Of a DNA stretch of 64,000 nucleotides, positions 1 to 64,000 are shown one piece after another (positions within the stretch are counted from its first letter, which is position 1; each line of letters starts with the position of its first letter). Under the pieces are notes generated by a model. The model ran no database searches and had not been told where the DNA came from. It saw nothing but the letters and a program-made list of their open reading frames with translations. The DNA is from an uncultured Candidatus Saccharibacteria bacterium. Its GTDB lineage: Bacteria > Patescibacteriota > CPR2_A > CAYFQT01. The stretch is from contig CAYFQT010000024.1 in NCBI GenBank assembly GCA_964345445.1, positions 4,634 to 68,633 of the forward strand, in the 5' to 3' direction. Both the position numbers and the translations under genes were made by a program.

Positions 1-357
1 GAGGAAACAAAATTAACTCAGCAGTTTATTCAAGAGGAGATAAAAAAAGAAGAAGCTGCAGCCGCGAAAGCGCCCTCCTTCACTAAAGCTACGAAGGGTA
101 AACAAAAGGAGGCAAAAACACAAAGAGAAAAAGCTGCAATCACAAAGACGCAAAAACTTCGCAAAGACGTGAAAAAAGAGAAAGTAAAAAAACCATCTGT
201 AGTTAAAGCTTTAGAGGGTGAGGGAAAGAAAATAAAAGAAGAAAAGCCAAAGGTTATATCTAAAGAAAAGAAAAAATTTTTTGAGATAGAAAAAAGGCCA
301 AAAGTAAGAAAAAAAGAGTCATTTTTCAAAAAATTTTTTCGACGTAAATCTGTGTAG
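1..357 (+). CDS. 5'-partial Lys/Glu/Ala-rich low-complexity ORF, open from the window edge. By position it is the C-terminal extension of ribosomal protein L22 or a separate small basic protein
   Basis: Frame 1 is open from nt 1 to the TAG at 355-357. The translation is K/E-rich with no globular motif. It sits immediately upstream of rpsC, where rplV lies in the S10 operon. Confidence 0.35.
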   Translation, partial: EETKLTQQFIQEEIKKEEAAAAKAPSFTKATKGKQKEAKTQREKAAITKTQKLRKDVKKEKVKKPSVVKALEGEGKKIKEEKPKVISKEKKKFFEIEKRPKVRKKESFFKKFFRRKSV

Positions 358-490
358 CGGCTTCGCCACTACACAGATAGCCACAGATAAATTAATGATG
401 GACACGGATAACGGATAACGGGTCAAGTCAGTGATCAGTGGCTATCCGTAATCAATCAGTAAAAATCAGTGTTTTACTGGAGGTAAAAAT
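358..490 (+). repeat. Family-1 intergenic element (cacagat/cacggat/cagtgat word array), preceded by a post-stop hairpin and followed by a conserved pre-RBS leader
   Basis: tagcggcttcgccacta hairpin, then cacagatagccacagataaat...cagtgatcagtggctatccgtaatcaatcagtaaaaatcagtgttttactggaggtaaaaatATG. Confidence 0.8.
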
Positions 491-1174
491 ATGGGGCAAA
501 AAGTAAATCCAATAGGTTTAAGAATTGGTATCACAGATAGTTGGCGATCTAATTGGTTTGCTACCAAAGGATATACTAAATTCTTACATGAAGATATAAA
601 GCTACGTAATTTTATTCTTAAAAAATTATCTCGGCAAGGAGTAGCTTCTGTTTTAATTGAGAGATCAGCTAATAATATAATTGTTAATATTCATTCTTCT
701 AGACCTGGTGTGATTATTGGTAGAAAGGGTGAAGGTGTTGAAAAGTTAAGAGAACAACTGCAAAAGATAACTAAAACAAAAGTTCAGATTAATATTGAAG
801 AAGTTTCTGAACCAGAAAGCAATGCTTATTTGGTGGCTGAAAATATTGCTTCTCAGTTGGAAAAAAGAATTTCTTTTAGAAGGGCTTTAAAACAAACCAT
901 TGACCGAGCAATGAATACAAAAAGTTGCCAAGGAATAAAAATAACAGTTTGTGGAAGATTGGGGGGGATAGAAATGGCTAGATGTGAGACTTTAAATACT
1001 GGAAAGATGCCCTTGAATACTTTAAGATCCAATATTGATTATGCTTGTGTGCCTGCTTTTACAACTTATGGAGTAATTGGAGTAAAAGTTTGGATATATA
1101 AAGGTGAGATTTTTGAGAAGAAAGTTCAAAATGTTAAAAATGTTCAAGATGTTCAAAATTTTAGCAAGCGTTAG
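491..1174 (+). CDS. rpsC: 30S ribosomal protein S3
   Basis: N-terminus MGQKVNPIGLRIGI... is the S3 signature. RBS ggaggtaaaaat precedes the ATG. The C-terminal ~13 aa are encoded by the atgttcaa repeat array. Confidence 0.95.
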   Translation: MGQKVNPIGLRIGITDSWRSNWFATKGYTKFLHEDIKLRNFILKKLSRQGVASVLIERSANNIIVNIHSSRPGVIIGRKGEGVEKLREQLQKITKTKVQINIEEVSEPESNAYLVAENIASQLEKRISFRRALKQTIDRAMNTKSCQGIKITVCGRLGGIEMARCETLNTGKMPLNTLRSNIDYACVPAFTTYGVIGVKVWIYKGEIFEKKVQNVKNVQDVQNFSKR

Positions 1175-1243
1175 CGATAGAACAATTTGAACAAGGCCCA
1201 AGGGACCGATTGAACAATTAGAACATTTTCGGAGGAAATATTT
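1135..1243 (+). repeat. Family-4 element (atgttcaa / ttgaacat inverted word array), overlapping the rpsC 3' end
   Basis: aatgttaaaaatgttcaagatgttcaaaat ... atagaacaatttgaacaa ... ttgaacaattagaacatttt. Left and right arms are reverse complements. Confidence 0.75.
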
Positions 1244-1687
1244 ATGTTAATGCCTCGTAAGATAAAACATAGAAAACATCAAAGAGGAAGAATGTCGGGT
1301 AAATCTAGTCGAGGATCTTTAATTGCTTTTGGTCGTTTTGCTTTACTTTCTACTGGGCGTGCTTGGATATCTGCTCGTCAGATTGAAGCTGCTAGAAGAG
1401 CAATGACTCGTTATATAAAAAGAGGGGGAAAGATTTGGATTAGAGTTTTTCCTGACAAACCAGTAACCAAGAAAGGAGCAGAAACACCAATGGGAAGTGG
1501 AAAAGGATCTTTAGATCATTTTGTAGCTGTGGTAAAACCAGGAAAGATTTTGTTTGAAATGGATGGAGTCCCAGAGGATGTAGCTCGTGAAGCTATGAGA
1601 CTTGCTTCACATAAGTTATCTATTGGCACTAAATTTTTAGTTAAAGAAACTCCTGGTGAGGAGGAAACAAAAAATGAAGAAAATTAA
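1244..1687 (+). CDS. rplP: 50S ribosomal protein L16
   Basis: [17 protein letters not shown]...[25 protein letters not shown] is the L16 signature. RBS ggagg is present. Confidence 0.95.
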
Positions 1688-1922
1688 AGGCTTAAAAACG
1701 AAAAAAACAAGTGAATTAGTTTCTGAACTTAAAAAAACTCGTCAAAAATTAAGAGCTTTAAATTTTGATTTAGTGACTAAAAAGTTAAAAAATCATCAAG
1801 AAGTTACTTATACAAAAAGAAAGATTGCAATAATTTTGACAATTTTGTCAGAAAGAAGATTGGAAGAAATAGAAAAAATTGCAACCGCAGAGGTACAAAA
1901 AGAAGCAAAGAAGCAAAAGTAA
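1674..1922 (+). CDS. rpmC: 50S ribosomal protein L29
   Basis: [33 protein letters not shown]... is L29-like. ATG at 1674 is preferred over the track's GTG at 1656 (same frame) because RBS gaggagg lies upstream. Overlaps the rplP 3' end. Confidence 0.85.
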
Positions 1923-1986
1923 TTTAGCGACTTTGCTACAACAAATCAGTAACAATCTGTGTTTATCTAATGAATAGGAGATAATT
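1923..1986 (+). repeat. Short family-1-like leader (aatcagtaacaatctgtgttta)
   Basis: Same word set as the pre-RBS part of the family-1 spacers. Confidence 0.5.
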
Positions 1987-2235
1987 ATGGATAAAAAGAA
2001 AAAAAGGACTAAAATTGGTATGGTTGTAAGTGATAAAATGGATAAGACAGTTATTGTAGAAGTTGAAAGATTAAAAGAACACCCATTATATAAAAAAAAA
2101 TATAAAATAAATAGAAGATACAAAGCTCATGATTCTAAAAATGAGTATAAAAAAGGCGATAAAGTTGAAATAGAAGAGACAAGGCCTTTATCTCGTGAAA
2201 AGAGATGGAAAGTAGTGAGTAAAATATCCCAATAG
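1987..2235 (+). CDS. rpsQ: 30S ribosomal protein S17
   Basis: [29 protein letters not shown] is the S17 OB-fold signature. RBS ggagataatt is present. Confidence 0.9.
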
Positions 2236-2403
2236 CGGCTTTGCCACTACCATAAATAGCCACAGACCTACCTGTGCTCTACCAAAGGCGGACAGGCGGC
2301 AGGGCAGGTAAGTCACTGATGGCTACGGATCACAGATGGATCAGTGATTAATGGCTATCTGTAATCAATCCTTGTAAATCTGTGTTTTAGCGGAGATAAA
2401 AAT
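2236..2403 (+). repeat. Family-1 intergenic element with embedded GC-rich cctacctg...caggtaag palindrome
   Basis: tagcggctttgccacta hairpin; ...atagccacagacc; GC palindrome 2267-2322; gtcactgatggctacggatcacagatggatcagtgattaatggctatctgtaatcaatccttgtaaatctgtgttttagcggagataaaaatATG. Confidence 0.8.
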
Positions 2404-2772
2404 ATGATTCAATCTCAAACAAGATTAAAAGTAGCTGATAATACTGGAGCAAAAGAAATTATGTGTATCACAGTTTTAGGCGGCTCCCGAAAAAAATATG
2501 CAAAAATTGGAGATCTTATTACTGCTTCAGTTAAATCAGCTATACCCAATGGGGTGGTTAAAAAGAAAGATAAAGTTTTAGCAGTAATTGTGCGTACTAA
2601 TAAAGAATTTAGGAGGAAAGATGGAACAGTTGTACGTTTTGATGATAATGCAGCAGTAATTATAGGAAAAGATAGGGTTCCAAAAGGAACACGTATTTTT
2701 GGTCCTGTAGCACGAGAATTAAGAGAAAAAAGATTTTCTAAAATAATTTCCCAAGCGCCAGAGGTGCTTTAG
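2404..2772 (+). CDS. rplN: 50S ribosomal protein L14
   Basis: [22 protein letters not shown]... is the L14 signature. Confidence 0.95.
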
Positions 2773-2896
2773 CGGCTTCGCCGCTAAACACAGATTAGCT
2801 ACGGATAAATCAATGATGGCCACAGATTAAGGATTATGAATTACTAATTACTAATAACGAACCAGATCAGTAATCCGTGTTTAGAAGGAGGTGAAT
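2773..2896 (+). repeat. Family-1 intergenic element
   Basis: tagcggcttcgccgcta hairpin, then cacagattagctacggataaatcaatgatggccacagat... Positions 2805-2883 are identical to 3221-3299. Confidence 0.8.
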
Positions 2897-3205
2897 ATGA
2901 AAATAAAAAAGGATGATACAGTTTTAGTTATATGTGGGAAAGATCGAGGTAAGACAGGAAAAGTAGAAAAAGTTTTGCCTCAAAAAAATAAGATTGTAGT
3001 TTCAGGGGTTAATAAACTAAAAAAACATGTAAAACCTTCTTCTAAAAATCCACAAGGAGGAATTATTCAATTTGATGCTCCACTTGACATATCTAATGTA
3101 ATGTTATTATGTTCTCGATGTGATAGAACCACAAGAGTTGGATACAGAATATTAAAAGATGGAACAAAACAAAGGATTTGTAAAAAGTGTAAGGAAGCAG
3201 TATAA
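2897..3205 (+). CDS. rplX: 50S ribosomal protein L24 (KOW domain) with C-terminal CxxC...CxxC ribbon
   Basis: KIKKDDTVLVICGKDRGKTGKV is the KOW motif. ATG at 2897 follows RBS aaggagg. The C-terminus carries CSRC...CKKC. Confidence 0.85.
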   Translation: MKIKKDDTVLVICGKDRGKTGKVEKVLPQKNKIVVSGVNKLKKHVKPSSKNPQGGIIQFDAPLDISNVMLLCSRCDRTTRVGYRILKDGTKQRICKKCKEAV

Positions 3206-3386
3206 ACAGGATAGTTGCTGATAAATCAATGATGGCCACAGATTAAGGATTATGAATTACTAATTACTAATAACGAACCAGATCAGTAATCCGTGTTTAT
3301 TCGACTGAAAACTCGGGGTCCCAAAAATTGTAATGGAACAAAGCGGAATGTTAAGCAATTTTTGGGGTGAAAAAAAGAGGATAAAT
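3206..3386 (+). repeat. Family-1 intergenic element (contains exact 79-bp copy of 2805-2883)
   Basis: ataaatcaatgatggccacagattaaggattatgaattactaattactaataacgaaccagatcagtaatccgtgttta is identical in both spacers. Confidence 0.8.
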
Positions 3387-3932
3387 ATGGCTCGTCTCAA
3401 AGATAAATATGAGAAGGAAATTATTCCAAAATTAAAAGAAGAATTTGGTTATAAAAATGATTTACAAGCTCCCCGTATTTTAAAAGTGGTTATAAATAGT
3501 GGGGTAGGGAGATTTTCTAGAGATACAAAATATTTAGACCAAGTATCTCATGTTCTTGCACAAATTACTGGACAGAAACCTATTTCTAGGAATGCTAGAA
3601 AATCTATTGCCGGATTTAAAGTTAAGAAAGGAATGACTGTAGGCTATATGGTCACTTTAAGAGGGGTGCGGATGTATGAGTTTTTAGATAAATTAATTAA
3701 TATAGTTTTACCAAGAATTAGAGATTTTAAAGGGTTAGATCCAAAAGCTTTTGATGGGAAAGGAAATTATAATATTGGAATTACAGAACATACAGTTTTT
3801 CCAGAAATAAGCTACGAGGATGTTCAGCAGTCTTTTGGATTAGAAATTAGTATTATAACTACGGTTTCTGATAATAAAAAAGCAAAAAAACTCTTGGAAT
3901 TTTTAGGATTTCCCTTTAAAAAAGTATCATAA
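3387..3932 (+). CDS. rplE: 50S ribosomal protein L5
   Basis: [24 protein letters not shown]...VVINSGVG is the L5 signature. Start taken at the in-frame ATG 3387; the track start at 3333 lies inside the repeat spacer. Confidence 0.9.
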
Positions 3933-3952
3933 CGACCAAAGGGAGTAAAAAT

Positions 3953-4138
3953 ATGACTAATAAAGCACAGATTATAAAATCTCAAAAAAAACCTAAATAT
4001 AAAACTCGAAAAATAAATCGATGTAAAATATGTGGAAGGAAAAGAGCTTATATGCGTAAATTTGGAATGTGCCGGATTTGTTTTAGAGAGTTAGCTTCTC
4101 GTGGTGAGATACCAGGGATTACTAAATCAAGTTGGTAG
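3953..4138 (+). CDS. rpsZ: 30S ribosomal protein S14, type Z (zinc-binding)
   Basis: 61 aa with [25 protein letters not shown], the CxxC-x12-CxxC motif. Confidence 0.9.
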
Positions 4139-4419
4139 GTGCTGAAGGCACCTCCACAAATAACTCACAATTACAAAATATTACTCACAAATAGAAACTT
4201 GTTTGTCGGTTACGGTTACGAAACCCGCCCAGAAAGCTTTCTAGGCCCGTATCGTCTCTTGGTTACGAAGTTTGTCAATATAATGCTTGGATAACGTAGC
4301 CCTAACCGCCTCACGATACCCACTTCGTAACCCTAATCATAACTGATTAACTTTATAAAATAGTAATAGTGAGTCAAATGCTTGTTAAAGTGAGTAATAG
4401 TGATTTACCGGAGGTAAAT
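4139..4419 (+). repeat. Compound nested quasi-palindrome: family-3 arms (ttactcacaa / tagtgagtaa) flanking a family-6 core (ggttacg / cgtaacc)
   Basis: Left: aactcacaattacaaaatattactcacaaat. Core: cggttacggttacgaaacc...cgtaaccc. Right: aatagtaatagtgagtcaaatgcttgttaaagtgagtaatagtgatttaccggaggtaaatATG. Confidence 0.75.
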
Positions 4420-4857
4420 ATGACTGATCCAATAGCGGATATGTTAGTTAGAATAAGAAATAGTCAAATGGTTAAAAAAGAGTTTGTTATTGTTCCTTTT
4501 TCTAAAATTAAATGGGAAATAGGTAAAATTTTAGAAAAGGAAGGATTTATAAAAGATTGCAGTCGAATTAAGGCCAGTGATTTATATCAGGATAAGTCTT
4601 TTCGTCTCCGATTTTATAAAGGGAAAAATTTTCCTCAAATAAAAATTGAATTAAAATATTCTGATCAAAAACCAGCTGTATCTGGTCTTAGGCGAGTGAG
4701 TAAACCGGGCCGAAGAATTTATGTTAAAAAGGAAAAGTTACCTTATGTTTTAAGAGGATTAGGAATTGCTATTATTTCTACTTCTTTTGGTATAATGACT
4801 GACAAGGAGGCTAGGAAGAAGAAATTAGGAGGAGAAGTACTTTGTGAGATTTGGTAG
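4420..4857 (+). CDS. rpsH: 30S ribosomal protein S8
   Basis: [15 protein letters not shown]... is the S8 signature. ATG 4420 follows RBS ggaggtaaat. Confidence 0.9.
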
Positions 4858-4977
4858 ACACAATAATAAGTGTCAAGAGTGTCAAAAGTATCACAGGTGT
4901 CAAAGATATATTGCAATAATAACTGATACTTTTGATACATCTGATACCTCTGACACCTGCGACTGGAAGGAGCAAAT
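4858..4977 (+). repeat. Family-2 element: 10-bp-periodic gtgtca/gtatca words mirrored by tgatac/tgacac words around a tatata centre
   Basis: aagtgtcaagagtgtcaaaagtatcacaggtgtcaaagatatattgc...ctgatacttttgatacatctgatacctctgacacctgcgac. Confidence 0.8.
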
Positions 4978-5529
4978 ATGTCTAGAATAGGGAAAATGCC
5001 TATTAAAATCCCTGAAGGAATAAAAGTAAATATTCAAGGCAAAAAAATTACCACAAGTGGTCCTTGTGGAGAATTAAGCTATATTCTACCTGTTTGTATT
5101 GATGTGTTAGAGAAAGATAATAATTTAATTTTAAAAAGGAAAAATGAACAAAAAATTACTCGGAGCCTGCATGGCACTTCAAGAACTTTAATTTCTAATA
5201 TGATTTACGGAGTAACCAAAGGTTTTACAAAAGAATTAGAAATTTCTGGGATAGGTTTTAAAGCATCTAAAAAAGGTGATAATTTAGTATTACAAGTAGG
5301 ATTTTCTCATCCAGTAGAAATTAAACCTCCACAAGGAATAAGTTTTCAAGTTAACAAAAATATAATTACTGTTTTTGGAATTGATAAACAGAAAGTAGGT
5401 ACTATTGCTGCTAAAATCAGATCAGTTCGAAGGCCTGAACCTTATAAAGGCAAGGGAATTAAATATGTTGGGGAGGAAATAAAGAGAAAAGTAGGTAAGG
5501 CTGCTAAAGTAGGTACAGAAGGTCCATAG
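4978..5529 (+). CDS. rplF: 50S ribosomal protein L6
   Basis: MSRIGKMPIKIPEGIKV... is the L6 signature. RBS ggagcaaat is present. Confidence 0.9.
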   Translation: MSRIGKMPIKIPEGIKVNIQGKKITTSGPCGELSYILPVCIDVLEKDNNLILKRKNEQKITRSLHGTSRTLISNMIYGVTKGFTKELEISGIGFKASKKGDNLVLQVGFSHPVEIKPPQGISFQVNKNIITVFGIDKQKVGTIAAKIRSVRRPEPYKGKGIKYVGEEIKRKVGKAAKVGTEGP

Positions 5530-5610
5530 AAGTTAAAATTAGATTCCCTAAAAGAATGTTGCAGAGTGGGGGTGTAAAAAATTTCTGGGATGGTAAGAAG
5601 GGGTATAAGA

Positions 5611-5997
5611 ATGAGTAAATTAGATAAACAGAAATCTAGATTAAGACGAAAAAAAAGAATAAGATCAAAAGTTTTTGGTACAAAAAGAATACCTCGATTT
5701 TGTGTTACAATAAGTTTAAAACATATTTATGTGCAATTAATTAATGATGAGGAAGGAAAAACTATTTTAGCTGCTTGTGATAGCGAAATTGGAAAAAATA
5801 AAAAGTCTAAGAAAGATTTTAAAAAAAATAGTTTAAGTAGAAAAGTGGGATTGTCCTTTGAGGTAGGAAGGTTAGCAGCAAAGAAGGCAAAAGAGAAGAA
5901 AATAAAAAAGGTTGTTTTTGATCGCTCAGGATATAAATATCACGGTCGGGTAAAAGCAGTGGCTGAAGGGGCAAGAAAAGAAGGGTTGGAATTTTGA
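5611..5997 (+). CDS. rplR: 50S ribosomal protein L18
   Basis: MSKLDKQKSRLRRKKRIRSKVFGT...PRFCVTISLKHIYVQLI is the L18 signature. ATG 5611 is in frame with the track start 5590. Confidence 0.85.
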   Translation: MSKLDKQKSRLRRKKRIRSKVFGTKRIPRFCVTISLKHIYVQLINDEEGKTILAACDSEIGKNKKSKKDFKKNSLSRKVGLSFEVGRLAAKKAKEKKIKKVVFDRSGYKYHGRVKAVAEGARKEGLEF

Positions 5998-6149
5998 AGT
6001 CACTTTGTAACTTCCACTATCACTTACAGTTACAGACTATTACTCACAAATGAAATATATAATAGTGAGTTAAATGTATGTAATAGTGAGTAACTTGTGT
6101 TTGTCCGAAGGACAAAATAGTAAGTAATAGTGATTTGCCGGGGGCAAAT
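5998..6149 (+). repeat. Family-3 element (cactatcacttaca...ttactcacaaat // atagtgagttaa...tagtgagtaa)
   Basis: Nearly identical word order to 7785-7901 and 16030-16121. Ends in tagtgatttgccgggggcaaatATG. Confidence 0.75.
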
Positions 6150-6530
6150 ATGAATCGGAAAATTTTACTTTTAATTATATTTTTACTAGCAATTGCAGGA
6201 CTTCTTTTTACAGAACAGGGGAAAAGTATTATTGACAGGTTTCGTAGTTATCATCAGTTAACCATCCATCTTAAAGATTCTCAAAAAGAAAATGTTTCTT
6301 CAGCTGAAGTAGGGGTATTCAAAACTTCTGAAAGTGTTAATGAAACCATTGAATCGAAAGAAACAGATGAAAATGGAAAAGTAACATTTACTCTTCCAGA
6401 AGGAAGATATTATATTTGGGTAGCTAATCCTTTAGAACCTGCAAAGAGAGAAACTATTTTTTTTCCTGGGGACGGAGAAGGAGTTTCCTTGTTATATAAT
6501 AGAGAAATAGAGGTTGTTACTAGTCCTTAA
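6150..6530 (+). CDS. Hypothetical small signal-anchored/secreted protein with a beta-rich, Cna-B/carboxypeptidase-regulatory-like domain, inserted between rplR and rpsE
   Basis: MNRKILLLIIFLLAIAGLLF is a hydrophobic N-terminus. Motifs ENGKVTFTLPEGRYYIWV suggest a beta sandwich. There is no ribosomal-protein homology, and L30 would normally follow L18/S5 here. Confidence 0.5.
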   Translation: MNRKILLLIIFLLAIAGLLFTEQGKSIIDRFRSYHQLTIHLKDSQKENVSSAEVGVFKTSESVNETIESKETDENGKVTFTLPEGRYYIWVANPLEPAKRETIFFPGDGEGVSLLYNREIEVVTSP

Positions 6531-6565
6531 AATTAGCTTCTTAGGTTAAAAAAACAGGAGTTAAA

Positions 6566-7129
6566 ATGATTAAGAAGAAAAATGAGATAAAAGAAAAAAA
6601 TAATAAATCTTCTAGCAATTTAAAGAAAAAAGGAAATACAAAGACACCCGGGGTTGCAGAAGAGAAACCAGAGGAAATTAAAGAAAAAATAGTTCAGATT
6701 GATCGAGTGGCTCGAGTAGTTAAAGGTGGTAGAAGATTTAGATTTAGAGCAATTGTTGTGGTAGGAAATGAAAAAGGTAGAGTAGGAGTAGGAGTGGGGA
6801 AAGGAACAGAGGTATCTCTAGCAGTACAAAAAGCGAAGGCCAAAGCACAAAAAAATATGATTTCTGTTCCACTACAAGGCTTTACTATTCCTCATGAAAT
6901 TCAGGTTTCTTTTGGAAGTGCAAAAGTTCTCTTAAAACCAGCTTCACCTGGTACTGGGGTGATTGCTGGAGGAGCAGTAAGAGCAGTTGTAGAATTAGCT
7001 GGTGTAAAAGATATTCTAAGTAAAATTTTGGGATCAGCTAATAAAGTTAATAATGTCCAAGCAGCCTTTTTGGCTCTAAAAGAAATAAAGTCGCCTATTA
7101 ATACGGATAAGCCACGGATAAATCACTAA
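6566..7129 (+). CDS. rpsE: 30S ribosomal protein S5 with Lys-rich N-terminal extension
   Basis: [36 protein letters not shown] is the S5 signature. The last codons (NTDKPRINH) are read from cacggat/cacagat repeat words. Confidence 0.9.
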
Positions 7130-7235
7130 TAGCCACAGATTACCAATAACAAATAACTAATAATGAATCAAATCAGTGATCAGTGGCTATCTATAATAAA
7201 TCAGTGAAAATCTGTGTTTTACCGGAGGTAAAAAT
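7100..7235 (+). repeat. Family-1 element starting inside the rpsE 3' end
   Basis: aatacggataagccacggataaatcactaatagccacagat ... aaatcagtgatcagtggctatctataataaatcagtgaaaatctgtgttttaccggaggtaaaaatATG. Confidence 0.8.
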
Positions 7236-7784
7236 ATGCAGTTACATAAACTTAAATCAAGAAAATTAAAGAGTGTAAAAAGAGTAGGTAGAGGAATTTC
7301 AGCTGGGAGAGGGAAAACCTGTGGCCGAGGCACTAAAGGACAAAAATCCCGATCTGGTGCAAAAGCAAAACCAGGTTTTGAAGGTGGACAATCCTCCCTT
7401 ATTAAACGCTTGCCCAAAAAAAGAGGATTTTATAATATATTTTCTACACACTGGCAGATTGTTAATGTAGGTAAATTAAATGAGTTAAAAAATGGAACAA
7501 AAGTTAATATTAAATTATTATATAATAAAGGAATTATTAGAGATTTAAAAGATAAATTAAAAATTTTAGGTGATGGGGTATTGGATAAAAAGTTAGAAAT
7601 TTATGCCCATTCATTTTCCAAACAAGCTAGGAAGAAAATAGAACAAGCTGGAGGAAAGGCAGTTATAGTAAAGGTGTCACAAGTGTCAGGTGTATCACAG
7701 GTGTCAAAAGAGAAAAAAGCTGCAAACCTGAAAAAAACCACCCCGCAGAAACAGAACAAGCAAGAACGTAAAAAACCTAAGTAG
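7236..7784 (+). CDS. rplO: 50S ribosomal protein L15 with extended Lys-rich C-terminus
   Basis: LKSVKRVGRGISAGRGKTCGRGTKGQKSRSG is the L15 signature. It directly follows rpsE with no rpmD (L30) between. The C-terminal VKVSQVSGVSQVSKEKK is encoded by gtgtca repeat words. Confidence 0.9.
   Translation: MQLHKLKSRKLKSVKRVGRGISAGRGKTCGRGTKGQKSRSGAKAKPGFEGGQSSLIKRLPKKRGFYNIFSTHWQIVNVGKLNELKNGTKVNIKLLYNKGIIRDLKDKLKILGDGVLDKKLEIYAHSFSKQARKKIEQAGGKAVIVKVSQVSGVSQVSKEKKAANLKKTTPQKQNKQERKKPK
7676..7715 (+). repeat. Family-2 words inside the rplO coding sequence (encodes VKVSQVSGVSQVSK)
   Basis: aaggtgtcacaagtgtcaggtgtatcacaggtgtcaaaag. Confidence 0.6.
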
Positions 7785-7901
7785 CGGCTTCGCCGCTAGC
7801 ACTATCACTTACAATTACAGACTATTACTCACAAATGAAATATATAATAGTGAGTTAAACGTAGGTGATAGTGAGTAATAGTGATTTGCCAGAGGCAAAT
7901 A
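7785..7901 (+). repeat. Family-3 element with post-stop hairpin tagcggcttcgccgcta
   Basis: gcactatcacttacaattacagactattactcacaaatgaaatatataatagtgagttaaacgtaggtgatagtgagtaatagtgatttgccagaggcaaataATG. Confidence 0.8.
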
Positions 7902-9191
7902 ATGCTGGAGAAAATTAAACAAGTTTTTACCTACAAAGATTTAAGAAAGAAAATTTTATACACCATAGCTTTGTTAGTTATTTTTCGCATTGCTGCTTCT
8001 ATCCCTATTCCCTGGGTAAATTTAGAAGCATTAAGGGAATTCTTTACAAAAAGTAGAGTTTTAGGAATTTTAAATATTCTCTCTGGTGGAGCTATGAGTC
8101 GATTTTCTATTGTAATGATGGGTGTAGCTCCTTATATTAATGCTGTAATTATTATGGAACTTTTGACAATGATTATTCCGCGTCTTGAAGCTTTATCCAG
8201 AGAAGGAGAACAAGGACATAACAAAATTAATCGATATACTAGATATTTGACTGTTCCTTTAGCTGCTTTAGAATCTTTTGGGATGATTAAACTTTTACAG
8301 ACTCAAGGACAACAGGCAGGTCAGCAGATTTTACCACAGATTACTTTTTTTCAATGGATAGCTATGGTTATAACTATAACTTGTGGGACTATATTTGTAA
8401 TGTGGTTAGGGGAATTAATTTCTGAAAGCGGTATAGGCAATGGAATATCTTTAATTATTTTTGTGGGAATTATAGCTGGTGGACCGCAAGCTTTACAACA
8501 TGTTTTTGCTTCTTTAATGAATAAAGAACAAATTTTACAATTATTTATTTTTCTTTTTATAGCTTTGGTGGTAATTTTTGGAGTAGTTTTAGTAGACCGA
8601 GGACAACGGAAAATTCCTGTATCTTATGCTAAGCAGATTAGAGGAATGAAAATGTATGGCGGAGTAGCTTCTCATATTCCTTTAAAAGTAAATCAAGGCG
8701 GAGTGATCCCTATAATTTTTGCCATTTCTTTAATGCTCTTCCCAGGAATGGTTGCCAATTTTTTCACAACAGCCAAGACTGTTTGGATCGCTTCTGTTGC
8801 TTCATTTGTAGCTAATCTTTTTAAAAATCCTATTTTTTATGGAAGTTTATATTTTCTTTTAGTAGTTGGATTTACTTATTTTTATACAGCAATTGTTTTT
8901 AATCCTGAACGAATAGCAGAAAATCTTCAAAAACAAGGAGGATTTATACCTGGAATTCGTCCTGGTCCTTCTACTATAGAATATCTGCATAAGTTATTAA
9001 ATCGAATTAATTTAGCAGGGGGGGTATTTTTAGGAGCTATTGCTGTATTGCCCCTTTGTTTCCAAAGTTTAATTCCTGGTTTAGATTTAGCTATTGGAGG
9101 AACAGGACTTTTAATTGTAGTTAGTGTAATATTAGAAACCTCAGAACAAATAAAAGCTCAGGTTTTAATGCGGAGCTATGAGAGCTACTAA
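7902..9191 (+). CDS. secY: Preprotein translocase subunit SecY
   Basis: 10-TM profile with SecY motifs GIGNGISLIIF and GGVIPIIFA. ATG 7902 is preferred over the track's GTG 7881, which lies in the repeat spacer. Confidence 0.9.
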   Translation: MLEKIKQVFTYKDLRKKILYTIALLVIFRIAASIPIPWVNLEALREFFTKSRVLGILNILSGGAMSRFSIVMMGVAPYINAVIIMELLTMIIPRLEALSREGEQGHNKINRYTRYLTVPLAALESFGMIKLLQTQGQQAGQQILPQITFFQWIAMVITITCGTIFVMWLGELISESGIGNGISLIIFVGIIAGGPQALQHVFASLMNKEQILQLFIFLFIALVVIFGVVLVDRGQRKIPVSYAKQIRGMKMYGGVASHIPLKVNQGGVIPIIFAISLMLFPGMVANFFTTAKTVWIASVASFVANLFKNPIFYGSLYFLLVVGFTYFYTAIVFNPERIAENLQKQGGFIPGIRPGPSTIEYLHKLLNRINLAGGVFLGAIAVLPLCFQSLIPGLDLAIGGTGLLIVVSVILETSEQIKAQVLMRSYESY

Positions 9192-9374
9192 ATATAAAAT
9201 TCTAAATTCAAAATTATAAACACTAAACAATATCGAATGTTTTAAATCCAAATGTTCAAAAATAAATCTGATTTACAGAATAGTTTAAGACATTAAAAAA
9301 TTTAAATTTTGAATTTGTTTAGATATTAGAAATTAGATATTAGGATTTATTTCTTAAATTAATAAGAGATTTCT
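9192..9374 (+). repeat. Family-5 element (ttctaaat / aatcctaaat words mirrored by atttagaa / attaggatt)
   Basis: aaattctaaattcaaaatt...ttaaatccaaatgttc ... gaatttgtttagatattagaaattagatattaggatttatttc. Confidence 0.7.
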
Positions 9375-10037
9375 ATGAAGTCTTTAAACATTATTCTTTT
9401 TGGTCCTCCTGGAACAGGTAAAGGAACTCAGGCACAAAAGCTAGCACATAGACTTGGTTTGGAATATATTGCTACTGGGGACTTTGTTCGTGATTTTGCC
9501 AAAAAAAATGATAAACTAGGAAAAGAGGTAAAAAAATATTTGGATTCTGGAGAACTTGTTCCTAATGAAATAATTAATGATTATATAAGGAAGAAATTAA
9601 ATAAATTACCCAAATCTTCCGGAGTAATTTTTGATGGTTTTCCTAGGAATAGAAAACAAGCCGAAGATTTTAAGAAAATATTACAGGATACAAAAAGAAA
9701 TAATTTAAAGGTTATTTATATAAAAAGTAGTGAAAAAGCCTTAGTGGAAAGATTAAGTAATAGAAAGATTTGTAAAGAATGTAAGAAAATTTTTCCTAAT
9801 CCTCCGGCAGATATGAAGAAATGCCCTCAGTGTAGGGGCAAGTTATTTATTCGAAATGATGATAGACCTATGGTTGTTAGACAGAGACTTCATATATATA
9901 ATATTCGGACAAAACCATTAGTTGATTATTATAAAGAAGAAGGCAAATTAGTAGAGATTAATGGAGATCAGCCAATTGAAGAAGTTTTTGAGGAAATTTT
10001 AAGTAAAATTGGAAAAGATAATTGTTCAAAATGTTGA
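9375..10037 (+). CDS. adk: Adenylate kinase (zinc-lid type)
   Basis: IILFGPPGTGKGTQA is the P-loop. The LID carries CKECKK...CPQCRG, four Cys. Confidence 0.9.
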   Translation: MKSLNIILFGPPGTGKGTQAQKLAHRLGLEYIATGDFVRDFAKKNDKLGKEVKKYLDSGELVPNEIINDYIRKKLNKLPKSSGVIFDGFPRNRKQAEDFKKILQDTKRNNLKVIYIKSSEKALVERLSNRKICKECKKIFPNPPADMKKCPQCRGKLFIRNDDRPMVVRQRLHIYNIRTKPLVDYYKEEGKLVEINGDQPIEEVFEEILSKIGKDNCSKC

Positions 10038-10184
10038 AATTGTTCAAGATGTTCAAATTGAACAAGGACAAGTGAGCGGAGCGAACGATTGGACAAATGA
10101 ACGAAGTGAGTGATTGAACAAACGAAGTCCCGCTCAGCGGGACGAGCGATAGAACAACTCGAACATTTTTGGAGAAGACCCAAA
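10020..10184 (+). repeat. Family-4 element (ttgttcaagatgttcaaattgaacaa ... ttgaacaaacgaag ... agaacaactcgaacattttt) with central gtcccgctcagcgggac hairpin
   Basis: Same words as 1135-1243. Overlaps the adk 3' end. cccgctcagcggg is a perfect palindrome. Confidence 0.7.
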
Positions 10185-10952
10185 ATGATTATTATAAAAA
10201 AACCTGAAGAAATCGAAAAAATGCGCCAAGGGGGGAAAATTTTAACAGATATCTTAAGGTATATAAAAAAAGAGATTAAACCAGGAATAACTACAAAAAA
10301 ATTAGATAGTTTGGCAGAAAATTTGATATATAAAAATAATGCCACTCCTTCTTTTAAAAATTTTTCATCTAACTCTTATCAGGAAATAAAATACCCAGCT
10401 GCTTTATGTACTTCAGTCAATGATGAGGTAGTACATGGGATTCCTTCGAGTCGGAAATTAAAAGAAGGGGATATAATAGGTTTAGATTTAGGAATTTGTT
10501 TTAAAAGTTTTTATACAGATGCAGCTATTACTGCCCCAGTGGGAAAGGTTGGAAAAGAAGTTAAAAGATTAATTGATGTTACAAAAAAAGCTTTAAAGCA
10601 AAGCGTTAAAGAGGTAAAACCAAAAAATAGAATTGGAGATGTTTCTTCGGTTATTCAAAAAACAATAGAAGCTGCTGGTTTTTCACCAGTTAGAGATTGT
10701 GTAGGACACGGAGTGGGAAAATTTGTTCATGAGGAGCCTTCGATTCCTAATTATGGTGAGCCCGGGGTAGGCAAGTTATTAAAGACAGGAATGACTTTAG
10801 CTATTGAACCCATAGCTGATTTAAGAGAATATAAAGTAAAAGTTTGCCAGGACGGTTGGACAATCAGAACTTGTGATGGAAGCCCCTCAAGCCATTTTGA
10901 ATGGACAGTCGCTGTCACTGATGATGGATATGAGGTTTTGACACCGATTTAA
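10185..10952 (+). CDS. map: Methionine aminopeptidase type I
   Basis: M24 fold motifs GDIIGLDLG, VGHGVGKFVHEEP and LAIEP. ATG 10185 is in frame with the track start 10110, which lies within the repeat spacer. Confidence 0.9.
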   Translation: MIIIKKPEEIEKMRQGGKILTDILRYIKKEIKPGITTKKLDSLAENLIYKNNATPSFKNFSSNSYQEIKYPAALCTSVNDEVVHGIPSSRKLKEGDIIGLDLGICFKSFYTDAAITAPVGKVGKEVKRLIDVTKKALKQSVKEVKPKNRIGDVSSVIQKTIEAAGFSPVRDCVGHGVGKFVHEEPSIPNYGEPGVGKLLKTGMTLAIEPIADLREYKVKVCQDGWTIRTCDGSPSSHFEWTVAVTDDGYEVLTPI

Positions 10953-11140
10953 AGATAAAGTGTCACAAGTATCAAAGGTGTCAAAAGTAGCCACTTTTAG
11001 AAAATAATTAGAAAAGTCCTAAATCCGAAACAAATTATAATGTCCCAAATTCTAAATTATAAACTGTTTGAAACATTGGAACATTAGAATTTAGATATTG
11101 TTTAGAAATTATATATTAGAAATTAGGATTTTAAAAGCCT
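10953..11140 (+). repeat. Short family-2 block (gtgtcacaagtatcaaaggtgtcaaaag) followed by a family-5 element
   Basis: ...aagtcctaaatccgaaacaaattataatgtcccaaattctaaatt ... ttagaatttagatattgtttagaaattatatattagaaattaggatttt. Confidence 0.7.
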
Positions 11141-11259
11141 TGTAATCTACTGACTAATAGTAATAAAAATTAATTAAAATTGCCCCGTAATCCACTTACG
11201 TTACTACGGGGCCTCAGCCTTTGCAAGGAATAATTATAGCAAAGACTTCGGGAGGTTTT

Positions 11260-12078
11260 ATGGTCAAAGAAATTTTGCCTAAAAAGTATCGTTGGTTTAT
11301 TTGGTGTATTGTTATTATTGTTGCAGTTGGATTATCCTTAGCTGCATATGCTTACATTACTGGAATTAACATTGAAACAGAAACATCAGAAATTGTGGTT
11401 TCTTTTCGTGTTTTAAGAAAAGGTAAGATCAAAGTTGTTAGTAACCCAGATCAAGCTAAGATTTATCTAGATGGCAAAGATACAGGCAAAGAAACCAATG
11501 CCACAGTTTCTACTAAACCAGGAACCCATATTTTGAAACTGACCAAAGATGGTTATAAAGATTATATTGTAGAGATACAGGTTAAAAGAGGAGAAATAGC
11601 TCAGATATCTGTTGGGCTGGAAGAAGGAGAAGGAGTAACTTATCCCCAAGAAGTATCTGAAACTAGTGACTGGGAGACTTATACGAATGAAGAGTATGGA
11701 TATGAGATAAATTATCCGCAAGATTGGAAAATAGAAGATATTACAGCTCAAAAAGTTAATAGTGAAGGACCTTGGTATGTGACTTCTGAATATTTATTAA
11801 ATGTATTAAAAATTAGTAATAATGAAGGTTGGTTAGATATCTGGACATTAAGTAACAAAGAAGGAACTATTGATAATAAGTTTAGATTAGGAAGTGGGTT
11901 AGCTGATAAAGAGGAAATAAGTTTTACAGGAGAAGAAGCTTGGAAATATTCTAAAGATAATTATTATGAAATAGTTATTTTAAAAGGTACTTATATTTAT
12001 AGTATAACCTCAAATACTTATGATAAGAGTAAATCAGATATTGATCAGATGCTTTCTACTTTCCAATTCACGAAATAG
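11260..12078 (+). CDS. Hypothetical membrane-anchored protein with PEGA-like domain, inserted between map and infA
   Basis: N-terminal TM helix WFIWCIVIIVAVGLSLAAY. PEGA-like segment KVVSNPDQAKIYLDGKDTGKETNATVSTKPGTHILKLTKDGYKDY. ATG 11260 follows RBS gggagg. Confidence 0.6.
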   Translation: MVKEILPKKYRWFIWCIVIIVAVGLSLAAYAYITGINIETETSEIVVSFRVLRKGKIKVVSNPDQAKIYLDGKDTGKETNATVSTKPGTHILKLTKDGYKDYIVEIQVKRGEIAQISVGLEEGEGVTYPQEVSETSDWETYTNEEYGYEINYPQDWKIEDITAQKVNSEGPWYVTSEYLLNVLKISNNEGWLDIWTLSNKEGTIDNKFRLGSGLADKEEISFTGEEAWKYSKDNYYEIVILKGTYIYSITSNTYDKSKSDIDQMLSTFQFTK

Positions 12079-12250
12079 ATTTTCGTTAAGAGGTTAGGGT
12101 TATGAAATGTGTATCGTAGTTCGGTTACGGTTATGTGGAAATTAAATGACGTAACCGACTAACGTAACCGATACGGGCATCCTAACCTTAAACGTAACCG
12201 ATTTACAATCTCTAGTAAACTTTAGCAATATCTATCAACTATTTAGTAAC
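12079..12250 (+). repeat. Family-6 element (ggttagggttatg / ggttacggttatg mirrored by cgtaaccg x3 / cctaacc)
   Basis: gaggttagggttatgaaatgtgtatcgtagttcggttacggttatgtgg...gacgtaaccgactaacgtaaccgatacgggcatcctaaccttaaacgtaaccgat. Confidence 0.7.
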
Positions 12251-12378
12251 TAATATTAACCATTAATGTAGCTGCTCAATTTATTGAGCTAACAAAGCTG
12301 CTAATGCCGCTAAATCAGTAAGCTACTTGTTTCATATATAAAAGATTGCTATAATAAAGGAGTATCTAAACAAAATTT

Positions 12379-12657
12379 ATGGCAAAAAAAGAGAAGAAAA
12401 ATCCAAAATCGGCAACAGATAAGGATGAAATACAAGCCAAAAAGAAAAAAGAAGTGATCGAAGCCGAAGGAACCGTCCTAGAAACTTTGCCCAATGCTAC
12501 ATTCCGTGTAGAGTTAGAAAACGGGAATGTTATATTGGCTCATATTTCCGGTAGAATGCGAATGAATTATATCCGCATTATCCCTGGAGATAAAGTTACT
12601 GTGGAAATGACTCCTTATGATTTAACCAAAGGACGAATCACTTATAGACATAAGTAG
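12379..12657 (+). CDS. infA: Translation initiation factor IF-1 with Lys-rich N-terminal extension
   Basis: [60 protein letters not shown] is the IF-1 S1-fold signature. Confidence 0.9.
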
Positions 12658-12829
12658 CGACTTCGTCGCTACCACAGATAGCCACGGACAAATCACTGAT
12701 AACCACAGATCGCGGATCATAAATAACTGATAACGAATAATAGGTGATGAATAATAGATCAGTGATCAGTTGGCTATCCGTAACAAATCAGTGAAAATCC
12801 GCGTTTATCCGACTAAGGAGGATAATGGA
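12658..12829 (+). repeat. Family-1 element with covarying post-stop hairpin tagcgacttcgtcgcta
   Basis: ccacagatagccacggacaaatcactgataaccacagatcgcggatcat...gatcagtgatcagttggctatccgtaacaaatcagtgaaaatccgcgtttatccgactaaggaggataatgg. Confidence 0.8.
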
Positions 12830-12943
12830 ATGAAAGTTAGAGCTTCAGTTAAAAAAATATGTTCCAAATGTAAAATAGTCCGCCGCAAGGGGAAAGTGCG
12901 GGTTATTTGTGAAAATCCCAAGCATAAACAACGTCAGGGGTAA
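12830..12943 (+). CDS. rpmJ: 50S ribosomal protein L36 (not in the supplied ORF track)
   Basis: Manual translation gives [37 protein letters not shown], 37 aa with the canonical L36 Cys/His zinc motif. RBS aaggagg lies 6 nt upstream. It sits between infA and rpsM as expected. Confidence 0.85.
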
Positions 12944-13050
12944 GATGTCAGAAGTATCACAGGTGTCATTGGTGTCAAAGGATATATATGATAACCTCTG
13001 ATACTTTTGATACATTTGATACCTCTGACACCTGCGACGAAGGAGCAAAT
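12944..13050 (+). repeat. Family-2 element
   Basis: gatgtcagaagtatcacaggtgtcattggtgtcaaaggatatatatgataacctctgatacttttgatacatttgatacctctgacacctgcgac. Near-identical right arm to 4930-4970. Confidence 0.8.
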
Positions 13051-13437
13051 ATGGCACGTATTGCTGGTGTAAATATTCCCACTGATAAAAGAATAGAAAT
13101 TTCTTTAACCTATATTTATGGTATAGGCAGGAGTTTAAGTGGCAAAATTTTATCTCAAGCTAACATTGATCCAAATGTAAAGACTTCTGCTTTAACCGAG
13201 GAAGAAATAAATCGCCTTAGAGAAATAATAGAGAAAAATTATAAGGTAGAAGGAGATTTAAAAAGAGAAATAACTAAAAATATTAAGAGATTAAAAGATA
13301 TTAGTAGTTACAAAGGGGATAGACATAGGAGAAATCTTCCTACCAGAGGGCAAAGAACTAAAACTAATGCTAGAACAAAAAGAGGGAAGAAAGTTACTGT
13401 AGGAACCGGTCGTAGAAAACCACCCGAGAAAACTTAG
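13051..13437 (+). CDS. rpsM: 30S ribosomal protein S13
   Basis: [28 protein letters not shown] is the S13 signature. ATG 13051 follows RBS aaggagc. The track's upstream extension is read from repeat words. Confidence 0.9.
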
Positions 13438-13575
13438 GCGCCTACGGCGTCTCACGAGAGCCACGGATAAGTCACTGATGGCCGCGGCTCACGGATAACT
13501 AATGTCTAATCAGATCAGTGATCAGTGGCTATCCGTAATAAATTAGTGGCAATCTGTGTTTAAATGGGGAATAAA
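13438..13575 (+). repeat. Family-1 element with post-stop hairpin aggcgcctacggcgtct
   Basis: gagccacggataagtcactgatggccgcggctcacggataactaatgtctaatcagatcagtgatcagtggctatccgtaataaattagtggcaatctgtgtttaaatgggg. Confidence 0.8.
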
Positions 13576-13983
13576 ATGAAAGAGTCTAAAAAGAGAACAA
13601 TAAGTAGAAAGAAAAAAAAGCGCGAGATAAAGAGGGAAATTAAAAAAGGTCAGGCTTATATTCAGTCAACGTTTAATAATACTATTATTACTATCACTGA
13701 TTTAGAGGGAAATGCTATTTGTTGGGGAAGTGCTGGTACATTAGGATTTAAAGGGACTAGAAAAAGTACCCCTTATGCTGCTCAAATTACAGCCCAATCT
13801 ATAGCTGACAAAGTCAAAGGAAAAGGAATAGAAGAATTGGAAGTGTATGTAAAAGGAATAGGGGCAGGTAGAGAATCAGCAATTCGTGCTTTGGATGCTG
13901 CAGGAATTAATGTAATTTCTATTAAAGATAAAACTCCTATTCCTCATAATGGTTGCCGACCCAAAAAACCTAGACGGGTCTAG
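13576..13983 (+). CDS. rpsK: 30S ribosomal protein S11 with Lys-rich N-terminal extension
   Basis: [42 protein letters not shown] is the S11 signature. ATG 13576 follows tgggga; ATG 13564 is an in-frame alternative. Confidence 0.85.
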
Positions 13984-14244
13984 ACACAAAATATCACAAA
14001 AAGATACACAAAAATTCACTAATACGAAAGGTTACAAATATAATATTCGTAATAATTAGCGAGTGAAGACTACAGTTACGAATAACTACCTACCTGCGGC
14101 GGACAAATTACTATACGAATTAGATACAAATATATAATATTAGTGATTAATTAGTGAGCGGAAGTAAACAATCATAGCTATTTTAATATTTAATTTAAGT
14201 TCAAACAATACAAATAAGAATGCAAAATTAGTGAGGTTTAGTGT
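13984..14244 (+). repeat. Word-array spacer, private dialect (attcactaatacgaa / attcgtaataattagcgagtgaa / cgaattagatacaaat / ttagtgattaattagtgagcg)
   Basis: Inverted word symmetry around 14100. Occupies the whole 260-bp rpsK-rpsD spacer. Confidence 0.6.
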
Positions 14245-14862
14245 ATGAAAGACAATGTTTGTAAAAAATGTAGAAGAGAAGGTGTAAAACTCTTTTTGAA
14301 AGGCGAAAGGTGTCTTACTCCAAAGTGTTCTATAGTTCGCCGAAGTTATGCTCCAGGAGAGCATGGAATGCGGCCTATAAGACTTTCAGATTTTGGCGTC
14401 CAATTACGAGAAAAACAGAAAGTGCGTAAAATTTATGGAATTTCAGAAAGACAATTTAGAAATTATTTTAAAAAAGCTGACAGAAAAGAAGGGATTACTG
14501 GTGATATTTTATTTCAATTGCTAGAGATGAGATTAGATAATGTTGTATATAGATTAGGATTAGCAAGCTCTAGAAGGCAAGCAAGAATTTTAATTGACCA
14601 TGGACATTTTTTAATAAATGGTAAAAAAGTAGACATCCCTTCTTATCAAGTAAGAGAAGGAGATAAAATAGAAATAAAAAAGAGAAGTAAAGAAAGTTTT
14701 TTATTTAAACAATTGACTAAAAAACTTTCTAAATATAATCCTCCTTCTTGGCTTAAATTAGACTCTAAGAAATTAAAAGGAGAAGTTTTAAAAATCCCTG
14801 AACGTAAAGAAATAGATGCAAATATTGATGAATCACAAATTGTGGAGTTTTATTCAAGATAG
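14245..14862 (+). CDS. rpsD: 30S ribosomal protein S4 (zinc-ribbon N-terminus)
   Basis: CKKCRREGVKLFLKGERCLTPKC is the ribbon. SRRQARILIDHGHFLINGKKVDIPSYQV is the S4 domain. Confidence 0.9.
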   Translation: MKDNVCKKCRREGVKLFLKGERCLTPKCSIVRRSYAPGEHGMRPIRLSDFGVQLREKQKVRKIYGISERQFRNYFKKADRKEGITGDILFQLLEMRLDNVVYRLGLASSRRQARILIDHGHFLINGKKVDIPSYQVREGDKIEIKKRSKESFLFKQLTKKLSKYNPPSWLKLDSKKLKGEVLKIPERKEIDANIDESQIVEFYSR

Positions 14863-15054
14863 ACATGAATAGTAAATAGTTGAAGGTTAGAGCATCCGGT
14901 TTAGTTTTTGGTTTAAAGGCTATGGGTATAAAAAACTAATAGACTACTTACTACAGACTAAACCGGCTACCGAACCTAACAAACATAAACTATAGACTAA
15001 TAATTTATATTAAAATAACTGCGTATAAATTTGTAACTTATAAGGAGGACTTCA
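14863..15054 (+). repeat. Word-array spacer, private dialect (ccggtttagtttttggtttaaagg // ctaaaccggctaccgaacctaacaaac)
   Basis: Inverted arms around ctatgggtataaaaaactaatagactac. Confidence 0.55.
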
Positions 15055-16029
15055 ATGCCAGAAGATCAATTTTTACAAATTTTTCCCAAGATTAAAACTA
15101 TTTCACAAACAAAAGACAAAGGGGTTTTTATCATTGAACCATTTTATCCTGGTTATGGAATGACTATTGGTAATTCTCTCAGGAGAGTGCTTCTATCATC
15201 TTTAGAAGGATCAGCTATCACAGCAGTGAAAATTAAAGGGGTATCTCATGAATTTTCTGCTCTCCCTCATATAAAAGAAGATATAGTAGAGATTATTTTG
15301 AATTTAAAAACAATACGTATTAAATCTCATTCTAAAAAACCCATAACTCTTGAATTAAAAGCTAAAGGTAAAAAAAAGCTTAAAGCTGGTGATATTCAAA
15401 AATCTCAGGATATAGAAATTATCAATCCTGATTTACACATTGCTACTTTAGATAGTCCAAAAGCAGAGTTGATTATAGAAATGCGATTAGAAAAAGGAAG
15501 AGGCTATCTTCCAATAGAGGAAAGAGGAGATGAAAAATTATCTTCTGGAATGATTGCTATTGATGCTATTTTCACACCAATTAAGCGAGTTTCTTATAAT
15601 GTAGAGCATACTCGAGTAGGAAGAATGACCAACTTAGAAAAGTTAAATTTAGAAATTATGACGGATGGGACGGTTAGTCCTAAAGATGCTCTGCAACAAG
15701 CTTCTAAAATTTTGGTAGAACATTTTTCTCTTTTTACTCCAGAGGGTGTAGAGAAGAAAAAAGTTACAAAAACTCCTTCTCGTAAAACAATCCAAAGAGC
15801 TAAAGCTAAGAAATTTTCAGTTGAAGAAGTAGATTTTTCTCCCCGTGCTGCCAATGCTCTTTTAAATAATAAGATAAAAACAATGGGAGAAATTACTAAA
15901 TTAACCGAAGAAGAACTCGGACAACTTAAAGGTTTTGGTAATGTAGCTTTGGGTGAAATAAAAACTAAATTATCTGAATTAGGATTAAAATTAAAGGAGC
16001 CAAAGAAGTCAGAAACTCCTCACAAATAA
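15055..16029 (+). CDS. rpoA: DNA-directed RNA polymerase subunit alpha
   Basis: IEPFYPGYGMTIGNSLRRVLLSSLEGSAITAVKIKGVSHEFS is the RpoA N-terminal domain. A C-terminal domain is present. RBS aaggagg is present. Confidence 0.9.
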   Translation: MPEDQFLQIFPKIKTISQTKDKGVFIIEPFYPGYGMTIGNSLRRVLLSSLEGSAITAVKIKGVSHEFSALPHIKEDIVEIILNLKTIRIKSHSKKPITLELKAKGKKKLKAGDIQKSQDIEIINPDLHIATLDSPKAELIIEMRLEKGRGYLPIEERGDEKLSSGMIAIDAIFTPIKRVSYNVEHTRVGRMTNLEKLNLEIMTDGTVSPKDALQQASKILVEHFSLFTPEGVEKKKVTKTPSRKTIQRAKAKKFSVEEVDFSPRAANALLNNKIKTMGEITKLTEEELGQLKGFGNVALGEIKTKLSELGLKLKEPKKSETPHK

Positions 16030-16121
16030 CTCACTGTTACAGACTATCACTCACAAATATTAGTAACAGTGAGTAATATGTTAGTTAAAGTGAATAACAG
16101 TGGTTTTTATCGGAGATAAAA
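16030..16121 (+). repeat. Family-3 element
   Basis: ctcactgttacagactatcactcacaaatattagtaacagtgagtaatatgttagttaaagtgaataacagtggtttttatcggagataaaaATG. Confidence 0.75.
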
Positions 16122-16472
16122 ATGAGGCATCGGAAAAAGGGTAAAAAATTAAATTTATCTAAAGATAGACGAGAGGCTTTATTAAAAAATTTAGCTACTT
16201 CAGTTATTCTTTATGAAAAAGTAAAGACCACTGAAGCTAAAGCTAAAGCAGTACGTCCTATTGTTGAGAAGCTAATTACTATAGGTAAAAAAGGTAATTT
16301 ATCTGCACAAAGACAGCTTTTATCTTATTTACCTGACAGGAATGCTGTGCGGAAAATTATGGAAGAATTTGCTAAAAAATACAAAGATAAGCCTGGAGGT
16401 TATATAAGGATTTATAAAATCGGATATAGAGCTGGAGACAAAGCCAAAATGGTTTATATAGAACTTATTTAG
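16122..16472 (+). CDS. rplQ: 50S ribosomal protein L17
   Basis: MRHRKKGKKLNLSKDRREALLKNLATSVILYEKVKTTEAKAKAVRPIVEKLIT is the L17 signature. Confidence 0.9.
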   Translation: MRHRKKGKKLNLSKDRREALLKNLATSVILYEKVKTTEAKAKAVRPIVEKLITIGKKGNLSAQRQLLSYLPDRNAVRKIMEEFAKKYKDKPGGYIRIYKIGYRAGDKAKMVYIELI

Positions 16473-16641
16473 GTCCTTTGGACCCTCCACAGATAGCCAC
16501 GACCTGCCTGCTCCACCAAAAGCGGACAGGCGGCAGGCAAGTAAATCACTGATGGCCACGGATCGCAGATCACAACTTATGGATTATAGATTAATAATCA
16601 GTGACAATCCATGGTTATTTGACTGAAAGGAGAATAACAAG
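16473..16641 (+). repeat. Family-1 element with post-stop hairpin aggtcctttggaccct and embedded GC palindrome
   Basis: ccacagatagccacgacctgcctgctccaccaaaagcggacaggcggcaggcaagtaaatcactgatggccacggatcgcagatcacaact...aatcagtgacaatccatggttatttgactgaaaggag. Confidence 0.8.
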
Positions 16642-17070
16642 GTGAAGACTTACATTCCCAAAATTAAAAATATTCAAAGAAAATGGTATTTAATTGATGC
16701 CAGAGGCAAGAATTTAGGAAGGTTATCTTCTGAGATAGTAATGTTGCTTTGTGGTAAGAAGAAAGCTATTTTTACTCCGCATTTAGATTGTGGGGATTAC
16801 GTTGTTGTAATTAATGCTAAATATATAAAAGTTACAGGTTCAAAACAAAATAAAAAAGTTTATTTTCAACATAGTGGATATCCAGGAGGTGTTAAATCTG
16901 AAAGTTTTAAGCAACTTCTTCAAAAAAATCCTTCTGAGATTATTTATAAAGCAGTATGGGGTATGTTATCTCATAATAGGCTAGGAAGAGATATTATTAA
17001 AAAGTTAAAAATTTATCCAGAGTCTGAATATCCCCAAAAGAGTCAAAAATTGGAAAAATATGAAATTTAG
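16642..17070 (+). CDS. rplM: 50S ribosomal protein L13
   Basis: KWYLIDARGKNLGRLSSEIVMLLCGKKKAIFTPHLDCGDYVVVINAKYIKVTG is the L13 signature. GTG start follows RBS aaggag. Confidence 0.9.
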   Translation: MKTYIPKIKNIQRKWYLIDARGKNLGRLSSEIVMLLCGKKKAIFTPHLDCGDYVVVINAKYIKVTGSKQNKKVYFQHSGYPGGVKSESFKQLLQKNPSEIIYKAVWGMLSHNRLGRDIIKKLKIYPESEYPQKSQKLEKYEI

Positions 17071-17158
17071 TATTATATAGACTATTGACTATGATCTACA
17101 GTCTACAAATTACTGATTAAATTAAAATAATAAAATAATAAAAGGTCTATGTCTTTCT

Positions 17159-17704
17159 ATGACCATCGGGAAAATAGGGAAAACTATGCCAAAAGAAAAA
17201 AAAGCAACTATTCCAAAAAAAACGGGACAGGTAAAAAAACAAAAAAAACCGCAAAAACTACAGAAGAAAATAATTTCTTCAAAAGAGAAGGTTGAACAAA
17301 AGTCTTCTATCTCAAAGAAGAAATACTTTTATGCTGTTGGTAGAAGAAAATGTGCAGAAGCTCAGGTGCGTTTATATTCAGGAAAGGGGGAGATAATAAT
17401 AAATAATAAACCATGTAGGGAATATTTTCCTACTTTTTTTCTTCAGAAGATTATATATCAACCTCTTTTACTTGTAGGAGGTGAAAAAAAATTTAATATA
17501 GAAGTTAAGACAAAAGGTGGGGGTATGCGAGGTCAAGCTGAAGCTATTCGTCTGGGTATAGCCCGGGCTTTATTAAATTTTGATAAAAATCTAAAGAAGA
17601 CTGTGAAAAAAGCTGGATTCCTAACTCGTGATCCTAGAAAAAAAGAACGCAAAAAATATGGATATAGAGGGGCCCGTAGGGGTCGCCAGTTTAGAAAGAG
17701 ATAG
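17159..17704 (+). CDS. rpsI: 30S ribosomal protein S9 with ~50-aa Lys-rich N-terminal extension
   Basis: YFYAVGRRKCAEAQVRLYSGKG...GGGMRGQAEAIRLGIARALL...YGYRGARRGRQFRKR is the S9 signature. An alternative in-frame start is at 17186. Confidence 0.85.
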   Translation: MTIGKIGKTMPKEKKATIPKKTGQVKKQKKPQKLQKKIISSKEKVEQKSSISKKKYFYAVGRRKCAEAQVRLYSGKGEIIINNKPCREYFPTFFLQKIIYQPLLLVGGEKKFNIEVKTKGGGMRGQAEAIRLGIARALLNFDKNLKKTVKKAGFLTRDPRKKERKKYGYRGARRGRQFRKR

Positions 17705-18004
17705 TCATAGATAAGAAGCAAAAATCCTAAATACGAAATTCTAAACCCTAAACAATATCAAATTACCAAATGACCAAAATACCAAAGGGCTGAAGAACAA
17801 AGATTGTTATTAAGCTTACCTTTAGGAAATCGGAGGGTTATTACATTAATAATTTATTTAGTTTAGAACATTTGAATTTAGATATTAGGATTTGTTTAGA
17901 AATTAGATATTAGAAATTAGTATTTATTTCATCATATTGAGAAGTTAAGTTATATTTTTATATATGATAGTAACATAAGTTAGTGACCAAATTAGTAACT
18001 CATT
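17705..18004 (+). repeat. Family-5 element (aaaatcctaaatacgaaattctaaaccctaaacaatatc ... gaatttagatattaggatttgtttagaaattagatattagaaattagtattt)
   Basis: Left and right arms reverse-complementary. Fills the rpsI-cdaA spacer. Confidence 0.7.
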
Positions 18005-18883
18005 ATGCTTGAAGAATTTTTACAAGATTTACAACAATTATTTTCTAATATAAGCAATCCTTTCTCTTATAGTTTTGGTTTAAGGAGTAATTATTTATTT
18101 ACTATTTTAGATATAGTAATTGTAGCTTTACTTTTTTATTGGTTGTATATTTTAATTCGAGGCACAAAAGCTATCCGTATACTCTTAGGGATAGTGGTTT
18201 TAGTTGTTGTTATGATGATAAGTAGAATTTTAGGGTTGATTACTTTAAATTGGCTATTGCGATATTTGGTTACTATGCTAATTATTGCTATTCCTATTGT
18301 TTTTCAGCCAGAGTTACGAAGGGCTTTAGAAAAAATTGGACGAACCGGTTTTTTAGGGAGTCTTCGTTCAAATGAAGATAAATTAGAATATATTGTAGAT
18401 GAGATTATAAAAGCAATTGGTGAGATGTCTAAAAATAAAATTGGAGGTTTGTTAGTTTTAAAACGAAAGACTGAATTGGGAGAATATGTTGATACAGGTA
18501 CAAAAATTGACGGCAGGTTATCTTCTGAGTTAATTTTAAACATATTTTTTCCTCATTCCCCCTTACATGATGGAGCTATAATTATTGATGGTGATAAAGT
18601 TCTGTCAGCTGGTTCTATGTTACCACTTTCTGAGGAAGGAAAATTATCTTTTAATTTTGGTACAAGACACAGAGCCGCTCTAGGACTTTCTTTAGAAACT
18701 GATGCAGTGATAATTGTTATTTCAGAAGAGAAAGGTACTGTTTCTCTAGTATCTGAGGGCAAAATTACTAAGGATATAGATATTCCAAAATTACAAAAAA
18801 TACTTTTGAAGTTATTAAAAACCGACCAGAAAAAAGTTGGCCGGTCTTTTTTAAAAAAGGAAAGAAGAAAAACTAGAAGCTAA
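18005..18883 (+). CDS. cdaA: Diadenylate cyclase CdaA (DAC domain with N-terminal TM helices)
   Basis: DAC motifs HSPLHDGAIIIDGDKVLSAG and GTRHRAALGLSLETDAVIIVISEEKGTVSL. Three N-terminal TM segments are predicted. Confidence 0.8.
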   Translation: MLEEFLQDLQQLFSNISNPFSYSFGLRSNYLFTILDIVIVALLFYWLYILIRGTKAIRILLGIVVLVVVMMISRILGLITLNWLLRYLVTMLIIAIPIVFQPELRRALEKIGRTGFLGSLRSNEDKLEYIVDEIIKAIGEMSKNKIGGLLVLKRKTELGEYVDTGTKIDGRLSSELILNIFFPHSPLHDGAIIIDGDKVLSAGSMLPLSEEGKLSFNFGTRHRAALGLSLETDAVIIVISEEKGTVSLVSEGKITKDIDIPKLQKILLKLLKTDQKKVGRSFLKKERRKTRS

Positions 18884-18956
18884 TAATAACTAATAATTTT
18901 TATCCACCCCTGCCTGTCGGCAGACAGGCTTGGTGGAAATAACTAATAACCATACT

Positions 18957-20120
18957 ATGAGATTTTTTACAAAAAATATAGGTGTTAAAATTTTGGCTTT
19001 AGTTTTTGCTACCTCCCTGTGGGTATATGTAACCTCTGGAGAGGCTAAAACAGCTTCCTTCCCAGGTAGTATTCCTATCGAGGTAAGAAATACACCCAAA
19101 GATACTGCTTTAGTTGAGGAAATAGAAGATTTAAATTTAAAAATTAAAGCCCCTTATACTAGTTGGCAAAATCTTTCTGTTGATGATTTTACAGCTTATA
19201 TAGATTTAGAAGATTTAGAACAAGGAGCTTACAAAATAGATGTAGAGGTACAAGTTTCTGATCCACAAGTCCAAATTATAGAGAAAAACCCTTCACGAGT
19301 TTCTGTTCGTTTAGATCCTGTTGAAACAAAAAAAGTACCTGTTTCTGTAAAAATAGAAGGGGAGGCAGGTGAAGGTTTTGCTCCGGGAGAACCTAAAGTA
19401 GATACTGAAGAAGTAGAAATTAAAGGAGCAAAAACCAAGGTTGAAGAAGTTTCTTATGCCACTGCACCTGTTAAATTAGAGGGGGAAATGGCTAAAATTG
19501 AGAAATCAGTAAGGCTTACAGCTTTTGATTCCAGAGGCAAAGAGATAAAAAATATTATTTTTACTCCTGGTGTTGTTAAAGTTGCTATAAACATTGAACC
19601 AGCGGCTAATGTAAAAAATGTAGGTATAAAAGTAAATATAGTTGGTCAACCCAAAGCAGGTTACTGGGTTTCTAAAGTGACTACACAACCTGCCACAGTT
19701 AATATAAAAGGTGACCAAGAAGTAATGGAAAAAATTGAGTATTTAGAAACAGCCAATATAGATGTGAGTAATTTATCTTCAGGAATAAACAAAACAGCTG
19801 TTTTGTCTTTGCCAGAGGGGATAAGTTTAGTAGATGCTGATTTTAATATTTCCGTGAGAATTTATATATCCCAGGATTTAACTACTCGTACTATCCCAGC
19901 TAGTTTTACATTTTCTGGCGCTGGGTCTACTTCTAATATTGTTAATGTTACAGTCAGCGGTCCTTCATCTTCTGTAGATTCTTTAACTTCAGACAATATA
20001 GTGATTAATATAGGAGATAATATGGGAAATATTTCCATAACAAAAGATATGATTTCAGTTCCTTCTGATATAGAAATTATTGACTTTTCTCCCAAAGTGA
20101 TAAATGTGATTGTGGAATAA
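18957..20120 (+). CDS. cdaR: YbbR-like domain protein CdaR (regulator of CdaA)
   Basis: Signal-anchor then repeated YbbR-like beta modules, immediately downstream of cdaA in the conserved cdaA-cdaR arrangement. ATG 18957 is in frame with the track's TTG 18930. Confidence 0.7.
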   Translation: MRFFTKNIGVKILALVFATSLWVYVTSGEAKTASFPGSIPIEVRNTPKDTALVEEIEDLNLKIKAPYTSWQNLSVDDFTAYIDLEDLEQGAYKIDVEVQVSDPQVQIIEKNPSRVSVRLDPVETKKVPVSVKIEGEAGEGFAPGEPKVDTEEVEIKGAKTKVEEVSYATAPVKLEGEMAKIEKSVRLTAFDSRGKEIKNIIFTPGVVKVAINIEPAANVKNVGIKVNIVGQPKAGYWVSKVTTQPATVNIKGDQEVMEKIEYLETANIDVSNLSSGINKTAVLSLPEGISLVDADFNISVRIYISQDLTTRTIPASFTFSGAGSTSNIVNVTVSGPSSSVDSLTSDNIVINIGDNMGNISITKDMISVPSDIEIIDFSPKVINVIVE

Positions 20121-20198
20121 TCTGGTTGCTAAGTTTAATAAATTGCTAAAGTAATAAGGTTAAAGGCGATAAGTTTAAATATTGTTATTTGGATTTTT

Positions 20199-20226
20199 AC
20201 ACCCTTTTGGGTGTTTTTATTTTTTA
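20199..20226 (+). terminator. Rho-independent terminator after cdaR
   Basis: acaccc tttt gggtgt followed by tttttatttttt. Confidence 0.6.
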
Positions 20227-20327
20227 GGGTTTAAGATTGGGAGAGTTTTTAGTATAATGGTAGTATAAAATATAATTAGTTTTGATCTACCAGCCGGTCC
20301 GCCAGCCGGCGGAAAAAAGGGAGAAAT

Positions 20328-23207
20328 ATGTTCAAAAAAGTTAAATCTCAAGTTAATTTTCCTAAATTGGAGGAAAAAATTCTTCAATTTTGGAAGAAAA
20401 ACAAGATTTTTAAAAAAAGTCTGAGGCGGCGCAAAGATGCCAAAAATTTTGTTTTTTATGAAGGCCCACCTACAGCTAACGGCAAACCAGGGTCTCATCA
20501 TGTCCTATCCCGTGTTTTTAAAGATGTCATTCCCCGTTATAAAACAATGTGTGGATTTTATGTGGAAAGAAAAGGAGGATGGGATACCCATGGATTGCCA
20601 GTCGAGTTAGAAGTAGAAAAAGAAATTGGAATATCCGGAAAGCCAGAAATTGAAAAATATGGAATTGCTAAATTTAATAAAAAATGTAAACAAAGCGTTT
20701 TTAAATATGAAAAAGAATGGAAAAGAATGACTCAAAGAGTTGGTTTTTGGTTGGATATGGATAATCCTTACATTACTTATAGTAATGATTATATGGAGTC
20801 TGTATGGTGGGTAATAAAACAGATTTGGGACAAAGGCTTACTTTTTCGAGATTATAAAGTAGTTCCTTGGTGCCCTCGTTGTGGGACTGCCTTATCTTCA
20901 CATGAAGTAGCTTTAGGTTATCAGGATATTACAGAACCTTCTATTTATATTAAATTTAAATTAGAGGGAGAAAAAAATACTTATTTATTAGCCTGGACAA
21001 CTACTCCATGGACTTTGCCAGGCAATGTAGCTTTAGCTATCAATCCAAAGATTAAATATGTAAAAGCGAAAGTAGGAAAAGAATATTTTATTTTAGCTAA
21101 ATCAAGAGTTGAGGTTTTAGATAATTATAAAATAGTAGAGGAAATCACAACCAGTGATTTATTGGGGAAGAAATATAAACCACTATTTACTTTTACAAAT
21201 CCTGAAAAACCTTGTTGGTGTGTAATTTCTGGAGATTTTGTCACAACAGAAGATGGCACAGGCATTGTTCATATTGCTCCGGCCTTTGGGGAAGATGACT
21301 TAAATGTAGGCAAAGAAAATGATTTGCCTTTGGTTTGTGATGTTAGTTCTGAAGGAAAATTTACTTCTTCTGTTAAACCATATGCAGGAATGTTTGTAAA
21401 AGATGCTGACCCAAAGATTATTAAAGATTTAAAAGATAAAGGAGTTTTATATAAAGAGGAGAAATTTACCCACACTTATCCATTTTGCTGGCGTTGTGAT
21501 ACACATCTTTTGTATTTTGCCAAAAAAACATGGTTTATCCGAATGTCTTCTCAAAGAGAAAAGTTAATAAAGAATAATCGAAAGATAAATTGGTATCCTT
21601 CTCATATTAAAAATGGCCGTTTTGGAGAGTGGATATCATCTGCTAAAGATTGGGCTTTACTTCGAGAAAGATATTGGGGAACGCCAATTCCTATATGGAA
21701 ATGTGAAAAATGTAAAAAATTTATTTGTATTGGTTCTAAAAAAGAACTAAGGACACAATCGCTAACTAAATTTTCTAAAGATTTAGACCTCCACAGGCCC
21801 TACATTGATAAAATTAAATTAAGATGTAAATGTGGAGGCCACGCTTTTAGACTACCTTTTGTAATTGATTGTTGGTTTGATTCAGGTTCTATGCCTTATG
21901 CCCAATGGCATTATCCTTTTGAAAATCAAGAAAAGTTTAAAAAGCAGTTTCCTGCTGATTTTATTTCTGAAGCTATTGATCAAACAAGGGGTTGGTTTTA
22001 TACTCTTTTAGCAATTTCCACTCTTCTAGATTTAGGCCCAACTTACAGGAATGTTATTTGTCTAGGACACATTTTGGATGAGGGAGGGGTAAAGATGTCT
22101 AAATCAAAAGGAAATGTGGTTGATCCATGGGTTGTGCTTGAAAAGCATGGTGCTGATGCTTTTCGTTGGTATATGTATACAGCGACTAGTCCCGGAGATT
22201 CACGATGTTTCTCCGTTAATTTAGTTGAAGAAGTTGTGCGTAAATTTCTATCTACTTTGTGGAATACCTATTCATTTTTTATAATTTATGCAAAGATAGA
22301 TAAATTTGTTCCCAAAAATTCAAGTATATTCCATAAAAAGAGAGCTTTACTGGATAGATGGATTCTGTCAAAATTAAATGAGTTAGTTTTAAATATTAAT
22401 AAGAAAATGGATAATTATGACATCACATCAGCAGGTAGGGAGTTAGAAAAATTCATAGATGAACTTTCTAATTGGTATGTTAGAAGATCAAGAAGGAGGT
22501 TTTGGAAATCAGAAAACGATAAGGATAAACAAACGGCCTACCAAACTTTATATGAAGTTTTAGTTACTTTATCTAAACTACTTGCGCCATTTACTCCTTT
22601 TATTTCTGAAGAAATATATCAGAATTTGGTTTACTCTGTGGATAGAAAAGCACCAGATAGTGTTCATCTTTGTGATTATCCAAAAGCAGATAAAAAGTTA
22701 ATTGATAATAAATTAAATCAACAAATGGATAGTGTAAGAAAGGTTGTAGAGGTAGCATTAGCGGAAAGAGCAGAAGCCGGGATTAAAGTCAGGCAACCTC
22801 TTGCTTCCTGTAGAATTTATGGGATTAAAAAGTTAAATAAAGAATTAAGCGATTTGATTATTGACGAGATAAATGTTAAAAAACTGGAATTTGTATCAGG
22901 TAAAGAATTAAGAGTCAAATTAGATACTAAATTGACTCATAAATTAAAACAAGAGGGCATATCGCGAGATATAGTGCGAGTAGTTCAACAAATGCGCAAA
23001 AAAGCTGATTTTAATATTTCCGATAGAATTACAACTTTCTATTATACCTCTGATAAAGAAATACTTTCTGCAGTTGTGAAACATAATGATTATATTAAAA
23101 AAGAGACCTTATCTTTAAATTTAATTTTTAAAAAAGAAACCAAGGTTGATATCCAAGGCGCAAAAAAGCTGGGTAAAAAACAAATTTGGTTAGGATTAAA
23201 GAAATAA
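20328..23207 (+). CDS. ileS: Isoleucyl-tRNA synthetase (type 2)
   Basis: FYEGPPTANGKPGSHHV at the HIGH position. Editing-site motif WTTTPWTLPGNVALAI. KMSKSKGN is present. Zinc knuckles CPRCGT and WRCDTH. Size is 959 aa. Confidence 0.85.
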   Translation: MFKKVKSQVNFPKLEEKILQFWKKNKIFKKSLRRRKDAKNFVFYEGPPTANGKPGSHHVLSRVFKDVIPRYKTMCGFYVERKGGWDTHGLPVELEVEKEIGISGKPEIEKYGIAKFNKKCKQSVFKYEKEWKRMTQRVGFWLDMDNPYITYSNDYMESVWWVIKQIWDKGLLFRDYKVVPWCPRCGTALSSHEVALGYQDITEPSIYIKFKLEGEKNTYLLAWTTTPWTLPGNVALAINPKIKYVKAKVGKEYFILAKSRVEVLDNYKIVEEITTSDLLGKKYKPLFTFTNPEKPCWCVISGDFVTTEDGTGIVHIAPAFGEDDLNVGKENDLPLVCDVSSEGKFTSSVKPYAGMFVKDADPKIIKDLKDKGVLYKEEKFTHTYPFCWRCDTHLLYFAKKTWFIRMSSQREKLIKNNRKINWYPSHIKNGRFGEWISSAKDWALLRERYWGTPIPIWKCEKCKKFICIGSKKELRTQSLTKFSKDLDLHRPYIDKIKLRCKCGGHAFRLPFVIDCWFDSGSMPYAQWHYPFENQEKFKKQFPADFISEAIDQTRGWFYTLLAISTLLDLGPTYRNVICLGHILDEGGVKMSKSKGNVVDPWVVLEKHGADAFRWYMYTATSPGDSRCFSVNLVEEVVRKFLSTLWNTYSFFIIYAKIDKFVPKNSSIFHKKRALLDRWILSKLNELVLNINKKMDNYDITSAGRELEKFIDELSNWYVRRSRRRFWKSENDKDKQTAYQTLYEVLVTLSKLLAPFTPFISEEIYQNLVYSVDRKAPDSVHLCDYPKADKKLIDNKLNQQMDSVRKVVEVALAERAEAGIKVRQPLASCRIYGIKKLNKELSDLIIDEINVKKLEFVSGKELRVKLDTKLTHKLKQEGISRDIVRVVQQMRKKADFNISDRITTFYYTSDKEILSAVVKHNDYIKKETLSLNLIFKKETKVDIQGAKKLGKKQIWLGLKK

Positions 23208-23312
23208 TGTTCGCCTCGGTAAATAACGGGGCGGAAGAGGAGTAGTGAGCTGTAGACGGTAGTGATTTTTCAACGAAAATCATGGAAGTCGGAAGTTCAC
23301 TCCGACGAGACA

Positions 23313-24431
23313 ATGGCTTTTAATAAAATTAAAGTAAAAATTAGAGATTTTGATTGGATTATAGCAATTTTAAGTATAATTTTAGCTACTATAGGGGTTG
23401 TAATAATTTATAGTATTACTGTTGGCAAAGAAGGTAATTCTTTTCCTCAGTTAGCTGTCAATCAGATAGTTTTTGTTTGTTTAGGTATATTGACGATGGT
23501 TTTTTTTGTTTTTTTTGATTATAGATTGCTTAAAAATTTTACTGCTGTGTTATATTTTTTAATGATTGCTCTTTTAGTATTAGTATTATTTATAGGAAAA
23601 GGTGCAGGGGGTGCTACTCGCTGGATTAATTTAGGTTTTTTTCAATTACAACCCTCAGAGATTTCTAAAATAATTTTAATTATTGTCTTAGCAAAATACT
23701 TTTCTTCACATCAAAAAGATATTTATAAATTTCGCCACATTGTTATCTCAGGAATATTTGTCGCTGTTCCTCTGTTTTTGGTAGCTTCTCAACCTGATTT
23801 AGGAACAGCTTTAGTTTTTGTAGTTATTTGGGGTGGAATGCTTTTAATCTCAGGGATTAGAAATATATATATTTTCTTAACTAGTATTTTAGGTTTAGCT
23901 TTCCTGCCTATTTTTTGGTATTTTTTAAAAGACTATCAAAAAAATAGAATTTTGACTTTTTTAAATCCTACAGCTGATCCTTTGGGAGAAGGATATAATG
24001 TTATTCAGTCTAAGATTGCTATTGGTTCAGGAAAGCTTTTGGGAAGAGGATTAGGTCATGGCTCACAAAGTTATCTTAATTTTTTACCACAGGCTGCTCA
24101 ACACACAGATTTTATTTTTGCTGTTTTAGCTGAAGAATTGGGATTTTTAGGGGCAATTTTACTTCTTGGGCTATTTTTTATTCTTCTTATAAGAGGATTA
24201 AGAATAGCAAGACTTGCCCGAGATAATTTTGGGATGCTCTTGAGCATGGGGATTGTGGTTATGTTTACTTTCCAAATTTTAATTAATGTAGGAATGAATC
24301 TCGGTCTTATGCCTATAACGGGAATTCCTTTGCCTTTTGTAAGTTATGGAGGTAGTTCAATGGTTTTAGTATTTTGTGCCTTGGGAATCCTGCAGAATGT
24401 TATTGTTCGTCATCGTCAAATTGCATTTTAA
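23313..24431 (+). CDS. SEDS-family peptidoglycan glycosyltransferase (FtsW/RodA)
   Basis: 10-TM protein with SEDS motifs GATRWINLGFFQLQPSE and PDLGTALVF. ATG 23313 is in frame with the track start. Confidence 0.8.
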   Translation: MAFNKIKVKIRDFDWIIAILSIILATIGVVIIYSITVGKEGNSFPQLAVNQIVFVCLGILTMVFFVFFDYRLLKNFTAVLYFLMIALLVLVLFIGKGAGGATRWINLGFFQLQPSEISKIILIIVLAKYFSSHQKDIYKFRHIVISGIFVAVPLFLVASQPDLGTALVFVVIWGGMLLISGIRNIYIFLTSILGLAFLPIFWYFLKDYQKNRILTFLNPTADPLGEGYNVIQSKIAIGSGKLLGRGLGHGSQSYLNFLPQAAQHTDFIFAVLAEELGFLGAILLLGLFFILLIRGLRIARLARDNFGMLLSMGIVVMFTFQILINVGMNLGLMPITGIPLPFVSYGGSSMVLVFCALGILQNVIVRHRQIAF

Positions 24432-24627
24432 ATATGTAATTACTGTAGGAGACCTCCTCCTATTAAGCCATAGTAACCATTAGTAACCTCTAGTAACTTA
24501 TAGCAACTTCTAGTAACCTCTATTTATTTAACCTATATTAACTATCTGAATAATGGTTGACGATATAAAGACTATTTGTTATTATATGATCGTTATAAAT
24601 TTTAATCACTAAATAGAGAAGATAAAA
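24432..24627 (+). repeat. Word-array spacer, private dialect (tagtaacc / tagtaact repeats)
   Basis: ccatagtaaccattagtaacctctagtaacttatagcaacttctagtaacctctattt. Confidence 0.55.
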
Positions 24628-25089
24628 ATGCCTACAAAAAAATCTACTTCTACCTCTAAATCAGAACACCGTTTTAAAAAAAATAGGGCAAGGAAAAACA
24701 AAACGAAGGTTAATAAGAAAAAATCTACAAAAAAAATTGCCAAAAAAACTAAGAAGAAACTCGTTGAACCTTCTTTGTTTGCTGTTATAAAAACTGGGGG
24801 CAAACAATATAAATTAAAAGAAAAAGACATAATAAAAGTGAATAGGCTAGAGGCGAAAGAAGGGGATGAAGTAGAATTTAATGATGTATTGTTAATTGCT
24901 GATAAAGACAATATTAAAATTGGTACTCCTTGTGTTTCTAAAGCCAAAGTTAAAGCTCGTGTTTTAGAACAAGGGAAGGATAAAAAAATAATTGTCTTAA
25001 AATATAAACCCAAAAAACGTTATCGCAAAACCTATGGTCACAGGCAAAAATATACCAAGTTAGAGATTAAGAAGATATTAACAAAATAA
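24628..25089 (+). CDS. rplU: 50S ribosomal protein L21 with ~45-aa Lys-rich N-terminal extension
   Basis: FAVIKTGGKQYKLKEKDIIKVNRLEAKEGDEVEFNDVLLIAD...KIIVLKYKPKKRYRKTYGHRQKYTKLEI is the L21 signature. Confidence 0.9.
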   Translation: MPTKKSTSTSKSEHRFKKNRARKNKTKVNKKKSTKKIAKKTKKKLVEPSLFAVIKTGGKQYKLKEKDIIKVNRLEAKEGDEVEFNDVLLIADKDNIKIGTPCVSKAKVKARVLEQGKDKKIIVLKYKPKKRYRKTYGHRQKYTKLEIKKILTK

Positions 25090-25166
25090 TTTTTAAAAAG
25101 AGCCTATAGATTTGTAGACTCTTTTATATTATTTAATATCTTAAAAAATTGTGAAATGCCATCAGG

Positions 25167-25979
25167 CTATAATTGTGGTACTAAAGATTGTTGGTTTTGT
25201 AGGTTATATTCTGGGATTTGGATAATTTGCCAAGAGGAAAATGGCCAGGGTCTGATCCAAACTTTGCCGGCAATGTTGCTTTTAGAAACATTCCATCCTT
25301 CCCGAGAATCTCTAGATTGATTGGGTTCTCGGTTATCTCCTAAAACAAAATATTCATCGTCTTCCAAAGTTGTATATACATCACCTAAAGTTTCCACCTC
25401 TGGTTTAATATATGTTTCTTTTAATTTTACTCCCTTAGAATTTTCATCGTTATAAATGATAACATCTCCACCTTTTATTTCTACTTTTTCTCCTGGCAGT
25501 CCAATAATTCGTTTAATGAAATTCTTTTCAGGACTTTTAGGATATTTAAATACTATTACCTCACCTCGTCTAGGAGCTCTCAAGCGATAGGAAATTTTGT
25601 CAATTAAAAGATAATCACTTTCTGAAAAACTAGGCTCCATAGATGAACCTATAACTATAAATGGCTGAATTAGAAAAAAACGAATTAAAAAAGCAATTAT
25701 GAGTATTATATCTACAATTATTTTAGTACTATACCAACTAGAGAGAATTATAGGTTCTTCTGAGGTTGTTATAGAATAATTTCTAATAAAGTAATAAATA
25801 CTTAAAATTATTCCCACAGAAGCTAAAATAATAAAATTTATCAGTATTATATTTTCTACTGGTCCTAAAATATTTAAATTACGATTAAAATTATAAAAAA
25901 ATAAACCAGCAATTAAATTAATTAAAGCAATAGAAATGGATTTGATTCTCAGGTTCATTATTGCTCCCTTCGGTCGCAT
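25167..25979 (-). CDS. lepB: Signal peptidase I
   Basis: S26 motifs IVIGSSMEPSF, RGEVIVFKYP, IKRIIGLPGEKVEI and VLGDNREPNQSRDSREGW. Confidence 0.85.
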   Translation of the reverse strand: MRPKGAIMNLRIKSISIALINLIAGLFFYNFNRNLNILGPVENIILINFIILASVGIILSIYYFIRNYSITTSEEPIILSSWYSTKIIVDIILIIAFLIRFFLIQPFIVIGSSMEPSFSESDYLLIDKISYRLRAPRRGEVIVFKYPKSPEKNFIKRIIGLPGEKVEIKGGDVIIYNDENSKGVKLKETYIKPEVETLGDVYTTLEDDEYFVLGDNREPNQSRDSREGWNVSKSNIAGKVWIRPWPFSSWQIIQIPEYNLQNQQSLVPQL

Positions 25980-26060
25980 GTGTCAGACGTGTCAGATATA
26001 TTAAGTGTTTCAAAGGCTGTTATATTATATCCTTTGATACCCATAACACTTGTGATGTTT
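25980..26060 (+). repeat. Family-2 element upstream of minus-strand lepB
   Basis: tgtgtcagacgtgtcagatatattaagtgtttcaaaggctg...cctttgatacccataacacttgtgatgtttatgat. Confidence 0.65.
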
Positions 26061-26217
26061 ATGATAATTTAATTATACTGTAGAGATTATAGCATAAAAA
26101 TGCTTATCTTTCAATTTTTTTCTATTGTTTTTACTTTTTTTATGTTATAATATTCTAAGCCTAACTAATATGATGGGTCTTAATTTTTATATTTTAGTTT
26201 TTTAAAGGAATATATAA

Positions 26218-27579
26218 ATGGTGAGATTTTTCAATTTTACTCCCTTAGAGTTAAAGCGAAAAGTAATAGACACAAAACCTAAATTAAAGAAAAAACATTG
26301 GTATAAATTACCTCTTTTAATTTTAGTTATTCTGTTTTTAACTTCAGGGGGGTTATTTGCTTACAAAATATTAAGAGCTACAAAAAAAATAATTACAGAG
26401 AATCTTTCTAATTCTGCGCCTGCTATTGTGGGCGGAGTTGAACCTGATAAATTAAAAGGTGAGGGAGACGGAAGAATTAATATTTTACTTTTAGGGATAG
26501 GAGGTGAAGGTCACGATGCTCCAAATTTAACTGATACTATTATTGTAATGTCAATTGATCCTAAGAGTAAAACAGTATCCTTACTTTCTATACCCCGAGA
26601 TTTATATGTAAATATCCCTTCTTTTGGATATAACAGAATCAATAGTGCCTATGCACAAGGAGAGGAAAAAGGATATCAAGGTGGGGGGGCGACTTTAGCT
26701 AAAGAAGTAGTTAGTAATATTTTAGATTTACCTATTCATTATTACATTCATCTTGATTTTGCTGGATTTAAAAAAATAGTAGATACTTTAGGGGGGATTA
26801 CAGTGGAAGTAGAAAAAGATATTTATGACTGGGAATATCCTGATGATAGAGGTGGTTATGAGCCTTTTTATATTAAAGAAGGTATATATGATATGAATGG
26901 AGAGTTAGCTCTAAAGTTTGCCCGTTCTCGAAAAACTAGCTCAGATTTTGATAGAGCTCGTCGACAACAAAAAGTATTGTTAGCTATAAAAGAGAAATCC
27001 TTTGCTTTAGGAACAATTTTAAATCCTAAAAAAATAAATGAGATAATTAATGCTTTAGAGAATCATCTAAGAACAGACTTACAGCTTTGGGAAATAGAAA
27101 GACTTATTGAAATATCTTCTGATATCAATACAGATAATATAGTTCATAAAGTACTTGATAATACTCCAGAAGGACTTTTATATGATGATAATGTAGGAGG
27201 GATGTATGTCCTAAGGCCCAGAGCAGGAAACTGGAGCGAAGTTCGCAAACTTACCCATCAACTTTTTATAGATGCTTATATAAAAGAAGAGCAAGCTAAT
27301 ATTGAATTATTAAATGGAACTTCAAAAAGTAATATAGCTACTTCCATAAAAGAACTATTACAAAGTTATGGATATAATATAGTAGGAGTGGGATTTGCTG
27401 AAAGTCGTGATTTCAAACAATGTGTAATTTACGACTATAATGGAAGTAAACCTTATACTGTTACTTATTTAAGCAAAAGATTTAATGCTCAAGTAAAAAG
27501 GCAATTTTTAGGTAATAAACCAGAAGGAATAGATTTAAGGATTATAATAGGAGAAGATTATCTAAAAGTCATGGATTAA
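26218..27579 (+). CDS. LytR-CpsA-Psr (LCP) family cell-wall polymer transferase with LytR_C domain
   Basis: N-terminal TM, then INILLLGIGGEGHDAPNLTDTIIVMSIDPKSKTVSLLSIPRDLYVNIP (LCP core). C-terminal LytR_C-like segment NGTSKSNIATSIKELLQSYGYNIVGVG. Confidence 0.8.
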   Translation: MVRFFNFTPLELKRKVIDTKPKLKKKHWYKLPLLILVILFLTSGGLFAYKILRATKKIITENLSNSAPAIVGGVEPDKLKGEGDGRINILLLGIGGEGHDAPNLTDTIIVMSIDPKSKTVSLLSIPRDLYVNIPSFGYNRINSAYAQGEEKGYQGGGATLAKEVVSNILDLPIHYYIHLDFAGFKKIVDTLGGITVEVEKDIYDWEYPDDRGGYEPFYIKEGIYDMNGELALKFARSRKTSSDFDRARRQQKVLLAIKEKSFALGTILNPKKINEIINALENHLRTDLQLWEIERLIEISSDINTDNIVHKVLDNTPEGLLYDDNVGGMYVLRPRAGNWSEVRKLTHQLFIDAYIKEEQANIELLNGTSKSNIATSIKELLQSYGYNIVGVGFAESRDFKQCVIYDYNGSKPYTVTYLSKRFNAQVKRQFLGNKPEGIDLRIIIGEDYLKVMD

Positions 27580-27630
27580 TACAAAAATCGAGAGACTTTT
27601 AATCTATAATCATTCCATATTAAGGATAAA

Positions 27631-28401
27631 ATGGACAAAAAACAAGGAAAGGCAGATTTACATATTCATAGTATTTATAGTTATGATGGTACATCTACTA
27701 CCCAAGAAATTATAGATTTTGTTGAATATAATACAGATTTGGATATCATTGCTATTACTGATCATAATAAAATTCAAGGCGCTAAAGAAGCTCATAATTT
27801 ATCTTGTAATTATAGAGTTTCTGTAGTTATAGGGGAAGAAATTTTAACTAAAGAAGGAGAGATCTTAGCTTTATTTATTCATGAAAGAATTAAACCTTTT
27901 AGAAGTGTTACAAATACTATTTACGAAATTCATTCTCAAGGAGGATTAGCAATTGCTCCTCATCCTATAAGTTGGGTAAATCCCAGCATTCCTTTAAAGA
28001 CTTTATATAAAGTAAGTAATGGAGTTCCTGCAGCCTATCGTTTAGATGCTATTGAGATTTTAAATTCCAGTCTTTCTGGAAAATCTAGATATCAAAAAAG
28101 AAAGAGATTAAATAGCAAAGTTTTTACCCTGCCAGAAGTTGCTTCCAGTGATTCCCATTATGCTAAAAATATTGGTTGTGCTTATACTGTATTTCCTGGC
28201 AATACTCCGGAAGATTTATATAATAGTATTAAATTAGGACAAACTTCTACCCATGGAATTTTTCTACCAGTAAGTGATTTTTTCAAAATTTGTCACTTAA
28301 ATTTCAAAAAATATTGCAGAAAAGTTGCTAAACCTCCAGCTAGACCATATAAATTTTTTAAAAAAATAAAAGAAGAATTTGTAACTTTAGAAGATAAGTA
28401 G
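27631..28401 (+). CDS. PHP-domain metal-dependent phosphoesterase
   Basis: ADLHIHSIYSYDGTSTTQEIIDF...IAITDHN is the PHP signature. Confidence 0.7.
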   Translation: MDKKQGKADLHIHSIYSYDGTSTTQEIIDFVEYNTDLDIIAITDHNKIQGAKEAHNLSCNYRVSVVIGEEILTKEGEILALFIHERIKPFRSVTNTIYEIHSQGGLAIAPHPISWVNPSIPLKTLYKVSNGVPAAYRLDAIEILNSSLSGKSRYQKRKRLNSKVFTLPEVASSDSHYAKNIGCAYTVFPGNTPEDLYNSIKLGQTSTHGIFLPVSDFFKICHLNFKKYCRKVAKPPARPYKFFKKIKEEFVTLEDK

Positions 28402-28407
28402 TCCTAA

Positions 28408-29265
28408 ATGGCAACATTGGAAAATATTAAAATTAAACGAAAAAGTTTTCTTGTTACTTTTATTATATTTTTAGGTCTTCAAGCTTTGAGTGTAAGACCT
28501 GATTTATTTTTGAATTTATTCCCGAAATATAATTTGTTATTATGGTCGGGAATATTTAGTTTAATATTATGGTTGGGTGTTTTTTGGATTTGTAAGAATG
28601 TCCAATTTATTATTTCTTCTGAAAGATATTTGTTTAATAAAATTAAATTGCCTTTTAGAATAACTTCTATTCATCTTTTAATTTTGCCAACAATGTTGCT
28701 TTGGGGAAGTATTTTAAGTAATTTCTTTTTATTTTTTGAAGATTTATTGTTTCAACAAATAATTATTTTTTCTTCTACTATTTTACTTTATATTCTAATT
28801 TTTAAATTGGATTATAATATACAAAACCTTTCCATTTTATATCAAAATGTAATAAATATAACTATATTTTTTACTGTCTTTTTATGGTACTCTCTTATTT
28901 TTTATTTTTATTTATTTTTTGGTTGGCCTAAGTGGGCAGTTATACTTTCTGTTTTTATAATAAGTTTTTTGATTACCTATCAAGCTTTACTTAAGAAAAA
29001 TATTCCTTCAGTTGCTTCTTGGGTATATATTTTAATAACTGTTTTGATATTATCTGAGATAACTTGGGTTATAACTTTTTGGCCAGTGGTGTATTTAATA
29101 GGAGGAATGGTAATTCTAACTTCTTTTTATGTTGTTTGGGGATTAATACAAGATCATATCGATAATAAATTAGAACTCAAGATTATCTTGGAATATTTAG
29201 CTGTTGCTTTTACTATTTTAGCTATTGTTTTAGCAACTACTCGTTGGATTTCTCCTTATATGTAG
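28408..29265 (+). CDS. Hypothetical polytopic membrane protein
   Basis: About 8 hydrophobic helices and no recognisable catalytic motif. Translationally coupled to the PHP gene. Confidence 0.5.
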   Translation: MATLENIKIKRKSFLVTFIIFLGLQALSVRPDLFLNLFPKYNLLLWSGIFSLILWLGVFWICKNVQFIISSERYLFNKIKLPFRITSIHLLILPTMLLWGSILSNFFLFFEDLLFQQIIIFSSTILLYILIFKLDYNIQNLSILYQNVINITIFFTVFLWYSLIFYFYLFFGWPKWAVILSVFIISFLITYQALLKKNIPSVASWVYILITVLILSEITWVITFWPVVYLIGGMVILTSFYVVWGLIQDHIDNKLELKIILEYLAVAFTILAIVLATTRWISPYM

Positions 29266-29345
29266 ATATAAGTGTCGAAAGTATCAAAGGTGCCACAGGT
29301 GTCAGAAACATCAAAAGATATATAGTAATGTCTGATATTTTAATT
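29266..29345 (+). repeat. Family-2 element
   Basis: taagtgtcgaaagtatcaaaggtgccacaggtgtcagaaacatcaaaagatatatagtaatgtctgatatttt. Confidence 0.65.
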
Positions 29346-29396
29346 ATATTTCGCAAAGGGATTTTTAAGTAGTAATCTTTTAAATTTCAAATTAAA

Positions 29397-29912
29397 ATGA
29401 GTCAAGAATTAGATAATATAACCTTTAGCTTTTATTGTTCTTTTTTAAATTATTTCATAGTGATGAAAATAGACAAAAATGATATAATTAAAGAAGTAAC
29501 TTTGAGCAAAAAAGATATAAATATAAAAAGCAAAAAAAGTAATAAATTAACAAGTTCTTTAATTGGTGATTTTAAGAAATATTTTAAAGGACAGAAAATA
29601 AATTTTGGAAATTATAAAATTGATATAAGTGGTTATTCTACTTTTGAGAACAAAGTCTTAAAAGAAGTAAAAAATATACCCTATGCTCAAGAAGTTACTT
29701 ATAGGCAATTAGCCTATAAAATAAAAAGTCCTAAAGCTTATAGGTCAGTAGGTAAGACATTAAACAAAAATCAATTTTTTATTATTATCCCTTGTCATAG
29801 AGTAATAGGCAAAAGAAATATTGGGGGATTTAAATATCCAATTATTATTAAGAAAAAACTTTTAAAATTGGAGCAGAAAATACAACCGCAAAGACAAAAA
29901 AATAATTCTTAG
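29397..29912 (+). CDS. ogt: Methylated-DNA--protein-cysteine methyltransferase (Ogt/MGMT)
   Basis: VTYRQLAYKIKSPKAYRSVGKTLNKNQFFIIIPCHRVIG carries the PCHRV active-site cysteine motif. The true start may be an internal ATG (29463). Confidence 0.75.
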   Translation: MSQELDNITFSFYCSFLNYFIVMKIDKNDIIKEVTLSKKDINIKSKKSNKLTSSLIGDFKKYFKGQKINFGNYKIDISGYSTFENKVLKEVKNIPYAQEVTYRQLAYKIKSPKAYRSVGKTLNKNQFFIIIPCHRVIGKRNIGGFKYPIIIKKKLLKLEQKIQPQRQKNNS

Positions 29913-29962
29913 CGTTTTAGCGCCCGAAGGATTTAGTACTTTTGCGGTTACGGGGAGAATAT

Positions 29963-31165
29963 ATGGGTGTAAAAAATATCAAAATGATTTCTGAAGAAAA
30001 TTCGGATAAACCTATTAAAATAAAAAAGAGAAGGTCTAAAATTTGGGTAGTTTTGGGGGTTATTTTATTGAGTTTTATTTTTGGAATTTTAGGAGGAGGA
30101 GTCGCTGAGAAAGTAATTATACCTTTTATTTTAGGAAAATTAAAAAGCGATAAAAAAGTAGAAATAACAGAAAAGAAAGAAGAAGTTACAGTAGAAGAAC
30201 AATCAGGGATAATTGAGGCAGTAGATAAATTAAATCCTTCAGTAGTAAGTATTGTTTCCAGTAAAGAAGTATATGATTTTTGGGGTGATGTGTTCGAACA
30301 AAAAGGTGGGGGAACAGGTTTTGTTATAACTACTGACGGTTTAATTTTAACTAACAAACATGTGGTTTCAGATAAGAGTGCTGAATATACAGTGATTACT
30401 CATAATGGGAAAGATTTTGAAGCTAAAGTGCTCAGTTTAGATCCTATAAATGATTTAGCAGTAATTGATATCCAAGCAGATAATCTTACGCCGGTAGATA
30501 TTGGAGATAGTGATGACTTAAAAGTAGGTCAGAGGGTTATCGCTATAGGCAATGCTTTAGGAGAATATCAAAATACAGTGACAGAAGGAGTAATCAGTGC
30601 AAAAGGAAGAGCTATTATAGCTAGTGATGAAACAGGTCAAGGTGAAAGATTAGAAGGAGTTATTCAAACAGATGCAGCTATAAATCCTGGAAATTCCGGT
30701 GGCCCCTTGGTTAATATTAAAGGTCAAGTAGTAGGAATTAACACTGCTATAGAGCAAGGAGGTCAATTAATTGGTTTTGCTTTGCCTATTAATATAGTAA
30801 AGCCTATAGATAAATTTATAGAAAATATAAGAACAAGAGGTAAGATTGTTCGTCCTTTACTTGGCGTTCGGTATATTCCTATAACAAAAGAGTTTGCGTC
30901 TTTAAATGATTTAGATGTTACAGAAGGAGCTTTAGTAAGTGAAGGTAGAATGGGAGAAGCGGCAGTAATACCTGGTAGCCCAGCTGATCTTGCTGGAATT
31001 GAAGAAGGGGATATTGTAACTCATATTAATCAAGACAAAATTGATGAAAAGAATAGTCTTTCTTCTCTAATCCAAAAATACCAACCAGAGGAAGAAGTAG
31101 AGGTTACTTTATTAAGAGGTTCAAAAGAAATGAAAGTAAAAGCAACTTTAGAGGAGATGAAATAA
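29963..31165 (+). CDS. htrA: HtrA/DegP-family serine protease with C-terminal PDZ domain
   Basis: Catalytic triad context NKHVV (His), DLAVI (Asp), GNSGGPL (Ser). PDZ segment GALVSEG...PGSPADLAGIEEGDIVTHIN. ATG 29963 follows RBS cggggag. Confidence 0.85.
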   Translation: MGVKNIKMISEENSDKPIKIKKRRSKIWVVLGVILLSFIFGILGGGVAEKVIIPFILGKLKSDKKVEITEKKEEVTVEEQSGIIEAVDKLNPSVVSIVSSKEVYDFWGDVFEQKGGGTGFVITTDGLILTNKHVVSDKSAEYTVITHNGKDFEAKVLSLDPINDLAVIDIQADNLTPVDIGDSDDLKVGQRVIAIGNALGEYQNTVTEGVISAKGRAIIASDETGQGERLEGVIQTDAAINPGNSGGPLVNIKGQVVGINTAIEQGGQLIGFALPINIVKPIDKFIENIRTRGKIVRPLLGVRYIPITKEFASLNDLDVTEGALVSEGRMGEAAVIPGSPADLAGIEEGDIVTHINQDKIDEKNSLSSLIQKYQPEEEVEVTLLRGSKEMKVKATLEEMK

Positions 31166-31222
31166 TTTAGTGACAAGTAACAAGGAGTTAGTGACTAGGA
31201 TTTAGGAACTAGGGGATTGATA

Positions 31223-31256
31223 AAAAAGCTGGTTTTACCAGCTTTTTTAGTTTTAT
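31223..31256 (+). terminator. Rho-independent terminator after htrA
   Basis: aaaaagctgg ttttacc agcttttt, then tagtttt. Confidence 0.6.
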
Positions 31257-31286
31257 TTAGCGCAAATATTCGTTCTATTTGTGTTT

Positions 31287-31326
31287 AAAAAAAATAAGGG
31301 CAAAGACTTACAAGGAGTCTTGGCCC
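31287..31326 (-). terminator. Rho-independent terminator for the minus-strand prmC / K-rich ORF transcript
   Basis: Plus strand: aaaaaaaa taa gggcaaagactt acaagg agtcttggccc. On the minus strand this is a hairpin followed by a U-run. Confidence 0.5.
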
Positions 31327-31354
31327 TTTAAGGTTGTAAAAAAGTTGTCAAATA

Positions 31355-31738
31355 TTATTTCTTCTTTTTCTTTTTCCTCCGTTTCTTCTTTTTCTTACCC
31401 CCATTGTTTTTTGGTTTTATTATTTTAAATCGGGTATTACTTTTTTTGTCTTCCATTCCCTCGGATTTTTCTCCTTTAATAGAATTTTCTTCCGTTGTTT
31501 TTTGTATAGAATGAGAAACAATCACATTTCTATCTCTATATCCGAATAATAATCTTGAAATGAAACCTGGCTTTCTTTTTTTCTCTCCATTTTTCTTACT
31601 ATACATTGCAATTTCTTTTTCTATTTCCTCTAAATTTTGGTTACATTCAGCAAGATCTTTTTCTAATTTCTCCTCGATTTTTAACTTTCCTGTAGAGAAA
31701 TTTGTATTCTCTTTCATCTTTGTCCACCCCCACTTCAA
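31355..31738 (-). CDS. Hypothetical small basic protein with coiled-coil N-terminus and poly-Lys/Arg C-terminal tail
   Basis: Ends in GGKKKKKRRKKKKKK. No conserved domain was recognised. Confidence 0.4.
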   Translation of the reverse strand: MKWGWTKMKENTNFSTGKLKIEEKLEKDLAECNQNLEEIEKEIAMYSKKNGEKKRKPGFISRLLFGYRDRNVIVSHSIQKTTEENSIKGEKSEGMEDKKSNTRFKIIKPKNNGGKKKKKRRKKKKKK

Positions 31739-31917
31739 AATCTTTCTTTTCTTGCTTATTACTTTGCTTTCTGCGATGGTTAATAGGAAATATATTTCCT
31801 ATTCCAACTACACTAGTCCCCCAAGCCATCACAATTCCTCCTTTTCCCAAGATATGTTGTTAAACTACAATATTATATTTTCAATTAGATTACATCTTAA
31901 CAAAATTTCAGATAATG

Positions 31918-32826
31918 TCAAGAAGAAATTAAAACTATCCTATCTAGTCTTGAATAATCCTTTTTAATTTCTATCTTGCCTTGAGGGAAATATTTTTTAG
32001 CTATTATTTTGACTAAGTCAGTTTGATAGGGGCTAATCTCTAAAAATATTTTAACTTTTTTATTAAGGTATTTTCTAATTTGATATAGTAATTTTTTATA
32101 GTAATCTAAACCTTCTTTTCCACCATAAAGAGCAGTTTTTGGTTCATATTTTTTAATGCCATTAGGCAATTTTTCCATTTCTTGATCTTTTACATAAGGT
32201 AAATTAGCAACAATAATATCAATTCTTGTCTCTTGTATCTTATCGCTTGTCACTGGAATTAATAAATCTCCTTGCAGGAAAGTTATTCTATTTTGTACAT
32301 TGTGTTTTTTGGCATTTAATTTGGCTACTTCCAGGGCTTTTTTAGAAATATCCGTAGCATAAATAGTTAATTGCTTGTTGCTTATTGCTAATTTTTTAGC
32401 TAAAGAAATTGCAATACAACCAGAACCAGTTCCCACATCTACAATATTAAATCTTATCTCATATCTCATATCTCTTATCGCTTTTAATACTTCTTCTACA
32501 AGTAATTCGGTTTCTGGACGGGGGATTAAAAGACTATTGTTAACATAAAAATCCAATCCATAAAATTCTTTTTTACTTGTGATATAAGCAACTGGTTCAT
32601 ATCTAGCTCTCTTTTCTATTATTTTTTTATATTTTCTATAGGCTGTAGACGGTAGTCTGTATGCCGAGTTAGCATAAATCCACTCCTTTGTTACATTTGT
32701 TACTTCTGTTACCTTTGTCACATTTAATAAATAGCATAATAAAACCTCCGCATCTAAGTGTGCCGAGGGGATATTTTTGCTTTTTAATTTTTGATTTGCC
32801 CAGCTTAAAGCTTGTTTTATAGTCAT
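31918..32826 (-). CDS. prmC: Release factor glutamine N5-methyltransferase PrmC (HemK)
   Basis: SAM-binding VDVGTGSGCIAISLA. Catalytic IVANLPYV, an NPPY-type motif. Lies directly downstream of prfA. Confidence 0.85.
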   Translation of the reverse strand: MTIKQALSWANQKLKSKNIPSAHLDAEVLLCYLLNVTKVTEVTNVTKEWIYANSAYRLPSTAYRKYKKIIEKRARYEPVAYITSKKEFYGLDFYVNNSLLIPRPETELLVEEVLKAIRDMRYEIRFNIVDVGTGSGCIAISLAKKLAISNKQLTIYATDISKKALEVAKLNAKKHNVQNRITFLQGDLLIPVTSDKIQETRIDIIVANLPYVKDQEMEKLPNGIKKYEPKTALYGGKEGLDYYKKLLYQIRKYLNKKVKIFLEISPYQTDLVKIIAKKYFPQGKIEIKKDYSRLDRIVLISS

Positions 32827-32929
32827 TTATTAAGTATCAATATTGGTTATTAGGAATATGGAATCAGTATAAGATATTTATAATTTTCCTAATTTCCAAT
32901 TCCGTATTCCTTATTACTATAACTTATTA

Positions 32930-34000
32930 TCACTTATTCTCTAAGGTCAATTTCTTAGTCTGATCTTCTTCAATCAATTTCTCAATAATTTTATCCAGAT
33001 TACCAGATAAAACGGATTCTATATTATGTACAGATAACTTAATCCGATGGTCTGTTATTCTATCTTGAGGAAAATTATAGGTTCTGATTTTTTCTGATCT
33101 ATCTCCTGTGCCAATTTGTATTTTTCTTTCCTCACCTCTAGCTTTTTGCTGTTCTTCTTGTTTTTTTACAAAAAGTCTTGATCTTAATATAGATAAAGCC
33201 TTGTTTTTATTTTTTAATTGAGATTTTTCATCTTGACAAGAAACATTAATTTGTGAAGGTAGGTGAGTGATACGTACAGCTGAATCAGTAACATTGGCAT
33301 GTTGACCACCAGGCCCTGAAGATCTAAAAGTATCAATTTTCAAATCGCGAGGTGAAATTTCAATATCAATTTCTTCTGCTTTAGGTAAAATAGCCACTGT
33401 TGCACAAGATGTATGAATTCTTCCACTTGATTCTGTAATTGGTATTCTTTGCACTCTGTGGACTCCGCTTTCATATTTTAGCCTAGAATAAGGGGAACTT
33501 CCTTTAATTTCAAAAATAATCTCTTTAAAACCACCTTTTTCACTTACTGAAGAGCTTAAAATTTCTATATTCCAGCCTTTTTGTTGGGCATAACGAGAAT
33601 ACATTTTAAAAAGGTCAGAGGCAAATAAAGCTGCTTCTTCTCCTCCAGTGCCGGCTCGGATTTCCATAATTACATCCTTTTCATCATTAGGATCAGAAGG
33701 CAAAAGGTCTATTTCTAGCTCTTTTTCCAATTTTTCTTTTTCTTTTTCCAATTTTTCTATCTCTATTTCAGCCAATCGAACCAGCTCAAAATCTTTTTCT
33801 TTAAGAATAATTTCTTTAGATTCAGCTAAATTCTTGTTTATTTTTTGTAACTTTTCCTGCTTTTTTATTATTTTTTTAAATTCAGTATGTTTTTTTGTTA
33901 ATTTCTGATATTCTTTTTGATTGGAAATAACTTCTGGCTGGCTTAATTTTTTTTCCAGTTGTTTATATTCTTTTTTAATTTCTTCTATTTTTTTTAGCAT
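32930..34000 (-). CDS. prfA: Peptide chain release factor 1
   Basis: GGQ motif [21 protein letters not shown]1-type P-x-T tripeptide in RIPITES. Followed by prmC. Confidence 0.9.
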
Positions 34001-34096
34001 TTTTTCACTCGGTTATTAAAAACCAAGCATACACTTGGTTTTTTAGCACTAAGTATTTGACCTAAGGTCAATTATCCTTAGTGCCTTATTTAAAAC

Positions 34097-34351
34097 TTAT
34101 TTCCCAGAATTTTTCCCTTTTTCCCTTTTTCCTTTTTCAGTTTTCTTTCTTTCAGCATGAGCTATTTTAGCTTTAAATTTGTCCACCCTTCCTGCTGTGT
34201 CCACTAATTTTTGTTTTCCAGTATAAAAAGGGTGGCACTGGGAACAGATTTCCACCTTTAAATGAGGGATAGTGGCTCTGGTTTCAAAACTATAACCACA
34301 AGCACATTCAACTTGGGCTTTTATATATTTTGGATGAATATCTTTTTTCAT
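34097..34351 (-). CDS. rpmE: 50S ribosomal protein L31 (zinc form) with Lys-rich C-terminal tail
   Basis: [59 protein letters not shown] is the L31 signature. Confidence 0.9.
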
Positions 34352-34600
34352 TTTTACCTCTCTATTTCCGATTAACTTTTGTTAATCGGAACGAGCCGTT
34401 CTAGTCGCTTGCAAGCGACTAGAAATAGGCCGAAAAACACGGATTTACACAGATTTTTTATGGATAGCCACTGATCACTGATTTGGTCCATTACTCGTTA
34501 TCCGTTATTAGTTATCCGTGATCTGTGGCTATCAGTGATTTACCTGCCTGCCGGCAGGTCCGTGGCTATCTGTGGTAGAGCAGTGAAACTGCTACATATA
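34352..34600 (-). repeat. Family-1 element in minus orientation forming the 5' leader of rpmE
   Basis: Reverse complement reads gtagcagtttcactgctac (hairpin) caccacagatagccacggacctgccggcaggcaggtaaatcactgatagccacagatcacggataactaataacggataacg...aaatcagtgatcagtggctatccataaaaaatctgtgtaaatccgtgttttt...gagaggtaaaaATG. Confidence 0.8.
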
Positions 34601-34629
34601 ATTATACTAAATAAAAACCTTCTTAGCAA
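34601..34629 (-). promoter_or_regulatory. Candidate promoter for rpmE-prfA-prmC (TTGCTA-17-TATAAT on the minus strand)
   Basis: The minus strand reads TTGCTAagaaggtttttatttagTATAATtatatgtagcag. The predicted TSS falls at the gtagcagtttcactgctac hairpin that heads the family-1 leader. Confidence 0.45.
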
Positions 34630-34779
34630 TAAGAATTTGATAACATAAGAATTTGATAATTTACTTAATTAATTTTGATATATTTTAACTTTAGAGTCAT
34701 AAGTAAGACAAAAATTGGTAATTTCTTCCATACTTTCAAGTATGAGAGTTTTTTCCATTTTTTCATAATTAAATTTTTC

Positions 34780-34807
34780 TTGCATTTTGGGTTTAATTTG
34801 GTATACT
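34780..34807 (+). promoter_or_regulatory. Candidate promoter for rpsB-tsf-pyrH-frr (TTGCAT-16-TATACT)
   Basis: cTTGCATtttgggtttaatttggTATACTg, 180 nt upstream of rpsB. The leader contains hairpin cccgatgactatcggg. Confidence 0.4.
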
Positions 34808-34988
34808 GTTTTTTGTTTGGAAATTTCTTGATTCTATTTTAAAATTTGTTTATACTATTATTGAATATAGATATAAGAGATAAGAGATAAGTTCTAATCA
34901 CACACGTCTTCAGACTATCTTTTCCTTGCCCCGATGACTATCGGGATCATAAGATAGGGAGAAGGAGGCGGCGGAAAGAAAGGAAAAA

Positions 34989-35750
34989 ATGAAAAGTATT
35001 TCTATGGAAAAAATGTTAGAGGCTGGTTTGCATTTTGGGCATCAAGCACAAAGATGGAATCCCAAGATGGAGCCTTTTATTTTTGGGCAAAGAGCTGGTG
35101 TTCATATAATTAATTTAGAAAAAACAGCAGAAAAATTAAAAAAAGCCACAGATTTTATAAAAAAAATATCTTCTGAAGATAAAATTATTTTATTTATAGG
35201 TACTAAAAAACAAGCACAGCAAATAATAGCTTCTGAAGCTACCCGATGTAAAATGCCTTATGTATCAGAACGTTGGTTGGGAGGAATGTTAACAAATTTT
35301 ACAACTATCTGCAGGAATATTAAAAAACTTAAAGAATTAGAAAAGATTAAAAATAGCAATCAGATTCAAAGATTTACTAAGAAAGAAAAAATTAATTTTC
35401 AAAAAAATTTAGGGAAGCTGGAAGATACATTACAGGGGGTAAAAGAAATAAATAGATTGCCTGATGTTTTGTTTGTAGTTGATGTAGTAAAAGAAAATAC
35501 TGCAATAGGTGAAGCTTGTAAATTAGGCATTCCTATTGTAGCAATTTGTGATACTAATGCAGATCCTTCAGGAATTGATTATATCATTCCTGCCAATGAT
35601 GATGCTATTAAGTCTATAAGATTTTTAGTCTCTCATGTAGCTGATGCTGTATTAGAAGGAAAAAAGAAAGTTAAAAAATCTAAAACTATATCTAAAAAAA
35701 CAGTTGGCAAGGAAAAAATAGTTAAAGAGAAAATTGTTGCTGGAAAATAA
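34989..35750 (+). CDS. rpsB: 30S ribosomal protein S2
   Basis: MLEAGLHFGHQAQRWNPKMEPFIFGQRAGVHIINLEKT is the S2 signature. Confidence 0.9.
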   Translation: MKSISMEKMLEAGLHFGHQAQRWNPKMEPFIFGQRAGVHIINLEKTAEKLKKATDFIKKISSEDKIILFIGTKKQAQQIIASEATRCKMPYVSERWLGGMLTNFTTICRNIKKLKELEKIKNSNQIQRFTKKEKINFQKNLGKLEDTLQGVKEINRLPDVLFVVDVVKENTAIGEACKLGIPIVAICDTNADPSGIDYIIPANDDAIKSIRFLVSHVADAVLEGKKKVKKSKTISKKTVGKEKIVKEKIVAGK

Positions 35751-35777
35751 TTTTTTTCTTAGATTTATGGAGATTAT

Positions 35778-36284
35778 ATGAGTAAAATTAATGAGAAAAT
35801 AAAAGAACTTCGCAAATTAACTTCTGCCTCAATTTCAGATTGCAAAAAAGCTTTAGAAGAAGCAAAAGATGATTTAGATAAAGCAAAAGATATATTGCGC
35901 AGGAGAGGTCAAAAGATAGCCTCCAAAAAAGCAGAAAGAGAAACTACCGAGGGCTTGATTGAAAATTATATTCATTCTAATAATAAAATAGGGGTTTTGT
36001 TGGAAATAAACTGTGAAACTGATTTTGTGGCAAAAAATACTGAATTTAGACAATTAGCCCATGATATTGCTATGCATATTGCCGCAATGGATCCTCAATA
36101 TATAAAACCTGAGGAAGTGAAAAGTAAACCTAAAGATAAAAAACCAGAAGAAATTTCTCTTTTGACTCAACCCTTTATTAAAAATCCCGAAATTACTATT
36201 GGTGAAAAAATAAACGAGGCAATTTCTCATTTAGGCGAAAATATTCAAATAAAAAGATTTATAAGATATGAAGTTGGAGAATAG
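35778..36284 (+). CDS. tsf: Elongation factor Ts (short form)
   Basis: IKELRKLTSASISDCKKALEEAKDDLDKAKDILR is the UBA-like N-terminus. GLIENYIHSNNKIGVLLEINCETDFVAKN is the Ts signature. Confidence 0.85.
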   Translation: MSKINEKIKELRKLTSASISDCKKALEEAKDDLDKAKDILRRRGQKIASKKAERETTEGLIENYIHSNNKIGVLLEINCETDFVAKNTEFRQLAHDIAMHIAAMDPQYIKPEEVKSKPKDKKPEEISLLTQPFIKNPEITIGEKINEAISHLGENIQIKRFIRYEVGE

Positions 36285-36387
36285 AAAATAAGGTGTCAAA
36301 TGTGTCAAAAGTATCAGAGGTTATTATAATATCTTATGATACTTGTGATACCTTTGATACTTATGATACCTGCAAGGTAGGAGCATT
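36285..36387 (+). repeat. Family-2 element
   Basis: aaggtgtcaaatgtgtcaaaagtatcagaggttattataatatcttatgatacttgtgatacctttgatacttatgatacctgcaaggtaggagcattATG. Confidence 0.8.
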
Positions 36388-37134
36388 ATGAAGCCTAAAT
36401 ATAAAAGAGTATTACTTAAACTTTCTGGTGAAGCTTTATTAGGCAATCGTCAATATGGAATTGATCCTAAAGTAGTTTTAAAAATTGCTAAACAGATTAA
36501 AGAGATAGATAAATTAGGCGTTCAGGTGGCAGTTATAATTGGAGGAGGAAATATTTTTCGAGGATATACAGCAGCGGCTTCGGGTATGGATCGAGCCACA
36601 GCTGACTATATGGGAATGTTAGCTACAGTAATGAATGCTTTGGCTTTACAAGATGCTATAGAAAGCGAAGGAATTCCTTCAAGAGTTCAATCAGCTATTT
36701 CTATGCCAGAAGTAGCTGAATCTTATATTCGTCGTAGAGCTATAAGACATTTGGAAAAGAAAAGAGTTGTGATTTTTGCTGCTGGTACTGGTAACCCTTA
36801 TTTTTCTACTGATACTGCTGCATCTTTACGAGCTTTAGAAATTGATTGCGAAATAATTCTAAAAGCCACTAAAGTAGATGGGGTATATGATAAAGATCCT
36901 ATTTTATACAAAAAAGCCAAAAAAATAGATAAGTTGACTCATATTCAGGTTTTAAATAATAATTTAAAAGTTATAGATTCCACAGCTATATCTTTGTGTA
37001 TGGATAATAACCTGCCAATTATTATTTTTAATTTATTAAAGGATGGAAATATTAAAAAAGCAATCTATGGAGAAAAAATTGGGACAATTATTATCCCTAG
37101 TCAAACTAAATTAAAACTTGATAGAAATAAATAA
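36388..37134 (+). CDS. pyrH: UMP kinase
   Basis: [13 protein letters not shown] and [10 protein letters not shown] are PyrH motifs. Upstream of frr as usual. Confidence 0.9.
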
Positions 37135-37147
37135 TGGAGATTTTAAT

Positions 37148-37708
37148 ATGATTGAACAAATTTTGGATAGTATAAAGCCTAAGGCGAAAAAGACTATTGA
37201 GCATTTAAAAGATGAACTTAAAACTATTCGTACTGGACGAGCCACTCCTTCTTTAGTAGAAGAAGTTCCAGTTTCTTATTATGGAACTAAAGTTCCTTTG
37301 AAACAAGTGGCTACAATTAACGTTCCCAGTCCTCGTTTAATTATGATTCAACCTTGGGATAAAAATAGTTTGGCGGATATTCAGACAGCTATTTCTAAAA
37401 ATTCTGTGTTGGGAGTAACTCCAACAAATGATGGCAAAGTTATCCGTTTAAATATCCCTGCTTTAAGTGAAGAACAGAGAGAAGAATTTATTAAATTAGT
37501 TCATAGGAAAGTAGAAGAAGCTCGTATTTCTTTACGAAATATTCGTCACGAGGCAAAAGAAGAAATTCGCTATCAAAAAGATGAAGGAAAGATTTCTGAA
37601 GATGATATGTATAAAGGCGAAGAAAAGCTACAAAAAAATATTGGTGAATTTATCAAGAAGATAGATGAAATATCTTCAAAAAAAGAAAAAGAGATTAAAG
37701 AGGTATAG
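37148..37708 (+). CDS. frr: Ribosome recycling factor
   Basis: LKTIRTGRATPSLVEEVPVSYYGTKVPLKQVATINVPSPRLIMIQPWDKN is the RRF signature. ATG 37148 is in frame. Confidence 0.9.
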   Translation: MIEQILDSIKPKAKKTIEHLKDELKTIRTGRATPSLVEEVPVSYYGTKVPLKQVATINVPSPRLIMIQPWDKNSLADIQTAISKNSVLGVTPTNDGKVIRLNIPALSEEQREEFIKLVHRKVEEARISLRNIRHEAKEEIRYQKDEGKISEDDMYKGEEKLQKNIGEFIKKIDEISSKKEKEIKEV

Positions 37709-37717
37709 GGGAATATA

Positions 37718-38440
37718 ATGATAAGAGAACAAAAAATGAAAAATCTTGTTCATGTAGCTATTATTTTAGATGGTAACCGTCGCTGGGCCAAAAAAAGAGG
37801 ATATAATCCTTGGATAGGGCATGAATATGGAGCTAGGAAAGTTGAGGAGATACTTAAGGTTGCTTTAGATTTAAAAATCCCTTACATATCTTTATGGGGT
37901 TCTTCTTTGGATAATTTAGCAAAGCGCTCTAAACGAGAAACTTCATTTTTATTAGGAATATTTAAAAAAGAATTTATAAAATTAGCTAAAGATAAAGATA
38001 TTCATAAAAATAAAGTAAGAATAAAAGTATTAGGACGATGGAATCAGATGTTTCCCGAGGAAGTAAAAAAATCAATCCAACAAGCTATAGATAAAACAAA
38101 AAATTATAACAATATGTTTTTGACTTTCTTTCTTGCTTATAGCGGAGTTGATGAAATGATGCAAGCAATAAAAAATATTGTTAGGCTAGCTCGGAATAAA
38201 AAAGATCTTAAAATAACTTCCCAACTTATTAAAGATAATCTTTTTACTTATGATTTGCCTCCAGTGGATTATCTCATCCGAACAGGAGGCGAACCCCATC
38301 TTTCTTGTGGGTTTATGATGTGGGATATTGCTGATACCAGATTATATTTTTCTAATAAACTTTGGCCTGATTTTACTAAAAAAGATTTTATATGTGCTAT
38401 CGAGCAATACAAAAAGGTAGAAAGAAGATTTGGGAAATAA
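37718..38440 (+). CDS. uppS: Undecaprenyl diphosphate synthase
   Basis: HVAIILDGNRRWAKKRG and ISLWGSSLDNL are cis-prenyltransferase motifs. Confidence 0.85.
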   Translation: MIREQKMKNLVHVAIILDGNRRWAKKRGYNPWIGHEYGARKVEEILKVALDLKIPYISLWGSSLDNLAKRSKRETSFLLGIFKKEFIKLAKDKDIHKNKVRIKVLGRWNQMFPEEVKKSIQQAIDKTKNYNNMFLTFFLAYSGVDEMMQAIKNIVRLARNKKDLKITSQLIKDNLFTYDLPPVDYLIRTGGEPHLSCGFMMWDIADTRLYFSNKLWPDFTKKDFICAIEQYKKVERRFGK

Positions 38441-38542
38441 TAAGAGTATAGGTGTCATAAGTATCATTGGTGTCAGAGGTGTCAGTTATATAATATGATA
38501 CTTTTGATACATCTGACACATTTGACACCTTTAGAGTTTTGT
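38441..38542 (+). repeat. Family-2 element
   Basis: ataggtgtcataagtatcattggtgtcagaggtgtcagttatataatatgatacttttgatacatctgacacatttgacaccttt. Confidence 0.8.
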
Positions 38543-39622
38543 ATGTTCACTATATTAATTTTTATTTTAGTTTTAAGTCTGCTTATTTTTGTTCATGAAA
38601 TAGGTCATTTTATTTTTGCTAAAAAAGCAGGAGTTGTTGTAGAAGAATTTGGTTTTGGCTTTCCACCAAGAATTTGGGGGATTAAAAGAGGAAACACTAC
38701 TTATTCTATAAATACTATTCCTTTTGGGGGATTTGTAAAAATGCGTGGTGAGGACCAGAAAGATACATCACCAGGAAGTTATTGGAATAAGTCTATTTTT
38801 GATAGAGCAAAAATAATAGCTTTTGGTCCAATAATGAATTTTTTGTTGGCGCTTGTTTTTTTATCTTTAATTTACAGTATAGGATTTAATCCATTTATTC
38901 CTGGAATGGAAAAACATTTTGGGGTTGTGAATAATCAAAAAGTTTTTGTAAAAGAAGTAGAGGAAAATACCCCAGCTGTTCAAGCAGGTATTAAAGAAGG
39001 AGATATAATAACTGCTGTTGATGACAAAGAAGTTTTTACGGATTTAGAATTAATTCTTTTAATTCAGGAAAGGAAAGGAGAGGAAGTAAATCTTAAAATT
39101 AACCGAGATGGGGAAATAATTAATAAAAATTTAACTCCTTATAAGACAGAACTAGAAGGTTATGAGGGTGATTATTTCCGATTAGGAGTATTAATTGAAA
39201 CAGAAGGTAAAGTATCCTGTCCTTTTTATTTAAGCCCCTATGTTGCTTTTGTAGAAATGATAAGAGTTACAAAATTAGTCTTTATAGCTCTGGGTAATTT
39301 TTTCAAAAATTTATTCTTATTTTTTACTGTTCCTCCTGGGGTAGCTGGTCCTGTAGGTATTGTTAATTTGACTGGCAAATTTGCCAATTTAGGATGGTTT
39401 TATCTTATCCAATTTGTTGCTTTCTTAAGTATTAATTTAGGAGTGATTAATTTAGCCCCTTTCCCTGCTTTAGATGGAGGAAGATTACTGTTTTTGACAA
39501 TTGAGAAAATTAGAGGCAAAAGAATAAATCAAAAAGTAGAAAATTTAATTAATAATATAGGATTTGCTTTATTAATAATATTAATTTTAATACTAACCTA
39601 TCATGATATTTTGAGATTTTGA
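38543..39622 (+). CDS. rseP: Site-2 zinc metalloprotease RseP/MmpA with PDZ domain
   Basis: MFTILIFILVLSLLIFVHEIGHF carries HExxH. PDZ segment QAGIKEGDIITAVDDK. C-terminal LDGG. The track's upstream extension (38495-38542) is translated from gatac/gacac repeat words, so ATG 38543 is preferred. Confidence 0.85.
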   Translation: MFTILIFILVLSLLIFVHEIGHFIFAKKAGVVVEEFGFGFPPRIWGIKRGNTTYSINTIPFGGFVKMRGEDQKDTSPGSYWNKSIFDRAKIIAFGPIMNFLLALVFLSLIYSIGFNPFIPGMEKHFGVVNNQKVFVKEVEENTPAVQAGIKEGDIITAVDDKEVFTDLELILLIQERKGEEVNLKINRDGEIINKNLTPYKTELEGYEGDYFRLGVLIETEGKVSCPFYLSPYVAFVEMIRVTKLVFIALGNFFKNLFLFFTVPPGVAGPVGIVNLTGKFANLGWFYLIQFVAFLSINLGVINLAPFPALDGGRLLFLTIEKIRGKRINQKVENLINNIGFALLIILILILTYHDILRF

Positions 39623-39701
39623 TAGTCAGGAATTTGTGCTAATAAAATGTATAATTTATATCACTAATTAATCACTAATATTAATATAATTTGGGAGTTG
39701 A

Positions 39702-41144
39702 ATGGAAAAAGAATATGTAAAGAAAATTACTAAGAAAAGTAAAGATTTTGCTAAATGGTATACTGATGTTATAACCAGAGCAGAATTAGCTGACTATGCA
39801 CCAGTAAAAGGCTGTATGGTTATTCGTCCTTATGGTTTTAAGTTATGGGAAAATATTCAAAAAATTCTTGATTTGAAAATTAAAAAAGAAGGGGTGCCTA
39901 ATGCTTATTTCCCTCTTTTTATTCCTGAAAGTTTTCTTAGGAAAGAATCTGAACATGTAGAAGGTTTTGCTCCTGAGGTGGCTTGGGTAACTCATGGTGG
40001 GGGTAAAAAACTAAAAGAAAAATTAGCTATTCGTCCAACCTCAGAGACTATTATATATTCTATGTTTTCTCGTTGGATTCAATCTTATCGAGACCTGCCG
40101 TTGAAGGTTAATCAATGGGCTAATATTGTAAGATGGGAGATGAGAACTAGACTATTTATCAGAACAGCAGAATTTTTGTGGCAGGAAGGTCATACTGCTT
40201 ATGGTAGCCTTAAAGAAGCTGACAAAGATACTATAAGAATGTTAGAGATGTATCAAGATTTTTGTGAGAATTATTTAGCAATACCGGTTGTAATAGGTAA
40301 AAAATCTGAATTAGAGAAATTTGCTGGAGCTCTATATACCACGACAGTGGAAGCTTTAATGACTGATGGTAAAGCCTTGCAGATGGGAACATCGCATAAT
40401 TTAGGACAGAATTTTTCCAAACCATTTGAAATAGAATATCTTGACCGGGAAGGAAAAAGACAATTTGTTTGGCAAACTAGCTGGGGAGTTTCCACTCGAC
40501 TTATTGGGGGAATTATTATGGCTCATGGTGATAATCAAGGGCTTATTTCTCCTCCTCGTGTAGCACCTATTCAAATTATTATTATTCCTATTTGGGCTAA
40601 TAGTAAAGAAAAGAAAGCAATAGGCAAAAAAGTTGATAAAATTAGAAAAATTTTAGGCAATAAATTTAGAATAGAAGTTGACAGTTGTGAAGAATATACT
40701 CCTGGTTGGAAATTCAATCAGTGGGAATTAAAAGGTGTTCCATTAAGATTAGAAATTGGACCAAAAGATATTCAAAAAAATCAAATAGTTTTAGTCAGAA
40801 GAGATAACAGAGAAGAAAAAATAGTAGAAGAAAATAAATTATTTGAAACTGTTAATGTTTTACTCAAAGACATTCAAAAAAGTTTATTTAAGAAGGCAAA
40901 GAAATTCCAAGAAGATAATACACATAAAGTAGATAATTTTGATCAGTTTAAAAAGATTATAGATAAAAATCAAGGATTTATAAAAGCTTATTGGTGTGGA
41001 GAGGAGAAATGTGAACAGAAGATAAAAGATTTAACAGGTGCTAGTATTCGTTGCATTCCTTTAAAGCAGGAATCCAAAACAGGCAAATGTATAAAATGTG
41101 GTAAGAAGTCAAAAGATTTAGTTTATTTTGCCAGAGCATATTAA
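39702..41144 (+). CDS. proS: Prolyl-tRNA synthetase, archaeal/eukaryotic-type
   Basis: Class II motifs FRPYGFKLW and WQTSWGVSTRLIGGIIMAHGD. About 480 aa with no INS domain. C-terminal Cys cluster CGEEKC...CIKCGKK ending in Tyr. Confidence 0.85.
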   Translation: MEKEYVKKITKKSKDFAKWYTDVITRAELADYAPVKGCMVIRPYGFKLWENIQKILDLKIKKEGVPNAYFPLFIPESFLRKESEHVEGFAPEVAWVTHGGGKKLKEKLAIRPTSETIIYSMFSRWIQSYRDLPLKVNQWANIVRWEMRTRLFIRTAEFLWQEGHTAYGSLKEADKDTIRMLEMYQDFCENYLAIPVVIGKKSELEKFAGALYTTTVEALMTDGKALQMGTSHNLGQNFSKPFEIEYLDREGKRQFVWQTSWGVSTRLIGGIIMAHGDNQGLISPPRVAPIQIIIIPIWANSKEKKAIGKKVDKIRKILGNKFRIEVDSCEEYTPGWKFNQWELKGVPLRLEIGPKDIQKNQIVLVRRDNREEKIVEENKLFETVNVLLKDIQKSLFKKAKKFQEDNTHKVDNFDQFKKIIDKNQGFIKAYWCGEEKCEQKIKDLTGASIRCIPLKQESKTGKCIKCGKKSKDLVYFARAY

Positions 41145-41351
41145 TTCGCATTACTCTTGTAATTTTTTTCATTTATTGATACACTGAAATATCTAATAGT
41201 TAGTAGTTTATAGTTAACTCTTCAACTATGTTTATGGTAGACAGTTAAAAATTGATGACTGACAGTTTGCAAATAATAATGTACAATAGTATTGCTATGA
41301 GTAATTTTTTGTTCCTCCGGTAGACCACCAAGAGGAATAGGGAGGTAATAA

Positions 41352-42407
41352 GTGGTAGTTAATAAAATTTTAGGAGTTTTTTCTTCTGACATAGGAATAG
41401 ATTTAGGAACAGCCAATACTTTAGTATATGTTCGAGGAAGGGGGATAATTATTAATGAACCTTCTGTTGTGGCTATAAATCTTAAGAATAAGCAGATATT
41501 AGCCATTGGTGATGAAGCTAAAAAAATGGTTGGACGGACACCGTCTAATATTATAGCTAATCGTCCTTTAGTTGATGGGGTTGTTTCTGATTTTGAAGTT
41601 ACTGAACAAATGCTTCGTTATTTTATTGAAAAAGTTCATCAGAAGGCATTTACTTTCTTGCCCCGTCCACGCGTCGTTATAGGTATTCCTTCAGGAGTGA
41701 CTGAAGTAGAGAAAAGAGCGGTAGAAGAAGCTACAACAAATGCTGGTGCCCGGCAAGCATTTTTGATTGAGGAACCTATGGCAGCGGCTATTGGGTCAAG
41801 ATTACCTGTTCAAGATGCCTCCGGCTCTATGATTGTAGACATTGGTGGAGGGACAACTGAAGTGGCGGTTATTTCTTTAGGAGGTATTGTTTCTAATAAA
41901 TCTATTCGAGTAGCTGGTGATGAATTAAATGAAGATATTATTCAATTTGGTAAAGATGAATTTAATTTACTTCTAGGAGAAAGAACAGCCGAAGATATTA
42001 AAATTAGAATTGGTTCAGCTTACCCTCTAGAAGATAAGCTGGAAATGACAATGCGAGGTAGAGATTTGGTCACTGGATTACCTAAAGCTGTTATTGTAAA
42101 TGATGCACATATAAGAAGTGCTTTATCTAAATCAGTTCAGATTATAGTAGATGCTATAAAGACTACTATTGAACAAACTCCCCCAGAACTTGTTGCTGAT
42201 ATTATGGATAGAGGTATTATGTTAGTAGGAGGGGGAGCATTACTTCGAGGACTAGATAAGTTAATAGCTGAACAGACTCAAATGCCCGTGGCTGTAGCTG
42301 ATGATCCTATGACCTGTGTTGTTAGGGGCACAGGATTGGTTTTAGAAGACATTGAGTCTCTAAAAGAAGTTTTAGTAACAACTCAATACGAAAAAGCCCC
42401 AAGATAA
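41352..42407 (+). CDS. mreB: Rod-shape determining protein MreB
   Basis: DIGIDLGTANTLVYVRGRGIIINEPSVVA is the actin-fold phosphate-1 motif. GTG start. Confidence 0.9.
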   Translation: MVVNKILGVFSSDIGIDLGTANTLVYVRGRGIIINEPSVVAINLKNKQILAIGDEAKKMVGRTPSNIIANRPLVDGVVSDFEVTEQMLRYFIEKVHQKAFTFLPRPRVVIGIPSGVTEVEKRAVEEATTNAGARQAFLIEEPMAAAIGSRLPVQDASGSMIVDIGGGTTEVAVISLGGIVSNKSIRVAGDELNEDIIQFGKDEFNLLLGERTAEDIKIRIGSAYPLEDKLEMTMRGRDLVTGLPKAVIVNDAHIRSALSKSVQIIVDAIKTTIEQTPPELVADIMDRGIMLVGGGALLRGLDKLIAEQTQMPVAVADDPMTCVVRGTGLVLEDIESLKEVLVTTQYEKAPR

Positions 42408-42611
42408 TCACAAAAATAATCAATTAAGAAACAAAATCCTAAATCCGAAATCCTAAATACTAAACAATTTCAAAATTCCAATATTCTAATGTTCTAAACA
42501 TTTGTTTTGGTCATTTGGATTTTCCGCCAGAGGCGAATCAGCCTTTGGCTGAAGATATTAGGATTTGTTTAGGATTTAGTGCTTAGAAATTAGATATTAT
42601 TTTCTTATATT
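42408..42611 (+). repeat. Family-5 element
   Basis: aaaatcctaaatccgaaatcctaaatactaaacaatttcaaaatt ... gatattaggatttgtttaggatttagtgcttagaaattagatattattttc. Confidence 0.7.
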
Positions 42612-43418
42612 ATGCGAAAAATATTTACTAAACATTTTATCTTATTTATTATTCTTATAGCAGTTTGTATACTGCTTATTATTTTATATCAGATAAGTTT
42701 TTTAGCTCCGGTAAATAGTGTAGTATATAAAATAACTGTTCCTTTTCGGGTTGCATTTATAAAAATATCTGATACAATTTCTGGAAACTTTAACATTATT
42801 TTTACAGCCAAAAACCTGCAGAAAGAAAATCAAGAGTTAAAAAAACAAGTTGATGAACTTACTGCTGAAGTATCTCAATTGAAAGAGTTTAAAGTAGAAA
42901 ATGAAATTTTAAGAAAACAATTAGATTTTGCTCAACATGAAGAATTTATGTTAGTTCCTTGTGAAATTATAAGTTATGAGCCTAGTAATTTTTTAAAAAA
43001 TTTTGAAATTAATAAAGGAAAAAATCAAGGAATAGATGAAAAAATGGCTGTAATTTCCTCAGGACTTTTAGTAGGGCAGGTAATTGAAGTGAGTGATGAT
43101 TTTTCTAAAGTTTCTTTGATTACTGATTCTGAAAGTAAAATAGGGGGGATAGTTCAAGATACCCGAGCTACAGGAATAGTAAAAGGGCAACTGGGCTATG
43201 GAATAGTAATGGATTCTATTCCTCAAGATGAATTAATAGAATCAGGACAGAAAGTAATTACTTCTGGTTTAGGCGGAGAAATGCCCAAAGGAATAGTTAT
43301 CGGCTATATCCAAGATATTTCTGGAAAACCTACTGAAGTTTTCCAACAAGCTACTGTACGTCCGGCAGTAGATTTCCGACATCTAGAGATGGTATTTGTG
43401 ATAGTGGGAAGTAAGTAA
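42612..43418 (+). CDS. mreC: Rod-shape determining protein MreC
   Basis: N-terminal TM, coiled coil (LQKENQELKKQVDELTAEVSQLKE), C-terminal beta domain. Position between mreB and mreD. Confidence 0.75.
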   Translation: MRKIFTKHFILFIILIAVCILLIILYQISFLAPVNSVVYKITVPFRVAFIKISDTISGNFNIIFTAKNLQKENQELKKQVDELTAEVSQLKEFKVENEILRKQLDFAQHEEFMLVPCEIISYEPSNFLKNFEINKGKNQGIDEKMAVISSGLLVGQVIEVSDDFSKVSLITDSESKIGGIVQDTRATGIVKGQLGYGIVMDSIPQDELIESGQKVITSGLGGEMPKGIVIGYIQDISGKPTEVFQQATVRPAVDFRHLEMVFVIVGSK

Positions 43419-43570
43419 AAAGTATCAAAGGTGTCAGATGTATCAATAAAAAAATGTCAAGCGTGTCAAATATGTCAGAAGTGTCAAATGTTATTATATA
43501 TTCTTTGACACCATTGATACCTGTGATACTTTTGATACCTATTATTAATGCTTATGATACTTGTTATTTT
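43419..43570 (+). repeat. Family-2 element (longest instance)
   Basis: aaagtatcaaaggtgtcagatgtatcaataaaaaaatgtcaagcgtgtcaaatatgtcagaagtgtcaaatgttattatatattctttgacaccattgatacctgtgatacttttgatacctattattaatgcttatgatacttg. Confidence 0.8.
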
Positions 43571-43620
43571 GGCACTAGTAGCACACTTGCAATACTAATA
43601 TTTTATTAAGGTGAATATTC

Positions 43621-44178
43621 ATGAAGACTTTTTTAAGTGGAATAATTATATTTTTTGCTGTGATTTTGCAAGTTACAATTTTGCCTAAAATAACTATTTG
43701 GGAAGTAATGCCTAATTTAATTCTTCTATTGATTGTTTGCCAAAGTGCAATTAAAGGATATAAAGAAGGAATGGTTTGGGCTTTCTCTTGTGGGCTTCTT
43801 TTGGATTTTTTCTCCAATGTATATTTTGGAATTTTCTCTTTAATTTTTTTGTTTATTGCTTTTATTGTTAGTTTTGTAACCAAAAAATTTTTGGGAAAGA
43901 TTGGTTTATTATCCATAATAATTATTTCTGTAATTTCTACTATAATGTTTGATTTTATTTTTCTCTCAGTTATAAAAATTAATGTTTTAAGTTCAGAAGT
44001 TATTTTGGATTTTATTCGTTCTACTTTTCCTGAGTATTTTATTCAAATAATATTTAAAGAAATAATCTTCAATGCTTTTCTAGCAATTATTGTTTATCTT
44101 TTATTGTTTAAATTTAATGATTGGTTAAAATATTATGAAGGTAGGGTTAGATTACCTGGTGATTTTTATCGAAGATAG
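43621..44178 (+). CDS. mreD: Rod-shape determining protein MreD-like polytopic membrane protein
   Basis: Small 5-TM protein following mreC. Assigned mainly by synteny. Confidence 0.6.
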   Translation: MKTFLSGIIIFFAVILQVTILPKITIWEVMPNLILLLIVCQSAIKGYKEGMVWAFSCGLLLDFFSNVYFGIFSLIFLFIAFIVSFVTKKFLGKIGLLSIIIISVISTIMFDFIFLSVIKINVLSSEVILDFIRSTFPEYFIQIIFKEIIFNAFLAIIVYLLLFKFNDWLKYYEGRVRLPGDFYRR

Positions 44179-44224
44179 TAATTTTTCGAATGAGATGAGA
44201 AAAATTCTACACCGGAGGTGCAAG

Positions 44225-46204
44225 ATGAAAAAAAATAACATTTTTGGAGAACATTACGAAGGTATTTCCAAAGATAATAAAAAAAGATTTATTGATGGAA
44301 ACATTGATAATTTAGAAGAAGACTGGACAGATGCATTAACACATTCAGATGAAGAAATGCCTGAAAGTGAAACAAAAGTTAGTTTTAGGAGCATCGTTTT
44401 CTTTCATCTGGTTATTTTTTTGATTTTTGTTTTTTTATCTTCTGGACTCTGGTATCTTCAAATTTTAAATGGAAAATATAATCTTTCTTTAGCTGAAGGT
44501 AATCGCATCCGTACAACAACCGTAAGAGCTAAAAGAGGAATAATCTATGATAGAAACAAAAAACAACTTACAGAGAATACCCCTAACTTTGAAATCAGTA
44601 TAGTTCCCGCAGATTTACCTAAGGATGAAAGCCAAAGAGATAATTTTTATAATAATCTAGCAGCAGTTTTAGGGATAGATCCCCAGGAAATTAAAAAAAT
44701 GGTAGAAGAAAAAGGATATGATACCTATGAACCTGTAATAATCAAAAAAGATGTAGACAGAGATACTAAGATGATGTTTGAGCTTAAACATAATCAGTTT
44801 TACCAGGCTCATTTATCTGAAAATCCTACCCGAGAATATACCGAAAAAAATATATTTTCCCATATTATTGGTTATATAAGTAGGATTGATGAGAAAGAAC
44901 TAGAAGAGAAAAGAAATTCTCCCGAAGAAGCTGATATTAATTATGCTTTGAATGATTATATTGGCAAAACTGGTTTAGAATATTCTTATGAATCTACATT
45001 ACATGGGAAAAATGGAAGAGAAAGGGTAGAAGTAGATGCAGATGGAAAAGTAATCAAGGTTCTAGCTTCAGAACCACCCCAGCCAGGAGAAAGTCTGGTC
45101 CTATCTATAGATTCTGATTTGCAAAAAGAAGTAACTAAATATTTACAAGAAGGAATTGCTAATGTTAGGTCAACTTCTGGGGCTGCTGTTGCTTTAAATC
45201 CTCAGACAGGGGAAGTTTTAGCTTCAGTTTCTCTGCCAGATTTTGATAATAATTTGTTTGCTAAAGGTATATTGCCTGAAGATTACCAGAGCCTACTTAT
45301 TGATTCTAAAAAACCTTTATTTAATAGAGTAATTTCTGGCACTTATCCTTCTGGATCCACTATTAAGCCAGTTGTTGGGGCTGCAGGTCTTCAGGAAGGA
45401 ATAATAAGTTCAGGTTCATATATTCACTGTCCAGGGGTGATTGAAGTTCCTAATCAATATAATCCGGAAATTATTTATAAATTTCCCTGTTGGAATTTAG
45501 CAGGGCATGGCTCAGTTGCTATAATTGATGCTATTGCCCAATCTTGTGATGTGTTTTTCTACACGGTAGGTGGAGGATATCAAGGAAGAAAGAGTTTGGG
45601 TTTAGAAAAACTTAGACATTATATGGCCCTTTTTGGACTGGGGGAGCAGACAGGTATTGATTTACCTAATGAAGATTCTGGGTTGGTTCCTTCCGAGGAA
45701 TGGAAAATAAATGCAAAGGGAGAAACTTGGTATCAAGGAGACACTTATCATATGTCTATAGGGCAAGGAGATCTCCTGGCTACCCCTTTACAAGTGGCAA
45801 ATTTCACAGCAACTGTTGCCAATGGTGGTAAATTATATAAACCTCAGGTTGTTCGTCAAATAATAGATGTAAATGGTCAGGTAACAAGAGATTTTACTCC
45901 TTTTGTAATTCGAGAAAATTTTATTTCTGAAAGTAACATTAATCTTGTTCGTCAAGGGATGCGCAAGGTAGTGACATCAGGCACTGCCAGGAGCTTAAAT
46001 TCCTTACCTGTTCCTGCAGCTGGAAAAACAGGTACAGCTGAATATGGATTTTATGGTGAAAAAAAGCATGCTTGGTTTACTTGCTTTGCTCCCTATGATA
46101 ATCCTCAAATTGCTTTAGTTGTTTTAATTGAAGGTGGGGGAGAGGGTCATGATGCTGCTGTTCCCGTAGCCGGTAAAATATTACAATATTATTTCACCCG
46201 TTGA
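44225..46204 (+). CDS. mrdA: Penicillin-binding protein 2 (elongation transpeptidase)
   Basis: Dimerisation domain YLQILNGKYNLSLAEGNRIRTTTVRAKRGIIYDRN. Transpeptidase motifs SGSTIKP (SxxK), SIGQGD and KTGTAE. ATG 44225 follows RBS ccggaggtg; the track start 44135 overlaps mreD. Confidence 0.85.
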   Translation: MKKNNIFGEHYEGISKDNKKRFIDGNIDNLEEDWTDALTHSDEEMPESETKVSFRSIVFFHLVIFLIFVFLSSGLWYLQILNGKYNLSLAEGNRIRTTTVRAKRGIIYDRNKKQLTENTPNFEISIVPADLPKDESQRDNFYNNLAAVLGIDPQEIKKMVEEKGYDTYEPVIIKKDVDRDTKMMFELKHNQFYQAHLSENPTREYTEKNIFSHIIGYISRIDEKELEEKRNSPEEADINYALNDYIGKTGLEYSYESTLHGKNGRERVEVDADGKVIKVLASEPPQPGESLVLSIDSDLQKEVTKYLQEGIANVRSTSGAAVALNPQTGEVLASVSLPDFDNNLFAKGILPEDYQSLLIDSKKPLFNRVISGTYPSGSTIKPVVGAAGLQEGIISSGSYIHCPGVIEVPNQYNPEIIYKFPCWNLAGHGSVAIIDAIAQSCDVFFYTVGGGYQGRKSLGLEKLRHYMALFGLGEQTGIDLPNEDSGLVPSEEWKINAKGETWYQGDTYHMSIGQGDLLATPLQVANFTATVANGGKLYKPQVVRQIIDVNGQVTRDFTPFVIRENFISESNINLVRQGMRKVVTSGTARSLNSLPVPAAGKTGTAEYGFYGEKKHAWFTCFAPYDNPQIALVVLIEGGGEGHDAAVPVAGKILQYYFTR

Positions 46205-46272
46205 TATAAATATCAAGGTTCAAAAATCAAAATTTAAAATGTAAAATATATATTTGATTTTTTAATAAAACT

Positions 46273-46301
46273 CTTGACATGTTTAAAAAAATTTGCTAAT
46301 A
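46273..46301 (+). promoter_or_regulatory. Sigma70-type promoter (TTGACA-17-TAATAT) with extended AACTCTTGACA box, driving the 46.3-47.65 kb ORF-free region
   Basis: aaactcTTGACAtgtttaaaaaaatttgcTAATATcag. Confidence 0.5.
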
Positions 46302-46309
46302 TCAGACCC

Positions 46310-47350
46310 TACTGACTAATTTTTGAAATTTGACAAAGAATTAATAGTTTGTTAATATATTTTTTACATAACGAACATTGAAAATTAATATATAAATGTC
46401 TTCCATTTTAATCTAGCGAGAGGCAAAAATTGCTGGCTCGAGGAATCGGATCTGGCTCAGTATCTGAGCCGGGCCGCATTTTGCGCTTGATTCTATTCGT
46501 ACTATTAAATCGCTGAAAAAGAGCCAGCTTTCCTACTAGCTATCTTCGCGTCAGTTGTCTATAGTTTTCAATTATGTATAGACAGTTGCATACATGCCCC
46601 AGTTAACTGGATATATAGAATTGCATGTATGAGCGTGGCGCGTCAATGATCTGTAGTTGTCAATTATGTACAGATGGTTGCATATATGCCCCGGAATATC
46701 CGGATAGGTAGAATTGCATATGTGAGCCCAAGCTAGTAGGAAATATGATGAGAGGGGAAGGGAGACTCTGTTCTGGAAGGAATAAAAGGGTTTTAGGCTA
46801 AATATTCAGGGAGAGTACTGTTCTCTTGACAGTTGCCAGGCATTATAGATCAAATGTTGAATCTCTTCTTGGGCATCTTTTTTACTTAGAAAAAATTTGA
46901 GTCTTGTTCAACCAGCCCAGAAGAACAAGATTTATACCCCTCTCATTACCTTTTTTGATTTCAGTTTGGACTGGGTGGTAAGTAAAATTATAGGAAAGGT
47001 GGCATAACCTCCTGAGATTTCAAAATTGGATATTTTTATTAAGCCACCCAGTCCACCAAAGTTGTACCTGGGGATTGTAAGTGATGGGTAGGGAAGTCCG
47101 AACTTCTCCATCCCCGATAATTTCGTCCGAAAGGACTAGGAAAAAGCGGACTAACCCAGGCACATACTTAGCAACAGATTTGTTTTTTGCAGCTTTATAT
47201 CTAAGGATATAAGGTGCTAGGGTGTAATTTACAAGCTGTTGCTGGACATTTCTTATTGTGATAAAATTCGCCGCGTGTAACACAGGGAGAAAGGGAATTT
47301 TGGAGATTTCCCTAGTGATTGAAAAAATTTTCCTTCTCTCTGGTCAACTC
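46310..47350 (+). ncRNA. Candidate large structured non-coding RNA or very long structured 5' leader (ORF-free, GC-elevated)
   Basis: No credible ORF over ~1.3 kb; local GC is well above the ~30% background. Immediately downstream of the consensus promoter. Many perfect hairpins: 46454-46470; the domain 46532-46740 with two covarying modules; 46903-46929; the 11-bp inverted repeat 46968-46978 / 47044-47054. Confidence 0.35.
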
Positions 47351-47424
47351 AACAGCAAAGATGTAGTGTTTTTGCACAACATTTCCCATCTTTGCTGTTT
47401 TTTAAATCTTCAATATTATCTTGT

Positions 47425-47470
47425 AAATATATAAAAGTATCGCGGTCGCGATAAAATAATATATTTTGAT
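47425..47470 (-). repeat. Third, inverted copy of the AT-flanked cgcg-core element (aaagtatcgcggtcgcgataaaataatatatttt)
   Basis: Near-identical to the reverse complement of copies A/B (one substitution in the core). Contains the quasi-palindrome ATCGCGgtCGCGAT. Confidence 0.7.
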
Positions 47471-47507
47471 ATTTTAAGTTATTGTTAAAAAGACAGTTTA
47501 ATGCTAT

Positions 47508-47654
47508 ACTTTTTAATAATGGAAACTCTGCGGGCAAATACCCGCATTTTCCCAAAGAAACTGTTTTCTTATTGTACCGAGAAAATTTTACCAAATTCTC
47601 CCATAGTTTATGCCAAGATTTTTATTCGGTACAGTATAAAAGGAGCATAGATTT
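47508..47654 (+). promoter_or_regulatory. Leader RNA element copy A (aaactctgcgggc...acccgcattttcccaaag...tgtaccgagaaaat...cggtacagtataaaaggagc) upstream of folD
   Basis: Homologous to 49276-49466. Stem gcggg/cccgc. Stem tgtaccgag/tcggtaca flanks the RBS. Confidence 0.45.
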
Positions 47655-48500
47655 ATGGCCGCTAAAATTTTAGATGGAAAAAAAATAGCAGAAAAAATTT
47701 TAAGCAAGGTAGGAAAAGAAACAGAGAATTTTAAAAAACAAGGAATTATTCCTTGCTTAGCTTGTATTCTAGTAGGCCAAAATCCTGCCTCCCAAATTTA
47801 TGTAAGAAATAAAAAAGAAGCTTGTGCTAAAACTGGGATAGTTTTTCGATTGTTTTCTTTTTCTGAAAATGTGACTGAAGAGGAAATTCTTGATAAAATA
47901 AGGGAATTTAATTTAGATAAATCAATTCATGGAATTATAGTTCAACTACCTTTACCAGAATATATTAATAACCAGAAAATTATAGAATCTATTTCACCCC
48001 AAAAAGATGTAGATGGATTTCATCCTCAAAATTGGGGAAAATTAGCCTATAATGAAAAAGGATTTGTCCCAGCTACTCCAGCAGGTATTTTAAGATTATT
48101 AGATGAATATAATATTTCACTAGCTGATAAATATGTTGTGGTTGTTGGTATGAGTAATATCGTGGGGAAACCTTTGGCTTTGCTTTGTCTGCAGAGAAAT
48201 GCTACAGTAACTGTTTGCCATAAAAAAACTAAAAATTTAAAAAATCATACCAGAGGTGCTGATATTTTGATTTCGGCAACCGGAGTTCCTAAATTAATTA
48301 AAAAAGATATGGTTGGTAAAGATGCCGTTGTGGTTGATGTAGGAATAAATAGAGTTGATGGTAAAATAACAGGCGATGTAGATTTTGATAATGTAAAAAA
48401 TATTGCCAGTTTTATAACTCCCGTACCTGGCGGAGTAGGACCAATGACAGTAACTATGCTTCTGGTAAATGTAATTTTTGCAATAAATAAAAATACTTGA
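47655..48500 (+). CDS. folD: Bifunctional methylene-THF dehydrogenase/methenyl-THF cyclohydrolase
   Basis: MAAKILDGKKIAEKIL...CLACILVGQNPASQIYVRNKKEACAKTGI...GIIVQLPLP are FolD signatures. Confidence 0.9.
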   Translation: MAAKILDGKKIAEKILSKVGKETENFKKQGIIPCLACILVGQNPASQIYVRNKKEACAKTGIVFRLFSFSENVTEEEILDKIREFNLDKSIHGIIVQLPLPEYINNQKIIESISPQKDVDGFHPQNWGKLAYNEKGFVPATPAGILRLLDEYNISLADKYVVVVGMSNIVGKPLALLCLQRNATVTVCHKKTKNLKNHTRGADILISATGVPKLIKKDMVGKDAVVVDVGINRVDGKITGDVDFDNVKNIASFITPVPGGVGPMTVTMLLVNVIFAINKNT

Positions 48501-48524
48501 CAAGATTTTATAATATGTTAATAT
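48497..48524 (+). promoter_or_regulatory. Candidate promoter (TTGACA-16-TAATAT) downstream of folD
   Basis: tacTTGACAagattttataatatgtTAATATcgg. Confidence 0.35.
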
Positions 48525-48807
48525 CGGATTAATATCAAAAGAATTTTTTTTAAATATTTATAATTTAAGAGTCGAGAATCTGAAATACTTGACTCTATTT
48601 TTCATACACGAAAGAGCACGAAAATTTGCATAAATATTCACTAACACAAAAAGTTACAAACACGAAAATGTTTGTTTCACAAAAGGATTTTTTTATAGAC
48701 AAAATTAAGTATGAATGAATTGCACGAGAAGTTACTAAGATTATAGAATATTTTTAGTATTAATTCCTTTATGTTTCGTGTCATTTAGTGTCAAGGAGGG
48801 TAAAAAA

Positions 48808-49275
48808 ATGATACAGAGAAAAATATTTTTAACTAAAGAAGGTTTAGAAAAAATAAAAAAAGAATTGGATGAACTTATCAATAAAAAACGTCCAGAAGTA
48901 ATTAAGAGAATTAAAGAAGCCAAGGCCTATGGAGATCTTTCAGAAAATTCTGAATATGAAGATGCTAAAAATGAACAGTCATTTATTGAAGGAAAGATTT
49001 CTGAACTTCAAAATATGATTAAAAATGCTCAAATAATTGATAAAAAAGATAAAAAAAGCAATATTATATCTTTAGGTTCTACAATTATTGCATCTTTAGA
49101 TGGAAAAGATAATGAATACACAATCGTTGGTTCTGCAGAAGCTGATCCTTCAAAAGGAAAGATTTCTAATGAATCTCCTATTGGTGAAGCGCTTTTGGGT
49201 AAAAAAGCAGGGGATGAGGTAGAAGTAGAGGTTCCTGCTGGTAAAATTAAATTTAAAATCAAAAACATAAAATGA
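48808..49275 (+). CDS. greA: Transcription elongation factor GreA
   Basis: KIFLTKEGLEKIKKELDELIN...RIKEAKAYGDLSENSEYEDAKNEQSFIEGKISEL is the GreA coiled-coil signature. ATG 48808 follows RBS aaggaggg. Confidence 0.85.
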   Translation: MIQRKIFLTKEGLEKIKKELDELINKKRPEVIKRIKEAKAYGDLSENSEYEDAKNEQSFIEGKISELQNMIKNAQIIDKKDKKSNIISLGSTIIASLDGKDNEYTIVGSAEADPSKGKISNESPIGEALLGKKAGDEVEVEVPAGKIKFKIKNIK

Positions 49276-49466
49276 AAACTCTGCGAGCATCTGCCCGCCA
49301 ATAACTTCCTGCCCGATCGTGCCTCGCAGTGGCAGGCGGGCATACCCGCATATTCCCGAAGATATAGTTTTCATACTGTACTGAGAAAACTAGCGCCAGA
49401 TTAGTCCCAAAAGCTTTGACTACGAGTTTTCTCTGGTACAGTATAGAAGCTAAAATAGGAAATTGA
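49276..49466 (+). promoter_or_regulatory. Leader RNA element copy B (longer, with ~35-nt insertion) upstream of the membrane protein gene
   Basis: aaactctgcgagcatctgcccgcc...ctcgcagtggcaggcgggcatacccgcatattcccgaag...actgtactgagaaaact...gagttttctctggtacagtatagaagc. Complementary stems ctgcgag/ctcgcag and ctgcccgcc/ggcgggcat. Confidence 0.45.
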
Positions 49467-50087
49467 ATGCTAAAGATATTATCAAAAAGCTTTCAAGTAT
49501 TTCTGCGGCTTAAAAAAATAATAATTTTGGTATTTTTATTATATATTTTTTCTTTTTTAGTTGGATATATTTTAGTAGGGGTATATAAGCTGGAATGGAT
49601 TTTAGAATATAGAGAAAATATAGTCCAAGATATTTTTCAAACAGGTCCTTTTAAACAGATTATTATTTTTTTATTTCAAGAAAAGTTTATATTATCAATT
49701 ATTTTGACTTTTGGTTATAATTTAATTATAGGAGCTTTCCTAACCACGACTTTAGTTGGAGTGGTATTTTTTATTCCACTTATTGTTACTGCATTAAGAG
49801 GTTGGATTTCCGGAATTATTTTTTTTGGAGTTTTTACTACTTTTGGAAGAACTGTCTTAGCTTTAGGAACTTTATTTTTAGAATTTCTAGCTTATTCTTT
49901 ATCCGCAGCCGGAGGTATACATATAGGGCTTTCTCTTATTAAACCCTGTCGATATAAAACAAAAAGGCGCATAAAAGGTTTAATTTTAGCATCTCTTGAT
50001 GTACTCTATTTATATTTATTTATTGTGATATTATTAGCATTGGGTGCAGTTTGGGAAATAATAGGAATTGTTTTATTAAATTTTTAA
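49467..50087 (+). CDS. Hypothetical polytopic membrane protein
   Basis: About 6 TM helices and no motif recognised. Preceded by the structured leader element at 49276-49466. Confidence 0.5.
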   Translation: MLKILSKSFQVFLRLKKIIILVFLLYIFSFLVGYILVGVYKLEWILEYRENIVQDIFQTGPFKQIIIFLFQEKFILSIILTFGYNLIIGAFLTTTLVGVVFFIPLIVTALRGWISGIIFFGVFTTFGRTVLALGTLFLEFLAYSLSAAGGIHIGLSLIKPCRYKTKRRIKGLILASLDVLYLYLFIVILLALGAVWEIIGIVLLNF

Positions 50088-50097
50088 GAGGAAAAAA

Positions 50098-51642
50098 ATG
50101 ACTTTTTGGGCAGATAAAATTGCTTTGGAAATTATTAAACAAAAAGGCAAAGAACAAAATATTGCCACGGGGATTACTCCTTCTGGACCTATTCATATTG
50201 GAAATATAAAAGAAGTGATTACAGCCTTTGCTATTTTAAAAGAATTGGAGGATCAAAAAGCAAAACCAAAACTGATTTATATTGCTGATGATTTTGATCC
50301 TTTACGCCGACTATATCCTTTTTTGCCTAAAAAATTTGCTCAACATGTGGGTAAACCTCTATTTTTAATTCCTGATCCTTTTGAATGCTGTGAAAATTAT
50401 GCCCAGCACTTTTTGAAGCCTTTTTTTGAGTCATTATCAGAGCTTAAAATTAAACCTCAGATTTTTTATGCCAGCGAGATGTATGAAGAAGGTTTATATA
50501 CGCCATATATTAAAGAAGTTTTATCTAATATCAATAGAATTAAAAAGATTATTGAGGAAGTTTCTGGGAGGAAAGTTAAAGAAGATTGGATTCCTTATAA
50601 TCCTCTATGTAAAAAATGTAATAAGATAACAGATACTAAAGTCACCAATATAAATTTAAATAAGAGTTATGTTCAGTATGAATGTGACTGTGGTTATTCT
50701 GGTAAAGCTGATTTAAAAAAAGCAGAGGGTAAATTGCCTTGGCGAATTGACTGGCCAGCCAGATGGAAGATTTTGAAAATAACAGCAGAGCCTTTTGGTA
50801 AAGACCATGCTGCCCCGGGCGGTTCCTATGATACCGGCCAAAAAATCTCTAAAGAGATTTTCTCTTTCTCCCCACCTTTTCCTGTTTTCTATGAATGGAT
50901 TTATTTAAAAGGGAAAGGCGCTATGTCTTCATCTCGCGGAGTATTTTTTGAAGCCAATGATTTTTTTTCTATTTTACCTCCTGAAATTTTAAAATATTTA
51001 ATTTTGAAAGTAAGACCAGAAAAACATATAACTTTTGATCCTTCTGAAGGGCTGGCAAATTTAGTTGATGAATTTGCTGAATTGGAGGAAAAATATTATA
51101 AAAAGAAGGAAAAATCCAAAAGAAGTAAGATTTACCAGTTAAGTCAAATTCAGATTAAAAAAAGAGTTCTACCTCCTGTTTCTTTTAGGCATTTAGTTAA
51201 TGCAACACAAGCAGCAAATGGCAAATTTGATGAAATGTGTAGAATTTTGGAAAGAACAGGTCATAAAAAGGCCACAAAAGATAAAAATTTGTTAAAAAAA
51301 CAAACAAGAAGAATAGAAAATTGGCTTAAAAATTATGCTCCTGATAATTTAAAATTTCAAGTTTCAAAAAATTTACCTGAACAAGTTAAAGATTTGAATA
51401 AAAAACAGAAGGAATTTTTAAAAAAATTAGCAGAAAGTTTTAAAAAGCAAAAATGGGAAGCGGAAAAACTGCATAACAAAATTTATGAGATATTGAAAGA
51501 TTTAAATCTAGAACCATCTTTGGCTTTTAGTGCTATATATATTTCTCTATTAGGTCAAGAAAGTGGTCCCAAAGCAGGGTGGTTCCTGACGGTTTTAGAT
51601 AAAGATTTTGTAGTTGAAAGATTCAAACGAGCCGCCAAATAA
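50098..51642 (+). CDS. lysK: Lysyl-tRNA synthetase, class I (LysK-type)
   Basis: GITPSGPIHIGNIKEV is the HIGH-type motif. GKGAMSSSRGV is the KMSSS variant typical of class I LysRS. About 514 aa. A central Cys cluster is present. Confidence 0.8.
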   Translation: MTFWADKIALEIIKQKGKEQNIATGITPSGPIHIGNIKEVITAFAILKELEDQKAKPKLIYIADDFDPLRRLYPFLPKKFAQHVGKPLFLIPDPFECCENYAQHFLKPFFESLSELKIKPQIFYASEMYEEGLYTPYIKEVLSNINRIKKIIEEVSGRKVKEDWIPYNPLCKKCNKITDTKVTNINLNKSYVQYECDCGYSGKADLKKAEGKLPWRIDWPARWKILKITAEPFGKDHAAPGGSYDTGQKISKEIFSFSPPFPVFYEWIYLKGKGAMSSSRGVFFEANDFFSILPPEILKYLILKVRPEKHITFDPSEGLANLVDEFAELEEKYYKKKEKSKRSKIYQLSQIQIKKRVLPPVSFRHLVNATQAANGKFDEMCRILERTGHKKATKDKNLLKKQTRRIENWLKNYAPDNLKFQVSKNLPEQVKDLNKKQKEFLKKLAESFKKQKWEAEKLHNKIYEILKDLNLEPSLAFSAIYISLLGQESGPKAGWFLTVLDKDFVVERFKRAAK

Positions 51643-51648
51643 ATAACT

Positions 51649-51677
51649 CTTGACAAGGATTATATATCTTTATAAAA
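51649..51677 (+). promoter_or_regulatory. Candidate promoter (AACTCTTGACA-17-TAAAAT) abutting the lysK terminator hairpin
   Basis: taactcTTGACAaggattatatatctttaTAAAATaaaacttgcc. Ambiguous because the terminator hairpin starts 4 nt downstream. Confidence 0.3.
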
Positions 51678-51680
51678 TAA

Positions 51681-51710
51681 AACTTGCCTTTAAAAATAGG
51701 CAAGTTTTTT
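51681..51710 (+). terminator. Rho-independent terminator after lysK
   Basis: aacttgcc tttaaaaata ggcaagtt tttttg. Confidence 0.5.
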
Positions 51711-52385
51711 GAAAATTGAATTTAATTATCCCAGGTAGGTGGCAAAAAAACAAGAACACTGCTCCTTATTCCTTTTCGGGGAAAAGGAGAGATGTTATCA
51801 TGTGTTCTATTGTGGCGCTCAAGTTTTAAAACCCTATTCTTTAGGATTAAAGAACAAGAGTGTACCACCAGCACTTATCTGGGATGCAATTTATGCCGCG
51901 GTAAAGTAAGAAGTGAAAGAGCGATAAATTGAAAAAAATAAGCCCAAAATAAAAGCGAAAGAGGGGATTTGAGGCTAGAAAATATTCAAAAAAACCTTCA
52001 CTTGTTTGCTTTTTTGCCGCGGCGCCAGCTTCCCCATGGTTAACAGAAGCATGGGTCTCGAAAACCAAGGGGAATGAATTGAATCTTGGGGAGGACAGTT
52101 AAAAAAGATGTGAGTAACTACCTCAAATGTGGATTAGATCTTTATTTGAGGTTATTATTGTCCTCCCCGCCAAGTTTGGAGAGAAGTAGTGTAAATTCCA
52201 CATTTTCCTCATGTTGTCCCTTGCAGCATGACCTCCTTTGGCTGTACTACATGAACCTCTCCTTTTTTCTTTTTACCCTTGATAATTGAGGGTATTTTTT
52301 TTATACTTATATTAGCACACAGCACACCTGCCTGCCGGCAGACAGGTAGCATATAGCCCAAGTCTAATTTCATTATGGAGTAATT

Positions 52386-53636
52386 ATGTTAGATATAAAA
52401 TTCATCCGCAAAAATCCTCAAAAAGTGAAGAAGTCAGCCAAAGATAAAGGGGTTAGTGTTGATATTGCTAAACTTTTAAAATTAGACAAAAAGAGAGTGG
52501 ATTTGATTCAAAGAAGAGATCATTTAAGATCAAAAAGAAAATCTCCCAAAAAACCTACTAAAAGTGAAATAACAAAAATTAAAAATATTAAAAAAGATTT
52601 GGGAAAAATAGAAAAAGATCTTTCGGAGATTGAAAAAGAATTTAAAAATTTAATGTTACAGATTCCTAATCCTGCTCGCCCTGATGTAAAAATAGGAAAA
52701 GACGAGTCAGATAATGAAGTGATTAAAAAAGTTGGTAAGCCAACAAAATTTTCTCATAAACTTAGAGATTATATGCAAATAAGCAAGGATTTAGATTTGA
52801 TTGATATCGAACGAGCTTCTGTTACTTCTGGCACTCGTTTTGGCTACCTGAAAAATCAAGTGGCTCTTTTGGAATTCGCTATTGTTTCTTATACATTAAA
52901 TACATTGACTAAGGAAGGATTTATTCCTGTTGTTCCTCCAGTAATGGTCAAAGAGCAAGCTATGGCGGCAATGGGATATCTAGAGCATGGTGGGGGAGAA
53001 GAGATATACCACTTGCAAAAAGATAAATTATATTTAGTGGGAACTTCTGAACAATCTGTTGGACCAATGCATTCAGATGAAATTTTATCCGAAGATGAGC
53101 TACCTAAGCGATATACAGCTTTTTCCACTTGTTTTCGGAGAGAAGCAGGTTCTTATGGAAAAGACACTAAAGGAATTTTTAGAGTACATCAGTTTGATAA
53201 AGTGGAAATGTTTTCTTTTACCAAGCCTGAAGACTCAGATTCGGAACATGAATATTTTTTAAGTTTGGAAGAAAAATTAACCAAAAGTTTAGGTTTGTCT
53301 TATCAAGTGGTAAAAATGTGTACAGGGGATTTAGGTAATCCCGCAGCTCGGAAGTATGATATTGAATGTTGGATTCCATCTGAAAATAGATATAGAGAGA
53401 CACATTCTACTTCAACTTGTACAGATTTTCAAGCTCGAAGATTAAATATTCGCTATAAGGACAAAAAAACAGGCAGAAACGAATTTGTGCATACTATAAA
53501 TGGCACTGCCTTTGCTATTGGTAGGATTATCATTGCTATTTTAGAGAATGGTCAACAAAAGGATGGAAGTGTAAAAATTCCTGAGGTTTTACAAAAATAT
53601 TGTGGTTTTAAAGTTATAAGAAAGGAGGGAAAGTGA
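52386..53636 (+). CDS. serS: Seryl-tRNA synthetase
   Basis: N-terminal coiled coil, then class II motifs FRREAGSYGKDTKGIFRVHQF and TGDLGNPAARKYDIECWIP. Confidence 0.85.
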   Translation: MLDIKFIRKNPQKVKKSAKDKGVSVDIAKLLKLDKKRVDLIQRRDHLRSKRKSPKKPTKSEITKIKNIKKDLGKIEKDLSEIEKEFKNLMLQIPNPARPDVKIGKDESDNEVIKKVGKPTKFSHKLRDYMQISKDLDLIDIERASVTSGTRFGYLKNQVALLEFAIVSYTLNTLTKEGFIPVVPPVMVKEQAMAAMGYLEHGGGEEIYHLQKDKLYLVGTSEQSVGPMHSDEILSEDELPKRYTAFSTCFRREAGSYGKDTKGIFRVHQFDKVEMFSFTKPEDSDSEHEYFLSLEEKLTKSLGLSYQVVKMCTGDLGNPAARKYDIECWIPSENRYRETHSTSTCTDFQARRLNIRYKDKKTGRNEFVHTINGTAFAIGRIIIAILENGQQKDGSVKIPEVLQKYCGFKVIRKEGK

Positions 53637-54025
53637 GGATTTTTATTAAATCTAAAAACTTCAAAATTACCCCCCAAATAAAAGATTATATTGGAGAGAA
53701 AATTGGACGACTTTCAAAATATGAGAGTAAAATTTTAAACACCCATATAAAAATTACTTCTGGTAAAGAGAAGCATTCAGATAGCAAATTTCGAGCAGAA
53801 GTAACTATGCATCTGCCAGGAAAGATTTTCATCAGAGCTGAAGAAGCCGGATCTACGCCCCAGGCAGCCATTGATTTAGTTTCTGAAGATTTAGAAAGAC
53901 AAGTAGAAAAGAGGATGAAGAAAATGGGGAGATTGGGGATAAAGGAAAAAGACCAGCAGGCAATTACAGGCTCTTTTCCTTCAGAAGTGGAGATAGAGGA
54001 AATAGAAGAGGAGGAGTCTACCTAG
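53633..54025 (+). CDS. hpf: Ribosome hibernation promoting factor / RaiA family
   Basis: MRIFIKSKNFKITPQIKDYIGEKIGRLSKYESKILNTHIKIT...AAIDLVSEDLERQ is the YfiA/HPF fold. GTG start overlaps the serS stop. RBS aaggaggg is present. Confidence 0.8.
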   Translation: MRIFIKSKNFKITPQIKDYIGEKIGRLSKYESKILNTHIKITSGKEKHSDSKFRAEVTMHLPGKIFIRAEEAGSTPQAAIDLVSEDLERQVEKRMKKMGRLGIKEKDQQAITGSFPSEVEIEEIEEEEST

Positions 54026-54048
54026 AGTTATTATTTAAATGTTATTTT

Positions 54049-54087
54049 GGCGGTAAAATATGCTTTTTACCGCTAATTTTATATTTT
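54049..54087 (+). terminator. Rho-independent terminator after hpf
   Basis: ggcggtaaaa tatgc ttttaccgc, then taattttatattttt. Confidence 0.5.
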
Positions 54088-54175
54088 TAAGATTTATTTA
54101 AGTATGAAAAAATGGTAAAATAAATAGGTGTAGGATTAAAATGATGAATAAGAATTTAATATAAAGGAGCTTTTA

Positions 54176-56737
54176 ATGGGAATTTTAGGTAAAATAATGG
54201 GAGATCCTAATAAGAAAGTTTTGGATAGGCTACAGCCACAAGTTGATAAGATAAATGAACTAGAGCCAGAATTTGAAAGACTGAAAGATGGGGATCTTCG
54301 TAAGAAAACTGATGAATTTAAAAAACGCCTTAAGGAAGGTGAAACATTAGATGATTTATTATCGGAAGCATTTGCAGCAGTAAGAGAAGCATCTAAAAGA
54401 ACCATTGGCCAGCGTCATTTTGATGTACAGCTTTTGGGAGGAATTGTTTTACACAAAGGAATGATTGCCGAAATGAAAACTGGTGAAGGAAAAACATTGG
54501 CCGCTACCTTACCTTTATATTTAAATGCTTTAAGTGGCTGTGGCACTCATGTTGTTACTGTCAATGATTATTTAGCCAAGCGAGATACCCAATGGATGGG
54601 TCCTATTTATAATCTGTTAGGTTTATCTTGTGGCTGTATTCAGCATGAAAAAGCCTATTTATTTGAAGATCGGGGGGAGAAAGGATTGGAAGGAGAAAAC
54701 AATTTAGTGCCAGTAGAAAGGAAAGAGGCTTATAATGCCGATATTACTTACGGCACTAATAATGAATATGGCTTTGATTATCTAAGAGATAATATGGTAT
54801 CAGATATTTCCCAATGTTCACAAAGAGAACTTTTCTATGCCATTGTTGATGAAATAGACAGTATTTTAATTGATGAAGCGCGAACTCCCCTTATAATTTC
54901 TGCTCCTGCTGAGGAGTCAACGGAAAAATATTATCAATTTGCTCGGCTTGTTCCTAGACTTATAGAAAATATAGATTACAATATTGATGAAAAAATGAAA
55001 GCAACAACTTTAACTGATTCAGGAATTTCTAAAATGGAACAATGGTTAGGTGTAAAAAATATTTATACAGAGAGAGGGATAGAAGATGTGCATCATATTG
55101 AGCAAGCATTAAAAGCGCATACTTTATTTAAAAAAGATCGGGATTATGTCGTTCGTGATGGAGAAGTGGTTATTGTTGATGAATTTACTGGAAGATTAAT
55201 GTTTGGACGGAGATATTCAGAGGGCTTACATCAAGCCATTGAAGCGAAAGAGAAAGTGGAAATTAAAAAAGAAAGTAGAACCCTAGCTACAATTACTTTT
55301 CAGAATTATTTTAGAATTTATAAAAAACTTGCCGGAATGACTGGTACAGCAGCAACAGAAGCCGAAGAATTTCATAAAATTTATAATTTGGATGTGGTAA
55401 TTGTTCCCACTAATAAACCAATGATCCGTGATGATTTTCAAGATAAGATTTATAAAACAGAAGAAGCTAAGTTTAAAGCAGTAGTTGAAGATATTATCAC
55501 CCATCACGGACAAGGTCAGCCAGTTTTGGTGGGAACAGTATCTATTGAAAAAAATGAACTTTTAGGAGATATGCTTAGGCGAAGAGGAATTCCTTATGAA
55601 ATTTTAAATGCCAAAAATCATGAAAATGAAGCAAAAATTATTGCCCAGGCTGGAAAGGTAGGGTCAGTTACTGTGGCTACTAATATGGCTGGACGAGGTG
55701 TAGATATTATGTTGGGAGGTAATCCTCCAGATCAAAAAGAGCATGAAAAAGTTATCTCCCAAAGCGGTTTATATGTAATTGGCACAGAAAGACACGAAGC
55801 TCGGAGGATTGATAATCAACTGCGAGGTCGTTCAGGACGTCAAGGAGATCCCGGCTCTTCTTGTTTTTATGTATCTTTGGAAGATGACCTGATGCGACTT
55901 TTTGGTTCAGAAAAGGTTGCTTCCATTATGGAGCGCCTTAGATTTCCAGAAGACCAGCCTATTGAACATTCTATAATAACTCGTTCCTTAGAATCTGCTC
56001 AAAAGAAAGTGGAAGGACATAATTTTGATATTAGAAAACATCTTTTAGAATATGATGATGTAATGAATAAACATAGGGAAGTAGTTTATAAAAAAAGAAG
56101 AGAAATTTTAAAATCAAAAAATTTAAAATCAGAAGTTCAAGAGATGATAGAAAGTGAAATTAACGAATCAGTTTCTATTCATTTTTCAGAAAATAGAAAA
56201 GAAATTTATGAAATTTTAAACACTATTTTTTCTTTATCGGATGAGGCAAAAGAAAAAGTAGAAAAAGCACGAGAACAAGAAGAATTAATTAAATATTTAA
56301 AAGACCAGGCACAAAAATCATATGATGAAAAGGAAAAAGAATTAGGAGAAGAAACAATGAGATTTTTAGAAAAAGCACTAATGTTGCGCAGTATTGATAC
56401 TTTATGGATAGAACACTTGGAGATTACAGATGCTTTACGAGAAGGGATTTCACTCCGGGCATATGGTCAAAAAGATCCTTTGGTGGAATTTAAAAAAGAA
56501 GGCCACCTGATGTTTCAGAAACTTCTTGCTAATATTCAAAACAATGTTGTTTACTCTATTTATAAAGTAAATGTTATAAAAAAACCTTCTCTAATGGAAA
56601 GCCAGCAGATTCGTGAAAGTCGAGGAGGAGAGGGGGGAAGAAGACAGGAGGTAAAAAGAGAGGGTGAAAAAGTAGGCCGTAATGACCCCTGCCCTTGTGG
56701 AAGTGGAAAGAAATATAAAAAATGCTGTGGAAAATAA
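54176..56737 (+). CDS. secA: Preprotein translocase ATPase SecA
   Basis: MKTGEGKTL is Walker A. The DEAD-like motor, preprotein cross-linking domain and HSD/HWD domains are present. C-terminal zinc finger [14 protein letters not shown]. Confidence 0.95.
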
Positions 56738-56791
56738 TCTAATCTAGAAATATAAAATATAAATAGAGAATATTATTATTAATAATAAATA

Positions 56792-56831
56792 ATATATAAA
56801 TATACCGCGACCGCGATAGAAATATATATTT
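56792..56831 (+). repeat. 40-bp direct repeat, copy A (atatataaatataccgcgaccgcgatagaaatatatattt)
   Basis: Identical to 57464-57503. GC core ccgcgaccgcg sits in pure AT context. Lies 40 bp upstream of the PaaX-like gene. Confidence 0.85.
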
Positions 56832-56870
56832 ATATAAAAAGTATAAAAGTATAAAAAAATAGGAGTTATT

Positions 56871-57425
56871 ATGAAACTTACTCTTACTGAAAAATTATTA
56901 ATTGTTCTAAATGAAATTTTTGAAGATATAGATGATGTAGTCACCACGCATACCTGGAATGATTATTTTAAAAAAATATACAATAAGACACCTGTTAGAG
57001 AAAGAGTAAGATCAACAATTCAATATTTGGAAAAAAAGAAATATGTTGAGGTATATAAGGGAGAAAAAGGAAAATTATATAAGATTACTCCATATGGTAG
57101 AAATAAAATTCGTAGTTATATATTTTCTGAAGAAAACTGGGACAAAAAATGGAGGATTGTTATATTTGATATTCCGGAAGACAAGAAGAATGATAGGGAT
57201 TATTTTAGATATAAATTAAAAGAATTAGGATTTAAAAAATTACAAAAGAGCGTCTGGGTTTGTCCTTTTGATATAATAGATGAAACAAAAGAATTAGTAA
57301 ATAAACTTAGAGTAAAATCATATGTAAAATGTATATTGGCAGACTATATTGATGATCAAGAAAAATTTCTATCTAAATTTATAGTTGATAATAAATCATT
57401 AACAGTAAAGAATAAAAAATATTAA
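56871..57425 (+). CDS. PaaX-like regulator: N-terminal winged-helix plus C-terminal Cas2/VapD-fold (PaaX_C-like) domain
   Basis: N-terminal wHTH-like segment STIQYLEKKKYVEVYKGEKGKLYKITPYG. C-terminal WRIVIFDIPEDKKNDRDYFRYKLKELGFKKLQKSVWVCP matches the Cas2/PaaX_C beta-alpha-beta pattern. The gene is bracketed by identical 40-bp direct repeats. Confidence 0.6.
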   Translation: MKLTLTEKLLIVLNEIFEDIDDVVTTHTWNDYFKKIYNKTPVRERVRSTIQYLEKKKYVEVYKGEKGKLYKITPYGRNKIRSYIFSEENWDKKWRIVIFDIPEDKKNDRDYFRYKLKELGFKKLQKSVWVCPFDIIDETKELVNKLRVKSYVKCILADYIDDQEKFLSKFIVDNKSLTVKNKKY

Positions 57426-57463
57426 AAATTTTAAGAATATTATTAATATATAAAATATATAAA

Positions 57464-57503
57464 ATATATAAATATACCGCGACCGCGATAGAAATATATA
57501 TTT
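57464..57503 (+). repeat. 40-bp direct repeat, copy B
   Basis: Identical to copy A. Lies 39 bp downstream of the PaaX-like gene stop. Confidence 0.85.
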
Positions 57504-57696
57504 GAAATTTTTGAATTTACAACCAATTTTAGTTTTTTAAATTTATAAAGAATTTTTCTAAGATTTTTATCTGTTTGATAAAAATCTTTTTTTATATTTG
57601 AATAGGTTTTTTAAATTATATAACTTTTATATTAATTTTGGATAAGGGCTTGAAAACCCTTATAAATAGGCAAAAAAAAGTTTTTTAAAAAAACTC

Positions 57697-57725
57697 TTGA
57701 CAAGTGAAGAATAATTTGTTACAAT
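57697..57725 (+). promoter_or_regulatory. Consensus sigma70-type promoter (TTGACA-17-TACAAT) with extended AACTCTTGACA box
   Basis: aaaactcTTGACAagtgaagaataatttgtTACAATact, preceded by an A/T tract. Confidence 0.55.
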
Positions 57726-57731
57726 ACTATC

Positions 57732-58139
57732 TTCTAAATTAAAAATAAAATAATACAAAAACCCTTCTATGTTTCTGCGGACAAGAAAGCTTTGGAGGAC
57801 AGTCCCTAAACCAAAAATCAATTCAGGGCAAGCAGAAACAAAAAACAAAAACCAACAAAATACAGTTTTGAGTTTGAGTATTTAGTCTGAGTTTATTTAT
57901 ACTCATAGTTCCAACTCTAAGCTCAAAACTACACCGTTGGTTTTTTAATTTGCACATTAAATTTTTTATCTTGTTTTTATCTTATCTCGATCTTTATCGA
58001 GATGACGTGGGGGCGTTGAACTATGATCTGTAATTGGTCACTTGGATTATAGGGAGCCAGTAGTGAAACCGGCCACAAATTAGCTTTTAGCACTTAGCAC
58101 ATAGTGCTTAGCTAAAAGATATAAAGGCCGGTTTTTTTA
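57732..58139 (+). ncRNA. Candidate small/medium non-coding RNA transcribed from the 57697 promoter and ending at the 58068-58139 terminator
   Basis: No ORF. 5' stem gtttctgc...gcagaaac encloses ggac...gtcc. Hairpin atctcgatctttatcgagat. Terminal hairpin aaaccggcc...agcttttagcacttagcac atag tgcttagctaaaag...ggccggttttttt. Confidence 0.3.
58068..58139 (+). terminator. Long compound terminator hairpin
   Basis: aaccggcc ... ggccggtt plus a U7 run, with the inner perfect stem agcttttagcacttagcac / gtgcttagctaaaag. Confidence 0.5.
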
Positions 58140-58378
58140 TAACACGGATTAACGCGGATTGGTTACGGATAGACACGGATATTATATAGTGTGTAGAATT
58201 CTGCGTAGGTAATTTAGTCTGTCTACCGTCCTTGGCAGACTACAAATTTACCTATGCAGATTCCTATTCATTATATTAGTTCTTTGATATTTTAAAAATA
58301 AATATAAGGTAATCCTCGGGGGAACTTGAGGGCGAAAACTTGATTATAAAATATTGTAGTCAAATTTTCGTCCTTAAA

Positions 58379-58404
58379 GGGCCCCGCGAGGGGCCCTTTA
58401 TTTG
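58379..58404 (+). terminator. Rho-independent terminator (GC-clamp hairpin)
   Basis: gggcccc gcga ggggccc followed by tttattt. Confidence 0.55.
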
Positions 58405-58664
58405 GATTTTGTTGTTAAGGACGAAAAGGACGAAAATATCAAAAGATGAAAACTTTTTACCCTGATGCTCTCCAACTCTGGAGGAGCATTCTGGCCCAGA
58501 AGGGAAAAGTGGAAATCTTTTGTTAAGTTTTACTGTTTGGCTTCCGTATTTAATTTACGGAAATTTGATCCAGAGTCGAAATAGATGTTTTTGGTTCGAT
58601 GGTACAGTCCATCGAACTGTAGATCTAGTCGAAATTTCTGATTTAAAAGGAAGGAGTGAAGAAC

Positions 58665-60035
58665 ATGTCTATAAAAGACAGATTGTCGAGTTTTTGGGGC
58701 TGGCTGAGAAGATTGCGCCGTGAGACGCGAAGCCAGCTTAAGCTCTGTTGGATTCCGTTTACAGCAGTTGTAGTAATGTTAGCAGTAATAGCTAGTACAA
58801 ATTATTATGCTATAGCGTCAGTTAGACAAACACCAGCTGAAGCAAAAGAAATTTTAAAAGACATCAAGACAGAACGAAAAACATTCAAGCAAGATATGCG
58901 TAGGGAACGAGAAGCCTTTTTTGAAGAGTTTAAGAAGGCACGAGAGGAGCAAGGAGCTAAAACTGAGGTAGTTGAAACAACTGAAGCAAAAGCAACCCAG
59001 GCAGCGGCAGTTCAGGTGACTGAGGAGTATCCATTAATGATGAGTGGAATCCCCTGTGAAATGACAGCAAAGAACATTAAGAAATTAGTGGCGGCACAAC
59101 CTGTGGCGATCCAGCAGGCTTACAATGATCGGGCACAGAGCCTGGGATATTCTGACTTTCAGAGTATTCCTAAAGGTGATATGAGTTTTGAAACCCTTCA
59201 GTATGGAGGGATGTATAAAAACTCATATTACAAAGGTGGGGTAGTGCGCTTCGTCCGGATGTATATTGCATCTGGTACCCCTGTTCTAGTAGTAGAGGGT
59301 AATGTTTTCGCCAAGACTAATTGCGGAAACATTTTGTACCCAGCACCAGCTCCAAAACCAGCCCCGAGTCGGAGAGTTGTGCACAGAGTAGAGCGGGTGG
59401 AAGTCAAGGAATATGAGACAGTCATTATTCGTATTTTTGAGAAAGAAGAATATATAGAGAAGATTGTCAAAGTTCCTTGTGAAAAGCCTGTTGTAGAACA
59501 AAAACCTTGCCAGGTTCCACCACAGTTTCCACCAACTCAGGAACAGAAGGATTTCGAGCAAGAGCAAAAAGATAAAGAGCCTACAAAGAAGCCTTGTCCT
59601 CCTAAGGAACCAAAACCAAAAGAGCCGCAAGAACCTCAAGAACCTCAGGAGCCACAAGAACCAGACCAAAAGCAAGAGCCTGATCAGAAACAAGAACCTG
59701 ATCAGAAACAAGAACCAGACCAAAAGCAAAAGCCAACAGTAACGCAGAATCAAACTGAAGTTCAGCAGGATCAGAAGCAGGATACAAAACAGGAAGAACA
59801 GCAAGTACAGGAACAAAAAGAACAGCCGACAAAACAAGAATCAACAGTAAAACAGCAAGAAGAAACAAAACAGGAGCAGCAGCAATCACCAAAGCAAGAA
59901 ACTCAGCAACAACAGACCCAGACTCAGCAAAAGCAAACTCAACAACAGAACCAGCAACAACAGAACAATCAGCAGAATCAACAGCAAAATCCAGTACAAC
60001 AAAACTCGGTACAGCAAGCACCAAACACAAGTTAA
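58665..60035 (+). CDS. Hypothetical signal-anchored secreted protein with globular central domain and long P/E/Q/K-rich low-complexity C-terminus
   Basis: TM at WIPFTAVVVMLAVIAS. Repeats PKEPQEPQEPQEPQEPDQKQEPDQKQ then a poly-Gln tail. Region GC is higher than the genome background. ATG 58665 follows RBS aaggag. Confidence 0.5.
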   Translation: MSIKDRLSSFWGWLRRLRRETRSQLKLCWIPFTAVVVMLAVIASTNYYAIASVRQTPAEAKEILKDIKTERKTFKQDMRREREAFFEEFKKAREEQGAKTEVVETTEAKATQAAAVQVTEEYPLMMSGIPCEMTAKNIKKLVAAQPVAIQQAYNDRAQSLGYSDFQSIPKGDMSFETLQYGGMYKNSYYKGGVVRFVRMYIASGTPVLVVEGNVFAKTNCGNILYPAPAPKPAPSRRVVHRVERVEVKEYETVIIRIFEKEEYIEKIVKVPCEKPVVEQKPCQVPPQFPPTQEQKDFEQEQKDKEPTKKPCPPKEPKPKEPQEPQEPQEPQEPDQKQEPDQKQEPDQKQEPDQKQKPTVTQNQTEVQQDQKQDTKQEEQQVQEQKEQPTKQESTVKQQEETKQEQQQSPKQETQQQQTQTQQKQTQQQNQQQQNNQQNQQQNPVQQNSVQQAPNTS

Positions 60036-60235
60036 TTAATTAGCTTCTAGCTTCTCTTGATTATTCCATTGGCCAGAGTGGAGAAAAATAGTTAGGAAGT
60101 GAGTTAGATGCTCAAAAAGTACGACCTTTTTAGCGCTAAGAAGGGGCGAAAAAAGTATTATTGAATAAATTTATTATTCAATCTTTTTCGCCCCTAGACT
60201 AAATCACATTTTTTGGAATTAATTACAAAATTATT

Positions 60236-60362
60236 AAAAGTGGTATAATGAAATTGTTAGACGGTTACGGGTTAGGAAGTGCGTATCGTCAAACGGTTAT
60301 GTTAGACGTTAAATTTTAAACAATACGGGTTTCGTAACCATAACCTTAACCATAAATAATTT
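60236..60362 (+). repeat. Family-6 element (cggttacgggttagg / cggttatgttagacg mirrored by cgtaacc / taacc)
   Basis: gacggttacgggttaggaagtgcgtatcgtcaaacggttatgttagacgtt...gggtttcgtaaccataaccttaaccataaataatttATGgagg. Confidence 0.65.
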
Positions 60363-60374
60363 ATGGAGGTGAAC

Positions 60375-62123
60375 ATGAATAGAAAATTTACAAAACTAAA
60401 TAAATTATCTCAGAAGGCAATTATACTTTTGTTAATTGTCAGTTTAGTTATGCCTGCTGGTTTAACTTGGGCAGGGAAAGTTGTTTATGCAGCGACCGGA
60501 ACTTCTAAAGTTACTTTGTCAGCCAATCCTCAGATAATCACAGCCGGTCAAGCATCTACCTTATCAGGACAACTTTCTCCCTATCATTCCGGGGTATATA
60601 TTTATCTATATTATTGGAATGGTTCAAATTGGGTTTTAGTTGAGAAGAAAAAAACTGATAGTTATTCTAAATTTTCATTTCAAGTAAAACCTACAAAAGA
60701 TACTTATTACACAGCCCTATGGGCTGGAGATACAGATCATAATTGGTCATATTCTGAATATATAAAAGTTAAGGTGCAGCAGGAAACCAGAGAGTCTCAA
60801 ATTACTTTATCAGCCAATCCAGATGTTGTTGCCCCAGGCGAATATTCAGTTTTATCCGGAACACTGTCTCCTTCACATAATAATATTTCTGTTTATCTAT
60901 ATTATTGGGATGGTTCTGATTGGAAATATTTAACTCAGACTAAGACTAATCTTAATTCCAAATTTTCCTTCACTGTAAAGCCTACTCAAGATACTTACTA
61001 TACAGCTTTATGGGTAGGTGATTCTGACCATAATTGGTCCTATTCTGAATATATCCAAGTTAAAATTCAACAGGAAACTTCAGAGTCTCAAATTACTTTA
61101 TCTGCTAATCCTCAAACTGTTCAACCTGGGCAACAGACAACTTTATCTGGAGAGATTTCCCCATCACATCCTAATGTACAAGTCTATTTATATTATTGGA
61201 ATGGAGAAGATTGGGTTTATATACAAAATACAAAAACTAACAGCCAATCTAAATTTTCTTTCACAGCCGAACCTCAAAATAATACTTATTATTGTGCCTT
61301 ATGGTCTGGGGATTCAAGTCACTCATGGGCTTACTCAGAATTTGTCTATGTAACTGTTGAGGAAGATGGGGGAGGAACATCTTATGTTCCTTGGTCAGGA
61401 TGGTGGTGGCCATATTTAGATACAATTAACCCTAATCTTTATGATTCAGGCGGTCCTTTGGATAAATATGATAAATATGTAGGAAATACCCGAGGATATA
61501 ATCCTTCAAGTCGCAGTTGGGAATATGGCAATCACTATACTTTAAATCCTTCAGCCACCTGGTGGGGACATTGCCATGCGCTGGCTGCTGCATCTATCTT
61601 GGAGCCTGAACCTAGAACAAATCGTAATAAAGGAGGGATTTCCTTCCAAGTTGCCGATCAAAAAGGAATGATAACAGAATTATATTATAGTCCTCAATCC
61701 TTGATGTGGGGAGATAGATATGGTGATGGAAGAGGTTCAGAAGATTTTTCTGATATTGCTCCAGGTGCTTTCCATAGCCTTTTGTTAAATTATATTAAAA
61801 GCCAGAAGAAGTCCTTGGTTTTCGATACCAATGCTGGATATCAAGTATGGAATTTCCCTGCTTATAAATATAGTATGACATCTCAAGAAGAAGGTGGTCG
61901 CACATATTATACAACAACTGTTTGGTTTGCAAATTACACAAGCCCTAATTCTGTAGGAACTAGTTCATTTACCAAGACATACACTTATTGGATTTCCGGC
62001 AATCAAAGCGGCTGGACAGGGTCAAGTATAAATGATCATCCAGATTTTGTATGGTTGCCTACTGGTAGATATCAGCAAGGGAATCCAATAAATTACAATA
62101 TTGTTAAAGAAATATTAAATTAA
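60375..62123 (+). CDS. Secreted protein: signal peptide, three tandem ~97-aa Ig-like repeats, C-terminal transglutaminase/papain-like Cys-core domain
   Basis: Signal peptide KAIILLLIVSLVMPAGLTWA. Three repeats of ...TLSANP...TLSG.LSP.H..V.IYLYYWNG.DW...TKT...SKFSF...P..DTYY.ALW.GDS.H.W.YSE... The C-terminal domain contains WWGHCHALAAAS, a G-x-C-x-x-L-A transglutaminase-like catalytic Cys context. Confidence 0.55.
   Translation: MNRKFTKLNKLSQKAIILLLIVSLVMPAGLTWAGKVVYAATGTSKVTLSANPQIITAGQASTLSGQLSPYHSGVYIYLYYWNGSNWVLVEKKKTDSYSKFSFQVKPTKDTYYTALWAGDTDHNWSYSEYIKVKVQQETRESQITLSANPDVVAPGEYSVLSGTLSPSHNNISVYLYYWDGSDWKYLTQTKTNLNSKFSFTVKPTQDTYYTALWVGDSDHNWSYSEYIQVKIQQETSESQITLSANPQTVQPGQQTTLSGEISPSHPNVQVYLYYWNGEDWVYIQNTKTNSQSKFSFTAEPQNNTYYCALWSGDSSHSWAYSEFVYVTVEEDGGGTSYVPWSGWWWPYLDTINPNLYDSGGPLDKYDKYVGNTRGYNPSSRSWEYGNHYTLNPSATWWGHCHALAAASILEPEPRTNRNKGGISFQVADQKGMITELYYSPQSLMWGDRYGDGRGSEDFSDIAPGAFHSLLLNYIKSQKKSLVFDTNAGYQVWNFPAYKYSMTSQEEGGRTYYTTTVWFANYTSPNSVGTSSFTKTYTYWISGNQSGWTGSSINDHPDFVWLPTGRYQQGNPINYNIVKEILN
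60507..61375 (+). repeat. Three tandem ~291-bp repeats inside the CDS, encoding Ig-like modules
   Basis: DNA and protein self-similarity: ...actttatcagccaatcc... x3 and ...tattattgg(a/g)atgg... x3. Confidence 0.75.
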
Positions 62124-62139
62124 AAGGACGGTACAAAAT

Positions 62140-62817
62140 ATGAAGAGGAAATTAACAATTGCGATAGTTATTATAATTTGGATAGCAGTGGGTTTTGTTG
62201 GGTTGAAAATAAAATGGTCAAAGAATGAAGAGAAGGAACCCACAAAGAATGACTCTCAGGTAGAAAAACAAGAGCGACAGGAAGGATCAGAAAATCTTTT
62301 GGGCTGGGAAAAAGGAGACTGGTGGGAAGTTCAAACAAGTCAGTATTCTGCTTGGATAGCTCAGCCGGAATGGATGCCTGGCCCCAAATTGAAATTTGAA
62401 GTAGAAAATATAAAAGAAGATGAAGGACAAAAAAAGGCAGAAATTCTTGTAACTTATTCGGATAAAGAAAATCAGCCAGAATTGACACGCGAAGATTTTA
62501 CAAAAGTAATTTATAATTTAGAAAATTTTCAGATTTTAGAAATCCAAGCCCGAGTTTACGGAGAAGATTCAAATTTTGAAAATTCTAATATGCAGTTTGC
62601 TCCTTATTATTCTTTGTGCCGACTGCCTGAAAAACCTCACCAAGAAGGAAATGATACTATATTTAAACTTACAGAGGGAAAATTAAAAGATCAATTGCTA
62701 ACTGGCAGAAAAATTTCTATAGATAGCAGTTTTCAGATTTGGCATGAGAATATTCCTTGGTGGGCATATTATGAGGATGAGAATACAAAAGGAGAAATTA
62801 TAAATTGGCAATTATAA
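62140..62817 (+). CDS. Hypothetical signal-anchored protein
   Basis: N-terminal TM LTIAIVIIIWIAVGFVGL. Acidic, Trp-rich ectodomain with no known motif. Confidence 0.45.
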   Translation: MKRKLTIAIVIIIWIAVGFVGLKIKWSKNEEKEPTKNDSQVEKQERQEGSENLLGWEKGDWWEVQTSQYSAWIAQPEWMPGPKLKFEVENIKEDEGQKKAEILVTYSDKENQPELTREDFTKVIYNLENFQILEIQARVYGEDSNFENSNMQFAPYYSLCRLPEKPHQEGNDTIFKLTEGKLKDQLLTGRKISIDSSFQIWHENIPWWAYYEDENTKGEIINWQL

Positions 62818-63005
62818 AAATATCAGTTTAATAATAAATAAAGGTCGATATTAAAAAAGAAAATAATTAATAATTTAAAAACAGTTTACCCCTGAAAATA
62901 CTTTAGTATTTTCAGAGAAAAGGAGGAAGGAACTGAAGATGCGAGTTCCGGTAAATACCGGAACGAAGGTCGGAAGTGCCTTCCGACGAGACAAGGAGGT
63001 GAATT

Positions 63006-63743
63006 ATGAAAAGATTAATTTCTATTTTAAAAACAGCAAAGATTGATGAAGCCACAAAAGAGAGATTTAAATTGGCAGAGGCAAAATTTGCTTATCGTTT
63101 AGGCAAAAGCAGGAAAATAGTTGCTGTATTAGTTGTTATTTTGTTTGTGGCTCAAATAGGAGTTGGCATTAGTCAGAGTATGGCCTCAGGCGAGGAACCT
63201 AATAAGACTCAAAAGGTAGAAGAGAAAAAACCTACTCAGCCAGAGCAACCTGACAAAAAAGGTGAACCTACTCAACCAGAAAAACCGCAAGAGCCTGAAA
63301 AACCTCAGGAACCAGAAAAACCGCAAGAGCCTGAAAAACCTCAGGAACCTGAAAAACCGCAAGAGCCTGAAAAACCTCAGGAACCAGAAAAATTAAAACC
63401 AGAATTACCCAAAATAGAAGAACCAATAATTGAAAAGAAACCTCAATTGCCTAAGATAGAAAAACCAGAAGAACCCAAGATTCCTCAGCCACCTGTACCA
63501 TCTCAAGATCAGCAGCAACAAATTCAGCAAGAACCAGAGAAACCTCAAGAACCACAGGAGCCACAAAAGCCTCAGGTTCCTTCAGAGCCAGAACCACAGG
63601 TTTTAGGTACTAAGACTCTGCCCCGAGTAGGAGCAGGTTTAAACATCTTATTAGGAATTTTTCTGGTATTAGCTAGTGGATATCTTTATTTTCGAGAGAA
63701 AATTTTATTTAAGTTAGCTTTAAAGAAGGTAAAAGTTAATTAA
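63006..63743 (+). CDS. Proline-rich surface protein with (P)EKPQEP tandem repeats and C-terminal LPxxG-type sorting-signal-like anchor
   Basis: N-terminal TM. At least 6 copies of EKPQEP encoded by an 18/36-bp DNA repeat. The C-terminus is LPRVGAG + hydrophobic stretch LNILLGIFLVLASGYLYF + basic REK, resembling a sortase substrate cell-wall sorting signal. Confidence 0.55.
   Translation: MKRLISILKTAKIDEATKERFKLAEAKFAYRLGKSRKIVAVLVVILFVAQIGVGISQSMASGEEPNKTQKVEEKKPTQPEQPDKKGEPTQPEKPQEPEKPQEPEKPQEPEKPQEPEKPQEPEKPQEPEKLKPELPKIEEPIIEKKPQLPKIEKPEEPKIPQPPVPSQDQQQQIQQEPEKPQEPQEPQKPQVPSEPEPQVLGTKTLPRVGAGLNILLGIFLVLASGYLYFREKILFKLALKKVKVN
63276..63392 (+). repeat. Tandem 36-bp (2 x 18 bp) repeat encoding (EKPQEP)n
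   Basis: ccagaaaaaccgcaagagcctgaaaaacctcaggaa repeated about 3.3 times with perfect identity. Confidence 0.8.
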
Positions 63744-63775
63744 AAAGTGGCGCCTGTCGTGTTTTAAATATATAA

Positions 63776-63803
63776 AAGAGACCCCCAAGGGTCTCTTTTG
63801 TGA
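63776..63803 (+). terminator. Rho-independent terminator after the surface-protein gene
   Basis: aaagagaccc ccaa gggtctcttt tg. Confidence 0.6.
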
Positions 63804-64000
63804 TATAATATTAACAAATATCAAAATTCAAAGTGTAAAGTGCAAAATGAAAATGTAAAATTTAAAATATTTTTTATTTGTAATTTTATTTTTTGATTTT
63901 TAATATTTGATATTATTGATAGGAGGATTGATATCATGAAAGAATTACTTACAGAATTTAAAGAATTAAACAAGAAAATTGAACATACAAAGGGGTGTCT

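What the first reader, a model, noticed from the sequence alone, without database searches (positions are those of the whole stretch)
4858..4977. Family-2 elements have a strict ~10-bp word period and G-U-tolerant mirror symmetry
Family-2 instances are built from 9-10-nt units such as aggtgtcaaa, agtatcacag, gatgtatcaa. After a tatata centre they are followed by units such as ctgatacttt, tgatacatct, tgacacctg. The instances are at 4858, 10953, 12944, 25980, 29266, 36285, 38441 and 43419, with intragenic words at 7676. The period matches one DNA helical turn. The left and right halves pair along their whole length only if gtgtca:tgatac G-U wobbles are allowed. Two instances share a right arm that is almost identical: 4930-4970 and 13005-13045 both read ctgatacttttgatacat(c/t)tgatacctctgacacctgcgac, just before the RBS of rplF and rpsM respectively. 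This could be a protein-binding array, because of the helical phasing. It could equally be a long regulatory RNA hairpin that sequesters the RBS.
Basis: seen in the sequence. Interest (0 to 1): 0.65.

Follow-up and report, generated by a model that had tools for sequence, protein, structure and literature searches.

The report
Dispersed 9-bp-word hairpin repeats in CPR
The flagged sequence is one copy of a repeat family scattered between genes of a small candidate-phyla-radiation bacterium: it is built from opposed arrays of a 9-base word, folds into a hairpin but does not hide the ribosome-binding site, and behaves like a REP/MITE-type genomic repeat rather than a dedicated ribosomal-protein regulator.

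Summary
The elements are real and far beyond chance. GTGTCA occurs 30 times against 9.5 expected, GTATCA 51 against 21, and all the excess lies in clusters.

Three details of the finding need correcting.
- The period is exactly 9 bp, not about 10, so there is no helical phasing.
- Three "instances" (7676, 10953, 29266) are one-armed arrays.
- The 25980 copy faces the minus-strand gene lepB.

The host is a Patescibacteria (CPR) genome in which most intergenic gaps hold hairpins built from short repeated words; Family-2 is one of several such families.

The unit is nARGTRTCA. Six positions are at least 87% conserved and three are free or R. The arms mirror each other word by word only: the variable positions show no complementarity between arms.

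Complete copies fold strongly (z -3 to -7) but leave the Shine-Dalgarno sequence as accessible as shuffled controls do, so RBS sequestration is not supported. The G-U excess is real but does not follow the sense strand.

A sister lineage has decayed copies at the ribosomal-operon sites, nothing recognisable at three others, and no intact cluster in 41 kb. A closer relative carries a different family in the same slot. The rpsM copy's right half matches the rplF copy (95%) rather than its own ortholog (59%).

Best reading: a REP/MITE-like, copy-and-decay repeat with REP-like RNA side effects. A factor that recognises the 9-mer is not excluded.

The parts
4866..4977 (+). Complete Family-2 copy in the rpsH-rplF spacer. 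Left arm: 4 units (hexamers at 4870, 4879, 4888, 4897). AT-rich centre: 4903-4922. Right arm: 4 units (4924, 4933, 4942, 4951). Then tail ACCTGCGAC (4955-4963), SD GGAAGGAG, and ATG at 4978.
   Evidence: (MFE -35.8, z -4.2). Flanking genes identified.
7671..7706 (+). One-armed 4-unit array inside the rplO (L15) coding sequence, in frame. It encodes VSQVSGVSQVSK in a C-terminal extension beyond the L15 domain.
   Evidence: (the L15 model ends at residue 142 of 182). A decayed counterpart is present in relative L123.
10957..10983 (+). One-armed 3-unit array directly after the map stop codon, followed by a hairpin of a different word family.
   Evidence: (no fold, z -0.6). A decayed counterpart is present in L123.
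12942..13050 (+). Complete copy in the rpmJ-rpsM spacer, with 4 + 4 units. The right half, tail and SD (12998-13050) are 95% identical to 4923-4977.
   Evidence: (MFE -40.1, z -5.3).
25959..26068 (-). Partly decayed complete copy whose tail (ACATGCGAC), SD (GAAGGGAG) and ATG read on the minus strand. It is the leader of lepB, whose true start is near 25958.
   Evidence: It is more stable on the + strand (-20.3) than on its own sense strand (-14.3).
29269..29330 (+). Degenerate copy that is mostly left arm (units GTGTCG, GTATCA, GTGCCA, GTGTCA, ACATCA), located after ORF 28408-29265 and upstream of ogt.
   Evidence: (z -1.1).
36290..36387 (+). Complete copy in the tsf-pyrH spacer (3 + 4 units) with tail ACCTGCAAG and SD GGTAGGAG. 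It is absent from the same spacer in the sister lineage.
   Evidence: (MFE -41.4, z -7.1).
38449..38540 (+). Complete copy in the uppS-rseP spacer (4 + 4 units). The real rseP start is the ATG near 38541.
   Evidence: (z -5.5).
43419..43565 (+). Compound copy in the mreC-mreD spacer. The left side holds two arrays (43422-43445 and 43454-43486). The right arm spans 43506-43538, with an extra unit at 43555.
   Evidence: (z -4.9).
48778..48814 (.). Minimal fragment upstream of greA (GTGTCA, GTGTCA, TGATAC) with irregular spacing.

Best explanation
Family-2 is a lineage-specific family of dispersed non-coding repeats in a Patescibacteria (CPR) chromosome. It is REP/MITE-like in behaviour.

Anatomy. 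A complete copy is two opposed arrays of 3-5 copies of a 9-bp word (nARGTRTCA) around an AT-rich centre. This is usually followed by a short tail (ACCTGCGAC) and the Shine-Dalgarno sequence of the next gene.

Shown:
- The copies are homologous to each other beyond the word. They share the centre, the order of variable triplets, and the tail.
- They differ by whole 9-bp units.
- One copy has had its right half overwritten by another copy of the same genome.
- A sister lineage has only decayed copies or nothing recognisable at the same sites.
- A closer relative has a different word family in the same slot.
- The elements lie only where extra DNA is tolerated: intercistronic spacers, or in frame in a dispensable protein tail.

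Inferred:
- Spread is by copy-and-paste (transposition or gene conversion), units are gained and lost by slippage, and copies decay once the family stops being renewed.
- Because the spacers lie inside operons, the elements are co-transcribed. The RNA folds into a self-contained hairpin of about -30 to -40 kcal/mol that leaves the downstream ribosome-binding site free.
- The most likely physiological consequence is therefore REP-like: a structured spacer that impedes exonucleases or offers a double-strand processing site, and that separates neighbouring cistrons. It is not a regulatory switch.
For: - Word excess and clustering.
- Exact 9-nt tandem arrays.
- Hairpins with z -3 to -7.
- Context: the window is housekeeping operons of a CPR bacterium. 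Coding density is only 82%, and by my count 24 of the 40 gaps whose folds one search printed before it timed out have z <= -2. Several other word families with periods of 7-10 are present.
- Homology between copies, including copies in related metagenome contigs that share the centre and tail (L134, L165, L225, L236, L237).
- Intragenomic copying: the right halves of w_rplF and w_rpsM are 0.95 identical, against 0.59 for w_rpsM and its positional ortholog.
- Turnover across relatives. L123 keeps the same element in S8-L6 (87% identity) and decayed remnants at L36-S13 and Map-PEGA, plus a decayed copy in the L15-SecY spacer where the window carries a different word family. L249 has only 28 nt between tsf and pyrH and no family-2 sequence at uppS-rseP or mreC-mreD. 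There are 0 intact clusters in 41 kb of that lineage against 8 in 64 kb here. L125 (RplF 85%) has a different family in S8-L6. L128 (61%) has a 9-nt gap there.
- In-frame coding copies: L15 here; arrays encoding VS-x repeats run through what read as open coding frames in other CPR contigs (L121, L090, host proteins guessed by eye).
- The SD is not sequestered.
- No Rfam family, promoter or terminator signal at the elements.
Against: - No transposase or RAYT-type gene lies in the window, and the rest of the genome could not be examined.
- There is no clear target-site duplication. The one candidate empty site shows only an ambiguous AAGGT repeat.
- The arms are not nucleotide-level inverted copies, unlike classic MITE terminal repeats.
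- Six of nine unit positions are held while three drift. This needs either continual renewal from a master copy or recognition of the word by some factor.
- The S8-L6 copy has diverged less than silent sites (87% vs 65%, p = 8e-8). That copy at least may be constrained.
- The tail always points at the downstream start codon, in every copy that has one. Random insertion would not give that without selection.
- No expression data exist, so the RNA-level consequences are inference only.
Confidence: 0.45

Rival explanations
1. The 9-bp word is the binding unit of a sequence-specific factor. Examples are a small DNA-binding protein that polymerises on tandem short boxes, as ribbon-helix-helix repressors do on 7-8-bp repeats, or an RNA-binding protein. 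The elements would then be arrays of its sites (typically 4 = 36 bp per arm). They would have a genome-wide structural or regulatory role, and the hairpin potential would be a by-product of opposed arrays.
For: - Position-specific constraint within units: n-A-R-G-T-R-T-C-A, with non-uniformity p = 1e-26.
- Variable positions are not complementary between arms, so the symmetry is word-level.
- One-armed arrays exist on their own, here (7671, 10957) and in other CPR genomes, usually with 4 units.
- The S8-L6 copy evolves more slowly than silent sites.
Against: - The sites lie between cistrons inside operons, not at promoters, and there is no promoter signal.
- The 9.0-bp period puts successive sites on different faces of B-DNA.
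- The sister lineage lets most copies decay or lacks them, with the same genes intact.
- A different word family can occupy the same slot.
- Several unrelated word families share the architecture in one genome, which would need several factors.
- In-frame coding copies look like tolerated insertions.
- Orientation relative to genes is mixed for single arrays.
- No candidate protein was identified.
Confidence: 0.25
2. The hairpin is a functional intercistronic RNA device selected as such. By folding, it brings the upstream stop codon and the downstream SD/start side by side. This preserves coupled or re-initiating translation across a 100-nt spacer, or it defines mRNA processing and stability boundaries between cistrons.
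For: - Geometry: the first hexamer begins 0-13 nt after the stop codon in most oriented copies and the start codon follows the last one by 18-23 nt. L225 and L237b are looser, at 16-26 nt and 28-33 nt.
- In the broader CPR group, the stop is 1-3 or 17-19 nt before the array and the ATG is usually 7-12 nt (mostly 9-10) after it.
- Hairpins are strong and leave the SD free.
- The tail and SD always face the downstream gene.
- Most intergenic gaps in this genome are structured, whatever the word family.
Against: - There is no compensatory maintenance. Variable positions are not complementary, and the L123 ortholog has lost stability without compensation (-22.6 vs about -35 kcal/mol).
- The sister lineage does without the element at tsf-pyrH, where the gap is 28 nt.
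- The lepB copy is weaker on its sense strand.
- The broader CPR group is more stable on the antisense strand in 12 of 16 oriented cases.
- One-armed copies cannot fold.
Confidence: 0.15
3. One reading: a long regulatory hairpin that sequesters the ribosome-binding site of rplF and rpsM, acting as a ribosomal-protein leader or translational operator.
For: The two r-protein copies are nearly identical through the SD, and both lie just upstream of r-protein genes.
Against: - The SD and start codon lie outside the stem and are as accessible as with shuffled elements.
- The same family precedes pyrH, rseP, mreD and lepB.
- No Rfam leader family matches.
- The rpsM copy is badly decayed in the sister lineage.
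- A closer relative has a different element before rplF.
Confidence: 0.03
4. Purely local origin: each array arose in place by replication slippage of a short word and by inverted duplication, like a microsatellite. There would be no movement between sites and no function.
For: Copies differ by whole 9-nt units (alignment). Other families have other periods. Palindromes are prone to slippage and template switching (general knowledge).
Against: - The same word, centre and tail occur at many unrelated sites and in several genomes.
- Adjacent units differ at three positions but not at six, which slippage alone does not give.
- Paralogous copies resemble each other more than orthologous ones do.
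Confidence: 0.07

Closest known systems
REP / BIME / REPIN elements of Proteobacteria (repetitive extragenic palindromes; REPIN = two inverted REPs)
   Same: Both are high-copy, extragenic and hairpin-forming, lie between co-transcribed genes, occur as several families per genome, and are lineage-specific in abundance. Both are expected to fold in the mRNA without being terminators.
   Different: Here each arm is a tandem array of a 9-bp word rather than one 20-40-nt imperfect palindrome. The arms match word by word only. No RAYT gene was seen. A polar tail faces the downstream gene. The host is a CPR bacterium. My four full-text searches for intergenic hairpin repeats in this group, three of which named CPR or Patescibacteria, found no description.
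MITEs, e.g. Correia elements of Neisseria
   Same: Both are non-autonomous, dispersed and 80-150 bp long with inverted ends. Both are inserted next to genes and co-transcribed, and show presence/absence between relatives.
   Different: There are no nucleotide-level terminal inverted repeats and no demonstrated target-site duplication. The internal structure is periodic.
Short tandem intergenic word repeats: cyanobacterial STRR heptamers (named from my own knowledge) and the TAACTGA repeats of Beggiatoaceae, Cyanobacteria and Bacteroidetes (PMC4679880)
   Same: A short word is repeated head to tail 2-6 times, mostly intergenic and close to the downstream start codon. The phylogenetic distribution is patchy and the mechanism is unknown. 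Occasional in-ORF copies occur in a readable frame (PMC4679880).
   Different: Those repeats are 7-mers, almost always in direct orientation, and are predicted not to fold. PMC4679880 reports 169 direct sets and one inverted set. Family-2 is a 9-mer with three soft positions, normally in two opposed arrays that fold.
Rickettsia palindromic elements (RPE)
   Same: Both are palindromic repeats in a reduced genome that can sit in frame inside protein-coding genes and add a peptide segment. Here that is the L15 tail VSQVSGVSQVSK.
   Different: RPEs are non-periodic and mostly intragenic. Family-2 is periodic and mostly intercistronic. The comparison is from my own knowledge of RPEs and was not tested.
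TIGR arrays of TIGR-Tas systems (frequent in CPR; PMC12045711)
   Same: Both are short-period arrays in CPR genomes. One 4-unit arm is 36 nt long, the length of a tigRNA. Weak CUGA / UGAUAC resemblance to box D/C gives sub-threshold snoRNA hits.
   Different: TIGR units are 36 nt with two 8-9-nt variable spacers between edge and loop repeats. They form one long array next to a tas (Nop-domain) gene. Family-2 has only 3 soft nucleotides per 9, is dispersed, and has no such neighbour.

Membership tests
REP/REPIN | Short imperfect palindrome, extragenic, many copies per genome | tested here: met
   There are 8 clusters in 64 kb, all outside or at the very end of genes. Six form hairpins with z -3 to -7.
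REP/REPIN | Cognate RAYT (Y1 transposase-like) gene in the genome, typically flanked by REPs | not testable with these tools
   None was found among the window ORFs scanned. The rest of the genome is not available.
REP/REPIN | Arms that are nucleotide-level inverted copies of one REP sequence | tested here: not met
   Variable positions show no excess complementarity: 0.38 observed vs 0.53 shuffled in this lineage, and 0.45 vs 0.50 in other CPR copies.
MITE | Terminal inverted repeats plus target-site duplication | tested here: inconclusive
   The ends read AGGTGTCA...TGACACCT. The only candidate empty site (tsf-pyrH in L249) shows an AAGGT repeat, which could equally be a deletion scar.
MITE | Presence/absence polymorphism at orthologous sites | tested here: met
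   The tsf-pyrH spacer is 103 nt with the element here and 28 nt without it in L249. The S8-L6 slot holds a different family in L125 and nothing in L128.
STRR / TAACTGA-type tandem word repeats | Head-to-tail copies of one short word, intergenic, near start codons | tested here: met
   TRF reports period 9 with 3-5 copies per arm. The arrays end 18-23 nt before the start codon in most copies of this lineage.
STRR / TAACTGA-type tandem word repeats | Direct orientation only; no stable fold | tested here: not met
   Six of nine copies are opposed arrays that fold.
Intrinsic terminator | GC-rich stem followed by a U tract | tested here: not met
   No family-2 copy appears among the terminator-like sites in the scanned 1-20,000 (covers 4858, 7676, 10953, 12944), and none of the copies printed has a T run after the right arm.
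Ribosomal-protein leader / riboswitch-type cis-regulator | Conserved structure that occludes the SD or start codon, specific to one regulon, with a match to a curated RNA family | tested here: not met
   The SD is as open as in controls. The downstream genes are functionally unrelated. There is no Rfam hit at gathering score, and only noise at E <= 1.
TIGR array | 36-nt units with two 8-9-nt spacers; adjacent tas gene | tested here: not met
   The unit is 9 nt with 3 soft positions. The neighbours are housekeeping genes. The definition is taken from PMC12045711.
Helically phased protein-binding array | Site spacing of about 10.5 bp or a multiple | tested here: not met
   Spacing is 9.0 bp in every array.

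The most novel reading that the evidence does not exclude
The 9-mer nARGTRTCA is the recognition unit of an unknown factor that is widespread in the candidate phyla radiation. That factor could be a protein, or a guide-like nucleic acid, that either mobilises or coats arrays of about four units (36 nt). On this reading, the tandem-word palindromes that fill CPR intercistronic spacers, and are sometimes inserted in frame into essential genes, form a new class of mobile or architectural element with its own machinery. They would not be a mere REP look-alike.
Probability: 0.2. Interest if true: 0.8.

Novelty: new variant of a known kind. Interest (0 to 1): 0.5.

Why it matters
CPR/Patescibacteria genomes are usually described as small and tightly packed. 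This lineage spends about 18% of the window on non-coding DNA, most of it hairpin-forming arrays of short words, even between ribosomal-protein cistrons.

If these arrays are mobile, they are an undescribed class of repeat in a major and poorly studied part of the bacterial tree. They would also be a source of operon remodelling, leader swapping and in-frame peptide insertions in essential proteins.

If the word is recognised by a factor, it points to unknown machinery shared across CPR lineages.

Practically, the result warns against reading such hairpins upstream of ribosomal genes as dedicated regulators. It also flags them as a likely cause of spurious ORF calls (for example 4811-4975 on the - strand, and the extended starts of rseP, rpsM and lepB).

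Tried and rejected
It still revealed look-alike hairpins in Patescibacteria MAGs (L046, L093).
- (2) Sense-strand G-U selection was rejected as a diagnostic. The bias is significant here. But it follows the window's + strand even for the minus-strand lepB copy, and it is reversed in other CPR elements. Silent sites are T-rich on the sense strand for both gene orientations, so a mutational origin is possible.
- (3) Complementarity of the variable triplets was tested in the fixed register and in the best register. No excess was found.
- (4) Promoter and terminator function: no enrichment, and no terminator-like site at the family-2 copies in the scanned 1-20,000.
- (5) Rfam at gathering and at E <= 1 gave nothing meaningful.
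- (6) TIGR arrays were considered because the literature search returned them. They were rejected on unit anatomy and neighbourhood.
- (7) Phage origin: there were only 7 hits in 2.9 million viral contigs.
- (8) A generic exact-word detector for other tandem-word hairpins was too strict to be useful.
- (9) Orientation of single arrays relative to ORFs was mixed, and the crude ORF calls made it noisy.
- (10) No transposase or RAYT-type family turned up among the window ORFs scanned against NCBIfam or Pfam; a candidate DNA- or RNA-binding partner would not have been recognisable from these scans.
- (11) Four literature searches for CPR intergenic hairpin repeats or GTATCA arrays found no prior description. 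Absence from this library is not proof of novelty.
Full report
**What is there.** The 120-nt rpsH-rplF spacer (4858-4977) reads as follows:
- stop codon;
- four head-to-tail units containing GTGTCA/GTATCA, with hexamer starts at 4870, 4879, 4888 and 4897;
- an AT-rich centre;
- four units containing TGATAC/TGACAC (4924-4956);
- the tail ACCTGCGAC, then GGAAGGAG, then the ATG of rplF.

The same build recurs in five other spacers: rpmJ-rpsM (12942-13050), tsf-pyrH (36290-36387), uppS-rseP (38449-38540), mreC-mreD (43419-43565), and next to lepB (25959-26068). One-armed arrays lie at 7671-7706, 10957-10983 and 29269-29330, and there is a fragment at 48778.

GTGTCA occurs 30 times against 9.5 expected and GTATCA 51 times against 21.4. 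No shuffle reached either count, and the surplus is all in these clusters. Tandem Repeats Finder gives period 9 for every arm.

**Where it comes from.** The window is a run of housekeeping operons, almost all on the + strand, at about 32% GC. It covers the S10/spc/alpha ribosomal genes, secY, adk, map, infA, rpoA, ileS, rodA, tsf-pyrH-frr-uppS-rseP-proS, mreBCD-pbp2, secA and others.
- RplF has only five relatives above 65% identity in 5.8 billion proteins. The closest named one (61%) is annotated 'Patescibacteria group bacterium'.
- There is no L30 gene between S5 and L15. From my own knowledge, that is typical of the candidate phyla radiation.
- Coding density is only 82%.
- By my count, 24 of the 40 intergenic gaps whose folds one search printed before it timed out have z <= -2, and these include gaps inside the ribosomal operon. 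They are built from several different short words with periods of 7-10 nt.

Family-2 is thus one member of a genome-wide phenomenon, not a feature of two ribosomal genes.

**Anatomy of the unit.** I aligned 62 units in register, taking left arms as read and right arms reverse-complemented. The consensus is n-A-R-G-T-R-T-C-A.
- Position 1 is free, and positions 3 and 6 are mostly A/G.
- The other six positions are 87-98% conserved.
- Substitutions are far from evenly spread over the nine positions (chi-square p = 1e-26).

The two arms mirror each other only at the level of the word. The variable triplets of partner units are no more complementary than shuffled ones, in a fixed register or in the best of five registers. 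In the best-register test the values were 0.38 vs 0.53 +/- 0.04 for this lineage and 0.45 vs 0.50 for other CPR copies. 'Mirror symmetry' is therefore true of words and not of nucleotides.

**Folding.** Complete copies fold with z = -4.2, -5.3, -3.1, -7.1, -5.5 and -4.9 on the + strand. One-armed copies do not fold.
- In the MFE, 58-77% of nucleotides are paired and 9-19% of pairs are G-U. Forbidding G-U costs 8-16 kcal/mol.
- Left arms favour GTGTCA (26 G: 11 A at position 6). Right arms favour TGATAC (18: 6 the other way; Fisher p = 0.0007).

This asymmetry is not evidence for selection on the mRNA, for four reasons.
- Two copies are equally stable on both strands.
- The 25980 copy belongs by its tail, SD and ATG to lepB on the minus strand, yet it is more stable on the + strand (-20.3 vs -14.3).
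- In a broader set of CPR copies oriented by their flanking genes, the antisense strand is the more stable in 12 of 16.
- Four-fold sites are T-rich on the sense strand of both gene orientations, so a C-to-T bias could produce the pattern.

**Does it hide the ribosome-binding site?** No. The SD and start codon lie 3' of the stem. I folded from the upstream stop to +30 and compared each real element with 100 shuffled versions.

| Gene | P(SD unpaired), real element | P(SD unpaired), shuffled element |
|---|---|---|
| rplF | 0.54 | 0.41 |
| rpsM | 0.59 | 0.41 |
| pyrH | 0.38 | 0.40 |
| rseP | 0.40 | 0.37 |
| lepB | 0.47 | 0.41 |

There is no promoter enrichment and no terminator at the elements. 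There is no Rfam match at gathering score, and only eukaryotic miRNA/snoRNA noise at E <= 1.

**Evolution.** I recovered relatives by exact-protein look-ups.

*Sister lineage, L123 + L249.* Coding DNA is 81-86% identical and four-fold sites are 65% identical (124/190).
- It has the same element in S8-L6. The element is 87% identical, which is more than silent sites (p = 8e-8), but its stem has weakened without compensation.
- It has decayed remnants at L36-S13 (54% identical, with a large deletion) and at Map-PEGA, plus a decayed family-2-like copy in its L15-SecY spacer, where the window carries a different word family. It also has a decayed in-frame array in L15.
- It has only 28 nt between tsf and pyrH, and nothing recognisable at uppS-rseP and mreC-mreD.
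- It has no intact cluster in 41 kb, against eight in 64 kb here. Other word families dominate its spacers.

*Other relatives.*
- L125, the closest relative by RplF (85%), carries a different family in the S8-L6 slot.
- L126 (73%) carries yet another.
- L128 (61%) has a 9-nt gap with no element.

*Within the window.* The right half, tail and SD of the rpsM copy are 95% identical to the rplF copy. They are 85% identical to the L123 rplF copy, but only 59% identical to their own positional ortholog. This sequence has therefore been copied between loci.

*Shared features across contigs.* Copies in related metagenome contigs (L134 x2, L165, L225, L236, L237) share the centre (AAAGGATATAATAAC) and the tail. 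The tail always points at the adjacent start codon, on either strand.

Taken together, the slots persist while the residents are gained, overwritten, resized by whole units and lost.

**Wider distribution.** I scanned the metagenome collection for GTATCA-n3-GTRTCA, an 8-38-nt gap, then TGAYAC-n3-TGAYAC. My rough estimate for such a pattern by chance is one or two hits; this is an inference, because the collection size is not stated.
- Many hits are 36-45% GC contigs with four units per arm lying exactly between a stop codon and the next ATG. The stop is 1-3 or 17-19 nt before the array, and the ATG is mostly 9-10 nt after it.
- The genome scan found the same in MAGs labelled Patescibacteria and Levyibacteriota (L046, L093).
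- It also found one-armed four-unit arrays, some reading VS-x repeats through apparently open coding frames that I judged by eye to be TsaD-like (L121) and TopA-like (L090) proteins.
- Other hit groups look unrelated in context and were not pursued. These are a conserved GTATCAAAAG doublet element, high-GC GTATCAGGC elements, and long GATGTATCA arrays.
- Because the pattern fixed the word, these data do not show that GTATCA is special among words.
- Viral contigs gave only seven hits.

**Interpretation.** The best-supported account is a REP/MITE-like repeat family. Homologous copies are spread by copy-and-paste or conversion, resized by slippage, tolerated only in intercistronic spacers or dispensable protein tails, and decay when not renewed. 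Co-transcription is inferred from position inside operons.

The expected RNA-level effect is that of a self-contained hairpin spacer: an exonuclease barrier, a double-strand processing site, or a separator between cistrons. It is not expected to act as a switch.

Several things do not fit comfortably. There is no mobilising gene and no clear target duplication. The symmetry is word-level only. Six of nine positions are strongly constrained. The S8-L6 copy evolves slowly. The tail has a fixed polarity. These keep a second model alive (0.25): a factor that recognises the 9-mer.

A third model is a selected intercistronic hairpin that bridges stop and start or sets processing boundaries. It fits the geometry but not the lack of compensatory change, nor the ease with which relatives do without the element (0.15). 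The RBS-sequestration model is essentially refuted (0.03).

**Comparison with known systems.** In behaviour the elements resemble REP/REPIN and MITEs. In the use of a short tandem word close to start codons, they resemble cyanobacterial STRRs (named from my own knowledge) and the TAACTGA heptamers of Beggiatoaceae and others (PMC4679880). In their in-frame coding copies they resemble Rickettsia palindromic elements (my own knowledge).

They fail defining tests for each class: nucleotide-level inverted repeats, demonstrated target duplication, and direct-only non-folding arrays. They are not TIGR arrays (PMC12045711), terminators, or curated RNA leaders. Four full-text searches found no description of such repeats in CPR genomes. 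I therefore file this as a new variant of a known kind, of moderate interest. Its value lies mainly in what it says about CPR genome architecture and in the open question of what recognises the word.

Noticed in passing
window 2770-2788, 4136-4155, 7782-7798, 12654-12672, 13436-13452, 16472-16484: Short GC-rich hairpins with UUCG/UACG-type loops begin inside or right after the TAG stop codon of at least six ribosomal or translation genes (L14, S14, L15, IF1, S13, L17). An example is TAGCGGCTTCGCCGCTA. No T tract follows them on the + strand. They form a separate conserved 3'-end feature.
   Followed up: partly
window 325-495, 2119-2408, 2768-2895, 7125-7240, 12653-12774, 13433-13568, 16468-16646, 34450-34540: Another hairpin family is built from the words GATAGCCAC / GATCAGTG / CACAGAT. 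It is more abundant than Family-2. In relative L125 it occupies the S8-L6 slot that holds Family-2 here.
   Followed up: partly
window 4134-4373, 5993-6139, 7780-7885, 16025-16126; also 9187-9379, 10990-11225, 17700-18009, 42403-42616; also 1124-1229, 10020-10066: There are three further tandem-word hairpin families: TTACTCAC/CACTATCAC (period about 10), AAATCCT/TTAGGATT/TTAGAAA (period 7), and GTTCAAnnn (period 9). By my count, 24 of the 40 intergenic gaps whose folds were printed have z <= -2.
   Followed up: partly
window 7236-7784: L15 carries a 40-residue C-terminal extension that starts with the in-frame array (KVSQVSGVSQVSK) and continues lysine-rich. The sister lineage has a longer, diverged extension that starts KVSNV.
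   Followed up: yes
window 58000-58083: A c-di-GMP-II riboswitch (Rfam RF01786, 69.9 bits) lies about 570 nt upstream of an ORF with no Pfam match (58656-60035). That ORF itself contains 9/18-nt tandem repeats (59614-59810). A c-di-AMP synthase (CdaA) and YbbR are at 18005-20120.
   Followed up: no
window 6135-6530; L123 11046-11429: An ORF of about 130 aa with no Pfam or NCBIfam match sits between rplR and rpsE in the spc operon and is conserved in the sister lineage. L128/L129 have a 400-aa ORF in that position, and no L30 gene is present.
   Followed up: no
window 4811-4975 (-), 38495, 12988, 25979: The arrays create spurious or over-extended ORFs. There is a 54-aa ORF on the minus strand across the rplF copy. 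Mechanical starts for rseP, rpsM and lepB fall inside the elements. The likely true starts are about 38541, 13051 and 25958.
   Followed up: yes
window 36388-37134: Outside its own lineage (89%), PyrH finds its next-best matches at 71-72% identity in Nitrospirota, Actinomycetota and Desulfobacterota-type MAGs rather than in other CPR. This may reflect horizontal acquisition or unusual conservation.
   Followed up: no
L121 4271-4303; L090 (minus strand) about 1265; L009, L011, L029, L054, L084: In other Patescibacteria MAGs, single four-unit GTATCA arrays occur without a partner arm. Two of them read VS-x repeats through apparently open coding frames that I judged by eye to be TsaD-like and topoisomerase-I-like proteins. 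One MAG (SMAG_U6018) has at least five such arrays.
   Followed up: partly
L132, L138, L139, L155, L166, L172, L180, L195, L213, L220, L232, L244: Twelve metagenome contigs (40-46% GC) share a conserved element: GCAGTATCAAAAGTATCAAAAG, about 25 nt, then CTTTTGATACTTTTGATACTGCC. Its flanks are conserved and partly inverted (ttctgtaaataccctacc...). The context is unknown, and it is unrelated to the CPR spacers.
   Followed up: no
window 60603-61288: A 291-bp tandem repeat (2.4 copies, 70% match) lies inside the ORF 60363-62123, which carries a transglutaminase-elicitor-like domain.
   Followed up: no

What the first reader, a model, noticed from the sequence alone, without database searches (positions are those of the whole stretch)
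46310..47350. About 1.3 kb ORF-free, GC-elevated, hairpin-dense region behind a consensus promoter: candidate novel large structured RNA
Between mrdA and folD there is no plausible ORF for ~1.35 kb, although the genome is otherwise gene-dense. GC rises clearly above the ~30% background, which is the usual signature of structural RNAs in AT-rich genomes. A textbook TTGACA-17-TAATAT promoter lies at 46273-46301. The region holds multiple perfect helices: ggctcag tat ctgagcc (46454-46470), cttgttc...gaacaag (46903-46929) and the 11-bp inverted repeat ggactgggtgg/ccacccagtcc (46968-46978 and 47044-47054), which encloses ~65 nt. It matches none of the large RNAs I can recognise from memory (rRNA, RNase P, tmRNA, SRP, group I/II intron signatures). 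The alternative is an unusually long structured 5' UTR regulating folD.
Basis: partly seen in the sequence, partly recalled or inferred. Interest (0 to 1): 0.8.

Follow-up and report, generated by a model that had tools for sequence, protein, structure and literature searches.

The report
Unclassified 1-kb structured RNA gene
Between two housekeeping genes of an uncultivated Patescibacteria (CPR) bacterium sits a self-contained gene for a highly folded non-coding RNA of about 1,040 nt; it matches no known RNA family, and its few sampled relatives share it with compensating base-pair changes.

Summary
The 1,450 nt between mrdA/PBP2 (stop 46204) and folD (ATG 47655) have no ORF over 87 aa, no Pfam hit and no Rfam hit, even at E<=10. 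The region is a separate transcription unit on the + strand. It has two tandem near-consensus promoters (46274-46302, 46330-46358), a conserved leader, about 1.04 kb of GC-enriched RNA (40% vs 32%) and a 13-bp terminator hairpin with a U-run (47351-47405). folD has its own conserved promoter downstream, so this is not a folD 5' UTR. The + strand folds far better than shuffles (z -8.2; - strand -4.6; mrdA coding control -1.5). A relative (FolD 74% identical) carries a 1.45-kb version at the same site, and a closer one carries at least the 5' module. In helices whose register is fixed by invariant blocks, W vs B shows 15 double compensatory changes, 11 one-sided changes (all via G.U on the + strand) and 2 disruptions. 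W vs the third lineage adds 7 more doubles. Repeated +/-1 indels rule out a conserved reading frame. The best reading is a new, lineage-restricted, multi-domain structured ncRNA acting in trans. Its function is unknown. Only 2-3 homologues exist and there are no expression data.

The parts
46274..46302 (+). Promoter P1 (TTGACA-17-TAATAT, TG-extended); predicted start about 46309
   Evidence: The -35 and -10 blocks are invariant in relatives B (L008) and C (L013).
46330..46358 (+). Promoter P2 (TTGACA-17-TAATAT, TG-extended); predicted start about 46365
   Evidence: The block TGTTAATATATTT is invariant in B and C.
46364..46385 (+). Conserved 5' leader TTACATAACGAACATTGAAAAT, with a boxA-like core CUUUGAAAA in the relative
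   Evidence: Conserved in W, B and C and unique in the window. The boxA resemblance is from memory of Firmicute rrn leaders and was not tested.
46410..46424 (+). Invariant block AATCTAGCGAGAGGC (present in W and B, absent in C)
46432..46528 (+). 5' domain closed by helix GCUGGCU/AGCCAGC (46432-38/46522-28).
   Evidence: MFE. The hairpin shows 5 double compensatory changes against C. B has the equivalent closing helix GCUGGCUU/AAGCCGGC (read).
46529..46743 (+). Stem 46529-41/46731-43 (13 bp) enclosing two tandem copies of a ~92-nt two-hairpin unit (46545-46638 and 46637-46731)
   Evidence: D1, D2, I16. The stem has 2 double changes against C. The unit alignment W1/W2/C has 7 pairs with compensatory change. 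C has one unit and B has none.
46747..46947 (+). Core domain closed by helix 46747-57/46937-47.
   Evidence: 54 pairs, all paired in both sequences; 7 pairs changed on both sides against 0-1 in slid controls; 3 of 500 shuffles reach this.
46952..46970 (+). Invariant, mostly unpaired block UUUUUGAUUUCAGUUUGGA
   Evidence: A 19-nt exact match between W and B.
46968..47054 (+).
   Evidence: I20. B has GGAAUAGACGG/UCGUCUAUUCC at the same place, with 4 double changes and 1 one-sided change.
47055..47167 (+). Variable domain with two hairpins, including GUCC-GAAA-GGAC. It is about 90 nt longer in B.
   Evidence: The homology of the hairpin bases (GAUGG../..CCAUC and UUUCG../..GGAA) was read from the sequences and is an inference.
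47168..47245 (+). Domain closed by the invariant helix UUAGCAACAG/CUGUUGCUGG. It contains hairpin 47193-201/47206-14 and the invariant GCUAGGGUG.
   Evidence: The inner hairpin has 5 double changes against B.
47283..47342 (+). Long hairpin carrying the 21-nt invariant block GAGAUUUCCCUAGUGAUUGAA
   Evidence: 17 pairs, with 4 one-sided changes all via G.U and none broken.
47351..47405 (+). Intrinsic terminator: 13-bp stem, inner mini-hairpin, U-run
   Evidence: I17. It is conserved in B with C>U and A>G changes that keep pairing only on the + strand. A similar terminator precedes folD in lineage D, which lacks the RNA.

Best explanation
This is a stand-alone gene for a large (about 1,040-1,100 nt), multi-domain, stably folded non-coding RNA of a new family. 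So far it is found only in one small clade of Patescibacteria (CPR). Transcription starts at two tandem strong sigma-70-type promoters, passes a conserved leader, runs through several helix-closed domains and stops at an intrinsic terminator upstream of folD's own promoter. The RNA most likely acts in trans as a folded scaffold, either as a ribonucleoprotein or as an RNA-only assembly. Its invariant unpaired blocks would be the interaction or active surfaces, such as UUUUUGAUUUCAGUUUGGA, CCCUAGUGAUUGAA, GCUAGGGUG and the loop AACCAGCCCAGAA. Peripheral domains are dispensable and swappable: two copies of a tandem two-hairpin unit in this genome, one in a sister lineage, and other inserts in a third. 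Shown here: the gene boundaries by sequence signals, the absence of coding potential, the strand, the conserved helices with covariation, and the absence of any known-family match. Inferred: actual transcription and abundance, action in trans, the scaffold role, and the possibility that the boxA-like leader gives rRNA-style protection from premature termination.
For: There is no ORF over 87 aa and no Pfam hit. TGA is a genuine stop in this genome. Six +/-1 indels between invariant blocks destroy any common reading frame between W and B. No Rfam family matches at gathering scores or at E<=10, in W or in B. Two TG-extended TTGACA-17-TAATAT promoters are present, and the terminator is a 13-bp stem with a U-run. 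The folD promoter downstream lies in a 24-nt invariant block. Folding z-scores are -8.2 (+ strand), -4.6 (- strand) and -1.5 (coding control) in W, -5.6 in B, and -7.8 for the C module. Relative B (L008 = L009 = L016; FolD 74% and PBP2 79% identical) has a 1.7-kb gene-free gap at the same site, with 314 nt in collinear exact blocks. In fixed-register helices, W vs B shows 64 invariant pairs, 11 one-sided changes, 15 double compensatory changes and 2 broken pairs. Every one-sided change passes through G.U on the + strand. The tool count on 46740-46975 gives 7 double changes against 0-1 in slid controls. W vs C adds 7 double, 1 single and 2 broken, and the repeat unit has 7 covarying pairs. The neighbourhood is housekeeping and syntenic: uppS, rseP, proS, mreBCD, PBP2, then the RNA, then folD, greA, lysK, serS, hpf, secA. 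The RNA has no similarity to phage or plasmid records.
Against: Only two full-length copies and one partial copy exist, so no phylogenetically corrected covariation statistic (R-scape) is possible. I chose the helices that were counted. When the single-sequence MFE was mapped through a naive global alignment, it did no better than slid controls, because the variable regions misalign. There are no expression data. The distribution is patchy: the RNA is absent between PBP2 and folD in lineage D (PBP2 78% identical) and in the relatives at 54-61% identity. The middle third is not conserved between W and B. In C the 5' module is followed by an ORF whose RBS is sequestered in a helix, which looks cis-regulatory. 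Nothing indicates what the RNA binds or does.
Confidence: 0.65

Rival explanations
1. The 5' part (leader, 5' domain and two-hairpin units) is a cis-acting sensor or leader of the riboswitch or protein-binding kind, controlling what lies downstream. The rest is a long expression platform or an unrelated appended RNA.
For: In lineage C the same promoters, leader, 5' domain and one repeat unit are followed after about 130 nt by an ORF whose AGGAGGG ribosome-binding site pairs with an upstream UUUCCCUCC. The tandem duplication of the unit in W recalls tandem aptamers.
Against: In W and B no ORF follows. Instead there are 650-800 nt of conserved, covarying RNA and then a terminator. folD has its own promoter after that terminator. 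B lacks the repeat unit altogether. The unit occurs nowhere else in 143 kb of related sequence.
Confidence: 0.12
2. It is a relic or domesticated piece of a mobile or self-splicing RNA element (intron-like or ORF-carrying, as in group II introns or HEARO/omega RNAs) that inserted between PBP2 and folD.
For: The element is present or absent at one site among close relatives. Domains are modular, with large lineage-specific inserts. An ORF with a CxxC motif sits after the 5' module in C.
Against: No intron or omega-RNA model matches, even at E<=10. The flanking genes are intact and not interrupted. No reverse transcriptase, nuclease or transposase gene lies in the neighbourhood. The element has its own promoters and terminator. 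There is a single copy per locus, and no hit in phage, plasmid or viral collections.
Confidence: 0.08
3. It is non-functional DNA: a decayed gene or neutral spacer that happens to be GC-richer and to fold.
For: The distribution is patchy and the middle region is poorly conserved. CPR genomes in this window have other long intergenic stretches.
Against: Exact blocks of 14-21 nt survive at a divergence where FolD is only 74% identical. Of 28 variable helix positions, 26 keep pairing. Promoters and terminator are preserved. There is no protein similarity.
Confidence: 0.04
4. It is a very divergent form of a known housekeeping RNA, for example RNase P RNA, that the standard models cannot recognise in this lineage.
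For: W contains GGGAAGUCCGAAC (47093-47105), which resembles the RNase P CR-I motif GGAAAGUCCGG as I recall it.
Against: That motif is not conserved in B. No RNase P, tmRNA, SRP, 6S or rRNA model scores even at E<=10. ARAGORN finds no tmRNA. At 1.0-1.45 kb it is far larger than those RNAs.
Confidence: 0.03

Closest known systems
OLE RNA (ornate, large, extremophilic; ~600 nt, Firmicutes)
   Same: It is a stand-alone, large, multi-domain bacterial ncRNA with many conserved unpaired nucleotides flanked by covarying helices, embedded among housekeeping genes, and without an obvious function from sequence.
   Different: There is no sequence or structure match (Rfam scans). The phylum is different (CPR). 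The RNA is about 1.7-2.4 times longer. From memory, OLE is co-located with its partner gene oapA; here the neighbours are PBP2 and folD.
GOLLD and ROOL RNAs (large ornate RNAs that form RNA-only homo-oligomeric cages; PMC12286853)
   Same: The size class is similar (hundreds of nt to about 1 kb), the folding is ornate, peripheral domains are variable, and the function is unknown.
   Different: No covariance-model match was found. From memory, those RNAs are often in prophages or near tRNA genes. Here the locus is chromosomal and syntenic, there is no tRNA in 64 kb and no phage similarity. Multimerisation was not tested.
rRNA operon expression signals (tandem P1/P2 promoters plus a boxA antitermination leader)
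   Same: Two tandem near-consensus promoters are followed about 10 nt downstream by a conserved leader whose core, GAACUUUGAAAA, resembles the Firmicute or mycoplasma boxA GUUCUUUGAAAAC (from memory). The transcript is long and untranslated.
   Different: No rRNA follows. Two boxA positions differ. BoxB and boxC were not identified. Binding of NusB/S10 was not tested. The same -35 context, AACTCTTGACAAG, occurs at other promoters in the window, so the promoter type is not specific to this RNA.
Tandem-aptamer leaders (e.g. glycine riboswitch) and raiA-type mid-size ncRNAs
   Same: A structured two-hairpin unit with conserved loops is duplicated in tandem. In lineage C one unit sits upstream of an ORF.
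   Different: No Rfam match was found. The unit is missing in B. In W it lies inside a much larger RNA that ends at a terminator with no regulated ORF.

Membership tests
Any Rfam 15 family (incl. OLE, GOLLD, ROOL, HEARO, raiA, RNase P, tmRNA, SRP, 6S, rRNA, group I/II introns, T-box, riboswitches) | Covariance-model score at or above the family's gathering threshold | tested here: not met
   There is no hit in 46150-47700 at gathering scores. The best hits at E<=10 are chance-level: 23.6 bits against a 48-bit cutoff on the wrong strand, among others. The homologous region of B gives the same result.
Protein-coding gene or pseudogene | An ORF, or a reading frame conserved between relatives, or similarity to a protein family | tested here: not met
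   The longest ORFs are 87 aa in W and 64 aa in B, at non-homologous positions. There is no Pfam hit. Repeated +/-1 indels lie between invariant blocks. Treating UGA as sense is not justified, because TGA ends 5 of 30 genes.
5' UTR or riboswitch leader of folD | Continuous transcript into the regulated ORF, with the expression platform next to its RBS | tested here: not met
   The terminator at 47351-47405 and a separate conserved folD promoter at 47482-47510 lie between the RNA and folD. A related genome has PBP2 and folD only 107 nt apart with no such element.
OLE RNA | Genomic association with the partner gene oapA, in anaerobic or extremophilic Firmicutes (from memory) | tested here: not met
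   The neighbours are mreBCD-PBP2 and folD-greA. The organism is a Patescibacteria by its PBP2 homologues.
GOLLD / ROOL | Prophage or tRNA-adjacent context (from memory), and homo-oligomeric assembly | tested here: not met
   There is no tRNA in the window and no phage or viral similarity. The context criterion is not met. Oligomerisation cannot be tested with these tools.
rRNA-type antitermination leader (boxA) | boxA consensus shortly downstream of the promoter, bound by NusB/S10 | tested here: inconclusive
   The conserved leader GAAC(A/U)UUGA(A/U)AAU is present in W, B and C. The core CUUUGAAAA matches the Firmicute boxA as I recall it, but two upstream positions differ. No rrn operon of this organism was available for comparison.
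Group I / group II intron or other mobile RNA element | Interrupts a host gene or carries an RT or endonuclease ORF; catalytic core motifs present | tested here: not met
   The flanking genes are intact. No intron model hits. No RT or nuclease gene lies in the neighbourhood. The ORF fragment in C has no family match.
CRISPR / TIGR-type guide arrays | Three or more regularly spaced conserved repeats separated by variable spacers, next to an effector gene | tested here: not met
   There are only two abutting ~92-nt copies. They differ by compensatory stem changes, not by spacers. No cas/tas-like gene is in the neighbourhood.

The most novel reading that the evidence does not exclude
This is the first representative of a CPR-specific class of RNA larger than 1 kb, made from rRNA-style expression signals, that works as an RNA machine: a ribozyme or a self-assembling RNA or RNP scaffold. 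It may take over a task done by proteins in organisms with larger proteomes. At least two further conserved non-coding transcription units lie within the next 12 kb, so this clade may be unusually rich in large functional RNAs.
Probability: 0.25. Interest if true: 0.85.

Novelty: new member of a known kind. Interest (0 to 1): 0.6.

Why it matters
Bacterial structured RNAs longer than about 500 nt are very few: rRNAs, group II introns, OLE, GOLLD, ROOL and HEARO. Each has turned out to have unusual biology. Patescibacteria have tiny, gene-dense genomes, so spending 1.0-1.45 kb plus two strong promoters on a non-coding RNA implies a real cellular role. This locus gives a concrete candidate with defined ends, defined domains and a short list of invariant nucleotides to mutate. 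It also shows that the same genomes hold further conserved non-coding units. The practical limit is that the clade is uncultivated and sparsely sampled. The claim therefore rests on sequence signals and on two or three homologues.

Tried and rejected
(1) Rfam at gathering and at E<=10, on W and B, gave nothing credible.
(2) The genome-contig scan with FolD returned only distant genomes (41-54% identity) with no homologous RNA.
(4) Viral-contig scans with two RNA blocks gave 0 and 9 chance hits; nhmmer found nothing.
(5) blastn against phage and plasmid collections gave no match.
(6) I mapped the single-sequence MFE of W onto B through a global Needleman-Wunsch alignment. It gave 81 'broken' pairs and was no better than slid controls, because the non-homologous middle and the indel-rich regions misalign. 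I therefore used only helices whose register is fixed by adjacent invariant blocks, and I report this as a limitation.
(7) A homologue search with the 44-aa ORF fragment that follows the 5' module in C gave no candidates, and Pfam and NCBIfam gave nothing.
(8) A covariance model of the two-hairpin unit, searched over the window and 9 related loci, found no extra copies.
(9) Alternative genetic codes were rejected.
(10) I considered a DGR template/variable repeat pair for the tandem unit. The differences between the copies are not adenine-specific and are compensatory.
(11) The RNase P-like GGGAAGUCCGAAC is not conserved in B.
(12) The small coiled-coil protein found at this site in lineages C and D has no similarity to the RNA region by tblastn.
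(13) A possible kissing contact in W (loop UUUUCAAU with AUUGAAAA of the 3' hairpin) has no counterpart in B, so I dropped it.

Full report
OBSERVATION. I call the window's organism W. The stretch between the stop of a 689-aa PBP2/MrdA gene (44135-46204; Pfam PBP_dimer + Transpeptidase) and the ATG of FolD (47655-48500) is 1,450 nt. Its longest ORF is 87 aa on the minus strand. The five longest small ORFs have no Pfam hit at E<=0.1. The window ends 5 of 30 long genes in TGA, so the standard code applies and re-coding UGA is not justified. GC is 0.398 over 46365-47400, against 0.323 for the window, 0.175 and 0.28 for the AT-rich flanks and 0.31-0.35 for the neighbouring genes. That places it at the 98th percentile of 1-kb windows. 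The promoter is at 46274-46302, and a second, equally good TG-extended TTGACA-17-TAATAT promoter sits at 46330-46358. Folding is far beyond chance. 46405-47350 on the + strand gives -311 kcal/mol against -249 +/- 7.6 for dinucleotide shuffles (z -8.2). The - strand gives z -4.6, and an equal-length piece of mrdA gives z -1.5.

BOUNDARIES. A 13-bp perfect stem (47351-47363/47387-47399) with an inner mini-hairpin is followed by a U-run (I17). Downstream lies a separate TG-extended promoter, TTGTTA-17-TATACT (47482-47510). It falls inside a 24-nt block that is invariant in the closest full-length relative. The RNA is therefore its own transcription unit of about 1,041 nt from P2 or about 1,097 nt from P1. 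It is co-directional with all neighbours, and folD is expressed from its own promoter. This removes the '5' UTR of folD' alternative.

WHOSE GENOME. PBP2 homologues that carry names are from Patescibacteria (Portnoybacteria, Moranbacteria, 'Patescibacteria group') at 45-52% identity. The exact FolD protein is on an NCBI metagenome assembly (GCA_012974985.1; L007), whose sequence over the RNA is identical apart from scaffold Ns. Only four lineages of the clade are sampled in 5.8 billion proteins. They are W; C (L013, PBP2 87% identical); B (L008 = L009 = L016, PBP2 79%, FolD 74%); and D (L012/L014, PBP2 78%, FolD 76%).

COMPARATIVE ANATOMY. B has the same gene order: uppS, rseP, proS, mreB, mreC, mreD, PBP2, a gap, folD, greA, a 205-aa protein, class-I lysRS, serS, hpf, secA. 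Its gap is 1,703 nt with no ORF over 64 aa. W and B share 314 nt in collinear exact blocks of 8 nt or more. These include both promoters, the leader TTACATAACGAAC-TTGAAAAT, AATCTAGCGAGAGGC, TGAGAGGGG, TTTTTGATTTCAGTTTGGA (19 nt), TTAGCAACAGATTT, GCTAGGGTG, CTGTTGCTGGACAT, GAGATTTCCCTAGTGATTGAA (21 nt) and the terminator. Six +/-1 length differences between neighbouring blocks exclude a shared reading frame. B carries about 290 extra nt after GAGAGGC, a different ~250-nt domain where W has its tandem unit, and about 110 extra nt in the 47055-47167 domain. C has PBP2, an 84-aa coiled-coil gene, then both promoters, the leader, the 5' domain and the stem with one copy of the two-hairpin unit. After that comes a ~130-nt AT-rich hairpin that sequesters an AGGAGGG RBS, and then an ORF (MGTYDFLKGPCPVCGEDI...) that runs off the contig. 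D has PBP2, the small gene, a terminator resembling the RNA's terminator and then folD, with no large RNA. More distant relatives have PBP2 and folD 107 nt apart, or other genes after PBP2. The RNA is thus lineage-restricted and modular, and it sits in a stable housekeeping neighbourhood.

STRUCTURE AND COVARIATION. I counted only helices whose register is fixed by adjacent invariant blocks. For W vs B there are 64 invariant pairs, 11 one-sided changes, 15 double compensatory changes and 2 disruptions.
- The hairpin GGACUGGGUGG/CCACCCAGUCC becomes GGAAUAGACGG/UCGUCUAUUCC, with 4 doubles.
- The hairpin 46898-909/46923-34, with its conserved loop, has 3 doubles.
- The hairpin 47193-201/47206-14 has 5 doubles.
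- The domain-closing helix 46747-57/46937-47 has 1 double.
The long 3' hairpin 47283-47342 adds 4 one-sided changes and no break. Every one-sided change goes through G.U on the + strand and would be A.C on the other strand, which fixes the functional strand. The tool's own count for 46740-46975 gives 54 pairs, 100% paired, with 7 pairs changed on both sides. Slid controls give 0-1, and 3 of 500 shuffles reach the observed values. W vs C adds 7 doubles, 1 single and 2 breaks. The three copies of the two-hairpin unit (W1, W2, C) show 7 covarying pairs and conserved loops GUUUUCAAUUAUG and UAGAAUU. Under random substitution I estimate, from first principles and not by simulation, that a third or fewer of changed pairs would stay canonical. 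Here 26 of 28 do for W vs B.

Caveats apply. I selected the helices. There are only two or three sequences. A naive global-alignment transfer of the W MFE to B was no better than slid controls, because the variable regions misalign.

WHAT IT IS NOT. No Rfam family matches, including OLE, GOLLD, ROOL, HEARO, raiA, RNase P, tmRNA, SRP, 6S, rRNA, introns, T-box and riboswitches. There is no tRNA or tmRNA. There is no phage, plasmid or viral similarity. The tandem unit is not a CRISPR/TIGR-type array or a DGR repeat pair. The region is not related to the small protein gene that occupies this site in C and D. Literature searches for large ncRNAs in Patescibacteria found nothing relevant.

HOW IT PROBABLY WORKS. 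The shown steps are the sequence signals for strong, independent transcription and termination; a multi-domain fold conserved by compensation; and invariant unpaired blocks. The rest is inferred. The RNA is probably abundant and acts in trans as a folded scaffold (RNP or RNA-only assembly), with the invariant single-stranded blocks as its functional surface and the peripheral domains as decoration. The conserved leader GAAC(A/U)UUGA(A/U)AAU sits just after the start site. Its core resembles the boxA of Firmicute and mycoplasma rrn operons as I remember it. If that holds, it would recruit Nus factors and protect a long untranslated transcript from premature termination. This is untested. The main rival is that the 5' module is a cis-acting sensor, as its position before an RBS-sequestering hairpin and an ORF in C suggests. 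That reading cannot explain the conserved 650-800-nt 3' part that ends at a terminator in W and B.

VERDICT. This is a credible new family of large structured ncRNA, restricted as far as can be seen to one small CPR clade. Its function is unknown. I file it as a new member of the loose kind 'large ornate bacterial ncRNAs', not as a member of any known family. Interest is 0.6. The find is unusual and well delimited, but it rests on very few homologues and has no expression evidence.

Noticed in passing
window 51643-52385 (homologous to L008 13868-14540): A second conserved non-coding unit lies between class-I lysRS and serS. It has a TTGACA-17-TAAAAT promoter at 51650-51678, about 620 nt of RNA with fold z-score -7.3, and a terminator at 52274-52294 with a U-run. 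It is 72% identical over 706 nt to lineage B, with 6 compensatory pairs. No Rfam hit at E<=1, so it is not a recognisable T-box.
   Followed up: partly
window 57426-58655 (homologous to L008 18961-20018): A third long non-coding stretch (1.2 kb) has a TG-extended TTGACA-17-TACAAT promoter at 57697-57725, a c-di-GMP-II riboswitch at 58000-58083 (69.9 bits) and several terminator-like hairpins. It is 67% identical over 1,149 nt to B, yet the Rfam gathering scan of B reported no c-di-GMP-II aptamer.
   Followed up: partly
window 47530-47642 and 49336-49449: A ~115-nt element is present twice at 73% identity: once between the folD promoter and the folD RBS, and once in front of the unannotated 206-aa ORF (49467-50087). 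It contains a GUACCGAG...UUCGGUAC-type long hairpin. It is absent upstream of folD in lineage B and has no Rfam hit. It is a possible shared cis-regulatory leader.
   Followed up: no
window 47438-47453, 56803-56818, 57475-57490: A 16-nt palindrome, TATCGCGGTCGCGATA (or ...GCGGTA), recurs in AT-rich intergenic DNA, each time embedded in AAATATATA-type sequence. It may be an operator or a REP-like element.
   Followed up: no
L013 2791-3045 and 3666-3797; L014 2048-2240: In lineages C and D an 84-aa coiled-coil gene with no family match lies at this locus between PBP2 and folD. W and B have no such gene, and in them the large RNA lies directly downstream of PBP2. In C the RNA's 5' module is followed by an orphan ORF with a CPVCG zinc-ribbon-like motif that has no homologue among 5.8 billion proteins.
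   Followed up: partly
window 46271, 51645, 57692; L013 2726; L014 1985: Several strong promoters share the extended -35 context (A)ACTCTTGACAAG / TCTTGACAAGGTT. The resemblance between the RNA's P1 and other promoters is therefore organism-wide rather than RNA-specific.
   Followed up: no
window 50098-51642: The lysyl-tRNA synthetase next to this region is the class-I type (Pfam tRNA-synt_1f in the orthologue of lineage B), which is uncommon in bacteria.
   Followed up: no

What the first reader, a model, noticed from the sequence alone, without database searches (positions are those of the whole stretch)
46532..46740. A 209-nt domain: 10-bp closing helix enclosing two tandem homologous three-hairpin modules with compensatory changes
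cctactagct (46532-46541) pairs perfectly with agctagtagg (46731-46740). Inside lie two ~91-nt tandem modules (46548-46639 and 46640-46730) that align base for base. Each has hairpin 1 (tgtctata/tatagaca in one, atctgta/tacagat in the other: an A-U to G-C covariation). Each has hairpin 2 (catacatg/catgtatg in one, catatatg/catatgtg in the other: C-G to U-G). Each has an apical palindrome (ccagttaactgg in one, ccggaatatccgg in the other: stem kept, loop changed). Structure is conserved under sequence change between the duplicated modules, which is strong internal evidence for a functional RNA fold. Tandem aptamer-like modules inside a single P1 helix recall cooperative tandem riboswitches or a pseudo-dimeric ribozyme core. 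The sequence matches no riboswitch consensus I know.
Basis: seen in the sequence. Interest (0 to 1): 0.75.

Follow-up and report, generated by a model that had tools for sequence, protein, structure and literature searches.

The report
Duplicated arm of unknown large RNA
The 209-base element is a real folded RNA domain, but it is not a switch for the folD gene: it is a recently duplicated side-arm of a previously undescribed, roughly 1,050-base non-coding RNA gene, found so far in only three uncultured marine-sediment bacteria that are probably Patescibacteria.

Summary
A perfect 13-bp helix (46529-46541 / 46731-46743) encloses two tandem 92-nt modules that are 80% identical. Their stems keep pairing through compensatory changes.

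The closest relative found (L070, PBP2 87% identical) has the same domain at the same place with one module. Its closing helix covaries with the window's. So the fold is under selection on the + strand.

The riboswitch or ribozyme reading for folD is not supported.
- The domain lies at about +164 to +378 of an ORF-free transcription unit of about 1,040-1,095 nt.
- That unit has two tandem near-consensus promoters (46274-46358) and its own terminator (47351-47405).
- folD has its own promoter.
- A second relative (L002) keeps the large RNA, with about 14 compensatory pairs in other domains, but has unrelated sequence where this domain sits.
- More distant relatives lack the RNA yet keep folD.

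Nothing matches Rfam 15, phages or plasmids. Scans of genome, metagenome and viral collections found no further copies.

Best reading: a lineage-specific, duplicated peripheral domain of a new large modular ncRNA of unknown function. Only three loci are known, so covariation statistics are weak.

The parts
46274..46302 (+). Promoter P1 of the large RNA: TTGACA, 17 nt, TG-n-TAATAT.
   Evidence: Consensus scan gives 10 of 12 matches plus an extended -10. The promoter is conserved in L002 at 4348-4376 and is visible in L070 at about 3185-3215.
46330..46358 (+). Promoter P2: TTGACA, 17 nt, TG-n-TAATAT. The predicted start is near 46365.
   Evidence: Conserved in L002 at 4403-4430 and in L070.
46366..46431 (+). 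5' leader. It includes GAACAUUGAAAA (46373-46384), a boxA-like stretch, and AAUCUAGCGAGAGGC.
   Evidence: This block is 84% identical to L002. The boxA resemblance rests on memory plus the consensus GYTCTTTAANA from PMC5725501. It was not tested.
46432..46528 (+). Domain D1, closed by GCUGGCUC / GAGCCAGC. It is shared by the window, L070 and L002.
   Evidence: RNAalifold on the three sequences gives 30 pairs, 7 of them with changes on both sides.
46529..46541 (+). 5' arm of the closing helix (P1) of the finding's domain, D2.
   Evidence: Perfect 13-bp inverted repeat. In L070, 12 of 13 pairs are kept, with 2 changes on both sides and 1 wobble.
46547..46638 (+). Module 1. H1 is 46552-46563 / 46577-46588 with loop 46564-46576. 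H2 is 46589-46597 / 46623-46631. The apical hairpin is 46599-46610 and the bulge is 46611-46622.
   Evidence: The covariance model scores it at 115 bits.
46639..46730 (+). Module 2. H1 is 46644-46655 / 46669-46680. H2 is 46681-46689 / 46716-46724. The apical hairpin is 46691-46703.
   Evidence: The covariance model scores it at 104.5 bits.
46731..46743 (+). 3' arm of the closing helix P1 of D2.
46748..46946 (+). Domain D3, closed by AUGAGAGGGG / CCCCUCUCAU. Conserved with L002.
   Evidence: RNAalifold on window versus L002 gives 53 pairs, 7 with changes on both sides.
46968..47054 (+). Domain D4, a long hairpin GGACUGGGUGG / CCACCCAGUCC that follows the invariant UUUUGAUUUCAGUUUGGA.
   Evidence: MFE fold. 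L002 has this module twice, with different but still complementary stem sequences.
47067..47160 (+). Domain D5, a window-specific variable domain closed by CCUGGG / CCCAGG.
   Evidence: MFE fold only. It does not align with L002.
47168..47342 (+). Domains D6 (47168-47245) and D7 (47283-47342), the most sequence-conserved part.
   Evidence: About 77% identical to L002. The helices are kept through one-sided changes only.
47351..47405 (+). Intrinsic terminator of the large RNA: a 13-bp stem (47351-47363 / 47387-47399) followed by TTTTTT.
   Evidence: It is conserved in L002 with two one-sided wobble changes.
47482..47510 (+). folD's own promoter. It is not part of the RNA and is listed because it separates folD from the element.
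   Evidence: Conserved in L002 at 5946-5974.

Best explanation
The 215-nt element (46529-46743) is a genuine, + strand, structured RNA domain. It is an accessory side-arm of a previously undescribed non-coding RNA of about 1,040-1,095 nt.

**The host RNA.**
- It is transcribed from two tandem strong promoters.
- It is built as a string of helix-closed domains, D1 to D7.
- It ends at its own intrinsic terminator about 250 nt before folD.

**Origin of the arm.**
- It sits at a fixed junction between D1 and D3.
- It is specific to the window + L070 lineage. L002 carries about 180 nt of unrelated hairpins at that junction.
- In the window it has undergone a head-to-tail duplication of its 92-nt module.

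**Module anatomy.**
- Each module is two hairpins whose stems drift by compensatory change.
- Two single-stranded elements stay nearly invariant: the 13-nt H1 loop GUUUUCAAUUAUG and the 12-nt H2 bulge AUAUAUAGAAUU.

**Inferred mechanism.** The stems act as scaffolds. They present these two motifs as a docking surface, either for each other (a possible CAAUU/AAUUG pseudoknot) or for a partner protein or RNA. Duplication doubles the number of presented sites.

**Shown:** the fold, the covariation, the transcription-unit signals, the copy-number variation, and the independence from folD.

**Inferred:** actual transcription, the docking role, and any function of the host RNA.
For: **Fold and strand.**
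- MFE is -76.6 kcal/mol, z = -5.9, and the fold is kept in the full-length context.
- 8 of 75 pair cells are G.U. These would be A.C on the other strand, so the + strand is favoured.

**Selection on pairing.**
- Three module copies give 25 pairs, 97.3% paired, and 6 pairs with changes on both sides.
- Only 2 of 500 shuffles reach this. Slid controls are 17-48% paired.
- P1 covaries between orthologues.

**Part of a larger conserved RNA.**
- The 1450-nt gap has no ORF longer than 87 aa and no Pfam or PHROG hits.
- L002 has the same synteny and a homologous 1703-nt ORF-free gap.
- D1 has 7 compensatory pairs and D3 has 7.
- Promoters and terminator are conserved.
- GC is 39.6% in the RNA body, against 32.3% for the window and 17% in the promoter spacer.

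**Variable arm.**
- L070 has one module in the same P1 frame.
- L002 has none.
- L002 has instead duplicated a different module, the D4-type hairpin.

**Not folD-linked.** L071/L005, L004 and L075 lack the RNA, and wherever the contig reaches that far (L071/L005, L004) folD is still there; L075 runs straight from PBP2 to greA and shows no folD at this spot.
Against: - Only three loci carry the RNA, and only two carry the domain. Covariation counts are therefore small.
- Module copies M1 and M2 are paralogues in one molecule. Templated repair within palindromes could mimic compensation.
- There is no expression data.
- The excess of variable columns in stems (16 of 50) over loops (4 of 26) is not significant (Fisher p = 0.17).
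- In L070 the single-module domain is followed, 130 nt later and with no terminator, by an ORF whose ribosome-binding site lies in a long hairpin. There the 5' part could act as an mRNA leader.
- The proposed loop-bulge docking involves only invariant bases, so covariation cannot test it.
- The host RNA's function is unknown.
Confidence: 0.7

Rival explanations
1. The domain is a cooperative tandem riboswitch, or a pseudo-dimeric ribozyme, that senses a one-carbon or folate metabolite and controls the downstream folD.
For: There are two homologous structured modules inside one closing helix, and folD is the next gene downstream. The loops are nearly invariant, as expected of a binding pocket.
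Against: - No aptamer family matches, even at E <= 10.
- About 610 nt of further structured RNA, a terminator and a separate conserved folD promoter lie between the domain and folD.
- L002 has the same folD and the same large RNA but no such domain.
- L071/L005 and L004 have folD with no RNA at all.
- Copy number of 0, 1 or 2 among close relatives is not how cooperative tandem aptamers behave.
Confidence: 0.04
2. The 215-nt unit is a small non-autonomous mobile element of the MITE or BOX type. Terminal inverted repeats would flank a variable number of internal modules. It would have landed in the RNA gene and is merely tolerated there.
For: It has perfect 13-bp terminal inverted repeats. Its build is modular, with 1 or 2 internal units. 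It is absent from L002 at the same junction.
Against: - There is no second copy in the 64-kb window or in any fetched relative locus.
- The module pattern could only be scanned against viral contigs, and its single hit there failed the covariance model. The whole 1,171-nt RNA, domain included, matches no phage or plasmid record.
- The sequence shows no target-site duplication: the flanks are ...GCCAGC and TATGAT....
- The arms covary between orthologues rather than keeping a transposase-recognition sequence.
- G.U pairs make the fold strand-specific.
- L070 has the unit at the orthologous position, which points to vertical descent.
Confidence: 0.1
3. Promoters, leader, D1 and D2 form a cis-acting 5' cassette. 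It could be a stabiliser, or a regulatory leader bound by a protein or ligand, placed in front of different payloads: an ORF in L070 and further non-coding domains in the window and L002.
For: In L070 the single-module domain is followed by a long hairpin that contains the AAGGAGGG ribosome-binding site. An ORF then starts at 3666, and no terminator lies between.
Against: - L002 keeps the promoters, leader and D1 but not D2, so D2 is dispensable for any cassette function.
- The window and L002 have no ORF downstream before the terminator.
- The L070 contig ends 130 nt into the ORF, so its context is incomplete. The ORF has no homologue in the window or L002.
Confidence: 0.1
4. The region is non-functional, hairpin-rich spacer DNA. 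The apparent compensation would come from DNA-level palindrome maintenance or from chance.
For: The window is generally enriched in perfect inverted repeats, with 8 loci against about 2 expected. The sample is only three loci.
Against: - The promoter pair and the terminator are conserved.
- GC is raised over exactly the predicted transcript.
- About 20 compensatory pairs are spread over D1, D2 and D3.
- G.U pairs are asymmetric between strands.
- A 1-1.5 kb spacer would be unusual if, as the PBP2 homologues suggest, this is a small streamlined Patescibacteria genome.
Confidence: 0.06

Closest known systems
Large structured bacterial ncRNAs of unknown or partly known function: OLE, GOLLD, ROOL, raiA, HEARO/omega RNA.
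   Same: The host RNA is about 1 kb or more and ORF-free. It has its own promoter and terminator. It has many helix-closed domains, some with covariation. Its phylogenetic range is narrow and its peripheral domains vary between lineages.
   Different: - No covariance-model match to any of them.
- The host is Patescibacteria-like, not Firmicutes or phage.
- No partner gene such as oapA or IscB, and no tRNA or phage neighbourhood.
- The architecture looks like serial domains rather than one large multi-way junction. That is a prediction only.
Expansion segments and peripheral extensions of conserved RNAs: rRNA expansion segments, variable arms of RNase P RNA, peripheral domains of group I introns.
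   Same: A lineage-specific helical insertion sits at a fixed junction of a conserved core and is closed by its own helix. It is replaceable by unrelated sequence in a sister lineage and grows by local duplication.
   Different: The host RNA is not any of these molecules. No function is known for the core, so 'peripheral' is inferred only from dispensability in L002.
Tandem-aptamer riboswitches, such as the glycine riboswitch.
   Same: Two homologous structured modules lie side by side in one RNA, bracketed by a common helix.
   Different: There is no aptamer match, no adjacent expression platform and no association with a regulated gene. Copy number varies among close relatives.
Modular repeat elements that fold when transcribed: pneumococcal BOX elements, Correia/NEMIS, ERIC.
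   Same: Inverted-repeat ends enclose a variable number of internal modules, and the RNA hairpins are stable.
   Different: It is single-copy in all sequence available. The arms covary, there is no target-site duplication, and it is inherited at one orthologous site.

Membership tests
Known riboswitch aptamer classes (glycine, THF-I/II, ZTP, SAM and others) | Sequence and structure match to the class covariance model. | tested here: not met
   Rfam 15 gives no hit at gathering score over the whole window. It also gives no hit at E <= 10 over 46150-47700 overlapping 46529-46743. L070 gives none at E <= 5.
Known riboswitch aptamer classes (glycine, THF-I/II, ZTP, SAM and others) | The aptamer lies in the 5' UTR directly upstream of the controlled ORF, with an overlapping expression platform. 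| tested here: not met
   About 610 nt of further structured RNA, an intrinsic terminator (47351-47405) and a separate folD promoter (47482-47510) intervene. In L070 an ORF follows 130 nt after the domain, which leaves that locus inconclusive.
Known riboswitch aptamer classes (glycine, THF-I/II, ZTP, SAM and others) | The element is kept with the regulated gene in related genomes. | tested here: not met
   folD is present without the domain in L002, L071/L005 and L004.
Known riboswitch aptamer classes (glycine, THF-I/II, ZTP, SAM and others) | Specific ligand binding. | not testable with these tools
   This needs in-line probing or ITC.
MITE / BOX-type modular repeat element | Terminal inverted repeats. 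| tested here: met
   13-bp perfect inverted repeat.
MITE / BOX-type modular repeat element | Multiple dispersed copies in the genome. | tested here: not met
   No other copy was found in the 64-kb window or in relatives' loci, by pattern or by covariance model. The one viral pattern hit failed the model. The rest of the genome was not available.
MITE / BOX-type modular repeat element | Target-site duplication flanking the ends. | tested here: not met
   Read directly from the sequence. The flanks are GAGCCAGC | ... | TATGATGA, with no direct repeat.
Described large ncRNA families (OLE, GOLLD, ROOL, raiA, HEARO) | Match to the family covariance model. | tested here: not met
Described large ncRNA families (OLE, GOLLD, ROOL, raiA, HEARO) | Characteristic gene neighbourhood: oapA for OLE, IscB/TnpB for HEARO, phage or tRNA for GOLLD and ROOL. 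| tested here: not met
   The neighbours are mreBCD-PBP2 and folD-greA. There is no tRNA in the window and no phage similarity.
Structured non-coding RNA gene (generic criteria) | ORF-free, bounded by a promoter and a terminator, conserved in synteny, with helices supported by compensatory change. | tested here: met
   The statistical power is low because there are only three sequences.
Nus-factor (boxA) antiterminated transcripts | A boxA element in the leader. The gamma-proteobacterial consensus is GYTCTTTAANA (PMC5725501). | tested here: inconclusive
   The leader GAAC(A/U)UUGAAAA at 46373-46384 is conserved in L002 and, with one change (GAACUUUGAUAA), in L070. It matches the consensus only in part. 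The boxA of this lineage's rRNA operons could not be retrieved.

The most novel reading that the evidence does not exclude
The whole 46366-47405 transcript, with its 1.5-kb counterpart in L002, is a new class of large modular structured RNA. It is confined to a clade of marine-sediment Patescibacteria. It is expressed from rRNA-like tandem promoters and evolves by gain, loss and tandem duplication of helix-closed modules. The finding's domain is a functional binding or self-association arm whose copy number tunes the RNA's valency.
Probability: 0.45. Interest if true: 0.8.

Novelty: new variant of a known kind. Interest (0 to 1): 0.62.

Why it matters
Large structured non-coding RNAs are rare in bacteria. 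Each new class (OLE, GOLLD, ROOL) has revealed unexpected biology.

Patescibacteria have tiny, streamlined genomes. A gene of 1-1.5 kb that codes for no protein, sits behind two near-consensus promoters and keeps its helices through compensatory change is therefore unlikely to be idle.

This locus also offers a natural series with 0, 1 or 2 copies of one domain, and with 1 or 2 copies of another domain in L002. That shows how such RNAs grow by module duplication, and it gives ready-made constructs for structure probing or cryo-EM.

For the scan itself, the result corrects a tempting but wrong 'folD riboswitch' annotation.

Tried and rejected
- **Rfam.** Gathering score over the whole window, and E-value mode on the window gap, the L002 gap and L070. 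Only chance-level hits came back.
- **Genome-collection protein scan.** The PBP2 scan of genome contigs found no relative, so neither source genome is in that collection.
- **Exact-pattern scans for the core RNA.**
  - The 19-mer in metagenome contigs returned only the L002 contig plus two chance hits, L007 and L008.
  - The 18-mer in genome contigs gave 61 hits, all unrelated coding contexts.
  - Five viral-contig scans gave only chance hits.
- **Covariance model of the module.** It found no further copy in the window or in the related and viral loci fetched up to that point (L002-L005, L070-L073).
- **Phages and plasmids.** blastn in distant mode found no match.
- **More relatives through proteins.**
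  - folD, full PBP2 and the C-terminal 130 aa of PBP2 yielded only four organisms in the clade.
  - More distant relatives (L003, L004, L074, L075) show no copy of the RNA: L004 and L075 have no room for it at this locus, while L003 begins at folD and L074 ends 210 nt after PBP2, so those two are uninformative.
- **Coding hypotheses.** The small ORFs in the gap have no Pfam or PHROG support and are not conserved in L002.
- **tRNA or tmRNA.** None in the window.
- **Literature.** No described large ncRNA in Patescibacteria turned up.
- **Ideas considered and dropped.**
  - TIGR arrays: the unit size is wrong and there is no Tas gene.
  - Type III antitoxin repeats and retron msr/msd: there is no toxin or reverse-transcriptase gene.
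  - A replication origin: the helices covary.
  - Pairing between the leader and the H1 loop: the leader is equally conserved in L002, which lacks the module.

Full report
**1.

- Positions 46529-46541 (TTTCCTACTAGCT) and 46731-46743 (AGCTAGTAGGAAA) form a perfect 13-bp inverted repeat.
- Between the arms lie two head-to-tail units, 46547-46638 and 46639-46730. They share 71 of 89 aligned positions and differ by one indel.
- As RNA, the + strand folds into exactly the reported architecture at -76.6 kcal/mol. Shuffles average -51.9 +/- 4.2, and none of 200 fold as well. The same fold appears when the whole 1045-nt region is folded.
- Each unit has three elements:
  - H1, up to 12 bp, with a 13-nt loop GUUUUCAAUUAUG.
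  - H2, 9 bp.
  - Inside H2, a 4-bp apical hairpin and a one-sided 12-nt bulge AUAUAUAGAAUU.
- Between the two units:
  - Four pairs change on both sides and stay paired.
  - Two change on one side and stay paired.
  - One is lost.

**2. Surroundings**

- The element lies in a 1450-nt stretch (46205-47654) with no ORF over 87 aa. It sits between the PBP2 gene of an mreB-mreC-mreD-PBP2 cluster and folD-greA.
- The small ORFs in the stretch have no Pfam or PHROG support.
- Two near-consensus promoters in tandem, each TTGACA-17-TGnTAATAT, lie at 46274-46302 and 46330-46358.
- A 13-bp-stem hairpin followed by TTTTTT lies at 47351-47405.
- folD has its own promoter at 47482-47510.
- GC content is 39.6% over 46366-47405. 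The window as a whole is 32.3% and the promoter spacer is 17%.
- The predicted fold of the region is a series of helix-closed domains, D1 to D7. The finding is D2.
- No Rfam 15 family matches anywhere in the region, even at E <= 10.

**3. Relatives**

- The source looks like an uncultured Patescibacteria (CPR) bacterium. PBP2 homologues at 45-54% identity carry that name.
- The same sequence sits in a sediment metagenome assembly from the Gulfs of Kathiawar.
- Protein searches with folD and PBP2 found only four organisms in the close clade.

| Locus | Source | PBP2 identity | What lies between PBP2 and folD |
|---|---|---|---|
| Window | Kathiawar sediment | - | About 1.05-kb RNA with two D2 modules |
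| L070 | Logan SRR22387873 | 87% | 84-aa ORF, then promoters, leader, D1 and a single-module D2. An ORF follows and the contig ends. |
| L002 | Loki's Castle sediment | 79% | Homologous 1703-nt ORF-free gap, no D2 |
| L071/L005 | JGI | 78% | No large RNA |
| L004, L075 | More distant | about 54% overall (L004); about 61% over a C-terminal fragment (L075) | No large RNA |

*L002*
- It has identical synteny. The promoters, leader, D1, D3, D4, D6, D7 and terminator are all recognisable.
- D1 shows 7 pairs with changes on both sides across three sequences. D3 shows 7. The 3' domains keep their helices through one-sided changes only.
- L002 has no counterpart of D2. At the D1/D3 junction it carries about 180 nt of unrelated hairpins.
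- It also carries an extra insertion of about 300 nt after the leader.
- It has two tandem copies of the D4-type 'CAGUUUGG + long hairpin' module.

*L070*
- After an extra 84-aa ORF it has the same promoters, a shorter leader and D1. Then comes a single-module version of the finding.
- The single-module version is closed by UUUCCUGUUAGCC / GGCUAAUAGGAA. Twelve of 13 pairs are kept relative to the window, with U-A to C-G, C-G to U-A and A-U to G.U.

*Relatives without the RNA*
- L071/L005 and the more distant relatives L004 and L075 have no large RNA at this locus.
- L071/L005 and L004 still have folD. The short L075 contig goes straight from PBP2 to greA.

**4. Strength of the structural evidence for D2**

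- Aligning M1, M2 and the L070 module gives 25 pairs:
  - 97.3% of cells are paired.
  - Six pairs change on both sides.
  - Only 2 of 500 column shuffles reach these values.
  - Sliding the partners by 1-3 columns drops pairing to 17-48%.
- Eight of 75 cells are G.U. These would be A.C on the opposite strand. That agrees with the + strand orientation of the promoters and terminator.
- Variable columns are more frequent in stems (16 of 50) than in the H1 loop and H2 bulge (4 of 26). The difference is not significant (p = 0.17).
- M1 is closer to the L070 module (86.5%) than to M2 (79.8%). Two histories fit this: the duplication is older than the split from L070, or M2 evolves faster.

**5. What it is not**

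*Not a riboswitch or ribozyme for folD*
- No aptamer family matches.
- There is no adjacent expression platform. About 610 nt of RNA, a terminator and a promoter separate the domain from folD.
- The domain is dispensable in relatives with the same folD.

*Not a mobile element, on present evidence*
- A covariance model of the module finds only the three known copies in the window and fetched loci.
- Pattern scans of viral, genome and metagenome collections gave only chance hits.
- Phage and plasmid blastn found nothing.
- There is no target-site duplication.
- The 'terminal repeats' covary rather than staying fixed.
- The rest of the genome could not be examined, so a few distant copies cannot be excluded.

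**6. Most likely mechanism**

- *Shown:* D2 is a selected, strand-specific RNA fold. It is embedded in a conserved, promoter- and terminator-bounded non-coding unit, and its copy number differs between close relatives.
- *Inferred:* it is a peripheral, expansion-type arm. Its stems are scaffolds for two nearly invariant single-stranded motifs.
  - These motifs contain complementary CAAUU and AAUUG. They could pair as a pseudoknot within a module, or serve as contact sites for a protein or another RNA.
  - Because they never vary, this cannot be tested by covariation.
- Module duplication would double such sites.
- Another domain of the same RNA is duplicated in L002. This suggests that growth by tandem duplication of helix-closed modules is a property of the family.
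- The leader contains GAAC(A/U)UUGAAAA. This resembles boxA antitermination signals of rRNA leaders (consensus GYTCTTTAANA in gamma-proteobacteria, PMC5725501). Long untranslated transcripts are known to use such signals (PMC7665894). This is a lead, not a result.
- The main complication is L070. There the 5' part, including the single module, is followed without a terminator by a hairpin holding a ribosome-binding site and then an ORF. A leader-type role in that genome cannot be excluded.

**7. Comparison with known systems and novelty**

- The host RNA resembles the 'large ornate' bacterial ncRNAs in size, domain richness, narrow distribution and variable periphery. It matches none of their models or gene contexts.
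- D2 behaves like an expansion segment of a conserved RNA.
- I rate it a new class within a known kind, not a new mechanism, because no function is established.

**8. Verdict**

- The finding is real and its structural inference is correct. Its functional interpretation is wrong.
- The more interesting object is the undescribed RNA of about 1 kb that contains it.
- Confidence that D2 is a structured domain of a larger ncRNA is about 0.7.
- Interest is 0.62. It is limited by there being only three loci and no expression or functional data.

Noticed in passing
window 47530-47642 and 49336-49449: A leader of about 115 nt is present twice, 73% identical. One copy lies between the folD promoter and the folD start. 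The other lies upstream of the 206-aa membrane-protein gene (49467-50087). It has a GCGGGC...CCCGC hairpin followed by a U-run, and a long-range helix GUACCGAG / UUCGGUAC. L002 lacks it at both places. No Rfam match. It could be a small cis-regulatory element or a small repeat.
   Followed up: partly
window 51643-52385; L002 9868-10303: The 743-nt gap between the class I LysRS and SerRS genes has no ORF over 73 aa. It has its own TTGACA promoter at 51650. It is 79% identical over 454 nt to the same gap in L002, with 8 compensatory pairs in the RNAalifold consensus. No Rfam match. This is a second candidate for an unknown ncRNA.
   Followed up: partly
window 58000-58083 (+): A c-di-GMP-II riboswitch aptamer scores 69.9 bits in what appears to be a Patescibacteria genome. 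The next long ORF (58656-60035, 459 aa) has no Pfam domain. The ORF upstream (56871-57425) has a PaaX_M / Cas2-like domain.
   Followed up: partly
L002 about 5325-5445 and 5446-5612; also 4530-4830: The L002 version of the large RNA has its own tandem duplication of the 'CAGUUUGG + long hairpin' module, which is single in the window at 46960-47054. It also has an insertion of about 300 nt after the leader. Within that insertion, GCCUCCCGCUAG can pair either with the upstream CUAGCGAGAGGC or with the downstream GGCGGGAGGC.
   Followed up: partly
L070 2791-3045 and 3541-3797; L071 2048-2240: The closest relative has an 84-aa coiled-coil-like ORF between PBP2 and the RNA promoters. It has weak PHROG hits to hemolysin XhlA-like families and a homologue in L071. 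After the single module comes a long hairpin that sequesters AAGGAGGG, followed by an ORF beginning MGTYDFLKGPCPVCGED. The contig end cuts that ORF. It has no homologue in the window or L002.
   Followed up: partly
window 46418-46423, 46750-46757 and 46937-46944: The leader sequence GAGAGG and the 5' strand of D3 (GAGAGGGG) are both complementary to the 3' strand of D3 (CCCCUCUC). Alternative pairing is therefore possible. Full-length minimum-free-energy folding pairs the leader GAGAGG with a strand beyond D3.
   Followed up: no
window 1-64000: ARAGORN finds no tRNA or tmRNA gene in 64 kb. Several other ORF-poor gaps of 700 nt or more exist: 1688-2403, 12079-12987, 34001-34988 and 57426-58655. 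That is unusual for a streamlined genome.
   Followed up: no
window 44135-44225: The mechanical PBP2 ORF starts at 44135. Alignment with the L002 orthologue begins at the Met at 44225 (MKKNNIFG), which is the more likely true start.
   Followed up: partly
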